Under the pieces are notes generated by a model. That model made no database searches. It saw only the letters and a program-made list of their open reading frames with translations, and was not told the origin of the DNA. The position numbers were made by a program, and so were the translations under genes. A stretch of DNA of 32,400 bases, taken from the IMG/VR virus record IMGVR_UViG_3300045988_046446. One strand, written 5' to 3'. Of this stretch, positions 1 to 32,400 are shown piece after piece; within the stretch, counting starts at the first letter, position 1, and the number at the start of each line of letters is the position of its first letter. The stretch is from a virus.

Positions 1-56
1 TAGCTGGTTCTTCTGCCTTAGCTGGTTCTTCTGCCTTAGCTGGTTCTTCTGCCTTT
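1..56. repeat. 18-bp tandem repeat (gctggttcttctgcctta), 3 units, coding for (PAKAEE)n on the minus strand
   Basis: Direct reading gives units at 3-20, 21-38 and 39-56. The same unit is present at 32346-32400. Confidence 0.95.
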
Positions 57-331
57 GCGGGTTCGGGCTTCGCTTTCTTCTTCGGGGTGGCTGTCTTCGT
101 TGGCTCGCTAAACGTAGGTGCTACGGGTTGTGCTGGCTCGCTGAATGTCGGCACGGCTGTAGACGTTGTTTTGCTGACCGCTACGGGCTTTTCTTCCTTT
201 TTAGGTGTAATTACATGCGTTTCTACTGAAACGTCGTCAGAGGCGCCCGAAAGTAGTTCTTTCAACATCTTAGTAACATTAATAACTTCTTGTTCGTCTC
301 TCCCGTCAAATTCAAATGTAGTAACTTTCAT
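1..331 (-). CDS. 5' portion of a CDS that runs off the left edge (MKVTTFEFDGRDEQ..., ending in PAKAEE repeats). It continues in frame with 32151..32400 if the molecule is circular.
   Basis: ATG at 329-331 behind an A-rich leader (AAAAACAAAGATTATG). The frame is open to position 1. Its phase matches the right-edge ORF when the ends are overlapped by 8, 26 or 44 nt. Confidence 0.7.
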   Translation of the reverse strand, partial: MKVTTFEFDGRDEQEVINVTKMLKELLSGASDDVSVETHVITPKKEEKPVAVSKTTSTAVPTFSEPAQPVAPTFSEPTKTATPKKKAKPEPAKAEEPAKAEEPAKAEEPA

Positions 332-379
332 AATCTTTGTTTTTATATGGTTCTAATTAATTTATGCGTCTTTGATTTG

Positions 380-637
380 TTAGGCTTCCAAAATGGCTTG
401 TGCAACCTTGGCCACCGTCTCATTATAGAACTCGTCCCACTCATCGCAGTTGATATACATATCTTCAACATCTACTGGGAATCGGGTGCCATCCAGCCTT
501 TGAGAATAGTAAGAGAATATAAAACCCTCGAACGTAGGCATTTCTTGCACCGCGTCAATAACTTGGTATTTGTTCTTCCTCGCGCTTGCCTGCAAGTGCT
601 TTTTCACCTCGTCGATAATAAACTTTTGCTCTTTCAT
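380..637 (-). CDS. hypothetical early protein (85 aa)
   Basis: ORF in the track, preceded by promoter-leader cassette 638-706. No recognisable motif. Confidence 0.65.
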   Translation of the reverse strand: MKEQKFIIDEVKKHLQASARKNKYQVIDAVQEMPTFEGFIFSYYSQRLDGTRFPVDVEDMYINCDEWDEFYNETVAKVAQAILEA

Positions 638-706
638 AACTTTATCTTTTTAAATTGTTGATGCAAATATAACGCTTTTGCAAATACGTTGGTTCATTCA
701 TTAACG
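638..706 (-). promoter_or_regulatory. early promoter-leader cassette, copy 3
   Basis: Minus strand reads CGTTAATGAATGAACCAACGTATTTGCAAAAGCGTTATATTTGCATCAACAATTTAAAAAGATAAAGTTATG. The TATATTTG -7 box is at 664-671. The upstream TTAAT..GAACCAAC element is at 689-706. It is 68 nt from the TTAAC-type element to the ATG. Confidence 0.6.
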
Positions 707-919
707 TTTTTTATTATATATCGCTTCCAGCATGGGTTGCATGAATCTATAGGATACGCCCTCGAACTGGTAGCTGTCGAAATGCCCGTCGAAACGTACC
801 TCTGTGAAAGGCGCGCTTTGCTCCGTACCGTTATCGTCCAAGAATACAAGGATATGGCTTTTCATCTCGAACTTACCTTCTTTAATCGTCTCTCTGAAAA
901 TACAGTTAATCGCTTTCAT
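701..919 (-). CDS. hypothetical early protein (72 aa)
   Basis: ORF in the track, preceded by cassette copy 6. Its stop codon overlaps the upstream element of the next cassette. Confidence 0.6.
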   Translation of the reverse strand: MKAINCIFRETIKEGKFEMKSHILVFLDDNGTEQSAPFTEVRFDGHFDSYQFEGVSYRFMQPMLEAIYNKKR

Positions 920-1070
920 AATTCTACTTTTTAATCGTTTATCTCCGTTTTAATGTCTCGGTGACCTTCCGCTAGGTGAGTAAACCTTGGTTTCTCCCTT
1001 TCAACGTTACAAATATACGGCTTTTATCAATAGGTTGTACATTCCGTTAACATCATTTAAGAATAAAAGT
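920..1070 (-). promoter_or_regulatory. early promoter-leader cassette, copy 6 (long leader)
   Basis: TATATTTG -7 box at 1010-1017 (minus strand). Upstream element GTTAACGGAATGTACAACC at 1032-1051, with a TTCTTAAATGATG extension to about 1070. The 34-nt register is the same as in the other copies. The leader is about 85 nt. Confidence 0.55.
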
Positions 1071-1073
1071 GCT

Positions 1074-1437
1074 CTGTCTCACTTAAAACGTTGAAAACCA
1101 GGCATTTAAAAAATGAGATTTCGGACTGTGCCACCCCTCGAAAATGCGCTGTCTCACTTAATGCGCTACAAACCAAGCCGTTACAACGGAAAAAGTTGAT
1201 TGTGCCAGGTGAGGCTGATGTTTTCCTATAACTTTATTTGGAATATATAAAATACTACTATACTACGAATATTTAGTAGAGGGGGTAAATTTCAATAATG
1301 CCCAAAATAAAGTGTTATACCATTTTCACTGTCTCACCTGGCACACCTCTATAAATAACTATAATACAGCAAGTTAAGTGAGACAAAGACTGTGCCACCT
1401 AAAAACCGTGCCTGGCACAGTGGCACAGTTTGAGACG
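1074..1437. repeat. noncoding motif array A: about 10 copies of CTGTGCCAC / CTGTCTCAC / CCTGGCACA words in both orientations around an AT-rich core
   Basis: ctgtctcac at 1074, 1149 and 1329. ctgtgccac at 1126 and 1390. tgtgccagg at 1201. cctggcaca at 1337 and 1411. gtggcacag at 1420. gtgagacaa at 1378. No ORF is present. Confidence 0.9.
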
Positions 1438-1438
1438 C

Positions 1439-1470
1439 AAAAAAGGGCACATTCCGAAGAACGCACCCTT
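1439..1470 (-). terminator. rho-independent terminator at the end of the late/lysis operon
   Basis: Minus strand reads AAGGGTGCGTTC-TTCG-GAATGTGCCCTT followed by TTTTTTGC. The stem is 12 bp including G-U pairs, with a UUCG loop. It lies 11 nt after the stop of 1481..2059. Confidence 0.7.
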
Positions 1471-1480
1471 AAATCGTGTT

Positions 1481-2059
1481 TTACTTAAACTTCACAGCTA
1501 TGCTTATGTTTGCTTTTGTTTTGGGGTTTTTGTTAGAAACGTCGTAATCTACCGACTTGACACCCCACCTAAAAAAGAGGAATCGTTTCTTTCTAATAGA
1601 GATTACCCCCACTATCGTGTCATTACCTTGGTATGATAACTCCGTGCTGTCTCCTCTTTGTTCTGACCTAATCGTGTTCCACGGGTCGCGGTATTCGGCT
1701 ACTGTCACCCCATTAATCGTGTCGGTTCTCACAACCTCTTTAATCACTGTCTTTGTTACTACCTTGCTAACTGAAAGCGCATCTTTCAATCGAACGTCAA
1801 GCGCCTTCACCTCTTTATATAGGTCTGCGTTCTGCTTCTTTAGCTCCTTCGCGGATAACTCCAGGGCTTTACGCTTCACAGCGGCATCGCCCAACTTTGA
1901 TATGTATTGTACTTCGGCTTCGTTCATCGCGTCTATATTCCTATCCAGGCGCTCTATTTCGGCCTTTTGCTTTTTCACGGTATCTACCAACTTGGATATG
2001 ACACCTATCACAACCATGATAGCAAAAGCGTATATCATGATTTTCTTTAGGCTATTCAT
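1481..2059 (-). CDS. membrane-anchored coiled-coil protein, spanin-like (last gene of the lysis cluster)
   Basis: N-terminal TM helix IMIYAFAIMVVIGVISKLV followed by a K/E-rich coiled coil. Overlaps the endolysin gene by 8 nt. The function is inferred from position only. Confidence 0.4.
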   Translation of the reverse strand: MNSLKKIMIYAFAIMVVIGVISKLVDTVKKQKAEIERLDRNIDAMNEAEVQYISKLGDAAVKRKALELSAKELKKQNADLYKEVKALDVRLKDALSVSKVVTKTVIKEVVRTDTINGVTVAEYRDPWNTIRSEQRGDSTELSYQGNDTIVGVISIRKKRFLFFRWGVKSVDYDVSNKNPKTKANISIAVKFK

Positions 2060-2567
2060 ACTTGATTGCGTTAATACGGTTCATCCAGCCCTTTCTATAC
2101 TTCTCGTTTTTCGGGCGTGCCTTGCAAATCTCGTCGATAAACTTCGCCCGGTCTGCCTTGATAGCGTCAAACAGCTTTCTCGGGTCTGCTGCGTTAATGG
2201 CTGCGATAGTCTTTGGCCCTACCAACCCATCGGCTACAACGCCCAAAAGCTTTTGAGGCCTTTTAATGCCGTGTACCCCCGAAGCCCAAACCCAATCAAC
2301 TAAGATATTGGCTACTGATTGGTTTTTAATCTCATCAGCTTTCCACCTATCCCAGTACAAGGACTTGAATACGTCGTGCCATTCGGCATCCGATATGTTT
2401 TTCAAGTCGTTGACGGTTGGGGCTTTTTGCCCCTTCCGCTTCTTGTATTCGGTGAATGTGCCTATAGTGATACCTTTGTTTGTTGCACCCCCTAAGTCGT
2501 CGGGGTCATTAACAAAACCGCCTTCCCACTGTAGGATGAACGGTATTAATTTACTGCTGTTCGCCAT
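2052..2567 (-). CDS. endolysin, glycoside hydrolase family 108 N-acetylmuramidase with a C-terminal peptidoglycan-binding region
   Basis: N-terminal ILQWEGGFVNDPDDLGGATNKGIT matches the GH108 signature (EGG...D.GG.T..GI). Size is 171 aa. It is adjacent to a holin-like gene. Confidence 0.85.
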   Translation of the reverse strand: MANSSKLIPFILQWEGGFVNDPDDLGGATNKGITIGTFTEYKKRKGQKAPTVNDLKNISDAEWHDVFKSLYWDRWKADEIKNQSVANILVDWVWASGVHGIKRPQKLLGVVADGLVGPKTIAAINAADPRKLFDAIKADRAKFIDEICKARPKNEKYRKGWMNRINAIKYE

Positions 2568-3096
2568 CTTCTTTCCTTTCTTCTATGGGCAAATCATATT
2601 CACCGTCTTTAATCTTCTTTTTGAGGCTGAAATACTTGCTATTAGCAATACTATTCAGCACTTTTATAAACTCATTAGACGGTTGGATAATACGTAGGTT
2701 CTTGGTTATGTTCCTCGCGTATATAATAAGGAATATACCCGTGAGGCCCTTAATCAATAACCTATAATCAATGCCCGGTTCTAACATGTCACACGTAAGG
2801 GCAACAAAAAACAATGTCGCACTCGTTAGAAAAAGCTCTTTAACGGCCTGCATTGTCTTTTTGTGCTGATACGGTTTGCCCTTTTGCCGGTCTGCGAGAT
2901 ACCCGGCTAACCAATTGAGGGCTGTCACTATCACAACAATAAACATAAAGTCCCTCACACCCGAAACAACTGTTAGAACGGTAACAGCGAAAAACATTCG
3001 GAAGTGAGTTGCTAAACTTTCTATCACTTGATAAGACCTATACGTGAATTCTGAACCACACATACCTTTATAAACCCGTCTTTTTTCATACGGCAA
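2551..3096 (-). CDS. putative holin / multi-pass membrane protein (the true start is probably internal, at 3063 or 2997)
   Basis: 3-4 hydrophobic helices (FFAVTVLTVVSG, FMFIVVIVTALNWLAGYL, LFLTSATLFFVALT, GLTGIFLIIYA). Lies immediately upstream of the endolysin and overlaps it by 17 nt. Confidence 0.5.
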   Translation of the reverse strand: MPYEKRRVYKGMCGSEFTYRSYQVIESLATHFRMFFAVTVLTVVSGVRDFMFIVVIVTALNWLAGYLADRQKGKPYQHKKTMQAVKELFLTSATLFFVALTCDMLEPGIDYRLLIKGLTGIFLIIYARNITKNLRIIQPSNEFIKVLNSIANSKYFSLKKKIKDGEYDLPIEERKEDGEQQ

Positions 3097-3479
3097 ATCA
3101 AGGGTTCTAAAAATAAATCGGCTTTGCTCCGTTCAGCTTCAAACCTCTTAACTTTACTTGTATCGGGAACGACTATCGAGCCTCCGTACGTCTGAATTTT
3201 CATCCCGGTGGTCGTACTGTTTTGGTCGGCAATCTGCAAATAACGGGCAAAGGCATAGTAACTTATAACCTTTTCCGCACCCGCGAAGTCCGCGCCGTCT
3301 GCGATATACTCGTCCGGGATGGCGTCGTACATCACACCCACCTGGGGCAATATATCCAATAGGTCGGCCTCGAAGAAGGCCTTCTCTATCTTATTATCTT
3401 TTACGTCCGTCGCTATTTCAAACAGCGTTCTGAACTTCTGAATTGGGTATGCCATCTTCTTCGTCAAATTTATTTTCAA
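3024..3479 (-). CDS. hypothetical virion-associated protein (151 aa; alternative start at 3455)
   Basis: ORF in the track, in the same strand block. Overlaps the 3' end of the portal gene. No motif recognised. Confidence 0.6.
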   Translation of the reverse strand: MKINLTKKMAYPIQKFRTLFEIATDVKDNKIEKAFFEADLLDILPQVGVMYDAIPDEYIADGADFAGAEKVISYYAFARYLQIADQNSTTTGMKIQTYGGSIVVPDTSKVKRFEAERSKADLFLEPLICRMKKDGFIKVCVVQNSRIGLIK

Positions 3480-4578
3480 TTTCAGTTACTGACGGGTCAA
3501 CCCCGAATACTTGGTATAATTCACGCGAAATACGTTGCCGTACCTTTTGCAAGCTATTGCGATAAACCTTTTGCAGCTCTTTTATAACCTCGCCCGAAGC
3601 GTTAGAATAGGTCATAAGAGAGCTATCAATAAGAGGCAATGGGATGTTATACGCAGCTATCGCGATATCCTTTCGTAACGGTTCCACATAAGCCTTGTAC
3701 AGCTCCCTATCTATCGGGCTGCCTAACTGGTCTACCTTGATAAACGGTTTGTCCGTGGCTACGTTCTCGTCTCGAACGGTAAGAACTGAACCGGCGTTCT
3801 CACTACCCATCATCTCGGACAACGTATCGCGGAACTCTTGTTGAGCCTGCTCGGTCTCGAAATCACCGTGTGAAACAATGCTGCACATGTGGAAACCACG
3901 TCCCAAAGTACGGTTAACATATCGCCCGTTCTTGTCCTCCGCACCCATCTCATTACGTACCGCGTGGAACGTGCTAATAGGGTAAGGTCGGGTAGTGCTA
4001 AGGTTCACATACAAAAGTTGCCCCTTGTGGTTCTCGATACCTCCGCATTCCTCAACTTCAGCCGCGAAGTTTTCGGGGTTGAATGTGGGGTAAACAACAG
4101 AGTTACCTTTAACACTTGTTGACTTTACGCTCTGTTTCTCCCAGTTGTTGAACACTCGCCAGCTCCTTACGGTGGGGTCATTCTTATAATTGTCGTTCAT
4201 CTCGGCACGAACGTATTCAAACGGAACGTTGTACACGTTTTTGGGCTGGTAGCCTGCTGGCGTTAAACCATACTGCACTATCCAAGCCCAACCCTTAAAA
4301 CGTGCAACGTCGTTTGCCGTAGCTTCTAACACATCGTTCATGTTACAGCCGTTGCCGTTCGTCATTTCCGCGAATTCCTTGTTTTTGAACCCCTCACATA
4401 TTATATTTTCCGTCATTTTTTCGACGGCGGCGCTCGCTGTCTTTGACGCGTATATGAGTTCTGCAATTTCCTGCGGATAAAGGTTTCCCTCTCCGTAGTT
4501 AATCACTCTATCGCCCGTATTCGCGGAAAGCTTAAGCGCTTTTTCTACTAATAATGCTATTCGGCTGTAACCTATCAT
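3418..4578 (-). CDS. portal protein (HK97-type, tentative)
   Basis: 386 aa. The segment GSENAGSVLTVRDENV..KVDQLGSPIDRELYKAYVEPLRKDIAIAAYNIPLPLID resembles the conserved portal core (G..nagk..vl.....d..f...r..I..af.vP..ll). Confidence 0.6.
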   Translation of the reverse strand: MIGYSRIALLVEKALKLSANTGDRVINYGEGNLYPQEIAELIYASKTASAAVEKMTENIICEGFKNKEFAEMTNGNGCNMNDVLEATANDVARFKGWAWIVQYGLTPAGYQPKNVYNVPFEYVRAEMNDNYKNDPTVRSWRVFNNWEKQSVKSTSVKGNSVVYPTFNPENFAAEVEECGGIENHKGQLLYVNLSTTRPYPISTFHAVRNEMGAEDKNGRYVNRTLGRGFHMCSIVSHGDFETEQAQQEFRDTLSEMMGSENAGSVLTVRDENVATDKPFIKVDQLGSPIDRELYKAYVEPLRKDIAIAAYNIPLPLIDSSLMTYSNASGEVIKELQKVYRNSLQKVRQRISRELYQVFGVDPSVTEIENKFDEEDGIPNSEVQNAV

Positions 4579-4582
4579 GATG

Positions 4583-4933
4583 CTATTCTTTATTAATTTC
4601 TACAAAACATTCTGCGTATGCCGGGTTCTCCTTCATAAGTCGCTCGGCTATTTCGTCCGTCATATTCGCTGACTTGTAAACCACGCCATCCACGTAATGC
4701 ACGATACGCGCACCGGGCTTCATTGCCCACCTGTAAACTACTTTTGTCAGATACTTCGTTTCATACCACAAAGATAAATATTCCATATCCATGTGGCAAT
4801 TGGTATCAAGTTTTAGACCCGTCATCTGATAGTAAGTGTCTAACTTCTCCTGTAGTGTTACTTCCTTTGGTTGAGTAACAACCGGGTCAGTGCTTTCGCC
4901 CTGCCCGGTAATGTTGGTTAATTCTTCGCTCAT
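4583..4933 (-). CDS. hypothetical structural-module protein (116 aa)
   Basis: ORF in the track, tightly packed between the paralog 3 and portal genes. Confidence 0.6.
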   Translation of the reverse strand: MSEELTNITGQGESTDPVVTQPKEVTLQEKLDTYYQMTGLKLDTNCHMDMEYLSLWYETKYLTKVVYRWAMKPGARIVHYVDGVVYKSANMTDEIAERLMKENPAYAECFVEINKE

Positions 4934-4945
4934 TTTCTTTTTTAA

Positions 4946-5530
4946 TTAGGGTTCTGGTTCTGGTGCTAGTGCTGGTGTTGGTGCTGGTGTGCTTAATGCG
5001 TCGTAATCTGCCTTCGTCAATGCGTGGATAGTTGTACCCACTTGCCAATCTTCAACGCCATAGGTAAAAACTGCATACCCGTCGGTAGTTGAATCCATGC
5101 TATATTCCAAGCAAACAAGAGGTGCACCAAGACCGTAAACCCGATAGACCCCATTTCCGTGGTCTACGGCTATAACAAGCTCCGCACGGGCAACCTGGTC
5201 AATCGCGCCCATCGGTATTGCTGCCGATATAAAGCCTCCACGGTTTGCGCCCGCAAAGTCCTTAAATGTGATAGTCACGTCGAAAGCCCCTGCGGTTATA
5301 TCCTGCGATTTCATAGCGACGCTTAGCGTTAGGGCGTTGTTTACGGTTGTTACGTCATGACCCACTTTTGTAGGCACACGCGTTATGGTTGCCTCCCCCG
5401 ATGAGTTTACCGTAAAACTCGCAATATCAGCCGCGTTGATTAGCTTTGCGCCTTGTATGTGGTTAAAAGCTGGGGCGGGTGCTCCGCACGCCAGCGCCAA
5501 AGCTCCGCTTATTGTTCCAATACATGCCAT
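4946..5530 (-). CDS. structural paralog 3 (194 aa, Pro-rich tail PAPTPALAPEPEP); possible tube or decoration protein
   Basis: Shares the N-terminal pattern MAC..(11-12 aa)..C...INAADIASFT with 5556..6095 and 6098..6625. Confidence 0.7.
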   Translation of the reverse strand: MACIGTISGALALACGAPAPAFNHIQGAKLINAADIASFTVNSSGEATITRVPTKVGHDVTTVNNALTLSVAMKSQDITAGAFDVTITFKDFAGANRGGFISAAIPMGAIDQVARAELVIAVDHGNGVYRVYGLGAPLVCLEYSMDSTTDGYAVFTYGVEDWQVGTTIHALTKADYDALSTPAPTPALAPEPEP

Positions 5531-5555
5531 ATTATTTTTCCTTTCTTTTAATTAG

Positions 5556-6095
5556 TTAACCTGCTGTCGCGTACAAGGCATTATAAGCATCACGGCTCAT
5601 GAACAGCTCATCTTCTCCTATAACATTTTCCGGAGTAGATACCACAACCGTAGTCCAGCCCCCATTATCATGTGAACTAAAATCTACCGATGTGGGGGAC
5701 ATTCCGTAGAACAACCCGTAAATCTGGCCGAACGATTTTCCGAGGGGCCACGCAACGATAACAAAGTTAGCGTTAGCATACACGTTAATCCTCGACCGCT
5801 GTTCCGTTCCGTATCCACGTTCTGACGTATCCACTATGGTAGCCGAATGGGTGTACGCATTAGGCGCGCCCTCATTCACCTTAAGAGAAGACGAAAGCAC
5901 TAACGAACGCTTAACAGTGTCTATTTTGTAGGGTTTCGCGCCCTCTTTTAGCTCAATTTGACTGACGAGGTCTCCACTATAGGTAAATGAGGCTATATCG
6001 GCCTTGTTAATAATCATAGCGCTAACTAAACCCGTTGCGCCCGTGTCGCAATTATAATCAATTGCGCTTGCTAATTTTTTTGAAATACACGCCAT
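5556..6095 (-). CDS. structural paralog 2 (179 aa)
   Basis: MACISKKLASAIDYNC...INKADIASFTY is alignable by eye to its neighbours. Confidence 0.7.
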   Translation of the reverse strand: MACISKKLASAIDYNCDTGATGLVSAMIINKADIASFTYSGDLVSQIELKEGAKPYKIDTVKRSLVLSSSLKVNEGAPNAYTHSATIVDTSERGYGTEQRSRINVYANANFVIVAWPLGKSFGQIYGLFYGMSPTSVDFSSHDNGGWTTVVVSTPENVIGEDELFMSRDAYNALYATAG

Positions 6096-6097
6096 AA

Positions 6098-6625
6098 TTA
6101 AACTGATTTAGAGATTATTGTGTCGCGAACCGCATTATAAGGTACGACCATAGGACATCCTGCCGCACCTTCGGGCGTAGACAGTGTTAGTGTAATCATA
6201 GTAGCGTTAGCGTTAGAATCGAAATCCGCCGCCGAGCATTCGAGTGGTACAGTAGAGCCTAAAATTACTTGTTCTCCACTGTTGTATATAACAAGAACAT
6301 GGAATTTGCCTGTAGTTATAGTGTTAACAAAGTCGGTCGCCGCCGAGTCAAGCCGAACTTTGAACGTAACTGAAGCGTCCATAGTAGCCGAGGCGTCTAA
6401 AGACTTTAGAGACCCGTTAACCTGGATATTTTGCTTATATCCTTCTACCTTGTACGATTTTGCGCCTGCTGCAAACACGACGGAAGATATACGATTCGGT
6501 GTGGGTTTATATGCGAACGTAACGTCCCCCGCGTGCATTAAGTAGATGTCTTTAACACCGACCTGCGGAATCGTACACCCTATAGTGATACCGGAAGCAA
6601 GCTTGTCTAAACAATTTTTTGCCAT
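6098..6625 (-). CDS. structural paralog 1 (175 aa)
   Basis: MAKNCLDKLASGITIGC...MHAGDVTFAY has the same architecture as the two downstream genes. Confidence 0.7.
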   Translation of the reverse strand: MAKNCLDKLASGITIGCTIPQVGVKDIYLMHAGDVTFAYKPTPNRISSVVFAAGAKSYKVEGYKQNIQVNGSLKSLDASATMDASVTFKVRLDSAATDFVNTITTGKFHVLVIYNSGEQVILGSTVPLECSAADFDSNANATMITLTLSTPEGAAGCPMVVPYNAVRDTIISKSV

Positions 6626-6635
6626 ATTATTTGAA

Positions 6636-6672
6636 ATGAAAAAGGGGCTGGGTTAATGTCCCAACCCCTTTT
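6636..6672 (-). terminator. rho-independent terminator/attenuator after the putative major capsid gene
   Basis: Minus strand reads AAAAGGGGTTGGG-ACATTAA-CCCAGCCCCTTTTTCATTTC. The GC-rich stem is 9 bp with 1 mismatch, followed by a T5 run. It lies 22 nt after the stop of 6694..7638. Confidence 0.65.
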
Positions 6673-6693
6673 ATTAGTAATTGATTGATTTAT

Positions 6694-7638
6694 TTATGCT
6701 TTCGCTGTCAACCACATCTGCATTTTTTCGGGTGCAACCAGCATGGCATCAGCCGCGAACAAAGTCTGTGAGTAGTAGTTACGGCTTTTGGCGTCCTGGA
6801 TGAAAGGAGCAATGTTAGTAGAACTACCTTCCAAGGCAATCTGAATGTTGTCCTTCGGCGTGAATACTATGAAAGCGTCCGTATTACCGTCAACCAAGGC
6901 AGCGTTAGACACGTGGCGAAGTTCGTTAATCTTGTACCCCTCGAAGAAGTAAACCGGGCGGCCGTCAACGATGTCGGACTGTGCAGCGCTATTATCTCTA
7001 TCCTGCAAAATGTTCTTATAAAGGCGCATAACGTTAGACGTTACGAAGAACTCCGAGGTGTCGAGTGTATCGGGGCGCTGTGCGTCGATAGCTCCGCGAA
7101 GTGCAGCAAGAACGCCGGCTGTGCTGAGCGTCAGAACGTTTTCGGTCTCTCCGCTATCCTTGAATTGCTTGATGATACCGCCACGCGTAAAGATACCATA
7201 TCCGGTAGCCTCTGCCTTAACATCACCGTCCAGCCATGCGAGACGCAACAAGTCAGCTTCCAATACCTTCAATACTTCGGACTGAATGAAACCTGCCAAA
7301 TCGGTTGCGGAAAAATCGTCCTCCAAGTTGATGCCGCGTGCCACCATTTTACCCCACAAAGACTGCAAACAGATTTCGATGGGCAATTCAATTGGGGCGT
7401 GTGTGTAATACTTAACCTTGTCTTTTACGTTATTGTAGAAGTATTCACCGCCACAACCTGCTGACTTACGCAAAGCCTTGTCGGCTGCTGTAAGGGAAAC
7501 AACGGGCGTGTTGTTAGCGATACCGTTAAGTACGGTGATACCGTTAGAAATCTCACCGGCCAAACCGACGGTCAAAGAGATAACTTCGTTCAAACTGTTA
7601 ATGTTCAGTTTGTTAAGGTCTGTAAATGTAAGTGCCAT
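6694..7638 (-). CDS. putative major capsid protein
   Basis: 314 aa. Lies directly after the protease/scaffold-like gene and is followed by a strong hairpin terminator. The call is from position and size only. Confidence 0.5.
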   Translation of the reverse strand: MALTFTDLNKLNINSLNEVISLTVGLAGEISNGITVLNGIANNTPVVSLTAADKALRKSAGCGGEYFYNNVKDKVKYYTHAPIELPIEICLQSLWGKMVARGINLEDDFSATDLAGFIQSEVLKVLEADLLRLAWLDGDVKAEATGYGIFTRGGIIKQFKDSGETENVLTLSTAGVLAALRGAIDAQRPDTLDTSEFFVTSNVMRLYKNILQDRDNSAAQSDIVDGRPVYFFEGYKINELRHVSNAALVDGNTDAFIVFTPKDNIQIALEGSSTNIAPFIQDAKSRNYYSQTLFAADAMLVAPEKMQMWLTAKA

Positions 7639-7660
7639 AATTTCTTAATTTTTTTGTTTG

Positions 7661-8623
7661 TTATTTTTTGTAAAATCTCTTTGCCGCTTCGGCCACCGCG
7701 TCTCGGCTAAGGGCTGTTTCTTTCTTCTTGTCCTTCGGAATACTTACCTGGGGAACACCGGGTTTCGCTGTTACGCGGCTAAACTGTGCGGTCATTGCTG
7801 CCATTGAAGCGGTCAACGTTGCGATAGATGTCTCAAGTGCTGCGATACGGTTAGAAAACTCTTCGGGTACGGCTGCTGTTTCGGGTTCTACTTCCACTTC
7901 TTCTGCCTCGTAGGGTTTAACCTCGGTAATCACTCCGTTTTCAATCGTGATAACCAAAATACCCTCCTCGACTTGAATCTGCACTTCACCATCCGGGTGA
8001 ACGTTGCCTTCGCTATCAAAGACCTTATCACCGATAGCCATCACCTCACCAGCCGCCTCAATAGTAATGCTATTACCATCCACGGTTTCTACTGTTTCCG
8101 TTGCAAACTGCGTCTTCTGAAACAAGTTTGCAAACGAGCTGAAAAATTTGTTCATTTTTTTCTCTGTTTTATTGTTATTAAAAAGGCTTTCCGTGGCGGC
8201 TGGAAGCCCCACTAAATCACATGAATACAACTCCACAAATTCGGTAACGTAAAGAATACCGTCATTCAATTCTACCGCATTATAACCAACTACAGAAACA
8301 CCCAACATATCGGGCTCTTTTTCTATCATGGTTGAGATAAACTTCGCCTCATTGGGGTAGGCTGTCTCAAGTGCTTCGGACATCTCGAAATCGGCAAAGG
8401 CCGCGCCATTCTCGTAAACGAAGTTCGTAAATTTGCCTAAATACCCGTCCAGCATATCACTGCCGTTGTGGGTACGTCTGCAATGAACTGGCTTAAGGTT
8501 TCCGAGCGCTACAACGCTTTTAACTGCCGCTTCCGTAATCGAAAGGGGGTATTCCCCACCCTCGTACATCCCAAAGTTGGTCGTTAACCCGGCTTGAATA
8601 ATTCTAAGTTTTTTGAATTTCAT
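7661..8623 (-). CDS. putative prohead protease/scaffold fusion
   Basis: The N-terminal region (VHCRRTHNGSDMLDGYLGKF) resembles the prohead protease His/Gly context. An acidic linker (EAEEVEVEPE) and a C-terminal Ala-rich helix (ALETSIATLTASMAAMTAQF) are typical of scaffolds. Confidence 0.4.
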   Translation of the reverse strand: MKFKKLRIIQAGLTTNFGMYEGGEYPLSITEAAVKSVVALGNLKPVHCRRTHNGSDMLDGYLGKFTNFVYENGAAFADFEMSEALETAYPNEAKFISTMIEKEPDMLGVSVVGYNAVELNDGILYVTEFVELYSCDLVGLPAATESLFNNNKTEKKMNKFFSSFANLFQKTQFATETVETVDGNSITIEAAGEVMAIGDKVFDSEGNVHPDGEVQIQVEEGILVITIENGVITEVKPYEAEEVEVEPETAAVPEEFSNRIAALETSIATLTASMAAMTAQFSRVTAKPGVPQVSIPKDKKKETALSRDAVAEAAKRFYKK

Positions 8624-8648
8624 AAAATTGTTTTTGTTGTAACACGTG

Positions 8649-8656
8649 CAAAGATA
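8649..8656 (-). promoter_or_regulatory. possible internal -7 box upstream of the head genes
   Basis: Minus strand TATCTTTG matches TAnnTTTG, 26 nt upstream of the ATG at 8623. No TTTG was found at the -33 position. Confidence 0.25.
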
Positions 8657-8700
8657 GCGCCTTTTGTCGTATGCGCCACCTCTGCACGAGTTGATTAATA

Positions 8701-11208
8701 TTAGAAAGTTGCGAAGCCCTTGACTACCGCCACGTCGTTTTGCCCTGCGTTGATGTCCTGCACCGATACAACCGGGTTGGGCATGCTCATAACTGCGTCG
8801 ATAACAACCCCTGCCAGTTGGTTAATGCTTTCGCTTGATAGGCGCACGTTATCGGACTGCCTAACCATTCGGTTTGCTTCGGAGATGCTTGCGGCCATAC
8901 CGCCATCGGCAAACTTGTAAAGCCCGGACGTACCGAAAGAGTTGCCCCCATGTGCCTCGTTAATGGCTGATAGGGCGTTAATCTCTGCACTCGCTGTCTT
9001 CTTCATGATATAGACGTTCTCGCCTCCTTCGGCCTCGAACACCTGCCCGTTATCTCCCCGAAATGTTACACCGCCTTGTGCGTGTGACTTGCCGAATATC
9101 TGACCGCCCTTTGCATACTTCTTAACGGAAGTGTTAATTTTCGTATCGGGGTCTTTCTGTTTTGCAATCGTAGCGACTTGTTTCATACCGAAAGCAATAA
9201 CTATCGCGGCTTGTGCGATGCCGAGTATACCACCTTGTGCCAGTGCTTTAGTAGCACCGATATAAGTGTTAATGGTTGCTTGAACCACACCGAACGCCTT
9301 ACCGATTTCACTCTCCTCGCCCAGCAAAGTAGACATCTGACCTGCCAGCCCTGCCGTCATAGTCAATTCAGCGTTAACGCGTGCCTTTGTGTTGTCCTCT
9401 TTAGCCTTCTCGTACTTCGATTGGATGAGAGCCGTGTCCGCCCCTATCTTCTCGGCTGCTGCGATTTCCTGGGCGTATTGGGCGTCTAATGCGGCTTGCC
9501 TTAACTCGTATTCGTTGGTTATGTTGGCCATCTTCAATTCCCTTAGGTTTGCTTCGTCAAGCGCTTTCCTTTCCTTTTCGGTGCGGTCTTGTTCTTCACG
9601 CATCTGTTGTTCCAGTTGGAGCACACCTAACTGGAACGCTTGTTCCCGGTTGGCGAACTCTTGTTGCGAGATTAAACCCTGCTCCAGTCTGTAACGCTCA
9701 AGCTTTAGACTTTCCTCTACATAGGCTTTTTCGTTTTCAAGCTTAAGTTTTATGCTGTCATTTCCTATTTCCTTCTCCTGCAAAGATAGTTCTAACTTGG
9801 TACGCGCTTCCTCGAACTGTTTGATGGTCTGTTCTTGCAATTCTCGCTTCGCTTTTTCCGCATCCTGCGCTGCCTTGATAGCCGCCGCCGCTTTCTTCTC
9901 CTCGTTAGCCTTAAAGGCCGCTGCGTTATTTGCGTTCTGCTGGGCTACCAATCCGCTTGCCTGGTTTTCCAGCTCTTTACGCTGTGCAATGTATTCGGCT
10001 TGCTTGCTTTGAAGGTCTGCGAGCGCTTGCATTTCCGCCCTTCTATCCTCTTTGGATGTGTATCCGAGTTCGTTTTGCGCCTTTATCTGCTCGTACTTTT
10101 GCTTCAACACACCGACTTCCGCGGCTTCCATCTGCTTAAGGATGGCAATACCCCGTTGCGCGGCTGCGTTCCGTTCGTTCATGCTCTTTAGCTGGTCTCC
10201 TACAAGCGTCTTTTGTGCTTCCAGTTCTCTACGCATCGCACTAACGGTAACAAGGTTCTTTGTTTCCGCCTCGTATATCGCTAATTCCTGCTGGGATAGT
10301 GCTTTGGCTGCGTTCGCTGCCTTAGTGGTCTCCTCGGTAATCAGACCGATAGACGAAAGCAAGTTAACAACCTTTTCGCTCACCCACTCGAAAGCCTTTG
10401 CGACACCGCTCAACATGTTGGTGATGCCGTCGAGTATCCGGGAGAAGATAACCTCAAACGGAGCGAACGCCGCCTTTAGGTTTGCTGCCATCTCGCTATT
10501 ACGTTTCATCAGTTTTTCAACCGTGGATATGAGAACCAGAATAACCGACACGATAGCAAGTATAGGGTTAGCTTTCAGCGTAGCATTAAACACCTTTAGG
10601 ATGTTCACACCCCCCGATAGAGACGTAGCCATAGCCGCCGTAGCCCCAGAAAGCCCTTGCGTGCTGCTCATTGCTTCCTGTATGCTTTCCGCATAGTTAC
10701 CTACGTTCCTACGGTTATCGCCTACTGCCTTTTCCATCTCCTTAAGTTTGTCGGAAATCTCTTTGGTCTCGGTAACAAGCGCTTTCCCCTCGTCCGTATT
10801 GTTACGAGTTGCCGCACTCATGGCGTTTAGCTCCTTGGTATTCTTTGCCAGTTGGGCGCGCAAGGCGTCCACGCTATCCTCTTGGCTGTTAAGGAGCGTC
10901 GTGTTCGTCTTTATCTCGCGGTTGTTATCAGAGATAGAGGCGTTAACGTCCAACAACTGCTTTTTCAAATCTATCTGAGCCTTTGCCGCATCGCCTACCG
11001 CCTTTTTATACTCGTCCTGTCCGATTGTCCCAGCCTTGTATGCCTTTCCTGCCTCGTCCAACTGCTTCTTCTCGTCCTTAAGTGCTGCCATTAGCTGGCT
11101 CTTTGTTTCTGCCAGTTCGACGGACTTTGCTATAAGAGCGTCCAGCCCATCAAGGGCGGAAGACGTATCAAACGAGAGGTCGAGTAGAGTAACTTTTTCT
11201 GTTGCCAT
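8701..11208 (-). CDS. tape-measure-like (or internal/ejection) protein
   Basis: 835 aa. Long A/E/K/Q-rich coiled coils. Hydrophobic segments ILAIVSVILVLISTV and GILGIAQAAIVIAFGM. Gly-rich C-terminus (KGGQIFGKSHAQGGVTF...ADGG). Confidence 0.6.
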   Translation of the reverse strand: MATEKVTLLDLSFDTSSALDGLDALIAKSVELAETKSQLMAALKDEKKQLDEAGKAYKAGTIGQDEYKKAVGDAAKAQIDLKKQLLDVNASISDNNREIKTNTTLLNSQEDSVDALRAQLAKNTKELNAMSAATRNNTDEGKALVTETKEISDKLKEMEKAVGDNRRNVGNYAESIQEAMSSTQGLSGATAAMATSLSGGVNILKVFNATLKANPILAIVSVILVLISTVEKLMKRNSEMAANLKAAFAPFEVIFSRILDGITNMLSGVAKAFEWVSEKVVNLLSSIGLITEETTKAANAAKALSQQELAIYEAETKNLVTVSAMRRELEAQKTLVGDQLKSMNERNAAAQRGIAILKQMEAAEVGVLKQKYEQIKAQNELGYTSKEDRRAEMQALADLQSKQAEYIAQRKELENQASGLVAQQNANNAAAFKANEEKKAAAAIKAAQDAEKAKRELQEQTIKQFEEARTKLELSLQEKEIGNDSIKLKLENEKAYVEESLKLERYRLEQGLISQQEFANREQAFQLGVLQLEQQMREEQDRTEKERKALDEANLRELKMANITNEYELRQAALDAQYAQEIAAAEKIGADTALIQSKYEKAKEDNTKARVNAELTMTAGLAGQMSTLLGEESEIGKAFGVVQATINTYIGATKALAQGGILGIAQAAIVIAFGMKQVATIAKQKDPDTKINTSVKKYAKGGQIFGKSHAQGGVTFRGDNGQVFEAEGGENVYIMKKTASAEINALSAINEAHGGNSFGTSGLYKFADGGMAASISEANRMVRQSDNVRLSSESINQLAGVVIDAVMSMPNPVVSVQDINAGQNDVAVVKGFATF

Positions 11209-11219
11209 AATCCAAATTA

Positions 11220-12827
11220 TTAATTTTTAACTGCGATTAACGTAACGTTCGCGTTCCCTGTTGACGGGTCCCAATTGCTTAGCGTTCTGAGATAAAACCA
11301 GTGGTTAAGCTCACCTACGAAATAAAGCGCGTCGGACTTCATTTTCTGTATATCAAAATACGATAGGTTCATTTTAGCCGTCACCTGCCACCCGGGGGAA
11401 AAACGGTCATAATGCCCTGCTATCGTAGCACGGTAACCACTGGCACGGTTGAAATAGTTATCGGGTATCCAACTCGCACCGCTTGCCCGTATCATGGTGG
11501 CGTAGGGCCTCGGTGCGCCTGGGTTTACTGGGAAGTTACTTTCTCCTGCTGTCTCCTGTGTGGCTATTGCACCGCCATAGCCGCCCACGGTTTGCGTTAA
11601 TTCGCCTACCTTTACAGCGTATGTACGTGCTGCCCCTTCCGCTTCGGACACCTTAACACTTGTTGGGTCTATTTTCCCCGTCCAGTTAATTCTATACGTC
11701 GACGAAGTAGACGGGTTCACGAACGGTTTGAGTGCCAGCAAAAACGGTTGGGACTGAAACTCATAAGTCCAGCAAAACGCTTTGCAAAACGCCTGCACAA
11801 TATCGAACGGGGTGTTCAGTCCCATCGTTGACACCAAGTCCCAGGCATATGAAGGAGACCCAACCGCCTTAATACGGAACGATATATAATACGCTTCGGT
11901 AGTAGGTACGGAAGTAATAGGCGTACCCGAGTAAACCATAGAACTCGAAGAGGTTGTAAACCCGAAATTCAAGTCTCGTGCTGGTCTTGGCGTTATTATA
12001 CATGATGTGCTTCCAGGCTTAACCGGGTAGTAGGGATAATTACCATCAGGTCTTACCGTTCCGCGCGCGAAAGGCAAAGCAAATGTGCCCCCGTTACTTC
12101 GTAGGTAAACGGTTGCCGGGGTGGTAGGCGGTAGGATAACGAATGAATCGGAAGTGAATTCAAGGTCAAACGTAGAACCCACCATGTATGTGAAGCATGT
12201 TGCTACGTCGTTATTCTCGGCTATCATGTAATTGGCGGCATACACCGAACCCTTAAGCCCGTCATGCGCGCCCTTAAAGACCAACTGACTTTCCGCGTCC
12301 TTGTAATCGCCTGCTGTTTTCGTTTCCCGGTCTGCCACGTATGCGAGTCCTACGGGTGTCGTCCCGTTAAACGCGTATAGGTTGGACATAACTACCGGGG
12401 TGGGGTACGCATAGTTAAGACTATCCTCGTACGTCGAAAACTGATATGCCGGCGTTTCAAAGGTAGGTATTGCCACCACCGGGGCACGTAACGACGAAAG
12501 CTTCGATACGGTTTCAATGAGTTCAATCGTATAGCTATCCGGGTCTGCTGATACACGGGCACGGAACAAGCCTCCACCGAACGGAATATTGAAGCCCCCA
12601 AAATACAATTCGGCGCGGTATGGGGCTGTCCTTATGAACTTCCCTGGGAAACGTTCAGAACGGAATACCCGGTCGTTCACTTCTGAACGCGGTATGTTGA
12701 TTGTCCCGGAGTAACTGACCGTTTGCTCCGTGAATTTTAGGGGGTCGGGGTTGTTGATAGTCAGTTTTACCGAGTTAGCGGAAACACCGTCTATCACTTC
12801 CCCATTAATTCGTATCGTTAAGTCCAT
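11220..12827 (-). CDS. virion tail/baseplate-like protein (535 aa)
   Basis: Large beta-rich ORF in the structural block. No motif recognised. Confidence 0.6.
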   Translation of the reverse strand: MDLTIRINGEVIDGVSANSVKLTINNPDPLKFTEQTVSYSGTINIPRSEVNDRVFRSERFPGKFIRTAPYRAELYFGGFNIPFGGGLFRARVSADPDSYTIELIETVSKLSSLRAPVVAIPTFETPAYQFSTYEDSLNYAYPTPVVMSNLYAFNGTTPVGLAYVADRETKTAGDYKDAESQLVFKGAHDGLKGSVYAANYMIAENNDVATCFTYMVGSTFDLEFTSDSFVILPPTTPATVYLRSNGGTFALPFARGTVRPDGNYPYYPVKPGSTSCIITPRPARDLNFGFTTSSSSMVYSGTPITSVPTTEAYYISFRIKAVGSPSYAWDLVSTMGLNTPFDIVQAFCKAFCWTYEFQSQPFLLALKPFVNPSTSSTYRINWTGKIDPTSVKVSEAEGAARTYAVKVGELTQTVGGYGGAIATQETAGESNFPVNPGAPRPYATMIRASGASWIPDNYFNRASGYRATIAGHYDRFSPGWQVTAKMNLSYFDIQKMKSDALYFVGELNHWFYLRTLSNWDPSTGNANVTLIAVKN

Positions 12828-12831
12828 ATTG

Positions 12832-13851
12832 TTAAGGTTCTACTATTTCAAATTTGCATTTAAACGCGGCTACCCGTCCCGTCGCACCGCCTTGTATGTT
12901 CAGCGCGTTCGGGTTCTGTATCGTAACGCGTGCCCACTGGTTTGTAGCCAAAGGGAATACCCCGGCAACCTCGCCCGAACGTGAAAGCCAGTACAGCGCG
13001 TTTTGGTTATCGTCCGTTACTACTGCGTTTATCGTAACGTCGTAGGACAACACACGGTTGCCGCCCGAGAAGTTAACCAAGTAAGTAGGCACAATACGGT
13101 ATTGGCCAAAATACATCGTATCGTAGGCGCCTTTGCTGTTAAGCCATCGAAGCGTTACCCGTTTGCTGGGGTCGGGGCAATACGGGTATTTACGTTCAAA
13201 TCGTGCGTAGCCCCATACACTGGCGTCATTTTCGGTTCTAAATACAAGCGGAGGCAAGTTCCGGCCCGCGGAAAATGCCGTATTCGCCCAAATAAGTGAG
13301 CTTCCTGTGCCCCCTTCTCTGTACCGTAGTCTGCCGCCCGAGTTTGCGGTTTGCTGCCCGTATCGCAATGCGAAGTTAAACGGCGCACCCGTTAATGGGC
13401 TGTTAAGGAACGAAGCACAATTAAAGTCCAACTGATTAAACAGCCCATTACCGTAGTCGGATAGATTAATAGTGCTCGCGTCCCAAGCGTTACGCGCGTA
13501 TGCTGCCGGAGAGTGTATAACGCGCATAAAGATAGATTTCAGTGTACCCTCCACGTATTGTATTTGCACCATGTCTACGAAGTCAGTAAACCCCAAGCCT
13601 GCGTTGATGCTCTCCGTTATACTCGGTGTGGCTGCTGCCATCATTGACATATCCAATATAGCACCCTCGTATGGGGTAACTACGGCGGTTGCCTTGGTAG
13701 CCCCATTACGTGAAAAGATAAGGGCTATACTGGTAACCGCGCCCACCTGCTCCAAGCGTATAGGGCGGTAAATACCCGCGCCTATGCTGCCGATTACCGT
13801 ATAGCCAGCTTCTGCGGTAGTTACATTAGTTAATAGATTTCGTATAATCAT
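12832..13851 (-). CDS. virion tail-like protein (339 aa)
   Basis: ORF in the track. It has a 4-nt ATGA-type overlap with the upstream gene (13848..14288). Confidence 0.6.
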   Translation of the reverse strand: MIIRNLLTNVTTAEAGYTVIGSIGAGIYRPIRLEQVGAVTSIALIFSRNGATKATAVVTPYEGAILDMSMMAAATPSITESINAGLGFTDFVDMVQIQYVEGTLKSIFMRVIHSPAAYARNAWDASTINLSDYGNGLFNQLDFNCASFLNSPLTGAPFNFALRYGQQTANSGGRLRYREGGTGSSLIWANTAFSAGRNLPPLVFRTENDASVWGYARFERKYPYCPDPSKRVTLRWLNSKGAYDTMYFGQYRIVPTYLVNFSGGNRVLSYDVTINAVVTDDNQNALYWLSRSGEVAGVFPLATNQWARVTIQNPNALNIQGGATGRVAAFKCKFEIVEP

Positions 13852-14288
13852 TGCTTTTTAGTTAAAATTGTTAATATCTCTGCGCTGATAATACGGTTAA
13901 CTTCTACCGTTACGCGCTTGATAAGTTCGGGGGTTAATATCTTACTTGCTACGCCCCCCTCGTTGTATTCGTTAGGTACTTTGATACCGTCCCTTTTAAT
14001 CACATAGGCAATCGCGTAGGCGGCTTCTTCGGGTATGTCCGTGCCGGCGTTCGCGTTCTTGTCCTTAATCCATTGCTTGATAGCGGATATGGGCGGCATT
14101 GTGCCGGGTCTACGCCCGTCTTCCATCTGATAGATGTACGCTGGGGCTACAATACGAACGCCACCGGGATATTCCTCGACTTGTGTTTGCTTATCGAAGT
14201 TACCCGAGGCGTTCAGCTTCATAGCGTAGTAGTTGGCTACAATCTCATCACGAATCTTTTTAACCGCTTGTACTACTTCGCTGTTCAT
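13848..14288 (-). CDS. hypothetical structural-module protein (146 aa)
   Basis: ORF in the track, translationally coupled to the downstream gene. Confidence 0.6.
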   Translation of the reverse strand: MNSEVVQAVKKIRDEIVANYYAMKLNASGNFDKQTQVEEYPGGVRIVAPAYIYQMEDGRRPGTMPPISAIKQWIKDKNANAGTDIPEEAAYAIAYVIKRDGIKVPNEYNEGGVASKILTPELIKRVTVEVNRIISAEILTILTKKQ

Positions 14289-14291
14289 GAT

Positions 14292-14636
14292 TTACAAGTA
14301 TTTAAACCATGCGTACGGTTTACGGTTTTTTAGGTATTCGGTATCGTGCTCGTTGCCGTAGGCTTCCTTCTCGAAGCCCATTCTATCATATGGCTTATCA
14401 TTCGGGTCACATGGTTTCTTTTCAAAACTCCACGCAAAGTAACGTATCACCCATTCGATACCATACCAAACGTAAAAAGGCACATAAAGCATTTCACGCA
14501 TCTGTTTGGTGTGAATGCTTTCGTGTCTTATTGTCTTTTCACCTATATAGGCATTGCCGCGAACGAACAACACGCCAAAGAGGTTAATCGCTTTGAAGCC
14601 CTTAAAGGGGATAAACTTGTTTCTGATAATCTTCAT
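14292..14636 (-). CDS. small protein with an HExxH motif (114 aa)
   Basis: IRHESIHTKQ contains H-E-x-x-H, with a downstream FEKEAYGNEH. The N-terminus is hydrophobic. Confidence 0.55.
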   Translation of the reverse strand: MKIIRNKFIPFKGFKAINLFGVLFVRGNAYIGEKTIRHESIHTKQMREMLYVPFYVWYGIEWVIRYFAWSFEKKPCDPNDKPYDRMGFEKEAYGNEHDTEYLKNRKPYAWFKYL

Positions 14637-14715
14637 AGTTTCATGTGCCGTTCATTAGTTAACGACGCACAAAAGTACGTAGTAAATCGCTACGAAACAA
14701 ACCGCGTCAAGTCTG

Positions 14716-15117
14716 CTATCCGAATTTGTATACATCCAAAACGGCCTCCCAACCAGATTTAATGCTGTCGTACTGGTTCTGCACTTTCGACAAGCGAATA
14801 GAGCCAATCTCGTAGCCGCACACAAAGGCTGCCAACATATCCTGCAAAAGCTGGTCGGTGCGTATCAGTGTCGCAATCTCTACAGCATCATCGCGCATAT
14901 ACTCAGACGTACCCATACAACGAATTACGATTGTGTAGCCGTTGCTTCTCGGTACGTTCACGTCGTTATAAAAGCCCGTGGTTATATCCAGAGTGAAGAA
15001 GTCTACAGACAGACTGTTAGCCGCTACGTTCTGTACGGCTGTATCTCCGAATATGAGAGGCAGCCCTAAAGCTGCCGCACGTGTATTCGCTGTATTGTAA
15101 ATTGTCTCAAAGGTCAT
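14716..15117 (-). CDS. hypothetical structural-module protein (133 aa)
   Basis: ORF in the track, 3 nt from the upstream gene. Confidence 0.6.
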   Translation of the reverse strand: MTFETIYNTANTRAAALGLPLIFGDTAVQNVAANSLSVDFFTLDITTGFYNDVNVPRSNGYTIVIRCMGTSEYMRDDAVEIATLIRTDQLLQDMLAAFVCGYEIGSIRLSKVQNQYDSIKSGWEAVLDVYKFG

Positions 15118-15120
15118 ATG

Positions 15121-15735
15121 TTAACGGTTTTTAGATTGTTGTTTCTTTAATTCACGTTTCTCTTTCTCTATCTCGTCGTTACGTTTGGCGATTGCCAGCA
15201 TAGCATCCGAGTAGTTGACTTGCTTCGCTTCGTCAAAGCTACAGTGGAAAAGCTCGGCTGTTACCTGCACCAGCCCGAGAAGGTTCTTTGCCTGCTTGAT
15301 ATTCTCATCGCCGGTCAACGCGCTTTCACCGCTTTTGCCGTGCATGTTTTGGAAAATCACCTGCTCGAGGCCATCGGCTATTTCCAACTGTTTAACTATG
15401 AATTTGTCAAGCTTCACGGCATCGACGACGGTAACGGGTTCATAGTTATCGTCAGTCCATGCCTTGATACGCCCTAACGCGTCCTCGGCTCTTCGTGTTT
15501 CAAGGATAGCCCATAAACCAATTTCCTCGATGTCCTTAAGGCGGTACACTGCTTTGCCGTTACGGGTTGCTACCTGGGAAGGCTTAAGGTACTTAATCAT
15601 GTCTTTGAGCAAGCGTTCCTCATCGCGCGTCATACGTACCGTGCCATCGGCGGGCATGTTCGCGATACGGAGCATTGCCGCGCGATTACGGATATTAGCA
15701 ATTTTGAAAGATAGTCTAAAAAGTAAATTCTTCAT
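15121..15735 (-). CDS. hypothetical protein (204 aa) downstream of the terminase
   Basis: ORF in the track. Basic K/E-rich C-terminus. No motif recognised. Confidence 0.6.
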   Translation of the reverse strand: MKNLLFRLSFKIANIRNRAAMLRIANMPADGTVRMTRDEERLLKDMIKYLKPSQVATRNGKAVYRLKDIEEIGLWAILETRRAEDALGRIKAWTDDNYEPVTVVDAVKLDKFIVKQLEIADGLEQVIFQNMHGKSGESALTGDENIKQAKNLLGLVQVTAELFHCSFDEAKQVNYSDAMLAIAKRNDEIEKEKRELKKQQSKNR

Positions 15736-15821
15736 TTTAAAGCGTTTTAAGCGACTTTCTTTGTCGCGGTTAGTAGTTACCCACTATCTGGGGAGAAAAG
15801 CCCGTAGAGGGCAAGCAAATG

Positions 15822-16967
15822 CTACTTAGGGCGGTATTTACGTATTAGGTAATCTACGCCATAACGCAAAGCGTCGAGTGAGTGGTTCCAGGCATCTATA
15901 GGTTCGTTGGTGTACGTATCGGTCGCCTCGTCCTTTATCCATTTGTAGTTATCCAGTTCGTCCAGCATCTTAACGCTTCTTTTCGTTACGTGCAGTTTGA
16001 ACTGGGAGACCTGGGCTATGCCAGCCGAGATAGAGCCGCGCCCCTTCACACACGGTATTGCTTTGATACGTCTTTGCTGAAGTTCCACGATACTCTTTTG
16101 CTCTGCACTGTCACACACGGTAACTACGCGGTTAAGCCCCTGCCCGGTCAAGTAGTCCGCGATGGCGCTGTTAAGTAGACCCGTCTCGTAGCAGAGAAGG
16201 TCTACGTACAAGTCCCAGCCTTCAAAGCGTATATCGACAATCGCTGTAGGGTCGTTAACGAAACCGAAGTCAAGCCCGATACATCGCCCGGTGAACGTTT
16301 CGGGTAGCTCGTCGATAACTTCGTAGTTCGGATATACGTTGCCCTCTACACCGCCCGTCTCGCCCTCTCCGTAGACGCGCCACCAGTTGGCATCGTTCTT
16401 GTTCTTCTCGATAGCACCTACCTGCTCCTTGGTTAAGTACGGGTTATCCTTGTACGTTGAGTGGATGGTTACGTATCTGTCACCTACGAACTCGGTTTCC
16501 CCCCAAAACTTCCGTACCGGGTTGAAGTCGATAATAACCTTTTTACGTGTACGGATATCAAGCTGCCTAAAGATTTCCCTGGGTATGCCCTGCGCCTCGT
16601 TGACGAACAGAATATCACGTGCGGGGCCGTGCACCTTTGAAGCGTTATCGACGCCAAAGAACTCTATCATGCACCCGTTGGGGTATGTGTAACACCCCTC
16701 GGTCTTGTTGAACGAATTCTCATCCCATACGCCCTCGGCTGCCAGCATCTGTCTGAAGTCTCGCTGCATGCCTCGTTTCACCATCGGAAGTGTAGCGGCA
16801 ACGCACGAAATGATAAGGGGCTTTTCGGAGTTGGAGCAAAGGAGGTGCAACATCTGCAACGTTGCCCACGTCTTGCCGGAACGTGTGCCGCCCTTTGACG
16901 CGACACCACGTATTCGGGGGTCAACGAAAGCCGCCAATAGCTTTTCAAATGTGTATGTTACATTCAT
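15822..16967 (-). CDS. terL: terminase large subunit
   Basis: Walker A GGTRSGKTW and Walker B-like DILFVNEAQ. The C-terminal nuclease-like acidic residues are IGLDFGFVNDPTA, VCDSAEQ and LDALRY. Its start overlaps the stop of the upstream TerS-like ORF. Confidence 0.85.
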   Translation of the reverse strand: MNVTYTFEKLLAAFVDPRIRGVASKGGTRSGKTWATLQMLHLLCSNSEKPLIISCVAATLPMVKRGMQRDFRQMLAAEGVWDENSFNKTEGCYTYPNGCMIEFFGVDNASKVHGPARDILFVNEAQGIPREIFRQLDIRTRKKVIIDFNPVRKFWGETEFVGDRYVTIHSTYKDNPYLTKEQVGAIEKNKNDANWWRVYGEGETGGVEGNVYPNYEVIDELPETFTGRCIGLDFGFVNDPTAIVDIRFEGWDLYVDLLCYETGLLNSAIADYLTGQGLNRVVTVCDSAEQKSIVELQQRRIKAIPCVKGRGSISAGIAQVSQFKLHVTKRSVKMLDELDNYKWIKDEATDTYTNEPIDAWNHSLDALRYGVDYLIRKYRPK

Positions 16968-17590
16968 CAGATGCCCCCTAACTTTTGTAGGTTCTTAACG
17001 GCATCCTCGGAAAGCACATTGACCTGCATAGCCTTTGTGCCTGCCTCCTTGCCATTGCTTGTTACGTCCTTAAGGTCTCGCAGTCCTCGTAGCTTCGCCA
17101 TGTAGTTGGCATCGACCATCCCCGCAAGGGCCGCCTCGTCCATCTCGGTTGTTATAAGCTCCTTTATAAGTGTATAACCTAATAGAAGGTTCTCGGCATC
17201 GGGGTTCGTCTCGGAAGCCTTTTCCAGCTTCGCTATGTTCTTATTGAAGTCTTTTATAGACCAGCCTATGAAAAGGCAGAAACCGCCAACAGAGGGCGCG
17301 CGTTTCTTCTCTATGGGTACCTTCTGCCCTGCTGCCGCACCGCCCTTCAGTATCTCGTATTGTATATAGGGGTTCTTCTCGCAAAAGCTCATGTACTCCG
17401 CTACGTAGTTAATACACTCGTCGATGCTGTTAAGCGTCGCACCGTTCACGCCTCGTGTCTGCACTACTTCATAAAGTTGTGTGCATGCCTTTAGCTCGTC
17501 CTTTGGTTTCGGGGGTGTCCCGGTTGCCTGCCCTTTCTTGATTTCCTTTTTCGTATCGGGGGCGGCTTCTTTCTTTGTTCTTCCTGCCAT
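16967..17590 (-). CDS. terS: terminase small subunit (start re-set to Met42 of the tracked ORF 16967..17713)
   Basis: Basic N-terminus MAGRTKKEAAPDTKK. The PSVGGFCLFIGWSIKDFNKNI segment resembles the HTH of Terminase_2-type small subunits. A canonical promoter lies inside the longer ORF version. Confidence 0.6.
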   Translation of the reverse strand: MAGRTKKEAAPDTKKEIKKGQATGTPPKPKDELKACTQLYEVVQTRGVNGATLNSIDECINYVAEYMSFCEKNPYIQYEILKGGAAAGQKVPIEKKRAPSVGGFCLFIGWSIKDFNKNIAKLEKASETNPDAENLLLGYTLIKELITTEMDEAALAGMVDANYMAKLRGLRDLKDVTSNGKEAGTKAMQVNVLSEDAVKNLQKLGGI

Positions 17591-17675
17591 AATCGTTAAT
17601 TGGTTTTGTGCGTGCATGGGATATTGGATAATGTCCATGTGTACGCGGTCTATTACTCCCTTAAGGGTGTGGGGG

Positions 17676-17707
17676 CAAAAGTACATAACTTCCTGCCTCA
17701 AACCAAA
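17676..17707 (-). promoter_or_regulatory. canonical Bacteroidota-type promoter for the late operon
   Basis: Minus strand reads TTTG (17704-17707), a 20-nt spacer, then TACTTTTG (17676-17683). This matches the TTTG-N19-21-TAnnTTTG consensus. Confidence 0.5.
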
Positions 17708-17751
17708 CCGCAATCAGTCGTGAAAATCAAAAACATTTTACAAAGTAGGGG

Positions 17752-18148
17752 GCGGCACAGATAACGCGCTATCACACAACGAGTTACAAGCGTTTTTGCC
17801 TACTGTGCCAGGCACGTTTCTGGTGGCACACCTCGGGTGGCACAGATAACGCGCTATGTATCAGACCGTTAGAGCGACTGTGCCACTGTGCCAGGCAAAA
17901 AGCACTTCTCTAACACTTATTTTATAAATAGTATATATTACTGCTATCTCTACATTGCAATTACCATATATTTTTCCAAATAAAGTGTTATACCTATTTT
18001 ATACTATTTAGTGGCACAGTATAGATAACTATATATAGTTCAGTGAGTTATCTGTGCCACTTGCTGTGCCACCCTACATTTTTCCTGGCACAGTAACTGT
18101 TAACGGTATTGTAGGTCAGCGAGTTAAGTGAGACAAGGACTGTGACAC
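17752..18148. repeat. noncoding motif array B: about 12 copies of GTGGCACAG / CTGTGCCAC / CTGTGCCAGG words around an AT-rich core
   Basis: Copies start at 17752, 17803, 17823, 17837, 17878, 17886, 18011, 18052, 18064, 18084, 18128 and 18140. A 21-nt direct repeat G(C/T)GGCACAGATAACGCGCTAT occurs at 17752 and 17837. No ORF is present. Confidence 0.9.
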
Positions 18149-18274
18149 GCCTATATTTTTTACTTGCCATACTTGATTATCAGCACGTTAGCACGGTGCG
18201 CATTTTGATAAGCATTTTTCAATTAACAATCTAAACACTTTTTAAGAATTGAGCTTTCGTAAAATATAATGACA

Positions 18275-18314
18275 AAGGGCGATTTCTGACTATTTGTAAG
18301 CCGAAACCGCCCTT
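18275..18314 (-). terminator. possible terminator at the end of the early/middle region
   Basis: aagggcgatttc (18275-18286) pairs with gaaaccgccctt (18303-18314): 12 bp with 1 mismatch. On the minus strand it is followed by TTTGTCATTATATTTT. It lies 46 nt after the stop of 18360..18782. Confidence 0.4.
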
Positions 18315-18359
18315 TTGCTATCATTTTTTAAAGGCATATGCTATTCGTAAGGGGCACTA

Positions 18360-18782
18360 TCATTTAGTAACTTTATTGCTTTCCCACCTATCAAATAGCC
18401 AACCATCAACGCTCCAATACCAAATCATTATAGACCCATCGGGGAAAAGAGTTGCCCGGCTTATCCTTCCTTGCCTGTCGATGGTGTATCGCCTCGGCAC
18501 GTCTTGCTCGTTCCGCTTCTCCTCATCGCGCCTTGCCTCATCACGGAACAAGTATTGCCGCTTATTAACTTCCTGCTTGTACGTGAAACCCTGCCCCTCT
18601 ATATAGGCCGCCAGCTTATCTATCCACTTCCGGCATTCACGGGCTGATACGCTACCGCGCCCCCATCTATCCTTTTTAACTCCCTTCTCGAAGCCGTACC
18701 GCCTTATGAACTCCCAAATGATGAACGTGTGTACATTGAGGCATACCGCTATATCCATAAAACTAACTTTCTTCATGTACAA
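18360..18782 (-). CDS. putative helix-turn-helix DNA-binding protein (140 aa)
   Basis: N-terminal VSFMDIAVCLNVHTFIIWEFIRRYGF has a helix-turn-helix appearance, followed by a basic R/K/E middle region. It is the last gene before array B. Confidence 0.35.
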   Translation of the reverse strand: MYMKKVSFMDIAVCLNVHTFIIWEFIRRYGFEKGVKKDRWGRGSVSARECRKWIDKLAAYIEGQGFTYKQEVNKRQYLFRDEARRDEEKRNEQDVPRRYTIDRQGRISRATLFPDGSIMIWYWSVDGWLFDRWESNKVTK

Positions 18783-18787
18783 TGTCC

Positions 18788-19045
18788 TTAAGTCTTATAT
18801 ACTTGTAACGTGCCCCCGCTCGAGGCTTCTTCATGAATACATATCCACCTACGCTCATTAAATCCTCTGGCGTGTGCCACACTCTCATGTACTTCTACTA
18901 TAATCACGTCTTTTAGGCTCGTGTAGCCCACTACCCTAATACCGATGAGGTATTCCACTTCGTCAACCCTTGCGGCTGTCCTATCGCCCCATTTAAGCTT
19001 ATGGGGTAGCTTTGGTTCTTTAGTCATTTTCGTTAAACACTCCAT
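18788..19045 (-). CDS. small protein, member of the 'VVGY...GW' paralog family (85 aa)
   Basis: YLIGIRVVGYTSLKDVIIVEV is alignable to 19614..19886 and 23378..23653. It has a TAATG overlap with the upstream micro-ORF. Confidence 0.6.
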   Translation of the reverse strand: MECLTKMTKEPKLPHKLKWGDRTAARVDEVEYLIGIRVVGYTSLKDVIIVEVHESVAHARGFNERRWICIHEEASSGGTLQVYKT

Positions 19046-19146
19046 TACTCGTCGTACTCCCCATCTATATTACGGGCTGCAAATTTAGCCACAAACCACA
19101 AACCAGTTACCAAACCCGCACCGATTGCTATTCCGAATAAACACAT
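19045..19146 (-). CDS. 33-aa single-pass membrane micro-protein
   Basis: Own translation: MCLFGIAIGAGLVTGLWFVAKFAARNIDGEYDE*. It has TAATG overlaps with both neighbours. It falls below the ORF-track cutoff. Confidence 0.4.
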   Translation of the reverse strand: MCLFGIAIGAGLVTGLWFVAKFAARNIDGEYDE

Positions 19147-19607
19147 TAATGCCTCCATACCTTTTCCCCCCATACTTTTTCCTCCCATATTTTTGGCGAT
19201 ACATTTTCTAAACCATCTCCCATGCTTACAAGCTTCATACCTCCGTGCTTACCGCGGATATAAGCGGCTTGTACATTACCGTGCTCGTCCGCCGAGAATT
19301 GAATACCCGTCACGCCTTCGTGCTCCTTGATAAGCTCGCCTATCGTCTTGTGCTTCGGGGCTTCCTCTACCGGCATCCCGGTCGGCTCCTCCAGCATCCC
19401 GGCGTTGCGGTATTCATAAGAAAGGAATTCATCCTCGGACACGCCTATATCGTTAGCGCCCCAGGACTGCCAGCCGTTCACGTGGTCGACACCTAATATC
19501 ACGCCGTGCATATCGTTCCAACCGACTACCACACCGGCATACTCACCGTTCTTGTTGAATACCGCACGCCCTGCGTACAGCAATGCAAAATCTTTGTTTC
19601 TAATCAT
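19146..19607 (-). CDS. hypothetical protein (153 aa) with an N-terminal paralog-family-like domain
   Basis: YAGVVVGWNDMHGVILGVDHVNGW resembles the VVGY...GW family. The C-terminus carries a 5-aa repeat, KIWEE/KVWGE/KVWRH. Confidence 0.6.
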   Translation of the reverse strand: MIRNKDFALLYAGRAVFNKNGEYAGVVVGWNDMHGVILGVDHVNGWQSWGANDIGVSEDEFLSYEYRNAGMLEEPTGMPVEEAPKHKTIGELIKEHEGVTGIQFSADEHGNVQAAYIRGKHGGMKLVSMGDGLENVSPKIWEEKVWGEKVWRH

Positions 19608-19613
19608 AATCTT

Positions 19614-19886
19614 CTAATCTATTAAATCATTAATACCGGCATACCAATATCTTTCGCACTTTTTGACTACAACATCTTGCGGGTCTAAAAATTTCCCATA
19701 CCATCCTTCGATTTTGGAAGCTTCTACTATAAGTGGGTATGTATATTCATTGTCCCTATACCCCACTACTTCTACTTTCTCGCCGAAGATGCTAACCAAT
19801 CGTCCTACATACTTTTCCATCGGGTGGGCTTCTTTCTGTCTAAACTGTGAGTACATCTCACTAACTGCTTTTGAATACTTTTCCAT
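19614..19886 (-). CDS. small protein, 'VVGY...GW' paralog family (90 aa)
   Basis: VGRLVSIFGEKVEVVGY...IEGW...RYWYAGINDLI aligns with 23378..23653. Preceded by cassette copy 2. Confidence 0.65.
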   Translation of the reverse strand: MEKYSKAVSEMYSQFRQKEAHPMEKYVGRLVSIFGEKVEVVGYRDNEYTYPLIVEASKIEGWYGKFLDPQDVVVKKCERYWYAGINDLID

Positions 19887-19968
19887 AATCTTTTGTTTTT
19901 AAATCGTTGATACAAGTATAACGCTTTTTCCGTTACATTGGTTCTTTCGTTAACATCATTTAAGTATT
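19887..19968 (-). promoter_or_regulatory. early promoter-leader cassette, copy 2
   Basis: Minus strand reads ...CTTAAATGATGTTAACGAAAGAACCAATGTAACGGAAAAAGCGTTATACTTGTATCAACGATTTAAAAACAAAAGATTATG. The -7 box is at 19913-19920 and the upstream element at 19938-19954. Confidence 0.6.
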
Positions 19969-20016
19969 AAACTATCCCTCAACGATAGCCCGTGCTCTAA
20001 TTGCTGTAGCTTGAAA

Positions 20017-20094
20017 TTACGTTGTATGCTGTACTACGGTGCAGCCTACCAATATTAGTAGTAGGACTGCGATAACTACTATTAGCTTTTTCAT
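20017..20094 (-). CDS. 25-aa lipoprotein-like micro-ORF
   Basis: Own translation: MKKLIVVIAVLLLILVGCTVVQHTT*. It has a signal peptide with an LVGC lipobox and an ATGA overlap with the SNF2 helicase stop. Confidence 0.35.
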   Translation of the reverse strand: MKKLIVVIAVLLLILVGCTVVQHTT

Positions 20095-21479
20095 TTCTTA
20101 CTGTAAAATTCCATAAGTTCTTTAATACTCTGCATAAGCCCGTCTTGCGTCTGTTTCTTGCCTTCCAGGGCTTTTATTATCTTCTCGTCTACCGTTCCAG
20201 TGGTTAAGATGTGATGAACGGTTACCGGGTACGTTTGCCCCTGGCGGTACAACCGGGCGTTGAACTGCATGTATAACTCCAGGCTCCATGTGTTACCGAA
20301 CCATATAAGCGTATGCCCACCTTTTTGTAGGTTAAGCCCGTGCCCTGCGCTCGCCGGGTGCGTTACAAGCACTTTAATCTTTCCGGCGTTCCACTCGGCT
20401 ATCTGCTCGGGCTTCTCCAGCTTTACGGGCTTATATGCCTTTAGCTTCTTCACTATGCGGTCAAGGTCATGCTTGTAAGAGTAGGCAACCAATACGGGCG
20501 AACCGTTTGCAGCCTCTACAAGCTCCTCGAGTTTTTCCAACTTCTCGTCGTGCACCTCGATAACCTTTCGGTCAGAATCGTATATCGCGCCATTCGCGAA
20601 TTGCTGTAGCTTATTGGATAAAGCCGCCGCACTTGCCGCGCTTATCGGTTCGACCGAGTTGATAAGCTCCAATACTTGCTCCTTCTCGAACTCCTTATAC
20701 TGTGCCAGCACTTTAGGAGACAGCTCCACGCGGTCGTATATGTTAATGTGGTCGGGCATCTTCAAATAATCCTCGGCGGTCATTGATATGGTTATGTCGC
20801 TGATAAGGTCACTTATCTGCTTCTCTGTTTCCTCCTGTGGGCTTTTCAGCGCATAACTGTACACTATATCACCGTTCCGTTTATCGGGTCTGAAAAACCT
20901 ATCTCTGTATGCTGTGATTGATTTACCGAGTCTTTCCCCTTGGTCTATCAAATACATTTGCGCAAATAGGTCTATTAGCCCGTTTGGCGATGGTGTACCC
21001 GTCAAGCCTACTACACGTGGTATGAACTTCCGCACCTTTCTAAGGGCTTTAAAACGCTTTGACGCGTAATTTTTGAAACTACTAAGCTCGTCGATAACAA
21101 CCATATCATAGGGTAACTTTATACCTCCGAACTCCATTACAAGCCAAGCAATGTTATCACGGCTAATTGCGTATATGTCCGCTTTCTTCTCGTAGGCTTC
21201 CCGGCGCTGTTTAACCGTACCGTCTATGACTGATATAGTCAAGTCCTTAAGGTGCTCCCAGGCTTTAATCTCGTCGCTCCATGTAACCTGCGTTACCTTC
21301 TTCGGGGCTATTACCAGGCAATTAGATATAATGCAATTGTCCAAAAGGTCTTTGATGGCGGTTAGGGTTGTTACTGTCTTACCCAAACCCATATCAAGGA
21401 ACAACGCGCAAAACTCGTTGTCAATAATATGTTGCACTCCCTTCACTTGGTATTCATGTAATTGCTTTCTCTCTAACAT
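20091..21479 (-). CDS. SNF2-family (superfamily 2) helicase/ATPase
   Basis: Motif I DMGLGKT, motif II VVIDELSSF, motif III LTGTPSPNG, motif V SAGHGLNLQ and motif VI QFNARLYRQGQ. Confidence 0.85.
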   Translation of the reverse strand: MLERKQLHEYQVKGVQHIIDNEFCALFLDMGLGKTVTTLTAIKDLLDNCIISNCLVIAPKKVTQVTWSDEIKAWEHLKDLTISVIDGTVKQRREAYEKKADIYAISRDNIAWLVMEFGGIKLPYDMVVIDELSSFKNYASKRFKALRKVRKFIPRVVGLTGTPSPNGLIDLFAQMYLIDQGERLGKSITAYRDRFFRPDKRNGDIVYSYALKSPQEETEKQISDLISDITISMTAEDYLKMPDHINIYDRVELSPKVLAQYKEFEKEQVLELINSVEPISAASAAALSNKLQQFANGAIYDSDRKVIEVHDEKLEKLEELVEAANGSPVLVAYSYKHDLDRIVKKLKAYKPVKLEKPEQIAEWNAGKIKVLVTHPASAGHGLNLQKGGHTLIWFGNTWSLELYMQFNARLYRQGQTYPVTVHHILTTGTVDEKIIKALEGKKQTQDGLMQSIKELMEFYSKK

Positions 21480-21649
21480 AGCATTGCTTTTATCATTGAT
21501 AACTGGGTGCTAAACTCATGGAGAGCCGCTGGTGTTATATGCGCTAATACCCTATCGTAATCGGCCGCGCACTTGATGCGCTGCCCGTTGATTACTATTT
21601 CGGTGTGTCCTGCGATACACTTTAACTTTAAATCTATATAGTTTACCAT
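21473..21649 (-). CDS. 58-aa hypothetical micro-protein
   Basis: Own translation: MVNYIDLKLKCIAGHTEIVINGQRIKCAADYDRVLAHITPAALHEFSTQLSMIKAMLC*. It fills the gap between 21657 and 21479, and its stop overlaps the SNF2 start. Confidence 0.4.
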   Translation of the reverse strand: MVNYIDLKLKCIAGHTEIVINGQRIKCAADYDRVLAHITPAALHEFSTQLSMIKAMLC

Positions 21650-21656
21650 AGCTTTA

Positions 21657-21896
21657 TTACTTCATTAATTTTGTTTTATAGAACACACAAATGCTTTTGA
21701 AATCTCTTTCCTCGGGAATTTCTCCGAGTTGTTTACGGGAAAGGAAAATAACGTCTTTGGTTATATCGTCTTCAAGTTGTTTCATTACTTGTTCCTCATC
21801 TCCGTACTTCTTATCGCGTACATACATCGCCCCGCTCTTTAAGCTGAAGTACAACCCTAAACGGTATTCAATCTCATTTCTAATTCCTTTTTTCAT
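21657..21896 (-). CDS. hypothetical early protein (79 aa)
   Basis: ORF in the track, preceded by cassette copy 4. Confidence 0.6.
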   Translation of the reverse strand: MKKGIRNEIEYRLGLYFSLKSGAMYVRDKKYGDEEQVMKQLEDDITKDVIFLSRKQLGEIPEERDFKSICVFYKTKLMK

Positions 21897-21964
21897 GATT
21901 TTCTGTTTTTAAATTGATACTACAACGATAATGGTTTTTGCGATACGTTGGTTATTTCCTTAAC
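21897..21964 (-). promoter_or_regulatory. early promoter-leader cassette, copy 4 (degenerate -7 box; overlaps the 3' end of the VRR-NUC gene)
   Basis: Minus strand reads GTTAAGGAAATAACCAACGTATCGCAAAAACCATTATCGTTGTAGTATCAATTTAAAAACAGAAAATCATG. The 34-nt and 68-nt registers are the same as in the other copies. Confidence 0.45.
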
Positions 21965-22258
21965 TTTATTCAAGAAGAAAGTTATTGCGTTGTCCCTGCT
22001 CTCCAAATCGTCGATAACAAATACCGTGAAGCCGAGCGCCCTTAGCTTCTCGTGGATGTAGGATTGTATCTTTGTCGGCTTCTTCCCGGTGGTCTTTATC
22101 TCGGCAAAGCCTACGTACCCACCCTGGCAAAGTATCATCCTATCCGGCAAACCCTTTACAAAGGTGGATAATAATTTTATTACCCACACTTTTTTTGTTC
22201 GGTTAAGCTTCTCGGAAAATGTACGCTCTAAATCTTTTTCACTTATTATATCCCTCAT
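21920..22258 (-). CDS. VRR-NUC domain nuclease
   Basis: GLPDRMILCQGGYVGFAEIKTTGKKPTKIQ matches the VRR-NUC core (G.PD....fiE.K..g.k.s..Q). 112 aa. Adjacent to the SNF2 helicase, as in related replication modules. Confidence 0.75.
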   Translation of the reverse strand: MRDIISEKDLERTFSEKLNRTKKVWVIKLLSTFVKGLPDRMILCQGGYVGFAEIKTTGKKPTKIQSYIHEKLRALGFTVFVIDDLESRDNAITFFLNKVKEITNVSQKPLSL

Positions 22259-22260
22259 TA

Positions 22261-23013
22261 TTATAACGTAAATTGAATTGCTTTATTTTCTAACTTAGAA
22301 ACGCTTATGAACTCGGGGTACGTCCCGTCTGCACGTTTTGCCGACACATTGCGATAGTAAAACTTTCCGCCTCCCATACCGAAGTAGCGGAATAGCCGCC
22401 CGTCGCACGTTATTATATAGTCGTGCTTCTCGTAGAGCGTACCTACGTACCCTATCTTTAGCGAGCTTCTGTGATTGCCGGAATATAGGCTATCCTTTAG
22501 CTTGAACGTTCTATTCGGTAGATGCTTATCTTCGGTGTAATACCAATGCCCCGAAAGGTCTACGTACAAGTGTCCGCCCACCGCGTCGACGCCCAAATAC
22601 ATATAGGGTACATCACCAACCATAAACACCGAGTAACCGGCATACTTACCGTTCCACTTCGCGCCCTCTATATAGAGCATTGGTGGCCTCATTGTCTCGT
22701 CCAAGCAAAATACCGTTGTATCATCGCTTTCCTCGTCCTCTACGGGCTTTTCTGCCTCGGCTGGTGCAACTACCTTGGTTTCCTTTGAAACTTCCTTAGA
22801 TAGCTCCGCAATGCGATATTTGCATATGTGGATAATCTTTTCGTAGTCAAGCGTCCGTTCCTCTCCCTCCTTGGTTCGGAGAACGCGTTTCACTATATCC
22901 GCGTCCCAGGGGTTGAGGTTATACTCTTTCCAAATGTCCCACGGTTGTATAGCGTGCTTTGCATAATCGGACTTACCTACGTTGTAACTCTGTACGTTTT
23001 CACTTGTTGACAT
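22261..23013 (-). CDS. protein with a DUF3310-like N-terminal domain and an unknown C-terminal domain
   Basis: The N-terminus SDYAKHAIQPWDIWKEYNLNPWDADIVKRVLRTKEGEERTLDYEKIIHICKY resembles the DUF3310 pattern (ie.idi...w.l....gn.iKY..R....g....DleKa..Y). The C-terminal half is aromatic/Gly-rich. Confidence 0.5.
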   Translation of the reverse strand: MSTSENVQSYNVGKSDYAKHAIQPWDIWKEYNLNPWDADIVKRVLRTKEGEERTLDYEKIIHICKYRIAELSKEVSKETKVVAPAEAEKPVEDEESDDTTVFCLDETMRPPMLYIEGAKWNGKYAGYSVFMVGDVPYMYLGVDAVGGHLYVDLSGHWYYTEDKHLPNRTFKLKDSLYSGNHRSSLKIGYVGTLYEKHDYIITCDGRLFRYFGMGGGKFYYRNVSAKRADGTYPEFISVSKLENKAIQFTL

Positions 23014-23161
23014 AACACAATATTATTTTATTTGTTTTGAACTCATTTTTATAGAACTCCCGTGCCTCTTCCACGGCTGGAAACACCCCATCGCCAGGGG
23101 TTGGATAATAAGAGGTACGTTCCCCTGCGTTTACTGCGATAACTTTTAAGATAGTAACCAT
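23000..23161 (-). CDS. 53-aa hypothetical micro-protein
   Basis: Own translation: MVTILKVIAVNAGERTSYYPTPGDGVFPAVEEAREFYKNEFKTNKIILCYVNK*. It fills the 132-nt gap and overlaps both neighbours. Confidence 0.35.
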   Translation of the reverse strand: MVTILKVIAVNAGERTSYYPTPGDGVFPAVEEAREFYKNEFKTNKIILCYVNK

Positions 23162-23370
23162 TCTAATCTATTGTTTTCTGTGTTAATACATTCTGATAGT
23201 TTATGCAAGCTCGTTTCTGTGATTTGGCGCGTGTAGGTCTGTCCCAGCATACCAATAAACGGTTTGTCACCTGCGTACATAATACGCGATACGTGTTCAA
23301 CGTTGATAAACTCCACTTGTAATTCACCTTTAACTACGAATTCCAGTCTGATAAAATTTCCACTTTTCAT
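23146..23370 (-). CDS. hypothetical early protein (74 aa)
   Basis: ORF in the track. Confidence 0.6.
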   Translation of the reverse strand: MKSGNFIRLEFVVKGELQVEFINVEHVSRIMYAGDKPFIGMLGQTYTRQITETSLHKLSECINTENNRLEWLLS

Positions 23371-23377
23371 AATCTTG

Positions 23378-23653
23378 TTATCTTAAAATTCCTACAATAT
23401 TATCTAAATTCACAAGCCAGTACGTTTCTGCAGCCTTAAATATTATGTCCGCGGTTCCTAAAGCAGTGGCCCTCCACCCTAAGCCCTTTCCGTCTATAAT
23501 AACCTGGTATGTGTTACTCGAGACATACCCCACGACTTCCACAATTGAAAACCTCTCGAATACTGGTTCGGTTACGCATTGTTCTTGCTCTTCTCCCGGC
23601 AAAGCACCCAATCTAACTAATACTCTCTTTCCTACTAATTCTTTCTGTTCCAT
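23378..23653 (-). CDS. small protein, 'VVGY...GW' paralog family (91 aa)
   Basis: VGKRVLVR...FSIVEVVGYVSSNTYQVIIDGKGLGW...ETYWLVNLDNIV aligns with 19614..19886. Confidence 0.65.
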   Translation of the reverse strand: MEQKELVGKRVLVRLGALPGEEQEQCVTEPVFERFSIVEVVGYVSSNTYQVIIDGKGLGWRATALGTADIIFKAAETYWLVNLDNIVGILR

Positions 23654-23678
23654 AATCTTTTGTTTTTAAACTGTTTAA

Positions 23679-23873
23679 TCAATTGGTTTTTAACATATTG
23701 TAGGCGGCTTGTTTTGCATTTAAATGCTTCTCCTCATTTTCATCGTCATCGCACCAGTCCCATATCTCGGCGTCAGAGCAATGCACAGAATTATCTAAGC
23801 CTCTTAATGTATATTGGCCGTAACCGGCTATTTCAATAGTGATAATTTCGCTGTTAAATTCAAACGTTTTCAT
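23679..23873 (-). CDS. hypothetical acidic early protein (64 aa)
   Basis: ORF in the track, preceded by cassette copy 5. The N-terminus MKTFEFN resembles MKVTTFEF of the junction-spanning gene. Confidence 0.6.
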   Translation of the reverse strand: MKTFEFNSEIITIEIAGYGQYTLRGLDNSVHCSDAEIWDWCDDDENEEKHLNAKQAAYNMLKTN

Positions 23874-23978
23874 AATCTTTTGTTTTTAAATTGTTATTAT
23901 TTCCTTTTGACATTACAAATATAGGGTTTATTCCAATACGTTGTATATTTCATTAACACTGTTTAAGAATAAACCCTA
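23874..23978 (-). promoter_or_regulatory. early promoter-leader cassette, copy 5, embedded in a 12-bp inverted repeat
   Basis: -7 box TATATTTG at 23916-23923. Upstream element GTTAATGAAATATACAACGT at 23938-23957. The inverted repeat is tagggtttattc (23922-23933) and gaataaacccta (23967-23978). Confidence 0.55.
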
Positions 23979-24003
23979 TTTTAGTCAATCTGTTAACAAG
24001 TCG

Positions 24004-26454
24004 TTAACTTTCAGACTTGGTATCGACGTCTGCGTTAACAATTCTTTTGAAACCTCTTTGTTGTCCGTATGACTTCACCCTCTGTCTGCTACGCTCCCAC
24101 CCGGGTAACTTGCTCAGTATGTCGTTAATCTCGGAAGCGTCTCGGGCCTTAATCTTTCCTACCTCGAAGCCTAAAGCCTCAACCAGCACGCCCGTAGCGC
24201 TAACGAAGTCCATCTGTACGCATTCCTCTTTTGTTATCTCGTCCTCGTCGTAATTCTCGTAATACATGCGACGCTCCAAAGGAAACATTTTCTCCCAGTT
24301 GGCGGGCACGTACATGTCGCAATACTTTGCAACGGCTTCGGTACGTGGGTCTGTCTCGAAGTGTTCCTCTCTGCCTTGTTCTGCGATTACCTCCGCTTCT
24401 GCGGACAACAACGTAGACACACCGCGGAAATACATGTTAACGGCTTCCGCCCATAACTGGTCTACGTATGCCGGGAAATCGGCCTCAAAGATAAGATGGG
24501 TGTTTTCGTTGGCACGTACACGTACGGGTAAAAATCTACGCCCTCCGGTTGCGTCCTTCAAAAACTCGTCCTTGTTGGTTGTCCCAAAGAAAACGCATTG
24601 ACGCGGAAAGTTCTTTGTTACACGCCCGTACGCTGGTCTAAAGCTGTCCTCGGTCTTGGTGATGAAATTCTTAACCATCTCCACCTCTGAACGTCTCATT
24701 GCTGACAACTCGGCAATCTCCAATATCCAGTTACCCTGCAATTGTTCAAACGCTGTCTTGCCGTCCATCGTTGACAAGCTATCGGAGAACCACTGTTTAC
24801 CCAGCATCTTAAGGAATGTACTTTTTCCTGCCCCTTGGTCTGACTGTAGAACCAGCATACTATCGAACTTGCAACCCTTTTGAAAGATACGTTTAACCGC
24901 ACCTACCATCATGATACGAAAAGCCTCGCGAGTGTATATGTTATCCTCCGCACCGAGTATATCGATTAGGGCGGTATCTACGCGCTCCGTACCGTCCCAT
25001 TCCAAATTAGTTAGGTAGTTCTGCACCGGGTGGAAAGAATTAATCTCGGCAACCAGTGAGATAGCATCATCCACCTTAAACGAGCTACTGATGCCGTAAA
25101 CGTCTTCAATATGCTTTCTAACCCCTGCAAAGTCTACGTCTTGAAAGTCCGTACTACTGTCTTTCGGTCTCCATATAGGGGTACGGGTAACTACCCTGCG
25201 TTCTTTAAATAGGTCTCGTGCTATCAGCCCTTTTAAATTCGGGTCGTACTTAAGTATTAAACCCAGGTTCTTTGCGCTCGACAAGTAATTACCTTTTTTA
25301 TCTACTTCGAGTTCCGCCATCACCTTTTCAAATGATACCTCGGGCAAATTGTCGTGAACCTCTTCGGGTTCAATGGTTTCTTCGAAGTCATTCATAACCT
25401 CGGTAGTCTTTGCAAGCAAACGGGACGCACGCATTTCCGCTACCTTCGCGTCCTTGTTTACAAGTTCGTTCATCGCGTCTGTTGACTTCGTGCGGTCTTG
25501 TCCCTTATCCATCTTGCCGAACTTGTGTACACGTACCAAGTCGTAGGCATTAAACACGTGGTTACCTTGGATGGGGTCGTTGTTATGGAATGAGTATGCA
25601 AACATATCGTTGAAAGTAAGCATACCGCCCGAAGTAGAACCGCCGCTATACGTCCATCTGTCCGGCTGGTCGGTCGGTTCGTAAACGTCCGGCAAGTATT
25701 CCGCGATAACTTCTGAAATGGTGTACGCCCGGCAAAAGTCGCCTACCGTACCTTCCTTTAAAGTAGGGTCTTGCTGCTCCTTAACAAAGGTACGTACTTC
25801 GCCTTTCTCATCCTTGTGGTATGCCCATTCCGTCGTGTCGTGCCAATCTTCGTACATGTTAAGGTATTCGTTCACGTCCAAAGGGGTTTCACATAACTGT
25901 GAATAGTCGGTGTAATCATAGTCTACGTCTCGGGACACGGAGGGGAAAAACATACATCGCTCGGGCTGAAAGGTCGTTCGGTCGTACAAGTCTATCCCGG
26001 TAATCTCGGCAACCTTCCTGGCAATAGCTTCGTACTGCTCACCGTCCACGGGTTCGGACAACGGAATAATAACGCGATAACGCAACACACCTGCTTTCGG
26101 GTTATGCTTATGTGTCCCGTGTATGATGCAGGCACAATTGATAGCTGCGAAAAAACGCTCCGGGAAGTCAGCCTCTCCGTAGTCGATATCAAGCGCCAAT
26201 AGCGAACGCTCGCCTACGTTGTTTTTGTTTCGCCTGCTACCGAATAATTCACCGCCCATGAATGCGCCTACGTCTTTAATCGCTCCTTGTTCGGCTTTGC
26301 TCGCTGCCATGAACTCGCGGTATGTTTCTTCCGTTACCTTCGCACTGGTGAACTTCTTTGCAAGTTCTTCCCATGTGTAGGTACGGTTCTTCCAACTTAC
26401 CGACTTCGCGTTAGTAGCGGTCGCAACCTTAAAAGTCATTTTTTTTAATTCCAT
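24004..26454 (-). CDS. DNA primase / VirE-family (P-loop) helicase fusion
   Basis: The C-terminal region QSDQGAGKSTFLKMLG...WILEIAEL...FRPAYGR...VFFGTTN..FLKDATGGRRFLPVRV is a close match to the virulence-associated protein E family pattern. The N-terminal half has LALDIDYGE and GTHKH motifs compatible with a primase-polymerase domain. Confidence 0.85.
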   Translation of the reverse strand: MELKKMTFKVATATNAKSVSWKNRTYTWEELAKKFTSAKVTEETYREFMAASKAEQGAIKDVGAFMGGELFGSRRNKNNVGERSLLALDIDYGEADFPERFFAAINCACIIHGTHKHNPKAGVLRYRVIIPLSEPVDGEQYEAIARKVAEITGIDLYDRTTFQPERCMFFPSVSRDVDYDYTDYSQLCETPLDVNEYLNMYEDWHDTTEWAYHKDEKGEVRTFVKEQQDPTLKEGTVGDFCRAYTISEVIAEYLPDVYEPTDQPDRWTYSGGSTSGGMLTFNDMFAYSFHNNDPIQGNHVFNAYDLVRVHKFGKMDKGQDRTKSTDAMNELVNKDAKVAEMRASRLLAKTTEVMNDFEETIEPEEVHDNLPEVSFEKVMAELEVDKKGNYLSSAKNLGLILKYDPNLKGLIARDLFKERRVVTRTPIWRPKDSSTDFQDVDFAGVRKHIEDVYGISSSFKVDDAISLVAEINSFHPVQNYLTNLEWDGTERVDTALIDILGAEDNIYTREAFRIMMVGAVKRIFQKGCKFDSMLVLQSDQGAGKSTFLKMLGKQWFSDSLSTMDGKTAFEQLQGNWILEIAELSAMRRSEVEMVKNFITKTEDSFRPAYGRVTKNFPRQCVFFGTTNKDEFLKDATGGRRFLPVRVRANENTHLIFEADFPAYVDQLWAEAVNMYFRGVSTLLSAEAEVIAEQGREEHFETDPRTEAVAKYCDMYVPANWEKMFPLERRMYYENYDEDEITKEECVQMDFVSATGVLVEALGFEVGKIKARDASEINDILSKLPGWERSRQRVKSYGQQRGFKRIVNADVDTKSES

Positions 26455-26457
26455 TTC

Positions 26458-28485
26458 CTAATCTTTTTTATAATATTCCGTTATGTAACCGGCCGCTCGC
26501 AATGGGATGTTAGCCGCCCAACTTGGCGCTTCACACATTGCATCTATCATCGCGTTAAGCGTTAATTCTTCGTTCCCGTCTTTAGGTATTTCCGCGGCTA
26601 TCTCATCATGAACGTGTAGAACAATGTTATAACCCATATCGAAAACCTTGAAAATAGCGTTTGCCAACAAGTCCCTGCTTATGGCCTGCACAATGTTCTC
26701 CGTTAGCTTGCCTCCGTAGGTGTGTAACTTCGCCCATTTGCCCGTGGTTTGCTCTTGTCCCATGTAGGAAATATCCTGCACATCAAACTCTCCGTTCGGG
26801 CCCGATACTGTTCTACTACTTAAACGTGCGGAAGGGTAAAAAAGTTTTCGCCCCGATGGTAACTCTATAGTCATTACTCCACCTTCGTATCTGAATACTA
26901 TTGAGGAAAACTCGTCAATAACATACGTTTGCGGCCTGCGTGTTCCAATACACGTTTTTGCAGCATTCTCTAAAGACTTCCACAAAGATACTACTTTTTT
27001 GTTAGCTTCTCTCCATTTTAACAGTATTTGAGGCTTTTCTTCTTCCGTTAACGCTTTCTTGGTGTCCATTGTAGTAAGGGCGTTAACCCCACCGCCGTAA
27101 CCTAATGCAAGTTCGGCAACCTTTCCGCGCTGTCTTAGCTCGTCCCCCTTATGGACGGGCACACCGAACATCTTAGAAGCGGAAGCACAATATATATCGG
27201 CTTTAGGGTCTTTGAACAATTCTAACCGCCATTGTTCATTGGCTACCCACGCGATTACACGTGCCTCAATCGCGGAGAAGTCCGCCACGGAGAAGGTATA
27301 ACCTTCGGGGGCGATAAACGCGGTACGTATAAGCTGGGATAGAATGTGTGTAGGTTTAGTGTACATTAGCTCCATTAGTGATAAATCATGCAACTTTGCC
27401 AGGTCTCGCGCTTCGTCCAGCTCCTCGATATGGTTTTGCGGTAGGTTCTGCAACTGAACCAAGCGCCCAGCCCATCGTCCGGTACGGTTCGCACCGTAAT
27501 ACCTAAACAAACCTCTAATACGGTCTCCTCGTCCTGCACTTGCAAGGATGGCGGTGTACTTTGCGTTGGATGTCTTACCGATTTCCCGGCGTAGGTCGAT
27601 AACGTCTAATACTGCTTGCTTGTCTGCTTCCGGGACGTTCTTAAGGCTCGCAATCTCTTTTATAACATCCTCTATCACTCCCTTGGTTAGCGACGAAACA
27701 ACTACTCCAGTACGTTTCTTGATGAACTCTTTTAGTTGGGGCATGGACTTTAGAGAACCGATGCCGTACTTTTGTTCCGCTATCTCGGCTAACTTCTGTT
27801 TATACTCCTCGTCCATATCCCGGGCGGCCGTTGCTAACTGTAAATCGGCACGTATTCCGTAGTCGTTTATTCGCTGGTCTGCTGCGTATATGCGCTGCTC
27901 CAGTTCTGGGAAGTCAAACCGAGATAATTTTCCGAATATTTCCTTTTCAGAAAGCACGTCATAGCGGAGATATTCTATAAATTCGTTCCATGCCTCGGGG
28001 TCATGCTCTGGAAGGTTACGGGTACGCCCGCCGTTCGTTTTGGTAGGTTTACAAGGAACGGAGAAATATCGGATAAGGTTTTTTCCCGTGCCTAATTTCT
28101 TATCCTGCAAATCGAGAATCTGCGAAACCGCGTCAAGCGATGGCGGCATACCGCAATAGAGCGCCATGTTAGCCGTACAGAAAAATCGCATAGGACTTAT
28201 ATCAAAGCCGTATTCCTTCAAACAGACGCGCTCAAACGTAGCATTGTGGGCCACTATAACTACTTCCGGGTCATTGGCTACAGAGGTGAACAACTCGTTA
28301 AACTCTGTACGCCCGTTGGGGGTTGTAAGGTCTATTATTGATACCTCCGTGTCGGTGTCCCACATATAACCGCACAACAATATTTCAAATGCCGGGTCTT
28401 CGCAATACTTGTAGTTGCCAGCGCTTTTAATATCTGTTTCGGAATAGGTTTCAAAGTCTATAAATAAATGTTTCATAATATACAT
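26458..28485 (-). CDS. family A DNA polymerase with a 3'-5' exonuclease domain
   Basis: Exo I FIDFETYS, Exo II HNATFE and Exo III YLRYDV. Pol motif A DFSAIEARV, motif B RQRGKVAELALGYGGG and motif C HVHDEI. Confidence 0.9.
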   Translation of the reverse strand: MYIMKHLFIDFETYSETDIKSAGNYKYCEDPAFEILLCGYMWDTDTEVSIIDLTTPNGRTEFNELFTSVANDPEVVIVAHNATFERVCLKEYGFDISPMRFFCTANMALYCGMPPSLDAVSQILDLQDKKLGTGKNLIRYFSVPCKPTKTNGGRTRNLPEHDPEAWNEFIEYLRYDVLSEKEIFGKLSRFDFPELEQRIYAADQRINDYGIRADLQLATAARDMDEEYKQKLAEIAEQKYGIGSLKSMPQLKEFIKKRTGVVVSSLTKGVIEDVIKEIASLKNVPEADKQAVLDVIDLRREIGKTSNAKYTAILASAGRGDRIRGLFRYYGANRTGRWAGRLVQLQNLPQNHIEELDEARDLAKLHDLSLMELMYTKPTHILSQLIRTAFIAPEGYTFSVADFSAIEARVIAWVANEQWRLELFKDPKADIYCASASKMFGVPVHKGDELRQRGKVAELALGYGGGVNALTTMDTKKALTEEEKPQILLKWREANKKVVSLWKSLENAAKTCIGTRRPQTYVIDEFSSIVFRYEGGVMTIELPSGRKLFYPSARLSSRTVSGPNGEFDVQDISYMGQEQTTGKWAKLHTYGGKLTENIVQAISRDLLANAIFKVFDMGYNIVLHVHDEIAAEIPKDGNEELTLNAMIDAMCEAPSWAANIPLRAAGYITEYYKKD

Positions 28486-28690
28486 AAGTCTTTTGAATTA
28501 ATGCATAGAATCTTTTTCGCGTAATCAATTGCAAATTAGGGTTGCTAAACAATATCGCATTGTCTCGGGTTCTCACTAATGTGTGATAATAATTAGCTCC
28601 GCTCGGTTGGTTATACACCTAGTCTATAAAATACTTCGTTGTAACTTTCATAATATTCTTTGGTTTTAATTGTTTATACTAATACAACGG

Positions 28691-28721
28691 CAAAGGTAGG
28701 TAAATGTTTTGGATAAACAAG
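28691..28721 (-). promoter_or_regulatory. possible promoter of the polymerase-primase unit
   Basis: Minus strand reads CTTG, a 19-nt spacer, then TACCTTTG (28691-28698, an exact TAnnTTTG). It starts right after the strong terminator. The leader to the pol ATG would be about 200 nt. Confidence 0.35.
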
Positions 28722-28764
28722 AAAAAGGGCTATCAATTGCAATTATTTAACAATTGATAGCCCT
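28722..28764 (-). terminator. strong rho-independent terminator after the metallophosphoesterase gene
   Basis: Perfect 14-bp stem, agggctatcaattg (28726-28739) with caattgatagccct (28751-28764), and an 11-nt loop. On the minus strand it is followed by TTTTTCTTGTTT. It lies 5 nt after the stop at 28770. Confidence 0.8.
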
Positions 28765-28769
28765 ATTAT

Positions 28770-29873
28770 TTAGTCGGCAAAAATAGGCGAGTAGAAAATA
28801 AAACCTCGCTTCTCGTTCAGAATAACGTATGTTTGTTGGGGTTCTTCGTATGCCAGCCCGTGGCCCATTGCGAACGCGTCGAAGCCTTTCAGAGAACCGT
28901 TCACACAAACCTCTTTAGTGTATATCATTTGGTGATAATGCCCTATGAACGCCTTATCTATCTTAATTGTTTGGTTAAGCTTGGCATACCATTTAAACAT
29001 ACTCGGGTATATGCCCCCGATGCCGCCGGCGCTTCTAAACTGGTGTCCGTGGCAGAATAAAATCCTTTTGCCGTATATATCCAGGTATGCAAACTCACTT
29101 TCGGGAATGATGAACTCAAACTTTGTCAACCCCATAAGTGTTAGGGTTTGTTCAATATCCTTGTACATGAAATATTCATGGTTCATGGCGAAACCATTGG
29201 CAAATTGCATTTTCTTTGTTGTTCTCGTATGGTTTCCACATATGCCTACAACTACTATTTTTTGAAGGTCTGGCAGTTCGTCGTGGATAGCCTTAAGCCC
29301 CGATATTACCAGTGTCTTTACGAATTGTATACCCTGCATAGGGGACATACTATTAGTTTGCGCCAGTTCGTCGTGAATATATCCGCCTATCATATCACCA
29401 ATAAGACCTACTACCAGGTTATCTACTGGCTTTTTCTTAACCATATAGATAGCGTTTGAGAAAAAGTTCTTTATTCTCTTTTCCGCTATATCTCTGTTGT
29501 ATTCGTTCTTGCCTAAAACGGTGGAGGCCTTAACAACCTCATCCGCGTGCCAGTCACTGGCTATCAAAAAGCCCGTGTTACTTTCGTCAAGCGCTGATTT
29601 AGCTTTTGCGTGAATCTCCACCAGTTCGATAGGCGCGCTGTCTTTCTTTAGGTCTATGATACCTCGTATCTCTTCTTCTGTGTACAGTGTTTGAAACTCT
29701 GCTATTACAGGGTCTACCACTACTTCGATAGGTTCGCTTTCCGGTACGGTAGGGCCGTTCATGCGTGCGTTCCAGTACGCGGTATCTCTCTTTGTATATT
29801 TCTTCACGGGTTTGCCCGTTGCCTTTGAAATTCTAACCCCCTGCGCGTTTATGTATGAATCACTTTTTCCCAT
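28770..29873 (-). CDS. calcineurin-like metallophosphoesterase (Mre11/SbcD- or phosphatase-like) with a basic N-terminal extension
   Basis: All five MPE motifs are readable: SDWHAD (DxH), IGDMIGG (GD), CGNHTR (GNH), CHGHQ (H) and IGHYHQ (GHxH). Confidence 0.75.
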   Translation of the reverse strand: MGKSDSYINAQGVRISKATGKPVKKYTKRDTAYWNARMNGPTVPESEPIEVVVDPVIAEFQTLYTEEEIRGIIDLKKDSAPIELVEIHAKAKSALDESNTGFLIASDWHADEVVKASTVLGKNEYNRDIAEKRIKNFFSNAIYMVKKKPVDNLVVGLIGDMIGGYIHDELAQTNSMSPMQGIQFVKTLVISGLKAIHDELPDLQKIVVVGICGNHTRTTKKMQFANGFAMNHEYFMYKDIEQTLTLMGLTKFEFIIPESEFAYLDIYGKRILFCHGHQFRSAGGIGGIYPSMFKWYAKLNQTIKIDKAFIGHYHQMIYTKEVCVNGSLKGFDAFAMGHGLAYEEPQQTYVILNEKRGFIFYSPIFAD

Positions 29874-29890
29874 TTTTGCTTTTTAAAATT

Positions 29891-29912
29891 GTGGGGGCTC
29901 TTACGCCCCCAC
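29891..29912 (-). terminator. possible attenuator hairpin after the ssDNA-binding protein gene
   Basis: GC stem of 8 bp, gtgggggc/gcccccac, with a 6-nt loop. On the minus strand it is followed by only a short T run (AATTTTAAAAAG), so it is weak as an intrinsic terminator. Confidence 0.4.
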
Positions 29913-29947
29913 GTTCTTACTAATGTTTTTTTTTTACTCCGAAAGGG

Positions 29948-30493
29948 TTACTTAAACAAATCGTCGTTCTCGTCGATATCCACCGTATCGAAATCGTCAA
30001 GACTTGTTCCACCATCCAAACGTTCACCGTCTGCCGTCTTCTGTATTCCGTTCAGACCCACACCTACGCCGTACTTCCCGGTAAACTCATAAGTGTAAAA
30101 GGAAACAGCTACATTACCGTAACATCCGCTATACACCTCGTTTTTGTCTGTTATGTACTGTTTACGGCCGTCGATAACGATAGGCGCGCCTTGTGCCTCT
30201 TTACGCTTCGCGTTGATAAAGTAGCAACCCTTGTATTCTGCACCGTCTTTTTCTTCGTCGCCATCTCTTAACGGGCCGTTCCATGTCCTGGGGTCTTTGC
30301 CTGCGAGTTTAGGATATTTAGTCTTAAACGTTGCGCGCTCGGCTTCAATGGCGGCTTTAATCTTCGGAACTTCCGGGCTGTTCTTGTCAATAAGTAGACA
30401 AACACTATACGTTGCGTCTCCTTGTCCGTTAATTTGTGATGCTTCAAATACACGTACATAACTCAATCTCGCGTTTTTAATCATTGCTTTCAT
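29948..30493 (-). CDS. DUF2815-family ssDNA-binding protein (start re-set to MKAMIKNARLSY)
   Basis: ARLSYVRVFE...YSVCLLIDK...GPLRDGDEEKDGAEYKGCYFINAKR...VYSGCYGNVAVSFYTYE..KYGVGVGLNGIQKTADGERL follows the DUF2815 pattern. It sits between the DUF2800 nuclease gene and the polymerase gene, as is typical. Confidence 0.85.
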   Translation of the reverse strand: MKAMIKNARLSYVRVFEASQINGQGDATYSVCLLIDKNSPEVPKIKAAIEAERATFKTKYPKLAGKDPRTWNGPLRDGDEEKDGAEYKGCYFINAKRKEAQGAPIVIDGRKQYITDKNEVYSGCYGNVAVSFYTYEFTGKYGVGVGLNGIQKTADGERLDGGTSLDDFDTVDIDENDDLFK

Positions 30494-30593
30494 ATTACAC
30501 TTTTTTTCTTTTTGTCCTCTAATCGGTTCGGACGTTCCGTTTTTAATTTGGTGTTGCAGAGATAACAAATAAATCTATAAGTTGTTTACTCTG

Positions 30594-30902
30594 TTAACCT
30601 TGTTTAACTTTAAAAGTTTTCGGTGCTATCGAAATAGCGTAATCTAAATCCCTTTGGTATGCCGACCATACGATATACTTCGGGTCATTTTTCCCATGCA
30701 CTCTAAAGCTATATCCGTCTAACTTTCTAATAGCTTTAATCTCGTCCATACTGAATTCCTTTAGAGCTACCAAAAGTTTTTGCATATCTGTAGAGGTTCT
30801 TTCAAGTTCCTTGTTAGTCCATGTGCGGAATTGCTTTTTGTTCCAAAACTTTGTTCTTGCTTGAATCTCTTTCTCTGTTAGAATACCGTTGTTACTTTTC
30901 AT
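30594..30902 (-). CDS. hypothetical early protein (102 aa)
   Basis: ORF in the track, preceded by cassette copy 1. Confidence 0.6.
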   Translation of the reverse strand: MKSNNGILTEKEIQARTKFWNKKQFRTWTNKELERTSTDMQKLLVALKEFSMDEIKAIRKLDGYSFRVHGKNDPKYIVWSAYQRDLDYAISIAPKTFKVKQG

Positions 30903-30970
30903 ATCGTTTTGTTTTTAAATTGATAATGCAAATATAACGCTTTATCTGATAGGTTGGTTCTTTCGTTAAC
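30903..30970 (-). promoter_or_regulatory. early promoter-leader cassette, copy 1
   Basis: Minus strand reads GTTAACGAAAGAACCAACCTATCAGATAAAGCGTTATATTTGCATTATCAATTTAAAAACAAAACGATATG. The -7 box is at 30929-30936 and the upstream element at 30954-30970. Confidence 0.6.
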
Positions 30971-30975
30971 TTCTT

Positions 30976-32154
30976 TTATGAATTTAATTCCTCAAACATA
31001 TCCAAAGTAGGTTGTATCGGTTCTCTTTTATCGCTTTCCGGTGCGAGCGTTGGCGCGCCATGGGGCTTAATTATTACACCGTCCAGTAGAACCGTTAACG
31101 GCTTCTTTCCCACGGTTCGTTCCAGGTCTCCGATGCCTTTTATCTTCGTATTGATAAGGGTTTCCCGGTCAAAACCTGCCTCCGTTAGTCGTTTTAACGC
31201 CTCTGCTTCGTCTTTAATGACCCGTGTCGACCTGCCTTCCACCAGCTTCCACCCGTTAACGTGCTTGCCGCTTAAGGCCTCGGACATCGCAAACTGTTTA
31301 ACTGCTGATAGCCAATCGGTAAACATATCCGCCTTATTAAGTATCTCCCCAATTTCCTCTAAAGATAGGGCTTTGGTTTCTCCGTGGGTCTCGAACTCGT
31401 TAACAAGTGCATCACGTTGCGCCCGGCATTGGGCTTTGAACTTGCAGAACTTACAATGAGAACCTACCCTCGTTTCTCCTTGCCCGGCAAATGCTTTTTC
31501 GGCCGTCGGTCTTAGTACGTGTATCGCCCAGTGGGTGAGGTCTCGTGCAGACATCTCGAATACCGGGAAATGTCCCAAACGTACCTGGGCGATGTGCATA
31601 CGTACCAGTTCTATTTTAGACTGCTTTTCGGGCGGTAGGGAACGAAGAACGCCAAGTGCATAGAGCATTAATTGCGTGTTGTTCTCGGCTTCCACCTGCA
31701 CGCCCTTCCCATACTTAAGGTCTATGATGTTTAGGACTGTTTTGCCTACTATATCACAGTCGCAGCTACCGAAACACTCGGGTACGTACATTGTTAGGTC
31801 GAACTTTCGTTCTATGCTCATTTCCGCGCCCTCTATGGCCTCGTAAACGTCGCACACATAGCATACGTAGTCGGTTACGTACTTATCCATCTCGGGGCTG
31901 TAATACTTGTTTTCCGCAATCTCTTTAGGTACGGGCAATTCGTCAAGTAATGGGGTGTATTCACCAGCCAAATACTTTCTTATTGCGTGCTCTGCCAACT
32001 CGTGAGCTACTGTTCCCTCTTCCGATGCCGCGCTTCCCGTGCTCGGTATGTTTTCTTCCAACCGCGCAGACGGTGTGCAATACATCCAACGGTGTGAGCT
32101 GCTTGGCGATAGGAGCGCGTGTTCGCGCTCACTATGGTTTATTTGTTCTTTCAT
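30976..32154 (-). CDS. DUF2800-family PD-(D/E)XK nuclease (Cas4/RecB-like, with a Cys cluster)
   Basis: The N-terminus HALLSPSSSHRWMYCTPSARL...EEGTVAHELAE is typical of DUF2800. The nuclease core is CDCDIV...IIDLKYGKG...QLMLYAL. The C-terminal cysteines are HCKFCKFKAQC. Confidence 0.85.
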   Translation of the reverse strand: MKEQINHSEREHALLSPSSSHRWMYCTPSARLEENIPSTGSAASEEGTVAHELAEHAIRKYLAGEYTPLLDELPVPKEIAENKYYSPEMDKYVTDYVCYVCDVYEAIEGAEMSIERKFDLTMYVPECFGSCDCDIVGKTVLNIIDLKYGKGVQVEAENNTQLMLYALGVLRSLPPEKQSKIELVRMHIAQVRLGHFPVFEMSARDLTHWAIHVLRPTAEKAFAGQGETRVGSHCKFCKFKAQCRAQRDALVNEFETHGETKALSLEEIGEILNKADMFTDWLSAVKQFAMSEALSGKHVNGWKLVEGRSTRVIKDEAEALKRLTEAGFDRETLINTKIKGIGDLERTVGKKPLTVLLDGVIIKPHGAPTLAPESDKREPIQPTLDMFEELNS

Positions 32155-32400
32155 CTCGTCAGGGGGTAATTTTCAATACGTTGTTTAAGTAAAGCATACT
32201 TGGAAGGGTTAACTGATGACAGAGACGTACCCCCGAACTCCAATAAGATAGAGGCCATTTCATCACGGGTAACGTGCCCGGTTCTAACACTTGATATAAC
32301 AAGTGTTTGCATCTCCTTCAAAGTAGGTGCTTCGCTCTTCGTTTCTTCTTCTGCCTTAGCTGGTTCTTCTGCCTTAGCTGGTTCTTCTGCCTTAGCTGGT
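32151..32400 (-). CDS. 3' portion of the junction-spanning CDS (...PAKAEEPAKAEEETKSEAPTLKEMQTLVISSVRTGHVTRDEMASILLEFGG...RIENYPLTR*)
   Basis: Open frame entering from the right edge. The TGA at 32151-32153 overlaps the ATG of the nuclease gene (ATGA). It is in phase with 1..331. Confidence 0.7.
   Translation of the reverse strand, partial: PAKAEEPAKAEEPAKAEEETKSEAPTLKEMQTLVISSVRTGHVTRDEMASILLEFGGTSLSSVNPSKYALLKQRIENYPLTR
32346..32400. repeat. 18-bp tandem repeat, same unit as at 1-56
   Basis: A partial unit at 32346-32358, full units at 32359-32376 and 32377-32394, and a partial unit to 32400. The last 44 nt equal the first 44 nt. Confidence 0.95.

Follow-up and report, generated by a model that had tools for sequence, protein, structure and literature searches.

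Paired arrays of a short DNA word as candidate iteron-type replication origins in a Bacteroides uniformis siphophage genome

Described origin systems and how the window compares

The Rep proteins of SaPIs are self-loading initiator helicases whose C-terminal winged helix recognises iterons of 5-6 nt, and the SaPI ori has an AT-rich region with half of its 6-12 iterons on either side, of which no fewer than two on each side point in opposite directions (PMC9371898). In the DNA analysed here (hereafter the window, meaning the whole stretch of ~32.4 kb), two intergenic arrays of a short word, arrays A and B, together with an 816-aa primase-helicase resemble this system in several respects. The protein is like SaPI Rep and PriRep (PDB 7pds, 7ola) in having a VapE-type SF3 ATPase and a C-terminal winged helix, and like SaPI5 in that a primase is fused to the helicase. 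The putative iterons are also short and split around an AT-rich region (10 words in array A, 11 in array B), and, as between related SaPIs, the C-terminal domain of the candidate initiator and the specificity of the iterons change together (r = 0.61-0.84 here). However, the window words are of 7-8 nt instead of 5-6 nt, and there are two complete arrays per genome instead of one. Moreover, the SaPI ori lies immediately 3' of rep, whereas the window arrays are 5.8 and ~7 kb away, at operon boundaries. Each window array also has an extra conserved core of ~110 nt with its own inverted repeat, and the window comes from a Bacteroidota phage rather than a Firmicutes satellite.

A second comparison is provided by Bacillus phage SPP1, whose gp38 binds two elements of similar build, each made of repeats plus AT-rich DNA. 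Initiation has been reconstituted at one of them, oriL, and the other, oriR, has been proposed as a fork barrier that triggers concatemer synthesis (PMC6316719, PMC3485210). The window resembles SPP1 in that a single phage genome carries two elements organised alike, with repeats and an AT-rich DUE (putative in the window) in each. In SPP1, one initiator binds both elements, and one of the two is intergenic, between transcription signals (PMC6316719); for the window arrays, we infer a common binder. However, gp38 is unrelated to the candidate initiator of the window and needs a separate loader (gp39) and a DnaB-type helicase (gp40), oriL is located inside the initiator gene, and the two SPP1 elements are ~13 kb apart in 44 kb and thus not antipodal. 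Among the scanned genes of the window, no DnaB-type helicase was found.

The alpha protein of satellite phage P4 reportedly combines a primase, a helicase, and a C-terminal winged-helix origin-binding domain. In P4, the same octamer iteron occurs in two clusters (ori and crr) kilobases apart, both of which are needed in cis. The window is thus similar to P4 in having primase, helicase, and winged helix in one polypeptide and an iteron in two distant clusters, but alpha and the window protein are not close homologues, the primase type of alpha differs from the AEP-like domain modelled in the window protein, and P4 crr does not duplicate ori. The lambdoid OL/OR operators offer a further parallel, with short sites in two distant clusters, one phage protein that reads them, and a lineage-specific ('immunity') specificity. 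In those operators, however, the sites overlap promoters, and their reader is a small HTH repressor whose gene lies next to them; the window has no such repressor gene and no evident promoter overlap, and the covarying protein is a replication helicase. Compared with known iteron origins, the arrangement proposed here would be new in being duplicated, rep-distal, and nearly antipodal, with specificities that switch together. In a brief literature search, no origin was found to be described for gut Bacteroidales siphophages.

Genome context and anatomy of the two arrays

By megablast, the window was found to be ~80% identical to the Bacteroides uniformis siphophages C2_18_80S2P, BU730P1, BU1-1, EMB1/2, BU183P1/2, and others; it is a B. 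uniformis siphophage genome. Every long ORF in the ORF list is on the minus strand, and because all genes are on one strand, GC skew gave no information on an origin. Given that both ends of the window (1-56 and 32345-32400) lie inside one 18-nt tandem repeat, gccttagctggttcttct, it is plausible that the genome is circular. The ORF that contains this repeat is homologous to C2_18_80S2P gene 14655-15209. Probably, the contig was a circle that was opened within a coding tandem repeat, and the number of repeat copies may be uncertain.

Along the direction of transcription, array B is followed by terS and terL and then by the capsid, tail, and lysis genes. After these late genes come the terminator, array A, the early promoter cassette, small early genes, and then the genes for a DUF2800 nuclease, a DUF2815 SSB, a phosphoesterase, PolA, the VapE-family protein, a VRR-NUC protein, and an SNF2 helicase; further small genes and a terminator-like hairpin lead back to array B. 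The features around array A, and array B as a whole, are as follows.

1443-1470, minus strand: intrinsic terminator of the late operon (structural and lysis genes), directly upstream of array A along transcription
1412-1427, plus strand: array A word pair 3, CTGGCACA (1412) and GTGGCACA (1420)
1379-1398, minus strand: array A word pair 2, variant TTGTCTCA (1379-1386) and GTGGCACA (1391-1398), 12 nt apart
1346-1378: array A AT-rich spacer, ~32 nt, 75% A+T, between convergent word pairs
1329-1345, plus strand: array A word pair 1, CTGTCTCA (1329) and CTGGCACA (1338), 9 nt start to start
1214-1328: array A AT-rich core, ~110-115 nt, 74% A+T (window average 54%)
1074-1208: array A left arm, two tandem units of ~75 nt (1066-1140 and 1141-1215)
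935-1067, minus strand: early promoter cassette, downstream of array A and separate from it, with the -7 box TATATTTG
17804-18148: array B, paralogue upstream of terS, 10 exact words and 1 variant

The first-pass annotation of this DNA had described the interval around array A as ORF-free, adjacent to the late-operon terminator, and matched by a second array at the opposite operon boundary. Our analyses bear this out. There was no ORF of 50 aa or more within 935-1430, and the terminator was located at 1443-1470 on the minus strand. Array A follows this terminator and array B follows the terminator-like hairpin, and beyond each array comes the promoter region that serves the next operon; terS begins 100-400 nt downstream of array B. 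The two arrays are nearly antipodal, with distances of 16.7 and 15.7 kb in the window and similar values in C2_18_80S2P, BU183P2, and BV739P1. These two distances had been given earlier for a circular map, and they hold only if the window is circular, which the shared terminal repeat makes plausible.

The words that had been listed for array A were each found at their reported positions: CTGTCTCAC at 1074, 1149, and 1329, CTGTGCCAC at 1126 and 1390, TGTGCCAGG at 1201 with its reverse complement at 1337 and 1411, GTGGCACAG at 1420, and GTGAGACA at 1378. However, several of them are reverse complements of one another; when oriented on one strand, they collapse to a single 8-nt family, [C/G]TG[G/T]C[A/T]CA. 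The motif statistics that had been suggested as a check revealed clear enrichment. This family matched 24 times in the window, compared with 4.85 +/- 2.35 matches expected from 100 shuffles, and none of the 100 shuffles reached 24. Nineteen of the 24 matches fall within arrays A and B (~0.7 kb), and the remaining 5 correspond to chance expectation. Likewise, 15 of the 18 occurrences of TGTGCCA in the window (both strands) are in the two arrays, and TGTCTCAC is confined to them window-wide.

Array A spans 1074-1427 and contains 9 exact words and 1 variant. In oriented form, it consists of left words (-), the core, a pair (+,+), the 32-nt AT spacer, a pair (-,-), and a further pair (+,+). The tandem units of the left arm carry CTGTCTCA on the plus strand (1074 and 1149) and GTGGCACA or CTGGCACA on the minus strand (1127 and 1201), and these left-arm words were invariant in 10 sequences of the window clade. 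Word pair 1 (+,+) and word pair 2 (-,-) flank the 32-nt spacer, such that the words are split and oppositely oriented as in the SaPI ori; a second split arrangement, this one divergent, is formed around the core by the left words (-) and pair 1 (+). In both arrays the word order around the AT-rich segments is -/+ +/- -/+ +. By analogy with the layout of the SaPI ori (PMC9371898), the spacer at 1346-1378 is proposed as a melting site. A 17-mer of word pair 3 was found again in array B and in 20 related loci. On the minus strand, word pair 3 and its flank (1405-1421) make up a 7-bp hairpin with a T run behind it; this may be a second terminator, arranged in tandem with that at 1443-1470.

An AT-rich core at about 1215-1325 had been noted previously, and its composition (74% A+T, compared with 54% for the window) agrees with that description. 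The core of array A is bounded by an inverted repeat, TATAACTTTATTTGG (1227-1241) and CCAAAATAAAGTGTTATA (1302-1319), and that of array B by the corresponding repeat at 17911-17923 and 17976-17994; the consensus in both arrays is TATAAC(AC)TTTATTT(T)GG. In relatives, the outer blocks of the core were nearly invariant whatever the word. Because the core stays unchanged when the word changes, it would be read by something other than the word-binder, implying that a second, conserved factor or function may act on it.

In array B, the words left of the core are at 17804(-), 17823(+), 17837(+), 17879(-), and 17887(-). The core (17895-18010) is followed by a word at 18011(+), the spacer (18019-18052), and words at 18053(-), 18065(-), 18085(+), 18129(-; variant), and 18141(-). 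Comparison of the two arrays, which had likewise been recommended, showed that they align collinearly, plus/plus, over ~280 nt with 63% identity and with the same order and orientation; judged by this alignment, arrays A and B are collinear paralogues. In the window and its relatives alike, the centre of the core and the size of the left arm consistently set A apart from B. Array B also contains an extra pair-2-like module at 18118-18149. This module is 91% identical (29/32) to 1367-1398 of array A, which suggests that sequence has been exchanged between the arrays.

Word switching among relatives and the candidate initiator

When the arrays were compared with a phage collection by blastn, array A matched only through the adjacent early cassette and array B matched nothing. 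The impression that the arrays are absent from relatives was ruled out when the homologous intergenic regions were read directly: 8 of 8 isolate relatives carry two arrays at the same two positions and with the same layout, but with a different word. Seven of these isolate genomes have the word CTGTGCA; in BU183P2, CTGGTCA stands in for CTGTGCA at every position of both arrays. Scanning IMG/VR with the conserved core motif yielded ~55 further array-bearing loci on ~35 contigs and two more word types, CTGTGTA and CTGTGTC. In IMG/VR contigs with both arrays, A and B share the word type, except for one mixed contig. The pattern extends to the distant Phocaeicola phage BV739P1: although its DNA has little in common with that of the window, arrays built from the word TGTTCC occupy both equivalent positions. 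Absence of the arrays from relatives with the same operon structure had been named as evidence that would speak against the original interpretation; two arrays were present in all relatives examined. Moreover, no word pair and neither AT-rich segment is missing from either array in any genome examined, and no sequence feature marks either array as defective.

The pattern of substitution was then compared within and between word types. A scan with the 17-mer of the window recovered loci from at least 10 contigs of the window clade, at 84-94% nucleotide identity. Within this clade, variable columns made up 7 of 152 in the words and 156 of 776 elsewhere in the arrays (Fisher p = 6e-7); 32 of the word columns were fixed by the search pattern, and when these are excluded the proportions are still ~6% and 20%. 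Between types the pattern is reversed. When BU183P2 was compared with BU1-1, mismatches occupied 22/52 word columns vs 19/179 columns outside the words in array A, and 18/52 vs 25/169 in array B. Words are thus kept within a type and replaced between types in both arrays, as predicted for a trans-acting, sequence-specific binder. A shared binding factor had been proposed in the first-pass annotation, and the finding that the arrays form one site family, with the word switching in both together, fits that proposal.

The protein that best corresponds to such a binder is the product of a gene of the early region.

24004-26454, minus strand: candidate binder and initiator, 816 aa, predicted AEP primase / SF3 helicase / winged-helix fusion

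Several analyses were used to assign its domains. Pfam placed a VapE-like domain at aa 481-698, and phmmer matched the protein to SaPI1 Rep1 (PDB 7pds) with E = 5e-76. An AlphaFold2 model of aa 394-816 (423 aa; alignment of 67 sequences; pLDDT 89) superposed on 7pds over 428 columns (TM 0.85/0.80, 34% identity), and the match therefore includes the C-terminal domain. In this part of the protein, aa 394-740 form a SaPI-Rep-like NTD and SF3/VapE ATPase, and aa 745-804 (nt 24043-24222) are modelled as a beta-alpha-alpha-beta-beta winged helix. The N-terminal 394 aa had no Pfam match and no PDB sequence match; their model (pLDDT 85), with an AEP PrimPol-like domain at ~aa 1-290, best matched AEP primase-polymerases (S-2L PrimPol 6zp9_A, E = 5e-6; RepB'). 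Given the VapE Pfam domain, the 7pds match, and the two models, the product of 24004-26454 is predicted to be a primase / SF3 helicase / winged-helix fusion like SaPI5 PriRep5. No words were found next to 24004, at the 3' end of the gene. The late module and the VapE gene co-occur throughout the Bacteroidales group.

Identity between the window protein and its relatives is 76% over the whole length and 85-95% across the catalytic parts, but it drops to 34-40% in the last 100 aa, which is also the most variable region among the relatives themselves. To examine which genes are inherited with the word, the BU183P2 genome was screened for 14-mers that occur in at least 3 of the 4 CTGGTCA-type contigs and are absent from every other locus; nearly all of the early region could be tested in this way. 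Such 14-mers were found in the two arrays and in the 3' third of the VapE-family gene, the exceptions being five isolated stray runs in three other genes. Besides the primase-helicase, no gene of the testable early region was co-inherited with the word type. For the CTGTGTA type, specific k-mers gave only one run in the 3' end of the helicase gene, and in a column test on the helicase only three columns separated the CTGGTCA type, which is too weak by itself.

The wing loop, the loop that follows the recognition helix, was also compared with the word. The class of this loop matched the extended word in 20 of 21 contigs, although these counts are not independent events because the sequences are related by descent; the single non-matching contig holds only one partial array. 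The loop also differs within the CTGTGCA class. The pairings were as follows.

Wing loop AANGK: extended word CTGTGCAGG
Wing loop SARQI: extended word CTGTGCAGT
Wing loop SAKAR / SAGQK: extended word CTGTGCAT
Wing loop GWKR..[DE]A[KR]: extended word CTGTGTAA
Wing loop AANARPV: extended word CTGTGTCGT
Wing loop AAGRR: word CTGGTCA

Covariation was also measured across all BU183P2 proteins, using 721 overlapping windows of 40 aa and 26 contigs. With seven word classes, which were refined post hoc after the protein alignment had been seen, aa 751-800 of the primase-helicase correlated best with word class (r = 0.84 among the 721 windows); the eight best windows all lay in the C-terminal region of this protein, and the best value for any other protein was r = 0.36. 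With the four classes set a priori, the winged-helix window had r = 0.61 and ranked 4 of 721, behind three windows of a small structural gene that was sampled in only 13 contigs. Owing to the common ancestry of the sequences, these correlations do not count as independent events either. The small early ORFs were considered as alternative binders and rejected, since none had a DNA-binding match in Pfam or PHROG and none was co-inherited with the word type. Taken together, these data suggest that the binder of the array words is likely the winged-helix C-terminal domain of the VapE/Rep-like primase-helicase.

Proposed role of the arrays and competing readings

Arrays A and B are, in our judgement, probably iteron-type replication origins for the phage's own 816-aa initiator. 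A pair of replication signals had been offered as an alternative in the first-pass annotation, and the layout resembling the SaPI ori, together with a Rep-type protein that covaries with the word, makes this the reading that we favour. In such a mechanism, the winged helix would read the 8-nt word [C/G]TG[G/T]C[A/T]CA, and oppositely oriented word pairs flanking an AT-rich segment would position the helicase rings; the 32-nt spacer, and perhaps the ~110-nt core as well, could serve as this segment. The DNA would then melt, the N-terminal primase would prime, and the phage PolA would extend. Several points weigh against an origin function: the arrays are rep-distal, unlike the SaPI ori immediately 3' of rep; the winged helix was placed only fourth (r = 0.61) by the four a-priori classes; the correlations come from sequences of common descent; the wing loop differs even among phages of the CTGTGCA class; and the conserved ~110-nt core is not explained.

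It is also conceivable, at rather long odds, that only one array (A or B) is the origin and that the other is an auxiliary site bound by Rep, either an enhancer that loops to the origin like P4 crr or a barrier that switches replication to concatemers like SPP1 oriR. The precedents of P4 ori/crr and of SPP1 oriL/oriR would suit such a division of labour, as would the same orientation of A and B and their consistent differences in core centre and left-arm size. However, full word pairs and both AT-rich segments were present in both arrays of every genome examined, and neither array looks defective by sequence. Somewhat less probable still is that the words are transcription operators, at which a phage regulator, or Rep acting as a regulator or roadblock, would bind at both operon boundaries and repress, activate, or insulate the early cassette (A) and the late operon (B), possibly by looping, an idea already put forward in the first-pass annotation. 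In its favour are the position of each array, preceded by a terminator (A) or a terminator-like hairpin (B) and followed by the next operon's promoter region; the place of array B directly before terS; the likeness of the lineage-specific words to immunity operators; and a weak -7-like box, TTATTTTG, which lies beside word pair 1 on the minus strand, where the core ends on its right side. Against this, neither array was found to contain the canonical Bacteroides -7 box TAnnTTTG when the sequence was read by eye. The adjacent early cassette, in contrast, has a perfect box of this kind (TATATTTG, read on the minus strand at 1010-1017), and this cassette is also found elsewhere without any array. 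(A sigma-70 promoter scan was set aside, the sigma-70 consensus not being relevant to Bacteroides.) Moreover, no small protein with a DNA-binding domain was found among the scanned ORFs and none covaries with the word, only the primase-helicase was co-inherited with the word type in the testable early region, and the layout of the AT-rich segments with a Rep-type binder suits an origin better.

Two further readings appear very improbable. Packaging signals (pac sites bound by the small terminase) had been suggested earlier, and array B does lie 100-400 nt upstream of terS, whose product has a weak GP3_package match. However, terS is 95-99% identical among phages with four different words, it has no type-specific k-mers, and its correlation with word class is 0.20; because terS does not covary with the word, a packaging role was rejected and we give it scarcely any weight. 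Nor would a second full copy half a genome away be expected of a pac site. Phage-plasmids carry dispersed short-repeat arrays bound by one protein, and plasmid iterons also control copy number, which would accord with centromere-like or copy-control (handcuffing) sites for a plasmid-like carrier state. This is only slightly more credible than packaging, given that no ParA/ParB or other partition genes were found among the approximately two dozen early-region ORFs scanned, that a search of 185,579 representative GTDB genomes gave 68 matches compared with 69 by chance, none of which resembles the window, and that the relatives were isolated as plaque-forming lytic phages according to the source lines of their records. 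A structured RNA was rejected as well: the arrays had no Rfam match at the gathering score and no tRNA, and the fold z-scores were inconsistent between array A (-3.6 and -2.1, driven by the inverted words) and array B (-0.3 and +0.2).

If the origin reading is correct, it provides a concrete pair of candidate origin and candidate initiator for abundant gut Bacteroidales siphophages. At least six natural word specificities, with matching changes in a winged helix of ~40 residues, would offer a system for studying how initiator-origin specificity evolves. One would also have to ask why a phage of 32-36 kb maintains two complete origins, separated by half its genome and both located at operon boundaries. 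A more speculative extension, which we regard as doubtful, is that the array pair is coupled rather than two independent origins and that switching of word and wing defines replication 'specificity groups'. Coupling could possibly occur through Rep-mediated looping or handcuffing, or through programmed fork arrest that times a switch to concatemer synthesis. Were this true, array B, directly upstream of terS, could couple replication to expression of the late operon, and, owing to the specificity groups, gut Bacteroides phages that circulate together would escape cross-interference or origin decoys. In practical terms, the arrays are candidate parts for Bacteroides vectors and could support type-specific 'origin decoy' resistance, and engineering of these phages should leave them intact.

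Some additional features were noted. Among relatives, the early module shows a high degree of mosaicism, and in some of them genes for a Dam-type methyltransferase and an HNH endonuclease occur at several early-region positions, with no counterpart in the window. The C2_18_80S2P record (OR296438.1) contains a poly-T run of ~45 nt near its end (33642-33685), which may be a genuine homopolymer or may have arisen as an artefact of assembly or of the terminus. The early promoter cassette (~990-1067 and other copies) has counterparts of 81-86% identity in phages of Phocaeicola and in other Bacteroides phages, although little of their remaining DNA resembles the window. Finally, a 109-nt segment of the window (19868-19976) is 92-94% identical to the Phocaeicola phages BV739P1 and BD26P1/2, a similarity far exceeding that of the flanking sequence, and may be a conserved regulatory or mobile segment.

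What the first reader, a model, noticed from the sequence alone, without database searches (positions are those of the whole stretch)
17752..18148. Dense two-orientation array of GTGGCACAG-type words in the 650-bp gap upstream of the late (terminase) promoter
This is the largest noncoding stretch in an otherwise tightly packed genome, and it has no ORF. It carries about 12 copies of one word family. Exact CTGTGCCAC/GTGGCACAG copies start at 17837, 17878, 18011, 18052 and 18064. CTGTGCCAGG/CCTGGCACAG copies start at 17803, 17886 and 18084. Near copies start at 17752, 17823, 18128 and 18140. A given 9-mer is expected well under once in 32 kb counting both strands. The longer unit G(C/T)GGCACAGATAACGCGCTAT is a 21-nt direct repeat (17752, 17837). 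It recurs inverted at 18047-18060 and with a 5-nt insertion at 18011-18029. The copies surround an AT-rich core (about 17905-18010). The array sits between the early-region terminator hairpin and a canonical TTTG-N20-TACTTTTG promoter in front of terS. Plausible roles are a cos/pac recognition region, a replication origin with iterons and an unwinding element, or a multi-site operator/enhancer for the early-to-late switch. None of these can be decided from the sequence alone.
Basis: partly seen in the sequence, partly recalled or inferred. Interest (0 to 1): 0.8.

Follow-up and report, generated by a model that had tools for sequence, protein, structure and literature searches.

The report
Duplicated iteron origin in Bacteroides phage
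The word array is most likely one of two copies of this gut Bacteroides phage's DNA replication origin, in which short binding sites for the phage's own primase-helicase flank an easily melted AT-rich stretch; this kind of origin is known, but had not been recognised in this common phage family.

Summary
TGGCACAG occurs 13 times in the window against 0.57 expected. Eight copies lie in 17803-18093 and four in a second gap at 1126-1428. The two gaps are paralogous modules. Each has iterons in both orientations around a ~115-bp AT-rich core, and each sits between a terminator and a Bacteroides-type promoter. They lie about half a genome apart.

All 10 isolate relatives and dozens of IMG/VR contigs keep the same architecture, but the word differs by lineage: TGCACAG, TACACAG, TGACCAG, TGGAACAC, TGTGACA and others.

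The word class covaries with only one part of the proteome, the last ~70 residues of the 816-aa VapE-like protein (24004..26454). Mantel r is 0.63-0.65, with 0 of 10,000-20,000 permutations as high. TerS (r 0.05) and the neighbouring 140-aa protein (r -0.11) do not covary.

That protein is an AEP PrimPol fused to an SF3 helicase homologous to SaPI1 Rep1 (PDB 7PDS, E 5.5e-76), with a predicted C-terminal winged helix. SaPI Reps use that domain to bind iterons flanking an AT-rich region.

Best reading: twin Rep-dependent replication origins (confidence ~0.75). It is a new variant of a known kind, because the origin is duplicated and lies away from rep. No binding or replication data exist.

The parts
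17752..18148 (.). Array B (the finding): complete origin-like module with 12 iteron-type words around an AT-rich core
   Evidence: conserved in close relatives
17752..17894 (.). Array B, left iteron cluster. Sites at 17752(+), 17803(-), 17823(+), 17837(+), 17878(-) and 17886(-). Two of them extend to GGCACAGATAACGCGCTAT.
   Evidence: (D4)
17897..18010 (.). Array B AT-rich core (78% AT), the putative DNA unwinding element. It contains ACTGCTATCTCTACATTGCAAT (17940-17961) and the constant box TTTTCCAAATAAAGTGTTATACC (17972-17994).
   Evidence: least stable 100 bp of the window; core elements conserved across iteron classes
18011..18148 (.). Array B, right iteron cluster. Sites at 18011(+), 18052(-), 18064(-), 18085(+), 18128(+, GTGAGACAA) and 18140(-, GTGTCACAG). 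The 18011 and 18052 sites bracket a 32-nt AT palindrome.
   Evidence: (I15, I18)
17877..18020 (.). Innermost inverted iteron pair, ACTGTGCCACT / AGTGGCACAGT, with 122 nt between the arms, bracketing the array B core
   Evidence: I12
1074..1428 (.). Array A, the paralogous second module. Sites at 1074(-), 1126(-), 1149(-), 1200(-) | core | 1329(-), 1338(+), 1378(+), 1390(-), 1412(+), 1420(+).
1214..1328 (.). Array A AT-rich core (72% AT) with the constant box CCCAAAATAAAGTGTTATACC (1301-1321). It is bracketed by the perfect 13-nt inverted pair 1201-1213 / 1333-1345, with 119 nt between the arms.
   Evidence: third least stable 100 bp; I2
24004..26454 (-). 816-aa initiator: N-terminal AEP PrimPol fold, SF3 helicase (VapE-like, homologous to SaPI1 Rep1) and C-terminal winged helix. 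Proposed iteron-binding protein.
24007..24252 (-). Coding region of the C-terminal winged-helix domain (about residues 735-816), the only proteome segment that covaries with the words
18274..18315 (-). Terminator-like hairpin ending the early/replication operon, upstream of array B in the direction of transcription
   Evidence: I10; sequence
17676..17710 (-). Bacteroides-type late promoter TTTG-N20-TACTTTTG in front of terS, downstream of array B
   Evidence: sequence; conserved in relatives
1436..1470 (-). Terminator hairpin plus U-run ending the late/lysis operon, upstream of array A in the direction of transcription
   Evidence: sequence
1005..1045 (-). Early promoter region (-7 element TATATTTG, reverse complement of 1008-1015) downstream of array A
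   Evidence: sequence; the same element is seen in relatives

Best explanation
The array is one of two paralogous replication origins of a virulent, headful-packaging Bacteroides siphophage of about 33 kb.

Structure. Each origin is a ~350-400-bp module in a non-transcribed slot between a terminator and the next promoter. It carries 10-12 short iterons: (G/C)TGGCACAG, plus the variant GTGAGACAG. They occur in both orientations on either side of a ~115-bp AT-rich core, and a perfect inverted iteron pair brackets the core.

Proposed mechanism. The phage's 816-aa initiator (24004..26454) combines a PrimPol domain, a Rep1-like SF3 helicase and a C-terminal winged helix.
- It recognises the iterons through the winged helix (recognition helix and beta-hairpin wing).
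- It assembles as hexamers on both sides of the core and melts it without a separate loader.
- It primes with its own AEP domain and hands over to the phage family-A DNA polymerase (26458..28485).

What is shown computationally: the site architecture, homology of the initiator to an experimentally characterised iteron-binding Rep, the predicted winged-helix fold, and specific covariation between that domain and the words at both modules.

What is inferred: binding itself, melting, priming, and that both copies fire. The second copy might instead be an auxiliary site like P4 crr, or a Rep-bound fork barrier like SPP1 oriR.
For: 1. Architecture.
- Iterons lie on both sides of the least stable duplex of the window.
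- Perfect inverted pairs are spaced 122 nt apart in array B and 119 nt in array A.
- This is the SaPI ori rule: 6-12 iterons, a central AT-rich region, and at least two iterons on each side pointing in opposite directions (PMC9371898).

2. Initiator.
- Residues 394-740 match SaPI1 Rep1 (7PDS) at E 5.5e-76.
- An AF2 model of residues 588-816 (pLDDT 88 overall, 95-98 in the C-terminal domain) ends in helix / recognition helix / beta-hairpin.
- Its only significant PDB fold hits are the six 7PDS chains, over 226-240 columns, at E 1e-12 to 6e-9.
- The N-terminal 385 aa fold like AEP primase-polymerases (6ZP9, E 1.2e-5).

3. Divergence pattern. The protein is mostly 72-94% identical, in 40-residue blocks, between the window and its relatives. 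Identity dips to ~60% at residues 1-40 and 321-400, and falls to only 32-38% in the last ~95 residues. This parallels the complete divergence of the arrays, for which blastn finds no match.

4. Concerted site change. Among phages ~95% identical elsewhere, every site in both modules switches together. BU183P2, L031 and L061 have TGACCAG where others have TGCACAG. Meanwhile the spacers stay nearly invariant, and A copies group with A copies and B with B.

5. Covariation.
- Array B, 29 genomes: of the 26 proteins scored, only this one correlates with word-column divergence (r 0.39; all others 0.22 or less). The top 10 of 320 30-aa segments are all in it, the best being residues 751-780 (r 0.73; partial r 0.70 after controlling for spacer divergence).
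- Mantel for the C-terminal domain is 0.63 (0/20,000 permutations), against 0.04 for residues 1-690.
- Array A, 42 genomes: r 0.56 against 0.20 or less for the others, the top 14 of 382 segments are all in it, and Mantel is 0.65 (0/10,000).
- The result is robust to removing the TGACCAG clade (r 0.64, 0/10,000).
- Genes lying between the domain and the arrays do not correlate, so linkage does not explain it.

6. Wider classes. More distant lineages with other C-terminal domains have other words in the same architecture: TGGAACAC, TGTGACA, TGTCGGAACAC.

7. No DnaA boxes lie in the arrays, which fits a self-loading initiator.
Against: - There is no experimental datum: no binding, no melting, no marker-frequency or 2D-gel mapping.
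- Unlike SaPIs, the sites are not next to rep. Array B is 5.9 kb downstream and array A about 7-9 kb upstream. The gap right after rep is AT-rich but has no iterons.
- GC skew is uninformative, because all genes are on one strand.
- Both copies sit immediately upstream of promoters, so a transcriptional role for the bound protein is equally compatible with the covariation.
- Covariation across related genomes is not fully independent of phylogeny, although ranking against the other scored proteins controls for much of that.
- Site orientation next to the constant box differs between the window lineage and the BU-type lineage. This has not been explained.
Confidence: 0.75

Rival explanations
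1. The arrays are multi-site operators or enhancers. A phage DNA-binding protein, possibly the same initiator, occupies them to repress or activate the adjacent early (array A) and late (array B) promoters. The early-to-late switch would be set at these two boundaries, and replication would start elsewhere.
For: Both modules lie 60-460 bp upstream of Bacteroides-type promoters, and exactly at the two operon boundaries. Plasmid Rep proteins commonly autoregulate through their iterons (established knowledge). The covariation shows who binds, not what binding does.
Against: The central ~115-bp AT-rich, minimally stable core bracketed by inverted sites is an origin hallmark and has no obvious role in an operator. 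The covarying domain belongs to a primase-helicase, not to a transcription factor. No small regulator covaries: the p140, p153 and small variable proteins were all tested. The sites do not overlap the -33/-7 elements.
Confidence: 0.12
2. The array is a packaging recognition region: TerS-binding pac sites, or a cosB-like site, placed upstream of terS as in lambda.
For: Array B lies directly upstream of terS. Lambda cosB has an array of small-terminase (gpNu1) sites in mixed orientation beside the small-terminase gene (established knowledge).
Against: A near-identical module lies half a genome away, next to no packaging gene. TerS divergence does not track the words (r 0.05). Among the relatives, EMB2 was typed by PhageTerm as headful and both EMB1 and EMB2 as circularly permuted (PMC9584325). 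IMG/VR contig ends are scattered. TerS is 77-78% identical between lineages whose words are entirely different.
Confidence: 0.05
3. The sites are bound by the initiator, but only one module is the origin. The other is an auxiliary cis element (like P4 crr) or a Rep-bound fork barrier that triggers the switch from theta replication to concatemer synthesis (like SPP1 oriR).
For: SPP1 has two similarly organised origins, and oriR is proposed to stall forks through bound gp38 (PMC6316719). P4 needs both ori and crr, which carry the same alpha-protein iterons (own knowledge). The phage encodes recombination and fork-processing genes: a DUF2800 nuclease, VRR-NUC and an SNF2 helicase. A and B copies evolve as distinct orthologous lineages with copy-specific core elements.
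Against: Both modules keep the complete architecture (two iteron flanks, AT core, constant box) in every genome examined, and both covary equally with the winged helix. This is a refinement of the best explanation rather than a true alternative.
Confidence: 0.2

Closest known systems
SaPI/PICI origins bound by Rep self-loading initiator-helicases (SaPI1 Rep1, PDB 7PDS; SaPI5 PriRep5)
   Same: The initiator is a true sequence and fold homologue (E 5.5e-76; Foldseek E 1e-12, including the C-terminal domain). There are 6-12 short iterons on both sides of a central AT-rich region, with opposed orientation. Iteron specificity pairs with the C-terminal winged helix. The primase is fused to the helicase, as in PriRep5.
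   Different: The host is a virulent Bacteroides siphophage, not a satellite of Gram-positive cocci. The iterons are 8-9 bp rather than 5-6 bp. The origin is not adjacent to rep. There are two paralogous copies about half a genome apart.
Satellite phage P4 ori and crr with the alpha protein (primase + SF3 helicase + winged-helix origin-binding domain, PDB 1KA8)
   Same: One polypeptide combines primase, SF3 helicase and a C-terminal winged helix (PMC2777425). Two separate cis regions carry the same short iterons in both orientations (own knowledge).
   Different: The P4 primase is DnaG-like, whereas here it has an AEP fold. P4 ori and crr differ in structure and are 4.5 kb apart; here the two modules are full paralogues about 16.7 kb apart. 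No sequence homology to alpha was tested.
Bacillus phage SPP1 oriL and oriR
   Same: It is a virulent, headful-packaging siphophage with two origins of similar organisation (repeats plus an AT-rich DUE), both bound by one phage initiator. One origin lies in an intergenic segment bracketed by transcription signals (PMC6316719).
   Different: The SPP1 initiator gp38 works with a separate loader (gp39) and a DnaB-type helicase (gp40), and its repeats are direct. Here there is a single self-loading Rep-type protein and the sites are of mixed orientation.
Lambda cosB (gpNu1 R-sites) and pac sites near terS
   Same: An array of short protein-binding sites in mixed orientation directly upstream of the small-terminase gene.
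   Different: The module is duplicated away from terS, does not covary with TerS, and the relatives have circularly permuted genomes, one of them typed as headful-packaging.
Iteron plasmids (RepA/pi-type) and lambda ori (O protein)
   Same: Initiator-specific repeated sites lie next to an AT-rich unwinding element, and specificity classes behave like incompatibility groups.
   Different: Those use 17-22-bp direct repeats on one side, DnaA boxes and host DnaB loading. Here the sites are 8-9 bp in both orientations on both sides, there are no DnaA boxes, and the phage supplies its own SF3 helicase.

Membership tests
Rep/PriRep-type (SaPI-like) iteron origin | Initiator is an SF3 helicase homologous to SaPI Rep | tested here: met
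   phmmer against PDB: 7PDS_A, E 5.5e-76, query residues 394-740. Foldseek: 7PDS chains, E 1e-12 to 6e-9. Pfam VapE-like domain, E 2.6e-80.
Rep/PriRep-type (SaPI-like) iteron origin | C-terminal winged-helix DNA-binding domain on the initiator | tested here: met
   The AF2 model has pLDDT 95-98 in the C-terminal domain, with helix 166-173, helix 183-195 and a beta-hairpin at 199-217. It aligns with Rep1 over its whole length. This is a prediction only.
Rep/PriRep-type (SaPI-like) iteron origin | 6-12 short iterons split by a central AT-rich region, with at least 2 on each side in opposite orientation | tested here: met
   Array B has 6 + 6 sites and array A has 4 + 6. Inverted pairs bracket cores of 78% and 72% AT.
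Rep/PriRep-type (SaPI-like) iteron origin | Iteron sequence is specific to the cognate initiator's C-terminal domain | tested here: met
   Covariation is confined to the C-terminal domain. Mantel r is 0.63 (0/20,000) for array B and 0.65 (0/10,000) for array A, against 0.04 for the rest of the protein at array B and 0.22 or less for all other proteins. This is statistical, not biochemical.
Rep/PriRep-type (SaPI-like) iteron origin | Origin lies immediately downstream of rep, in a single copy | tested here: not met
   The gap after rep (23874-24003) has no iterons. The modules are 5.9 kb downstream and about 7-9 kb upstream of rep, and there are two of them.
Rep/PriRep-type (SaPI-like) iteron origin | Initiator binds and melts the origin, and the module supports replication | not testable with these tools
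   Needs EMSA or footprinting, KMnO4 probing, plasmid replication assays or marker-frequency analysis.
P4 ori/crr system | Primase, SF3 helicase and winged helix in one polypeptide | tested here: met
   AEP fold at the N-terminus, SF3 helicase and winged helix. The primase type differs from P4's DnaG-like domain (PMC2777425).
P4 ori/crr system | Two cis regions sharing the same iterons, both required | tested here: inconclusive
   Two regions sharing iterons are present. Whether both are required cannot be tested here.
SPP1-type dual origin (oriL/oriR) | Two similarly organised origins (repeats plus DUE) in one virulent phage genome | tested here: met
   description of SPP1.
SPP1-type dual origin (oriL/oriR) | gp38-type origin-binding protein with a separate loader and a DnaB-type helicase | tested here: not met
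   The replication module consists of PrimPol-SF3 Rep, family-A polymerase, DUF2815 SSB, DUF2800 nuclease and an SNF2 helicase. No DnaB or loader is annotated in the window or its relatives.
Terminase recognition site (cosB/pac) | Sites are specific to TerS and unique in the genome, at the packaging start | tested here: not met
   There are two copies per genome. TerS does not covary (r 0.05). Relatives EMB1 and EMB2 are circularly permuted, and EMB2 was typed as headful.
Classical plasmid/lambda iteron origin | 17-22-bp direct repeats plus DnaA boxes, with host helicase loading | tested here: not met
   Words are 8-9 bp and occur in both orientations. No DnaA box lies in either array.

The most novel reading that the evidence does not exclude
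The twin modules may be more than redundant origins. They sit exactly at the two operon boundaries, each just upstream of the early or late promoter and about 180 degrees apart. Initiator occupancy could therefore couple replication to the early/late transcription programme. Alternatively, one copy could act as a Rep-bound fork trap that switches theta replication to concatemer synthesis.

In addition, at least 9 iteron/winged-helix specificity classes have arisen among gut phages that are otherwise ~95% identical. This suggests ongoing selection for private replication specificity, for example to escape co-infecting relatives or satellites that hijack the initiator.
Probability: 0.2. Interest if true: 0.65.

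Novelty: new variant of a known kind. Interest (0 to 1): 0.5.

Why it matters
No paper in the searched library describes iteron replication origins in Bacteroides phages. The isolate records of this phage group that were examined annotate nothing in the two gaps.

This family is common in the human gut: HKP09-like phages were detected in 9% of individuals (PMC12691588).

If the reading is right, it has several uses:
- It names the origin(s) and the initiator, which helps in engineering these phages or building Bacteroides shuttle replicons.
- It explains the two large non-coding gaps that every member keeps.
- It supplies a natural series of matched winged-helix wing variants and iteron variants from which a recognition code can be read and tested.
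- It extends the SaPI-type self-loading Rep mechanism from Gram-positive satellites to virulent phages of Bacteroidota.

Tried and rejected
- blastn of the gap against 50,697 phage records found no match, although the flanks match at 73-80%. Comparison therefore had to go through synteny.
- The small hypervariable protein just downstream of rep (23679..23873; 'FaeA-like' in EMB phages) was rejected as the binder. The BU183P2 copy is 100% identical to that of BU2-1, which has different words.
- The 153-aa protein 19146..19607 looked promising in the 10-genome set: r 0.75, with a Q/R/T position tracking three word classes. It collapsed with 29 genomes (r -0.10).
- The p140 protein (18360..18782), p72 and TerS show no covariation. 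p140 and p72 also have no Pfam, PHROG or NCBIfam hit, while TerS has only a sub-threshold Pfam GP3_package match.
- GC skew is monotonic and uninformative.
- Rfam and tRNA scans found nothing in the window.
- No DnaA boxes lie in the arrays.
- A sigma-54 reading of TGGCAC was considered from the sequence and dropped: there is no TTGC at the required spacing, and the sites occur in both orientations.
- IMG/VR contig ends are scattered, so they give no information on termini.
- The AT-rich gap right after rep, where SaPI origins lie, holds a promoter-like module and no iterons.

Full report
**Context.** All real genes of the window are on the minus strand. The window is a Bacteroides siphophage of about 33 kb, related at roughly 80% nucleotide identity to B. 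uniformis phages BU1-1, EMB1/2, BU730P1, BU183P1/2 and C2_18_80S2P. It has 95-98% relatives among IMG/VR contigs of 32-34 kb. Read along the coding strand, the gene order is:
- array A, then the early/replication genes: DUF2800 nuclease, DUF2815 SSB, a metallophosphatase, family-A polymerase, the 816-aa VapE-like protein, VRR-NUC, SNF2 helicase and small proteins;
- a terminator, then array B, the late promoter, terS, terL, the structural genes and the lysis genes;
- a terminator, and back to array A.

**The observation.**
- TGGCACAG occurs 13 times against 0.57 expected. Eight copies lie in 17803-18093, four in 1126-1428 and one elsewhere.
- CTGTGCCA is the commonest 8-mer of the window.
- A second word variant, GTGAGACA(G/A), occurs four times in array A and once in array B.
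- The core 17911-18011 is the least stable 100-bp duplex of the window, about 3.9 sd below the mean. The core of array A ranks third.

**Two paralogous modules.** Arrays A and B share more than words. Both have the box CC(C)AAA(A)TAAAGTGTTATACC inside the core and the block GTTAAGTGAGACAA-GACTGTG(C/A)CAC at the right edge. Both have a perfect inverted iteron pair bracketing the core, with 122 nt between the arms in B and 119 nt in A. Both lie between a terminator hairpin and a Bacteroides TAnnTTTG promoter. Their centres are about 16.7 kb apart, roughly half the genome.

**Conservation and concerted change.**
- The six closest relatives keep every core word in place.
- All ten isolate relatives have the same two gaps. 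In each genome the enriched words occur almost only in those gaps, but the word is different: TGCACAG(AT/TA) in most and TGACCAGAT in BU183P2.
- Module alignments show nearly invariant spacers and AT cores. A copies group with A copies and B with B. All five or six site positions change together in both modules.
- This pattern is what co-evolution with one sequence-specific trans-acting protein would produce. Gene conversion between copies would not produce it.

**Which protein.** Early candidates failed; see the section on what was tried and rejected. The 816-aa protein stood out for four reasons.
1. Its residues 394-740 match SaPI1 Rep1 (7PDS) at E 5.5e-76. SaPI Reps are self-loading initiator-helicases. 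Their C-terminal winged helix binds 6-12 iterons arranged on both sides of an AT-rich region, with opposed orientation (PMC9371898).
2. Against its relatives, most 40-residue blocks of the protein are 72-94% identical, with dips to ~60% at residues 1-40 and 321-400. The last ~95 residues are only 32-38% identical, and that tail is also the most variable part among the relatives.
3. A confident AF2 model of residues 588-816 ends in a helix, a recognition helix and a beta-hairpin. It matches only Rep1 in the PDB, over its full length.
4. The N-terminal 385 residues fold like AEP primase-polymerases. The protein is therefore a PrimPol + SF3 helicase + winged-helix fusion, the same functional layout as P4 alpha, pRN1 ORF904 and SaPI5 PriRep5.

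**Covariation test.** For 29 BU-type genomes with array B, I compared divergence in the iteron columns of the aligned modules with divergence in the 32 BU1-1 proteins queried (26 had enough pairs to score), and in 320 overlapping 30-residue segments.
- Only the Rep-like protein correlates (r 0.39; all others 0.22 or less; TerS 0.05; p140 -0.11).
- The ten best segments are all in it. The best is residues 751-780 (r 0.73; partial r 0.70 after removing spacer divergence).
- Mantel r for residues 741-807 is 0.63, with 0 of 20,000 permutations as high. For residues 1-690 it is 0.04.

The test was repeated independently on array A in 42 genomes.
- r is 0.56 against 0.20 or less for the others.
- The 14 best of 382 segments are all in the same protein.
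- Mantel r is 0.65, 0 of 10,000.

Removing the TGACCAG clade leaves r at 0.64, 0 of 10,000. Genes that lie physically between the domain and the arrays do not correlate, so linkage is not the cause.

The classes can be read by eye:

| Wing motif / lineage | Iteron word |
|---|---|
| AANGKTV | CTGCACAG |
| SADAKSV | TACACAG |
| AAGRRAV | TGACCAG / GCCCAG |
| SAGRKAVT | TGGCCAG |
| window type, ERSRQRVKSYGQQRG | TGGCACAG |
| L020 | TGGAACAC |
| L056 / L062 | TGTGACA |
| L066 | TGTCGGAACAC |

All of these have the same flanks-plus-core architecture.

**Interpretation.** The array is best explained as a Rep-type replication origin, present twice. The steps of the mechanism are inferred from the SaPI Rep model, not shown here:
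- recognition of the iterons by the winged helix;
- hexamer assembly on both flanks;
- melting of the AT core;
- self-priming by the AEP domain;
- extension by the phage polymerase.

The modules occupy the only two sizeable non-transcribed slots of a genome transcribed in one direction. This would protect initiator complexes from RNA polymerase, and SPP1 oriR is similarly bracketed by transcription signals.

Why there are two copies is open. They may be redundant origins, an ori/crr-like pair, or an SPP1-oriR-like fork barrier.

A transcriptional role for the bound initiator at the adjacent promoters cannot be excluded. A packaging role is unlikely, for three reasons: the module is duplicated, TerS does not covary, and the relatives EMB1 and EMB2 are circularly permuted, with EMB2 typed as headful.

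**Novelty.** The kind of origin is known. What differs is the host group (virulent Bacteroidota phages), iterons of 8-9 bp with a variable 5' half and a more constant CAG(A/T)(T/A)A 3' half, the location away from rep, and the duplication. No paper in the searched library links Bacteroides phages with iterons or origins, and the isolate records examined leave the gaps unannotated.

**Limits.** Everything here is computational. Covariation among related genomes is not free of phylogenetic structure, although ranking against all other proteins and segments, the partial correlation and the replicate on the second module all address this. Site orientation next to the constant box differs between the window lineage and the BU-type lineage, and this remains unexplained.

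Noticed in passing
window 1005-1075, 19900-19990 and 23905-23985 (minus strand): Three copies of a promoter-like module share ...TTCTTAAA..GTTAAC..ACAAC..TATATTTG, with a Bacteroides -7 TAnnTTTG element. The copy at 19868-19976 is 92-95% identical to distant Phocaeicola phages whose flanking genes do not match (H48-H54). This suggests a strongly constrained or horizontally exchanged regulatory cassette.
   Followed up: partly
window 17972-17994 and 1301-1321; the same box in L001-L010, L020 and L056: A constant box inside the AT core, TTYCCAAA(A)TAA(A/T)GT(G/T)TTA(T/C)(A/C)CC, is kept in both arrays and across lineages with different iterons. It cannot be the specificity site of the initiator; it may be a host-factor site or a priming start.
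   Followed up: partly
window 17940-17961; also L020, L056 and L062 gap B: The core element (A/C)TTGCTATCTCTACAT(T/A)GCAAT, a small inverted repeat, is conserved in array B of four lineages with different iteron classes. It is absent from array A and from BU-type phages.
   Followed up: no
window 23872-23972: This is the second least stable 100-bp duplex of the window. It lies right after the rep stop codon, where SaPI origins sit, but it has no iterons, only the promoter-like module and a 30-nt imperfect inverted repeat.
   Followed up: yes
window 20017-20094 (minus strand): An unlisted 25-aa lipoprotein-like ORF (MKKLIVVIAVLLLILVGC...). It corresponds by position to the ~49-aa 'Cor / lipoprotein attachment site' gene of relatives, just downstream of the SNF2 helicase gene.
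   Followed up: no
window 1-56: An 18-nt tandem repeat (TAGCTGGTTCTTCTGCCT, three copies) at the very start of the window. It probably lies within a coding region that runs off the window edge.
   Followed up: no
window 23679-23873 and 23378-23653 (minus strand): Two small genes downstream of rep have no detectable (23679) or only ~33% (23378) similarity to the positional counterparts in the ten isolate relatives. This slot is a hypervariable cassette; the EMB phages carry a 'FaeA-like' protein there. It does not covary with the iterons.
   Followed up: partly
L060, L045 and L069 gap B (IMG/VR relatives): Some relatives carry extra short tandem repeats in the terS-upstream gap, outside the origin module. 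For example, 17 copies of a unit containing AATACCGGGA occur in L060.
   Followed up: no
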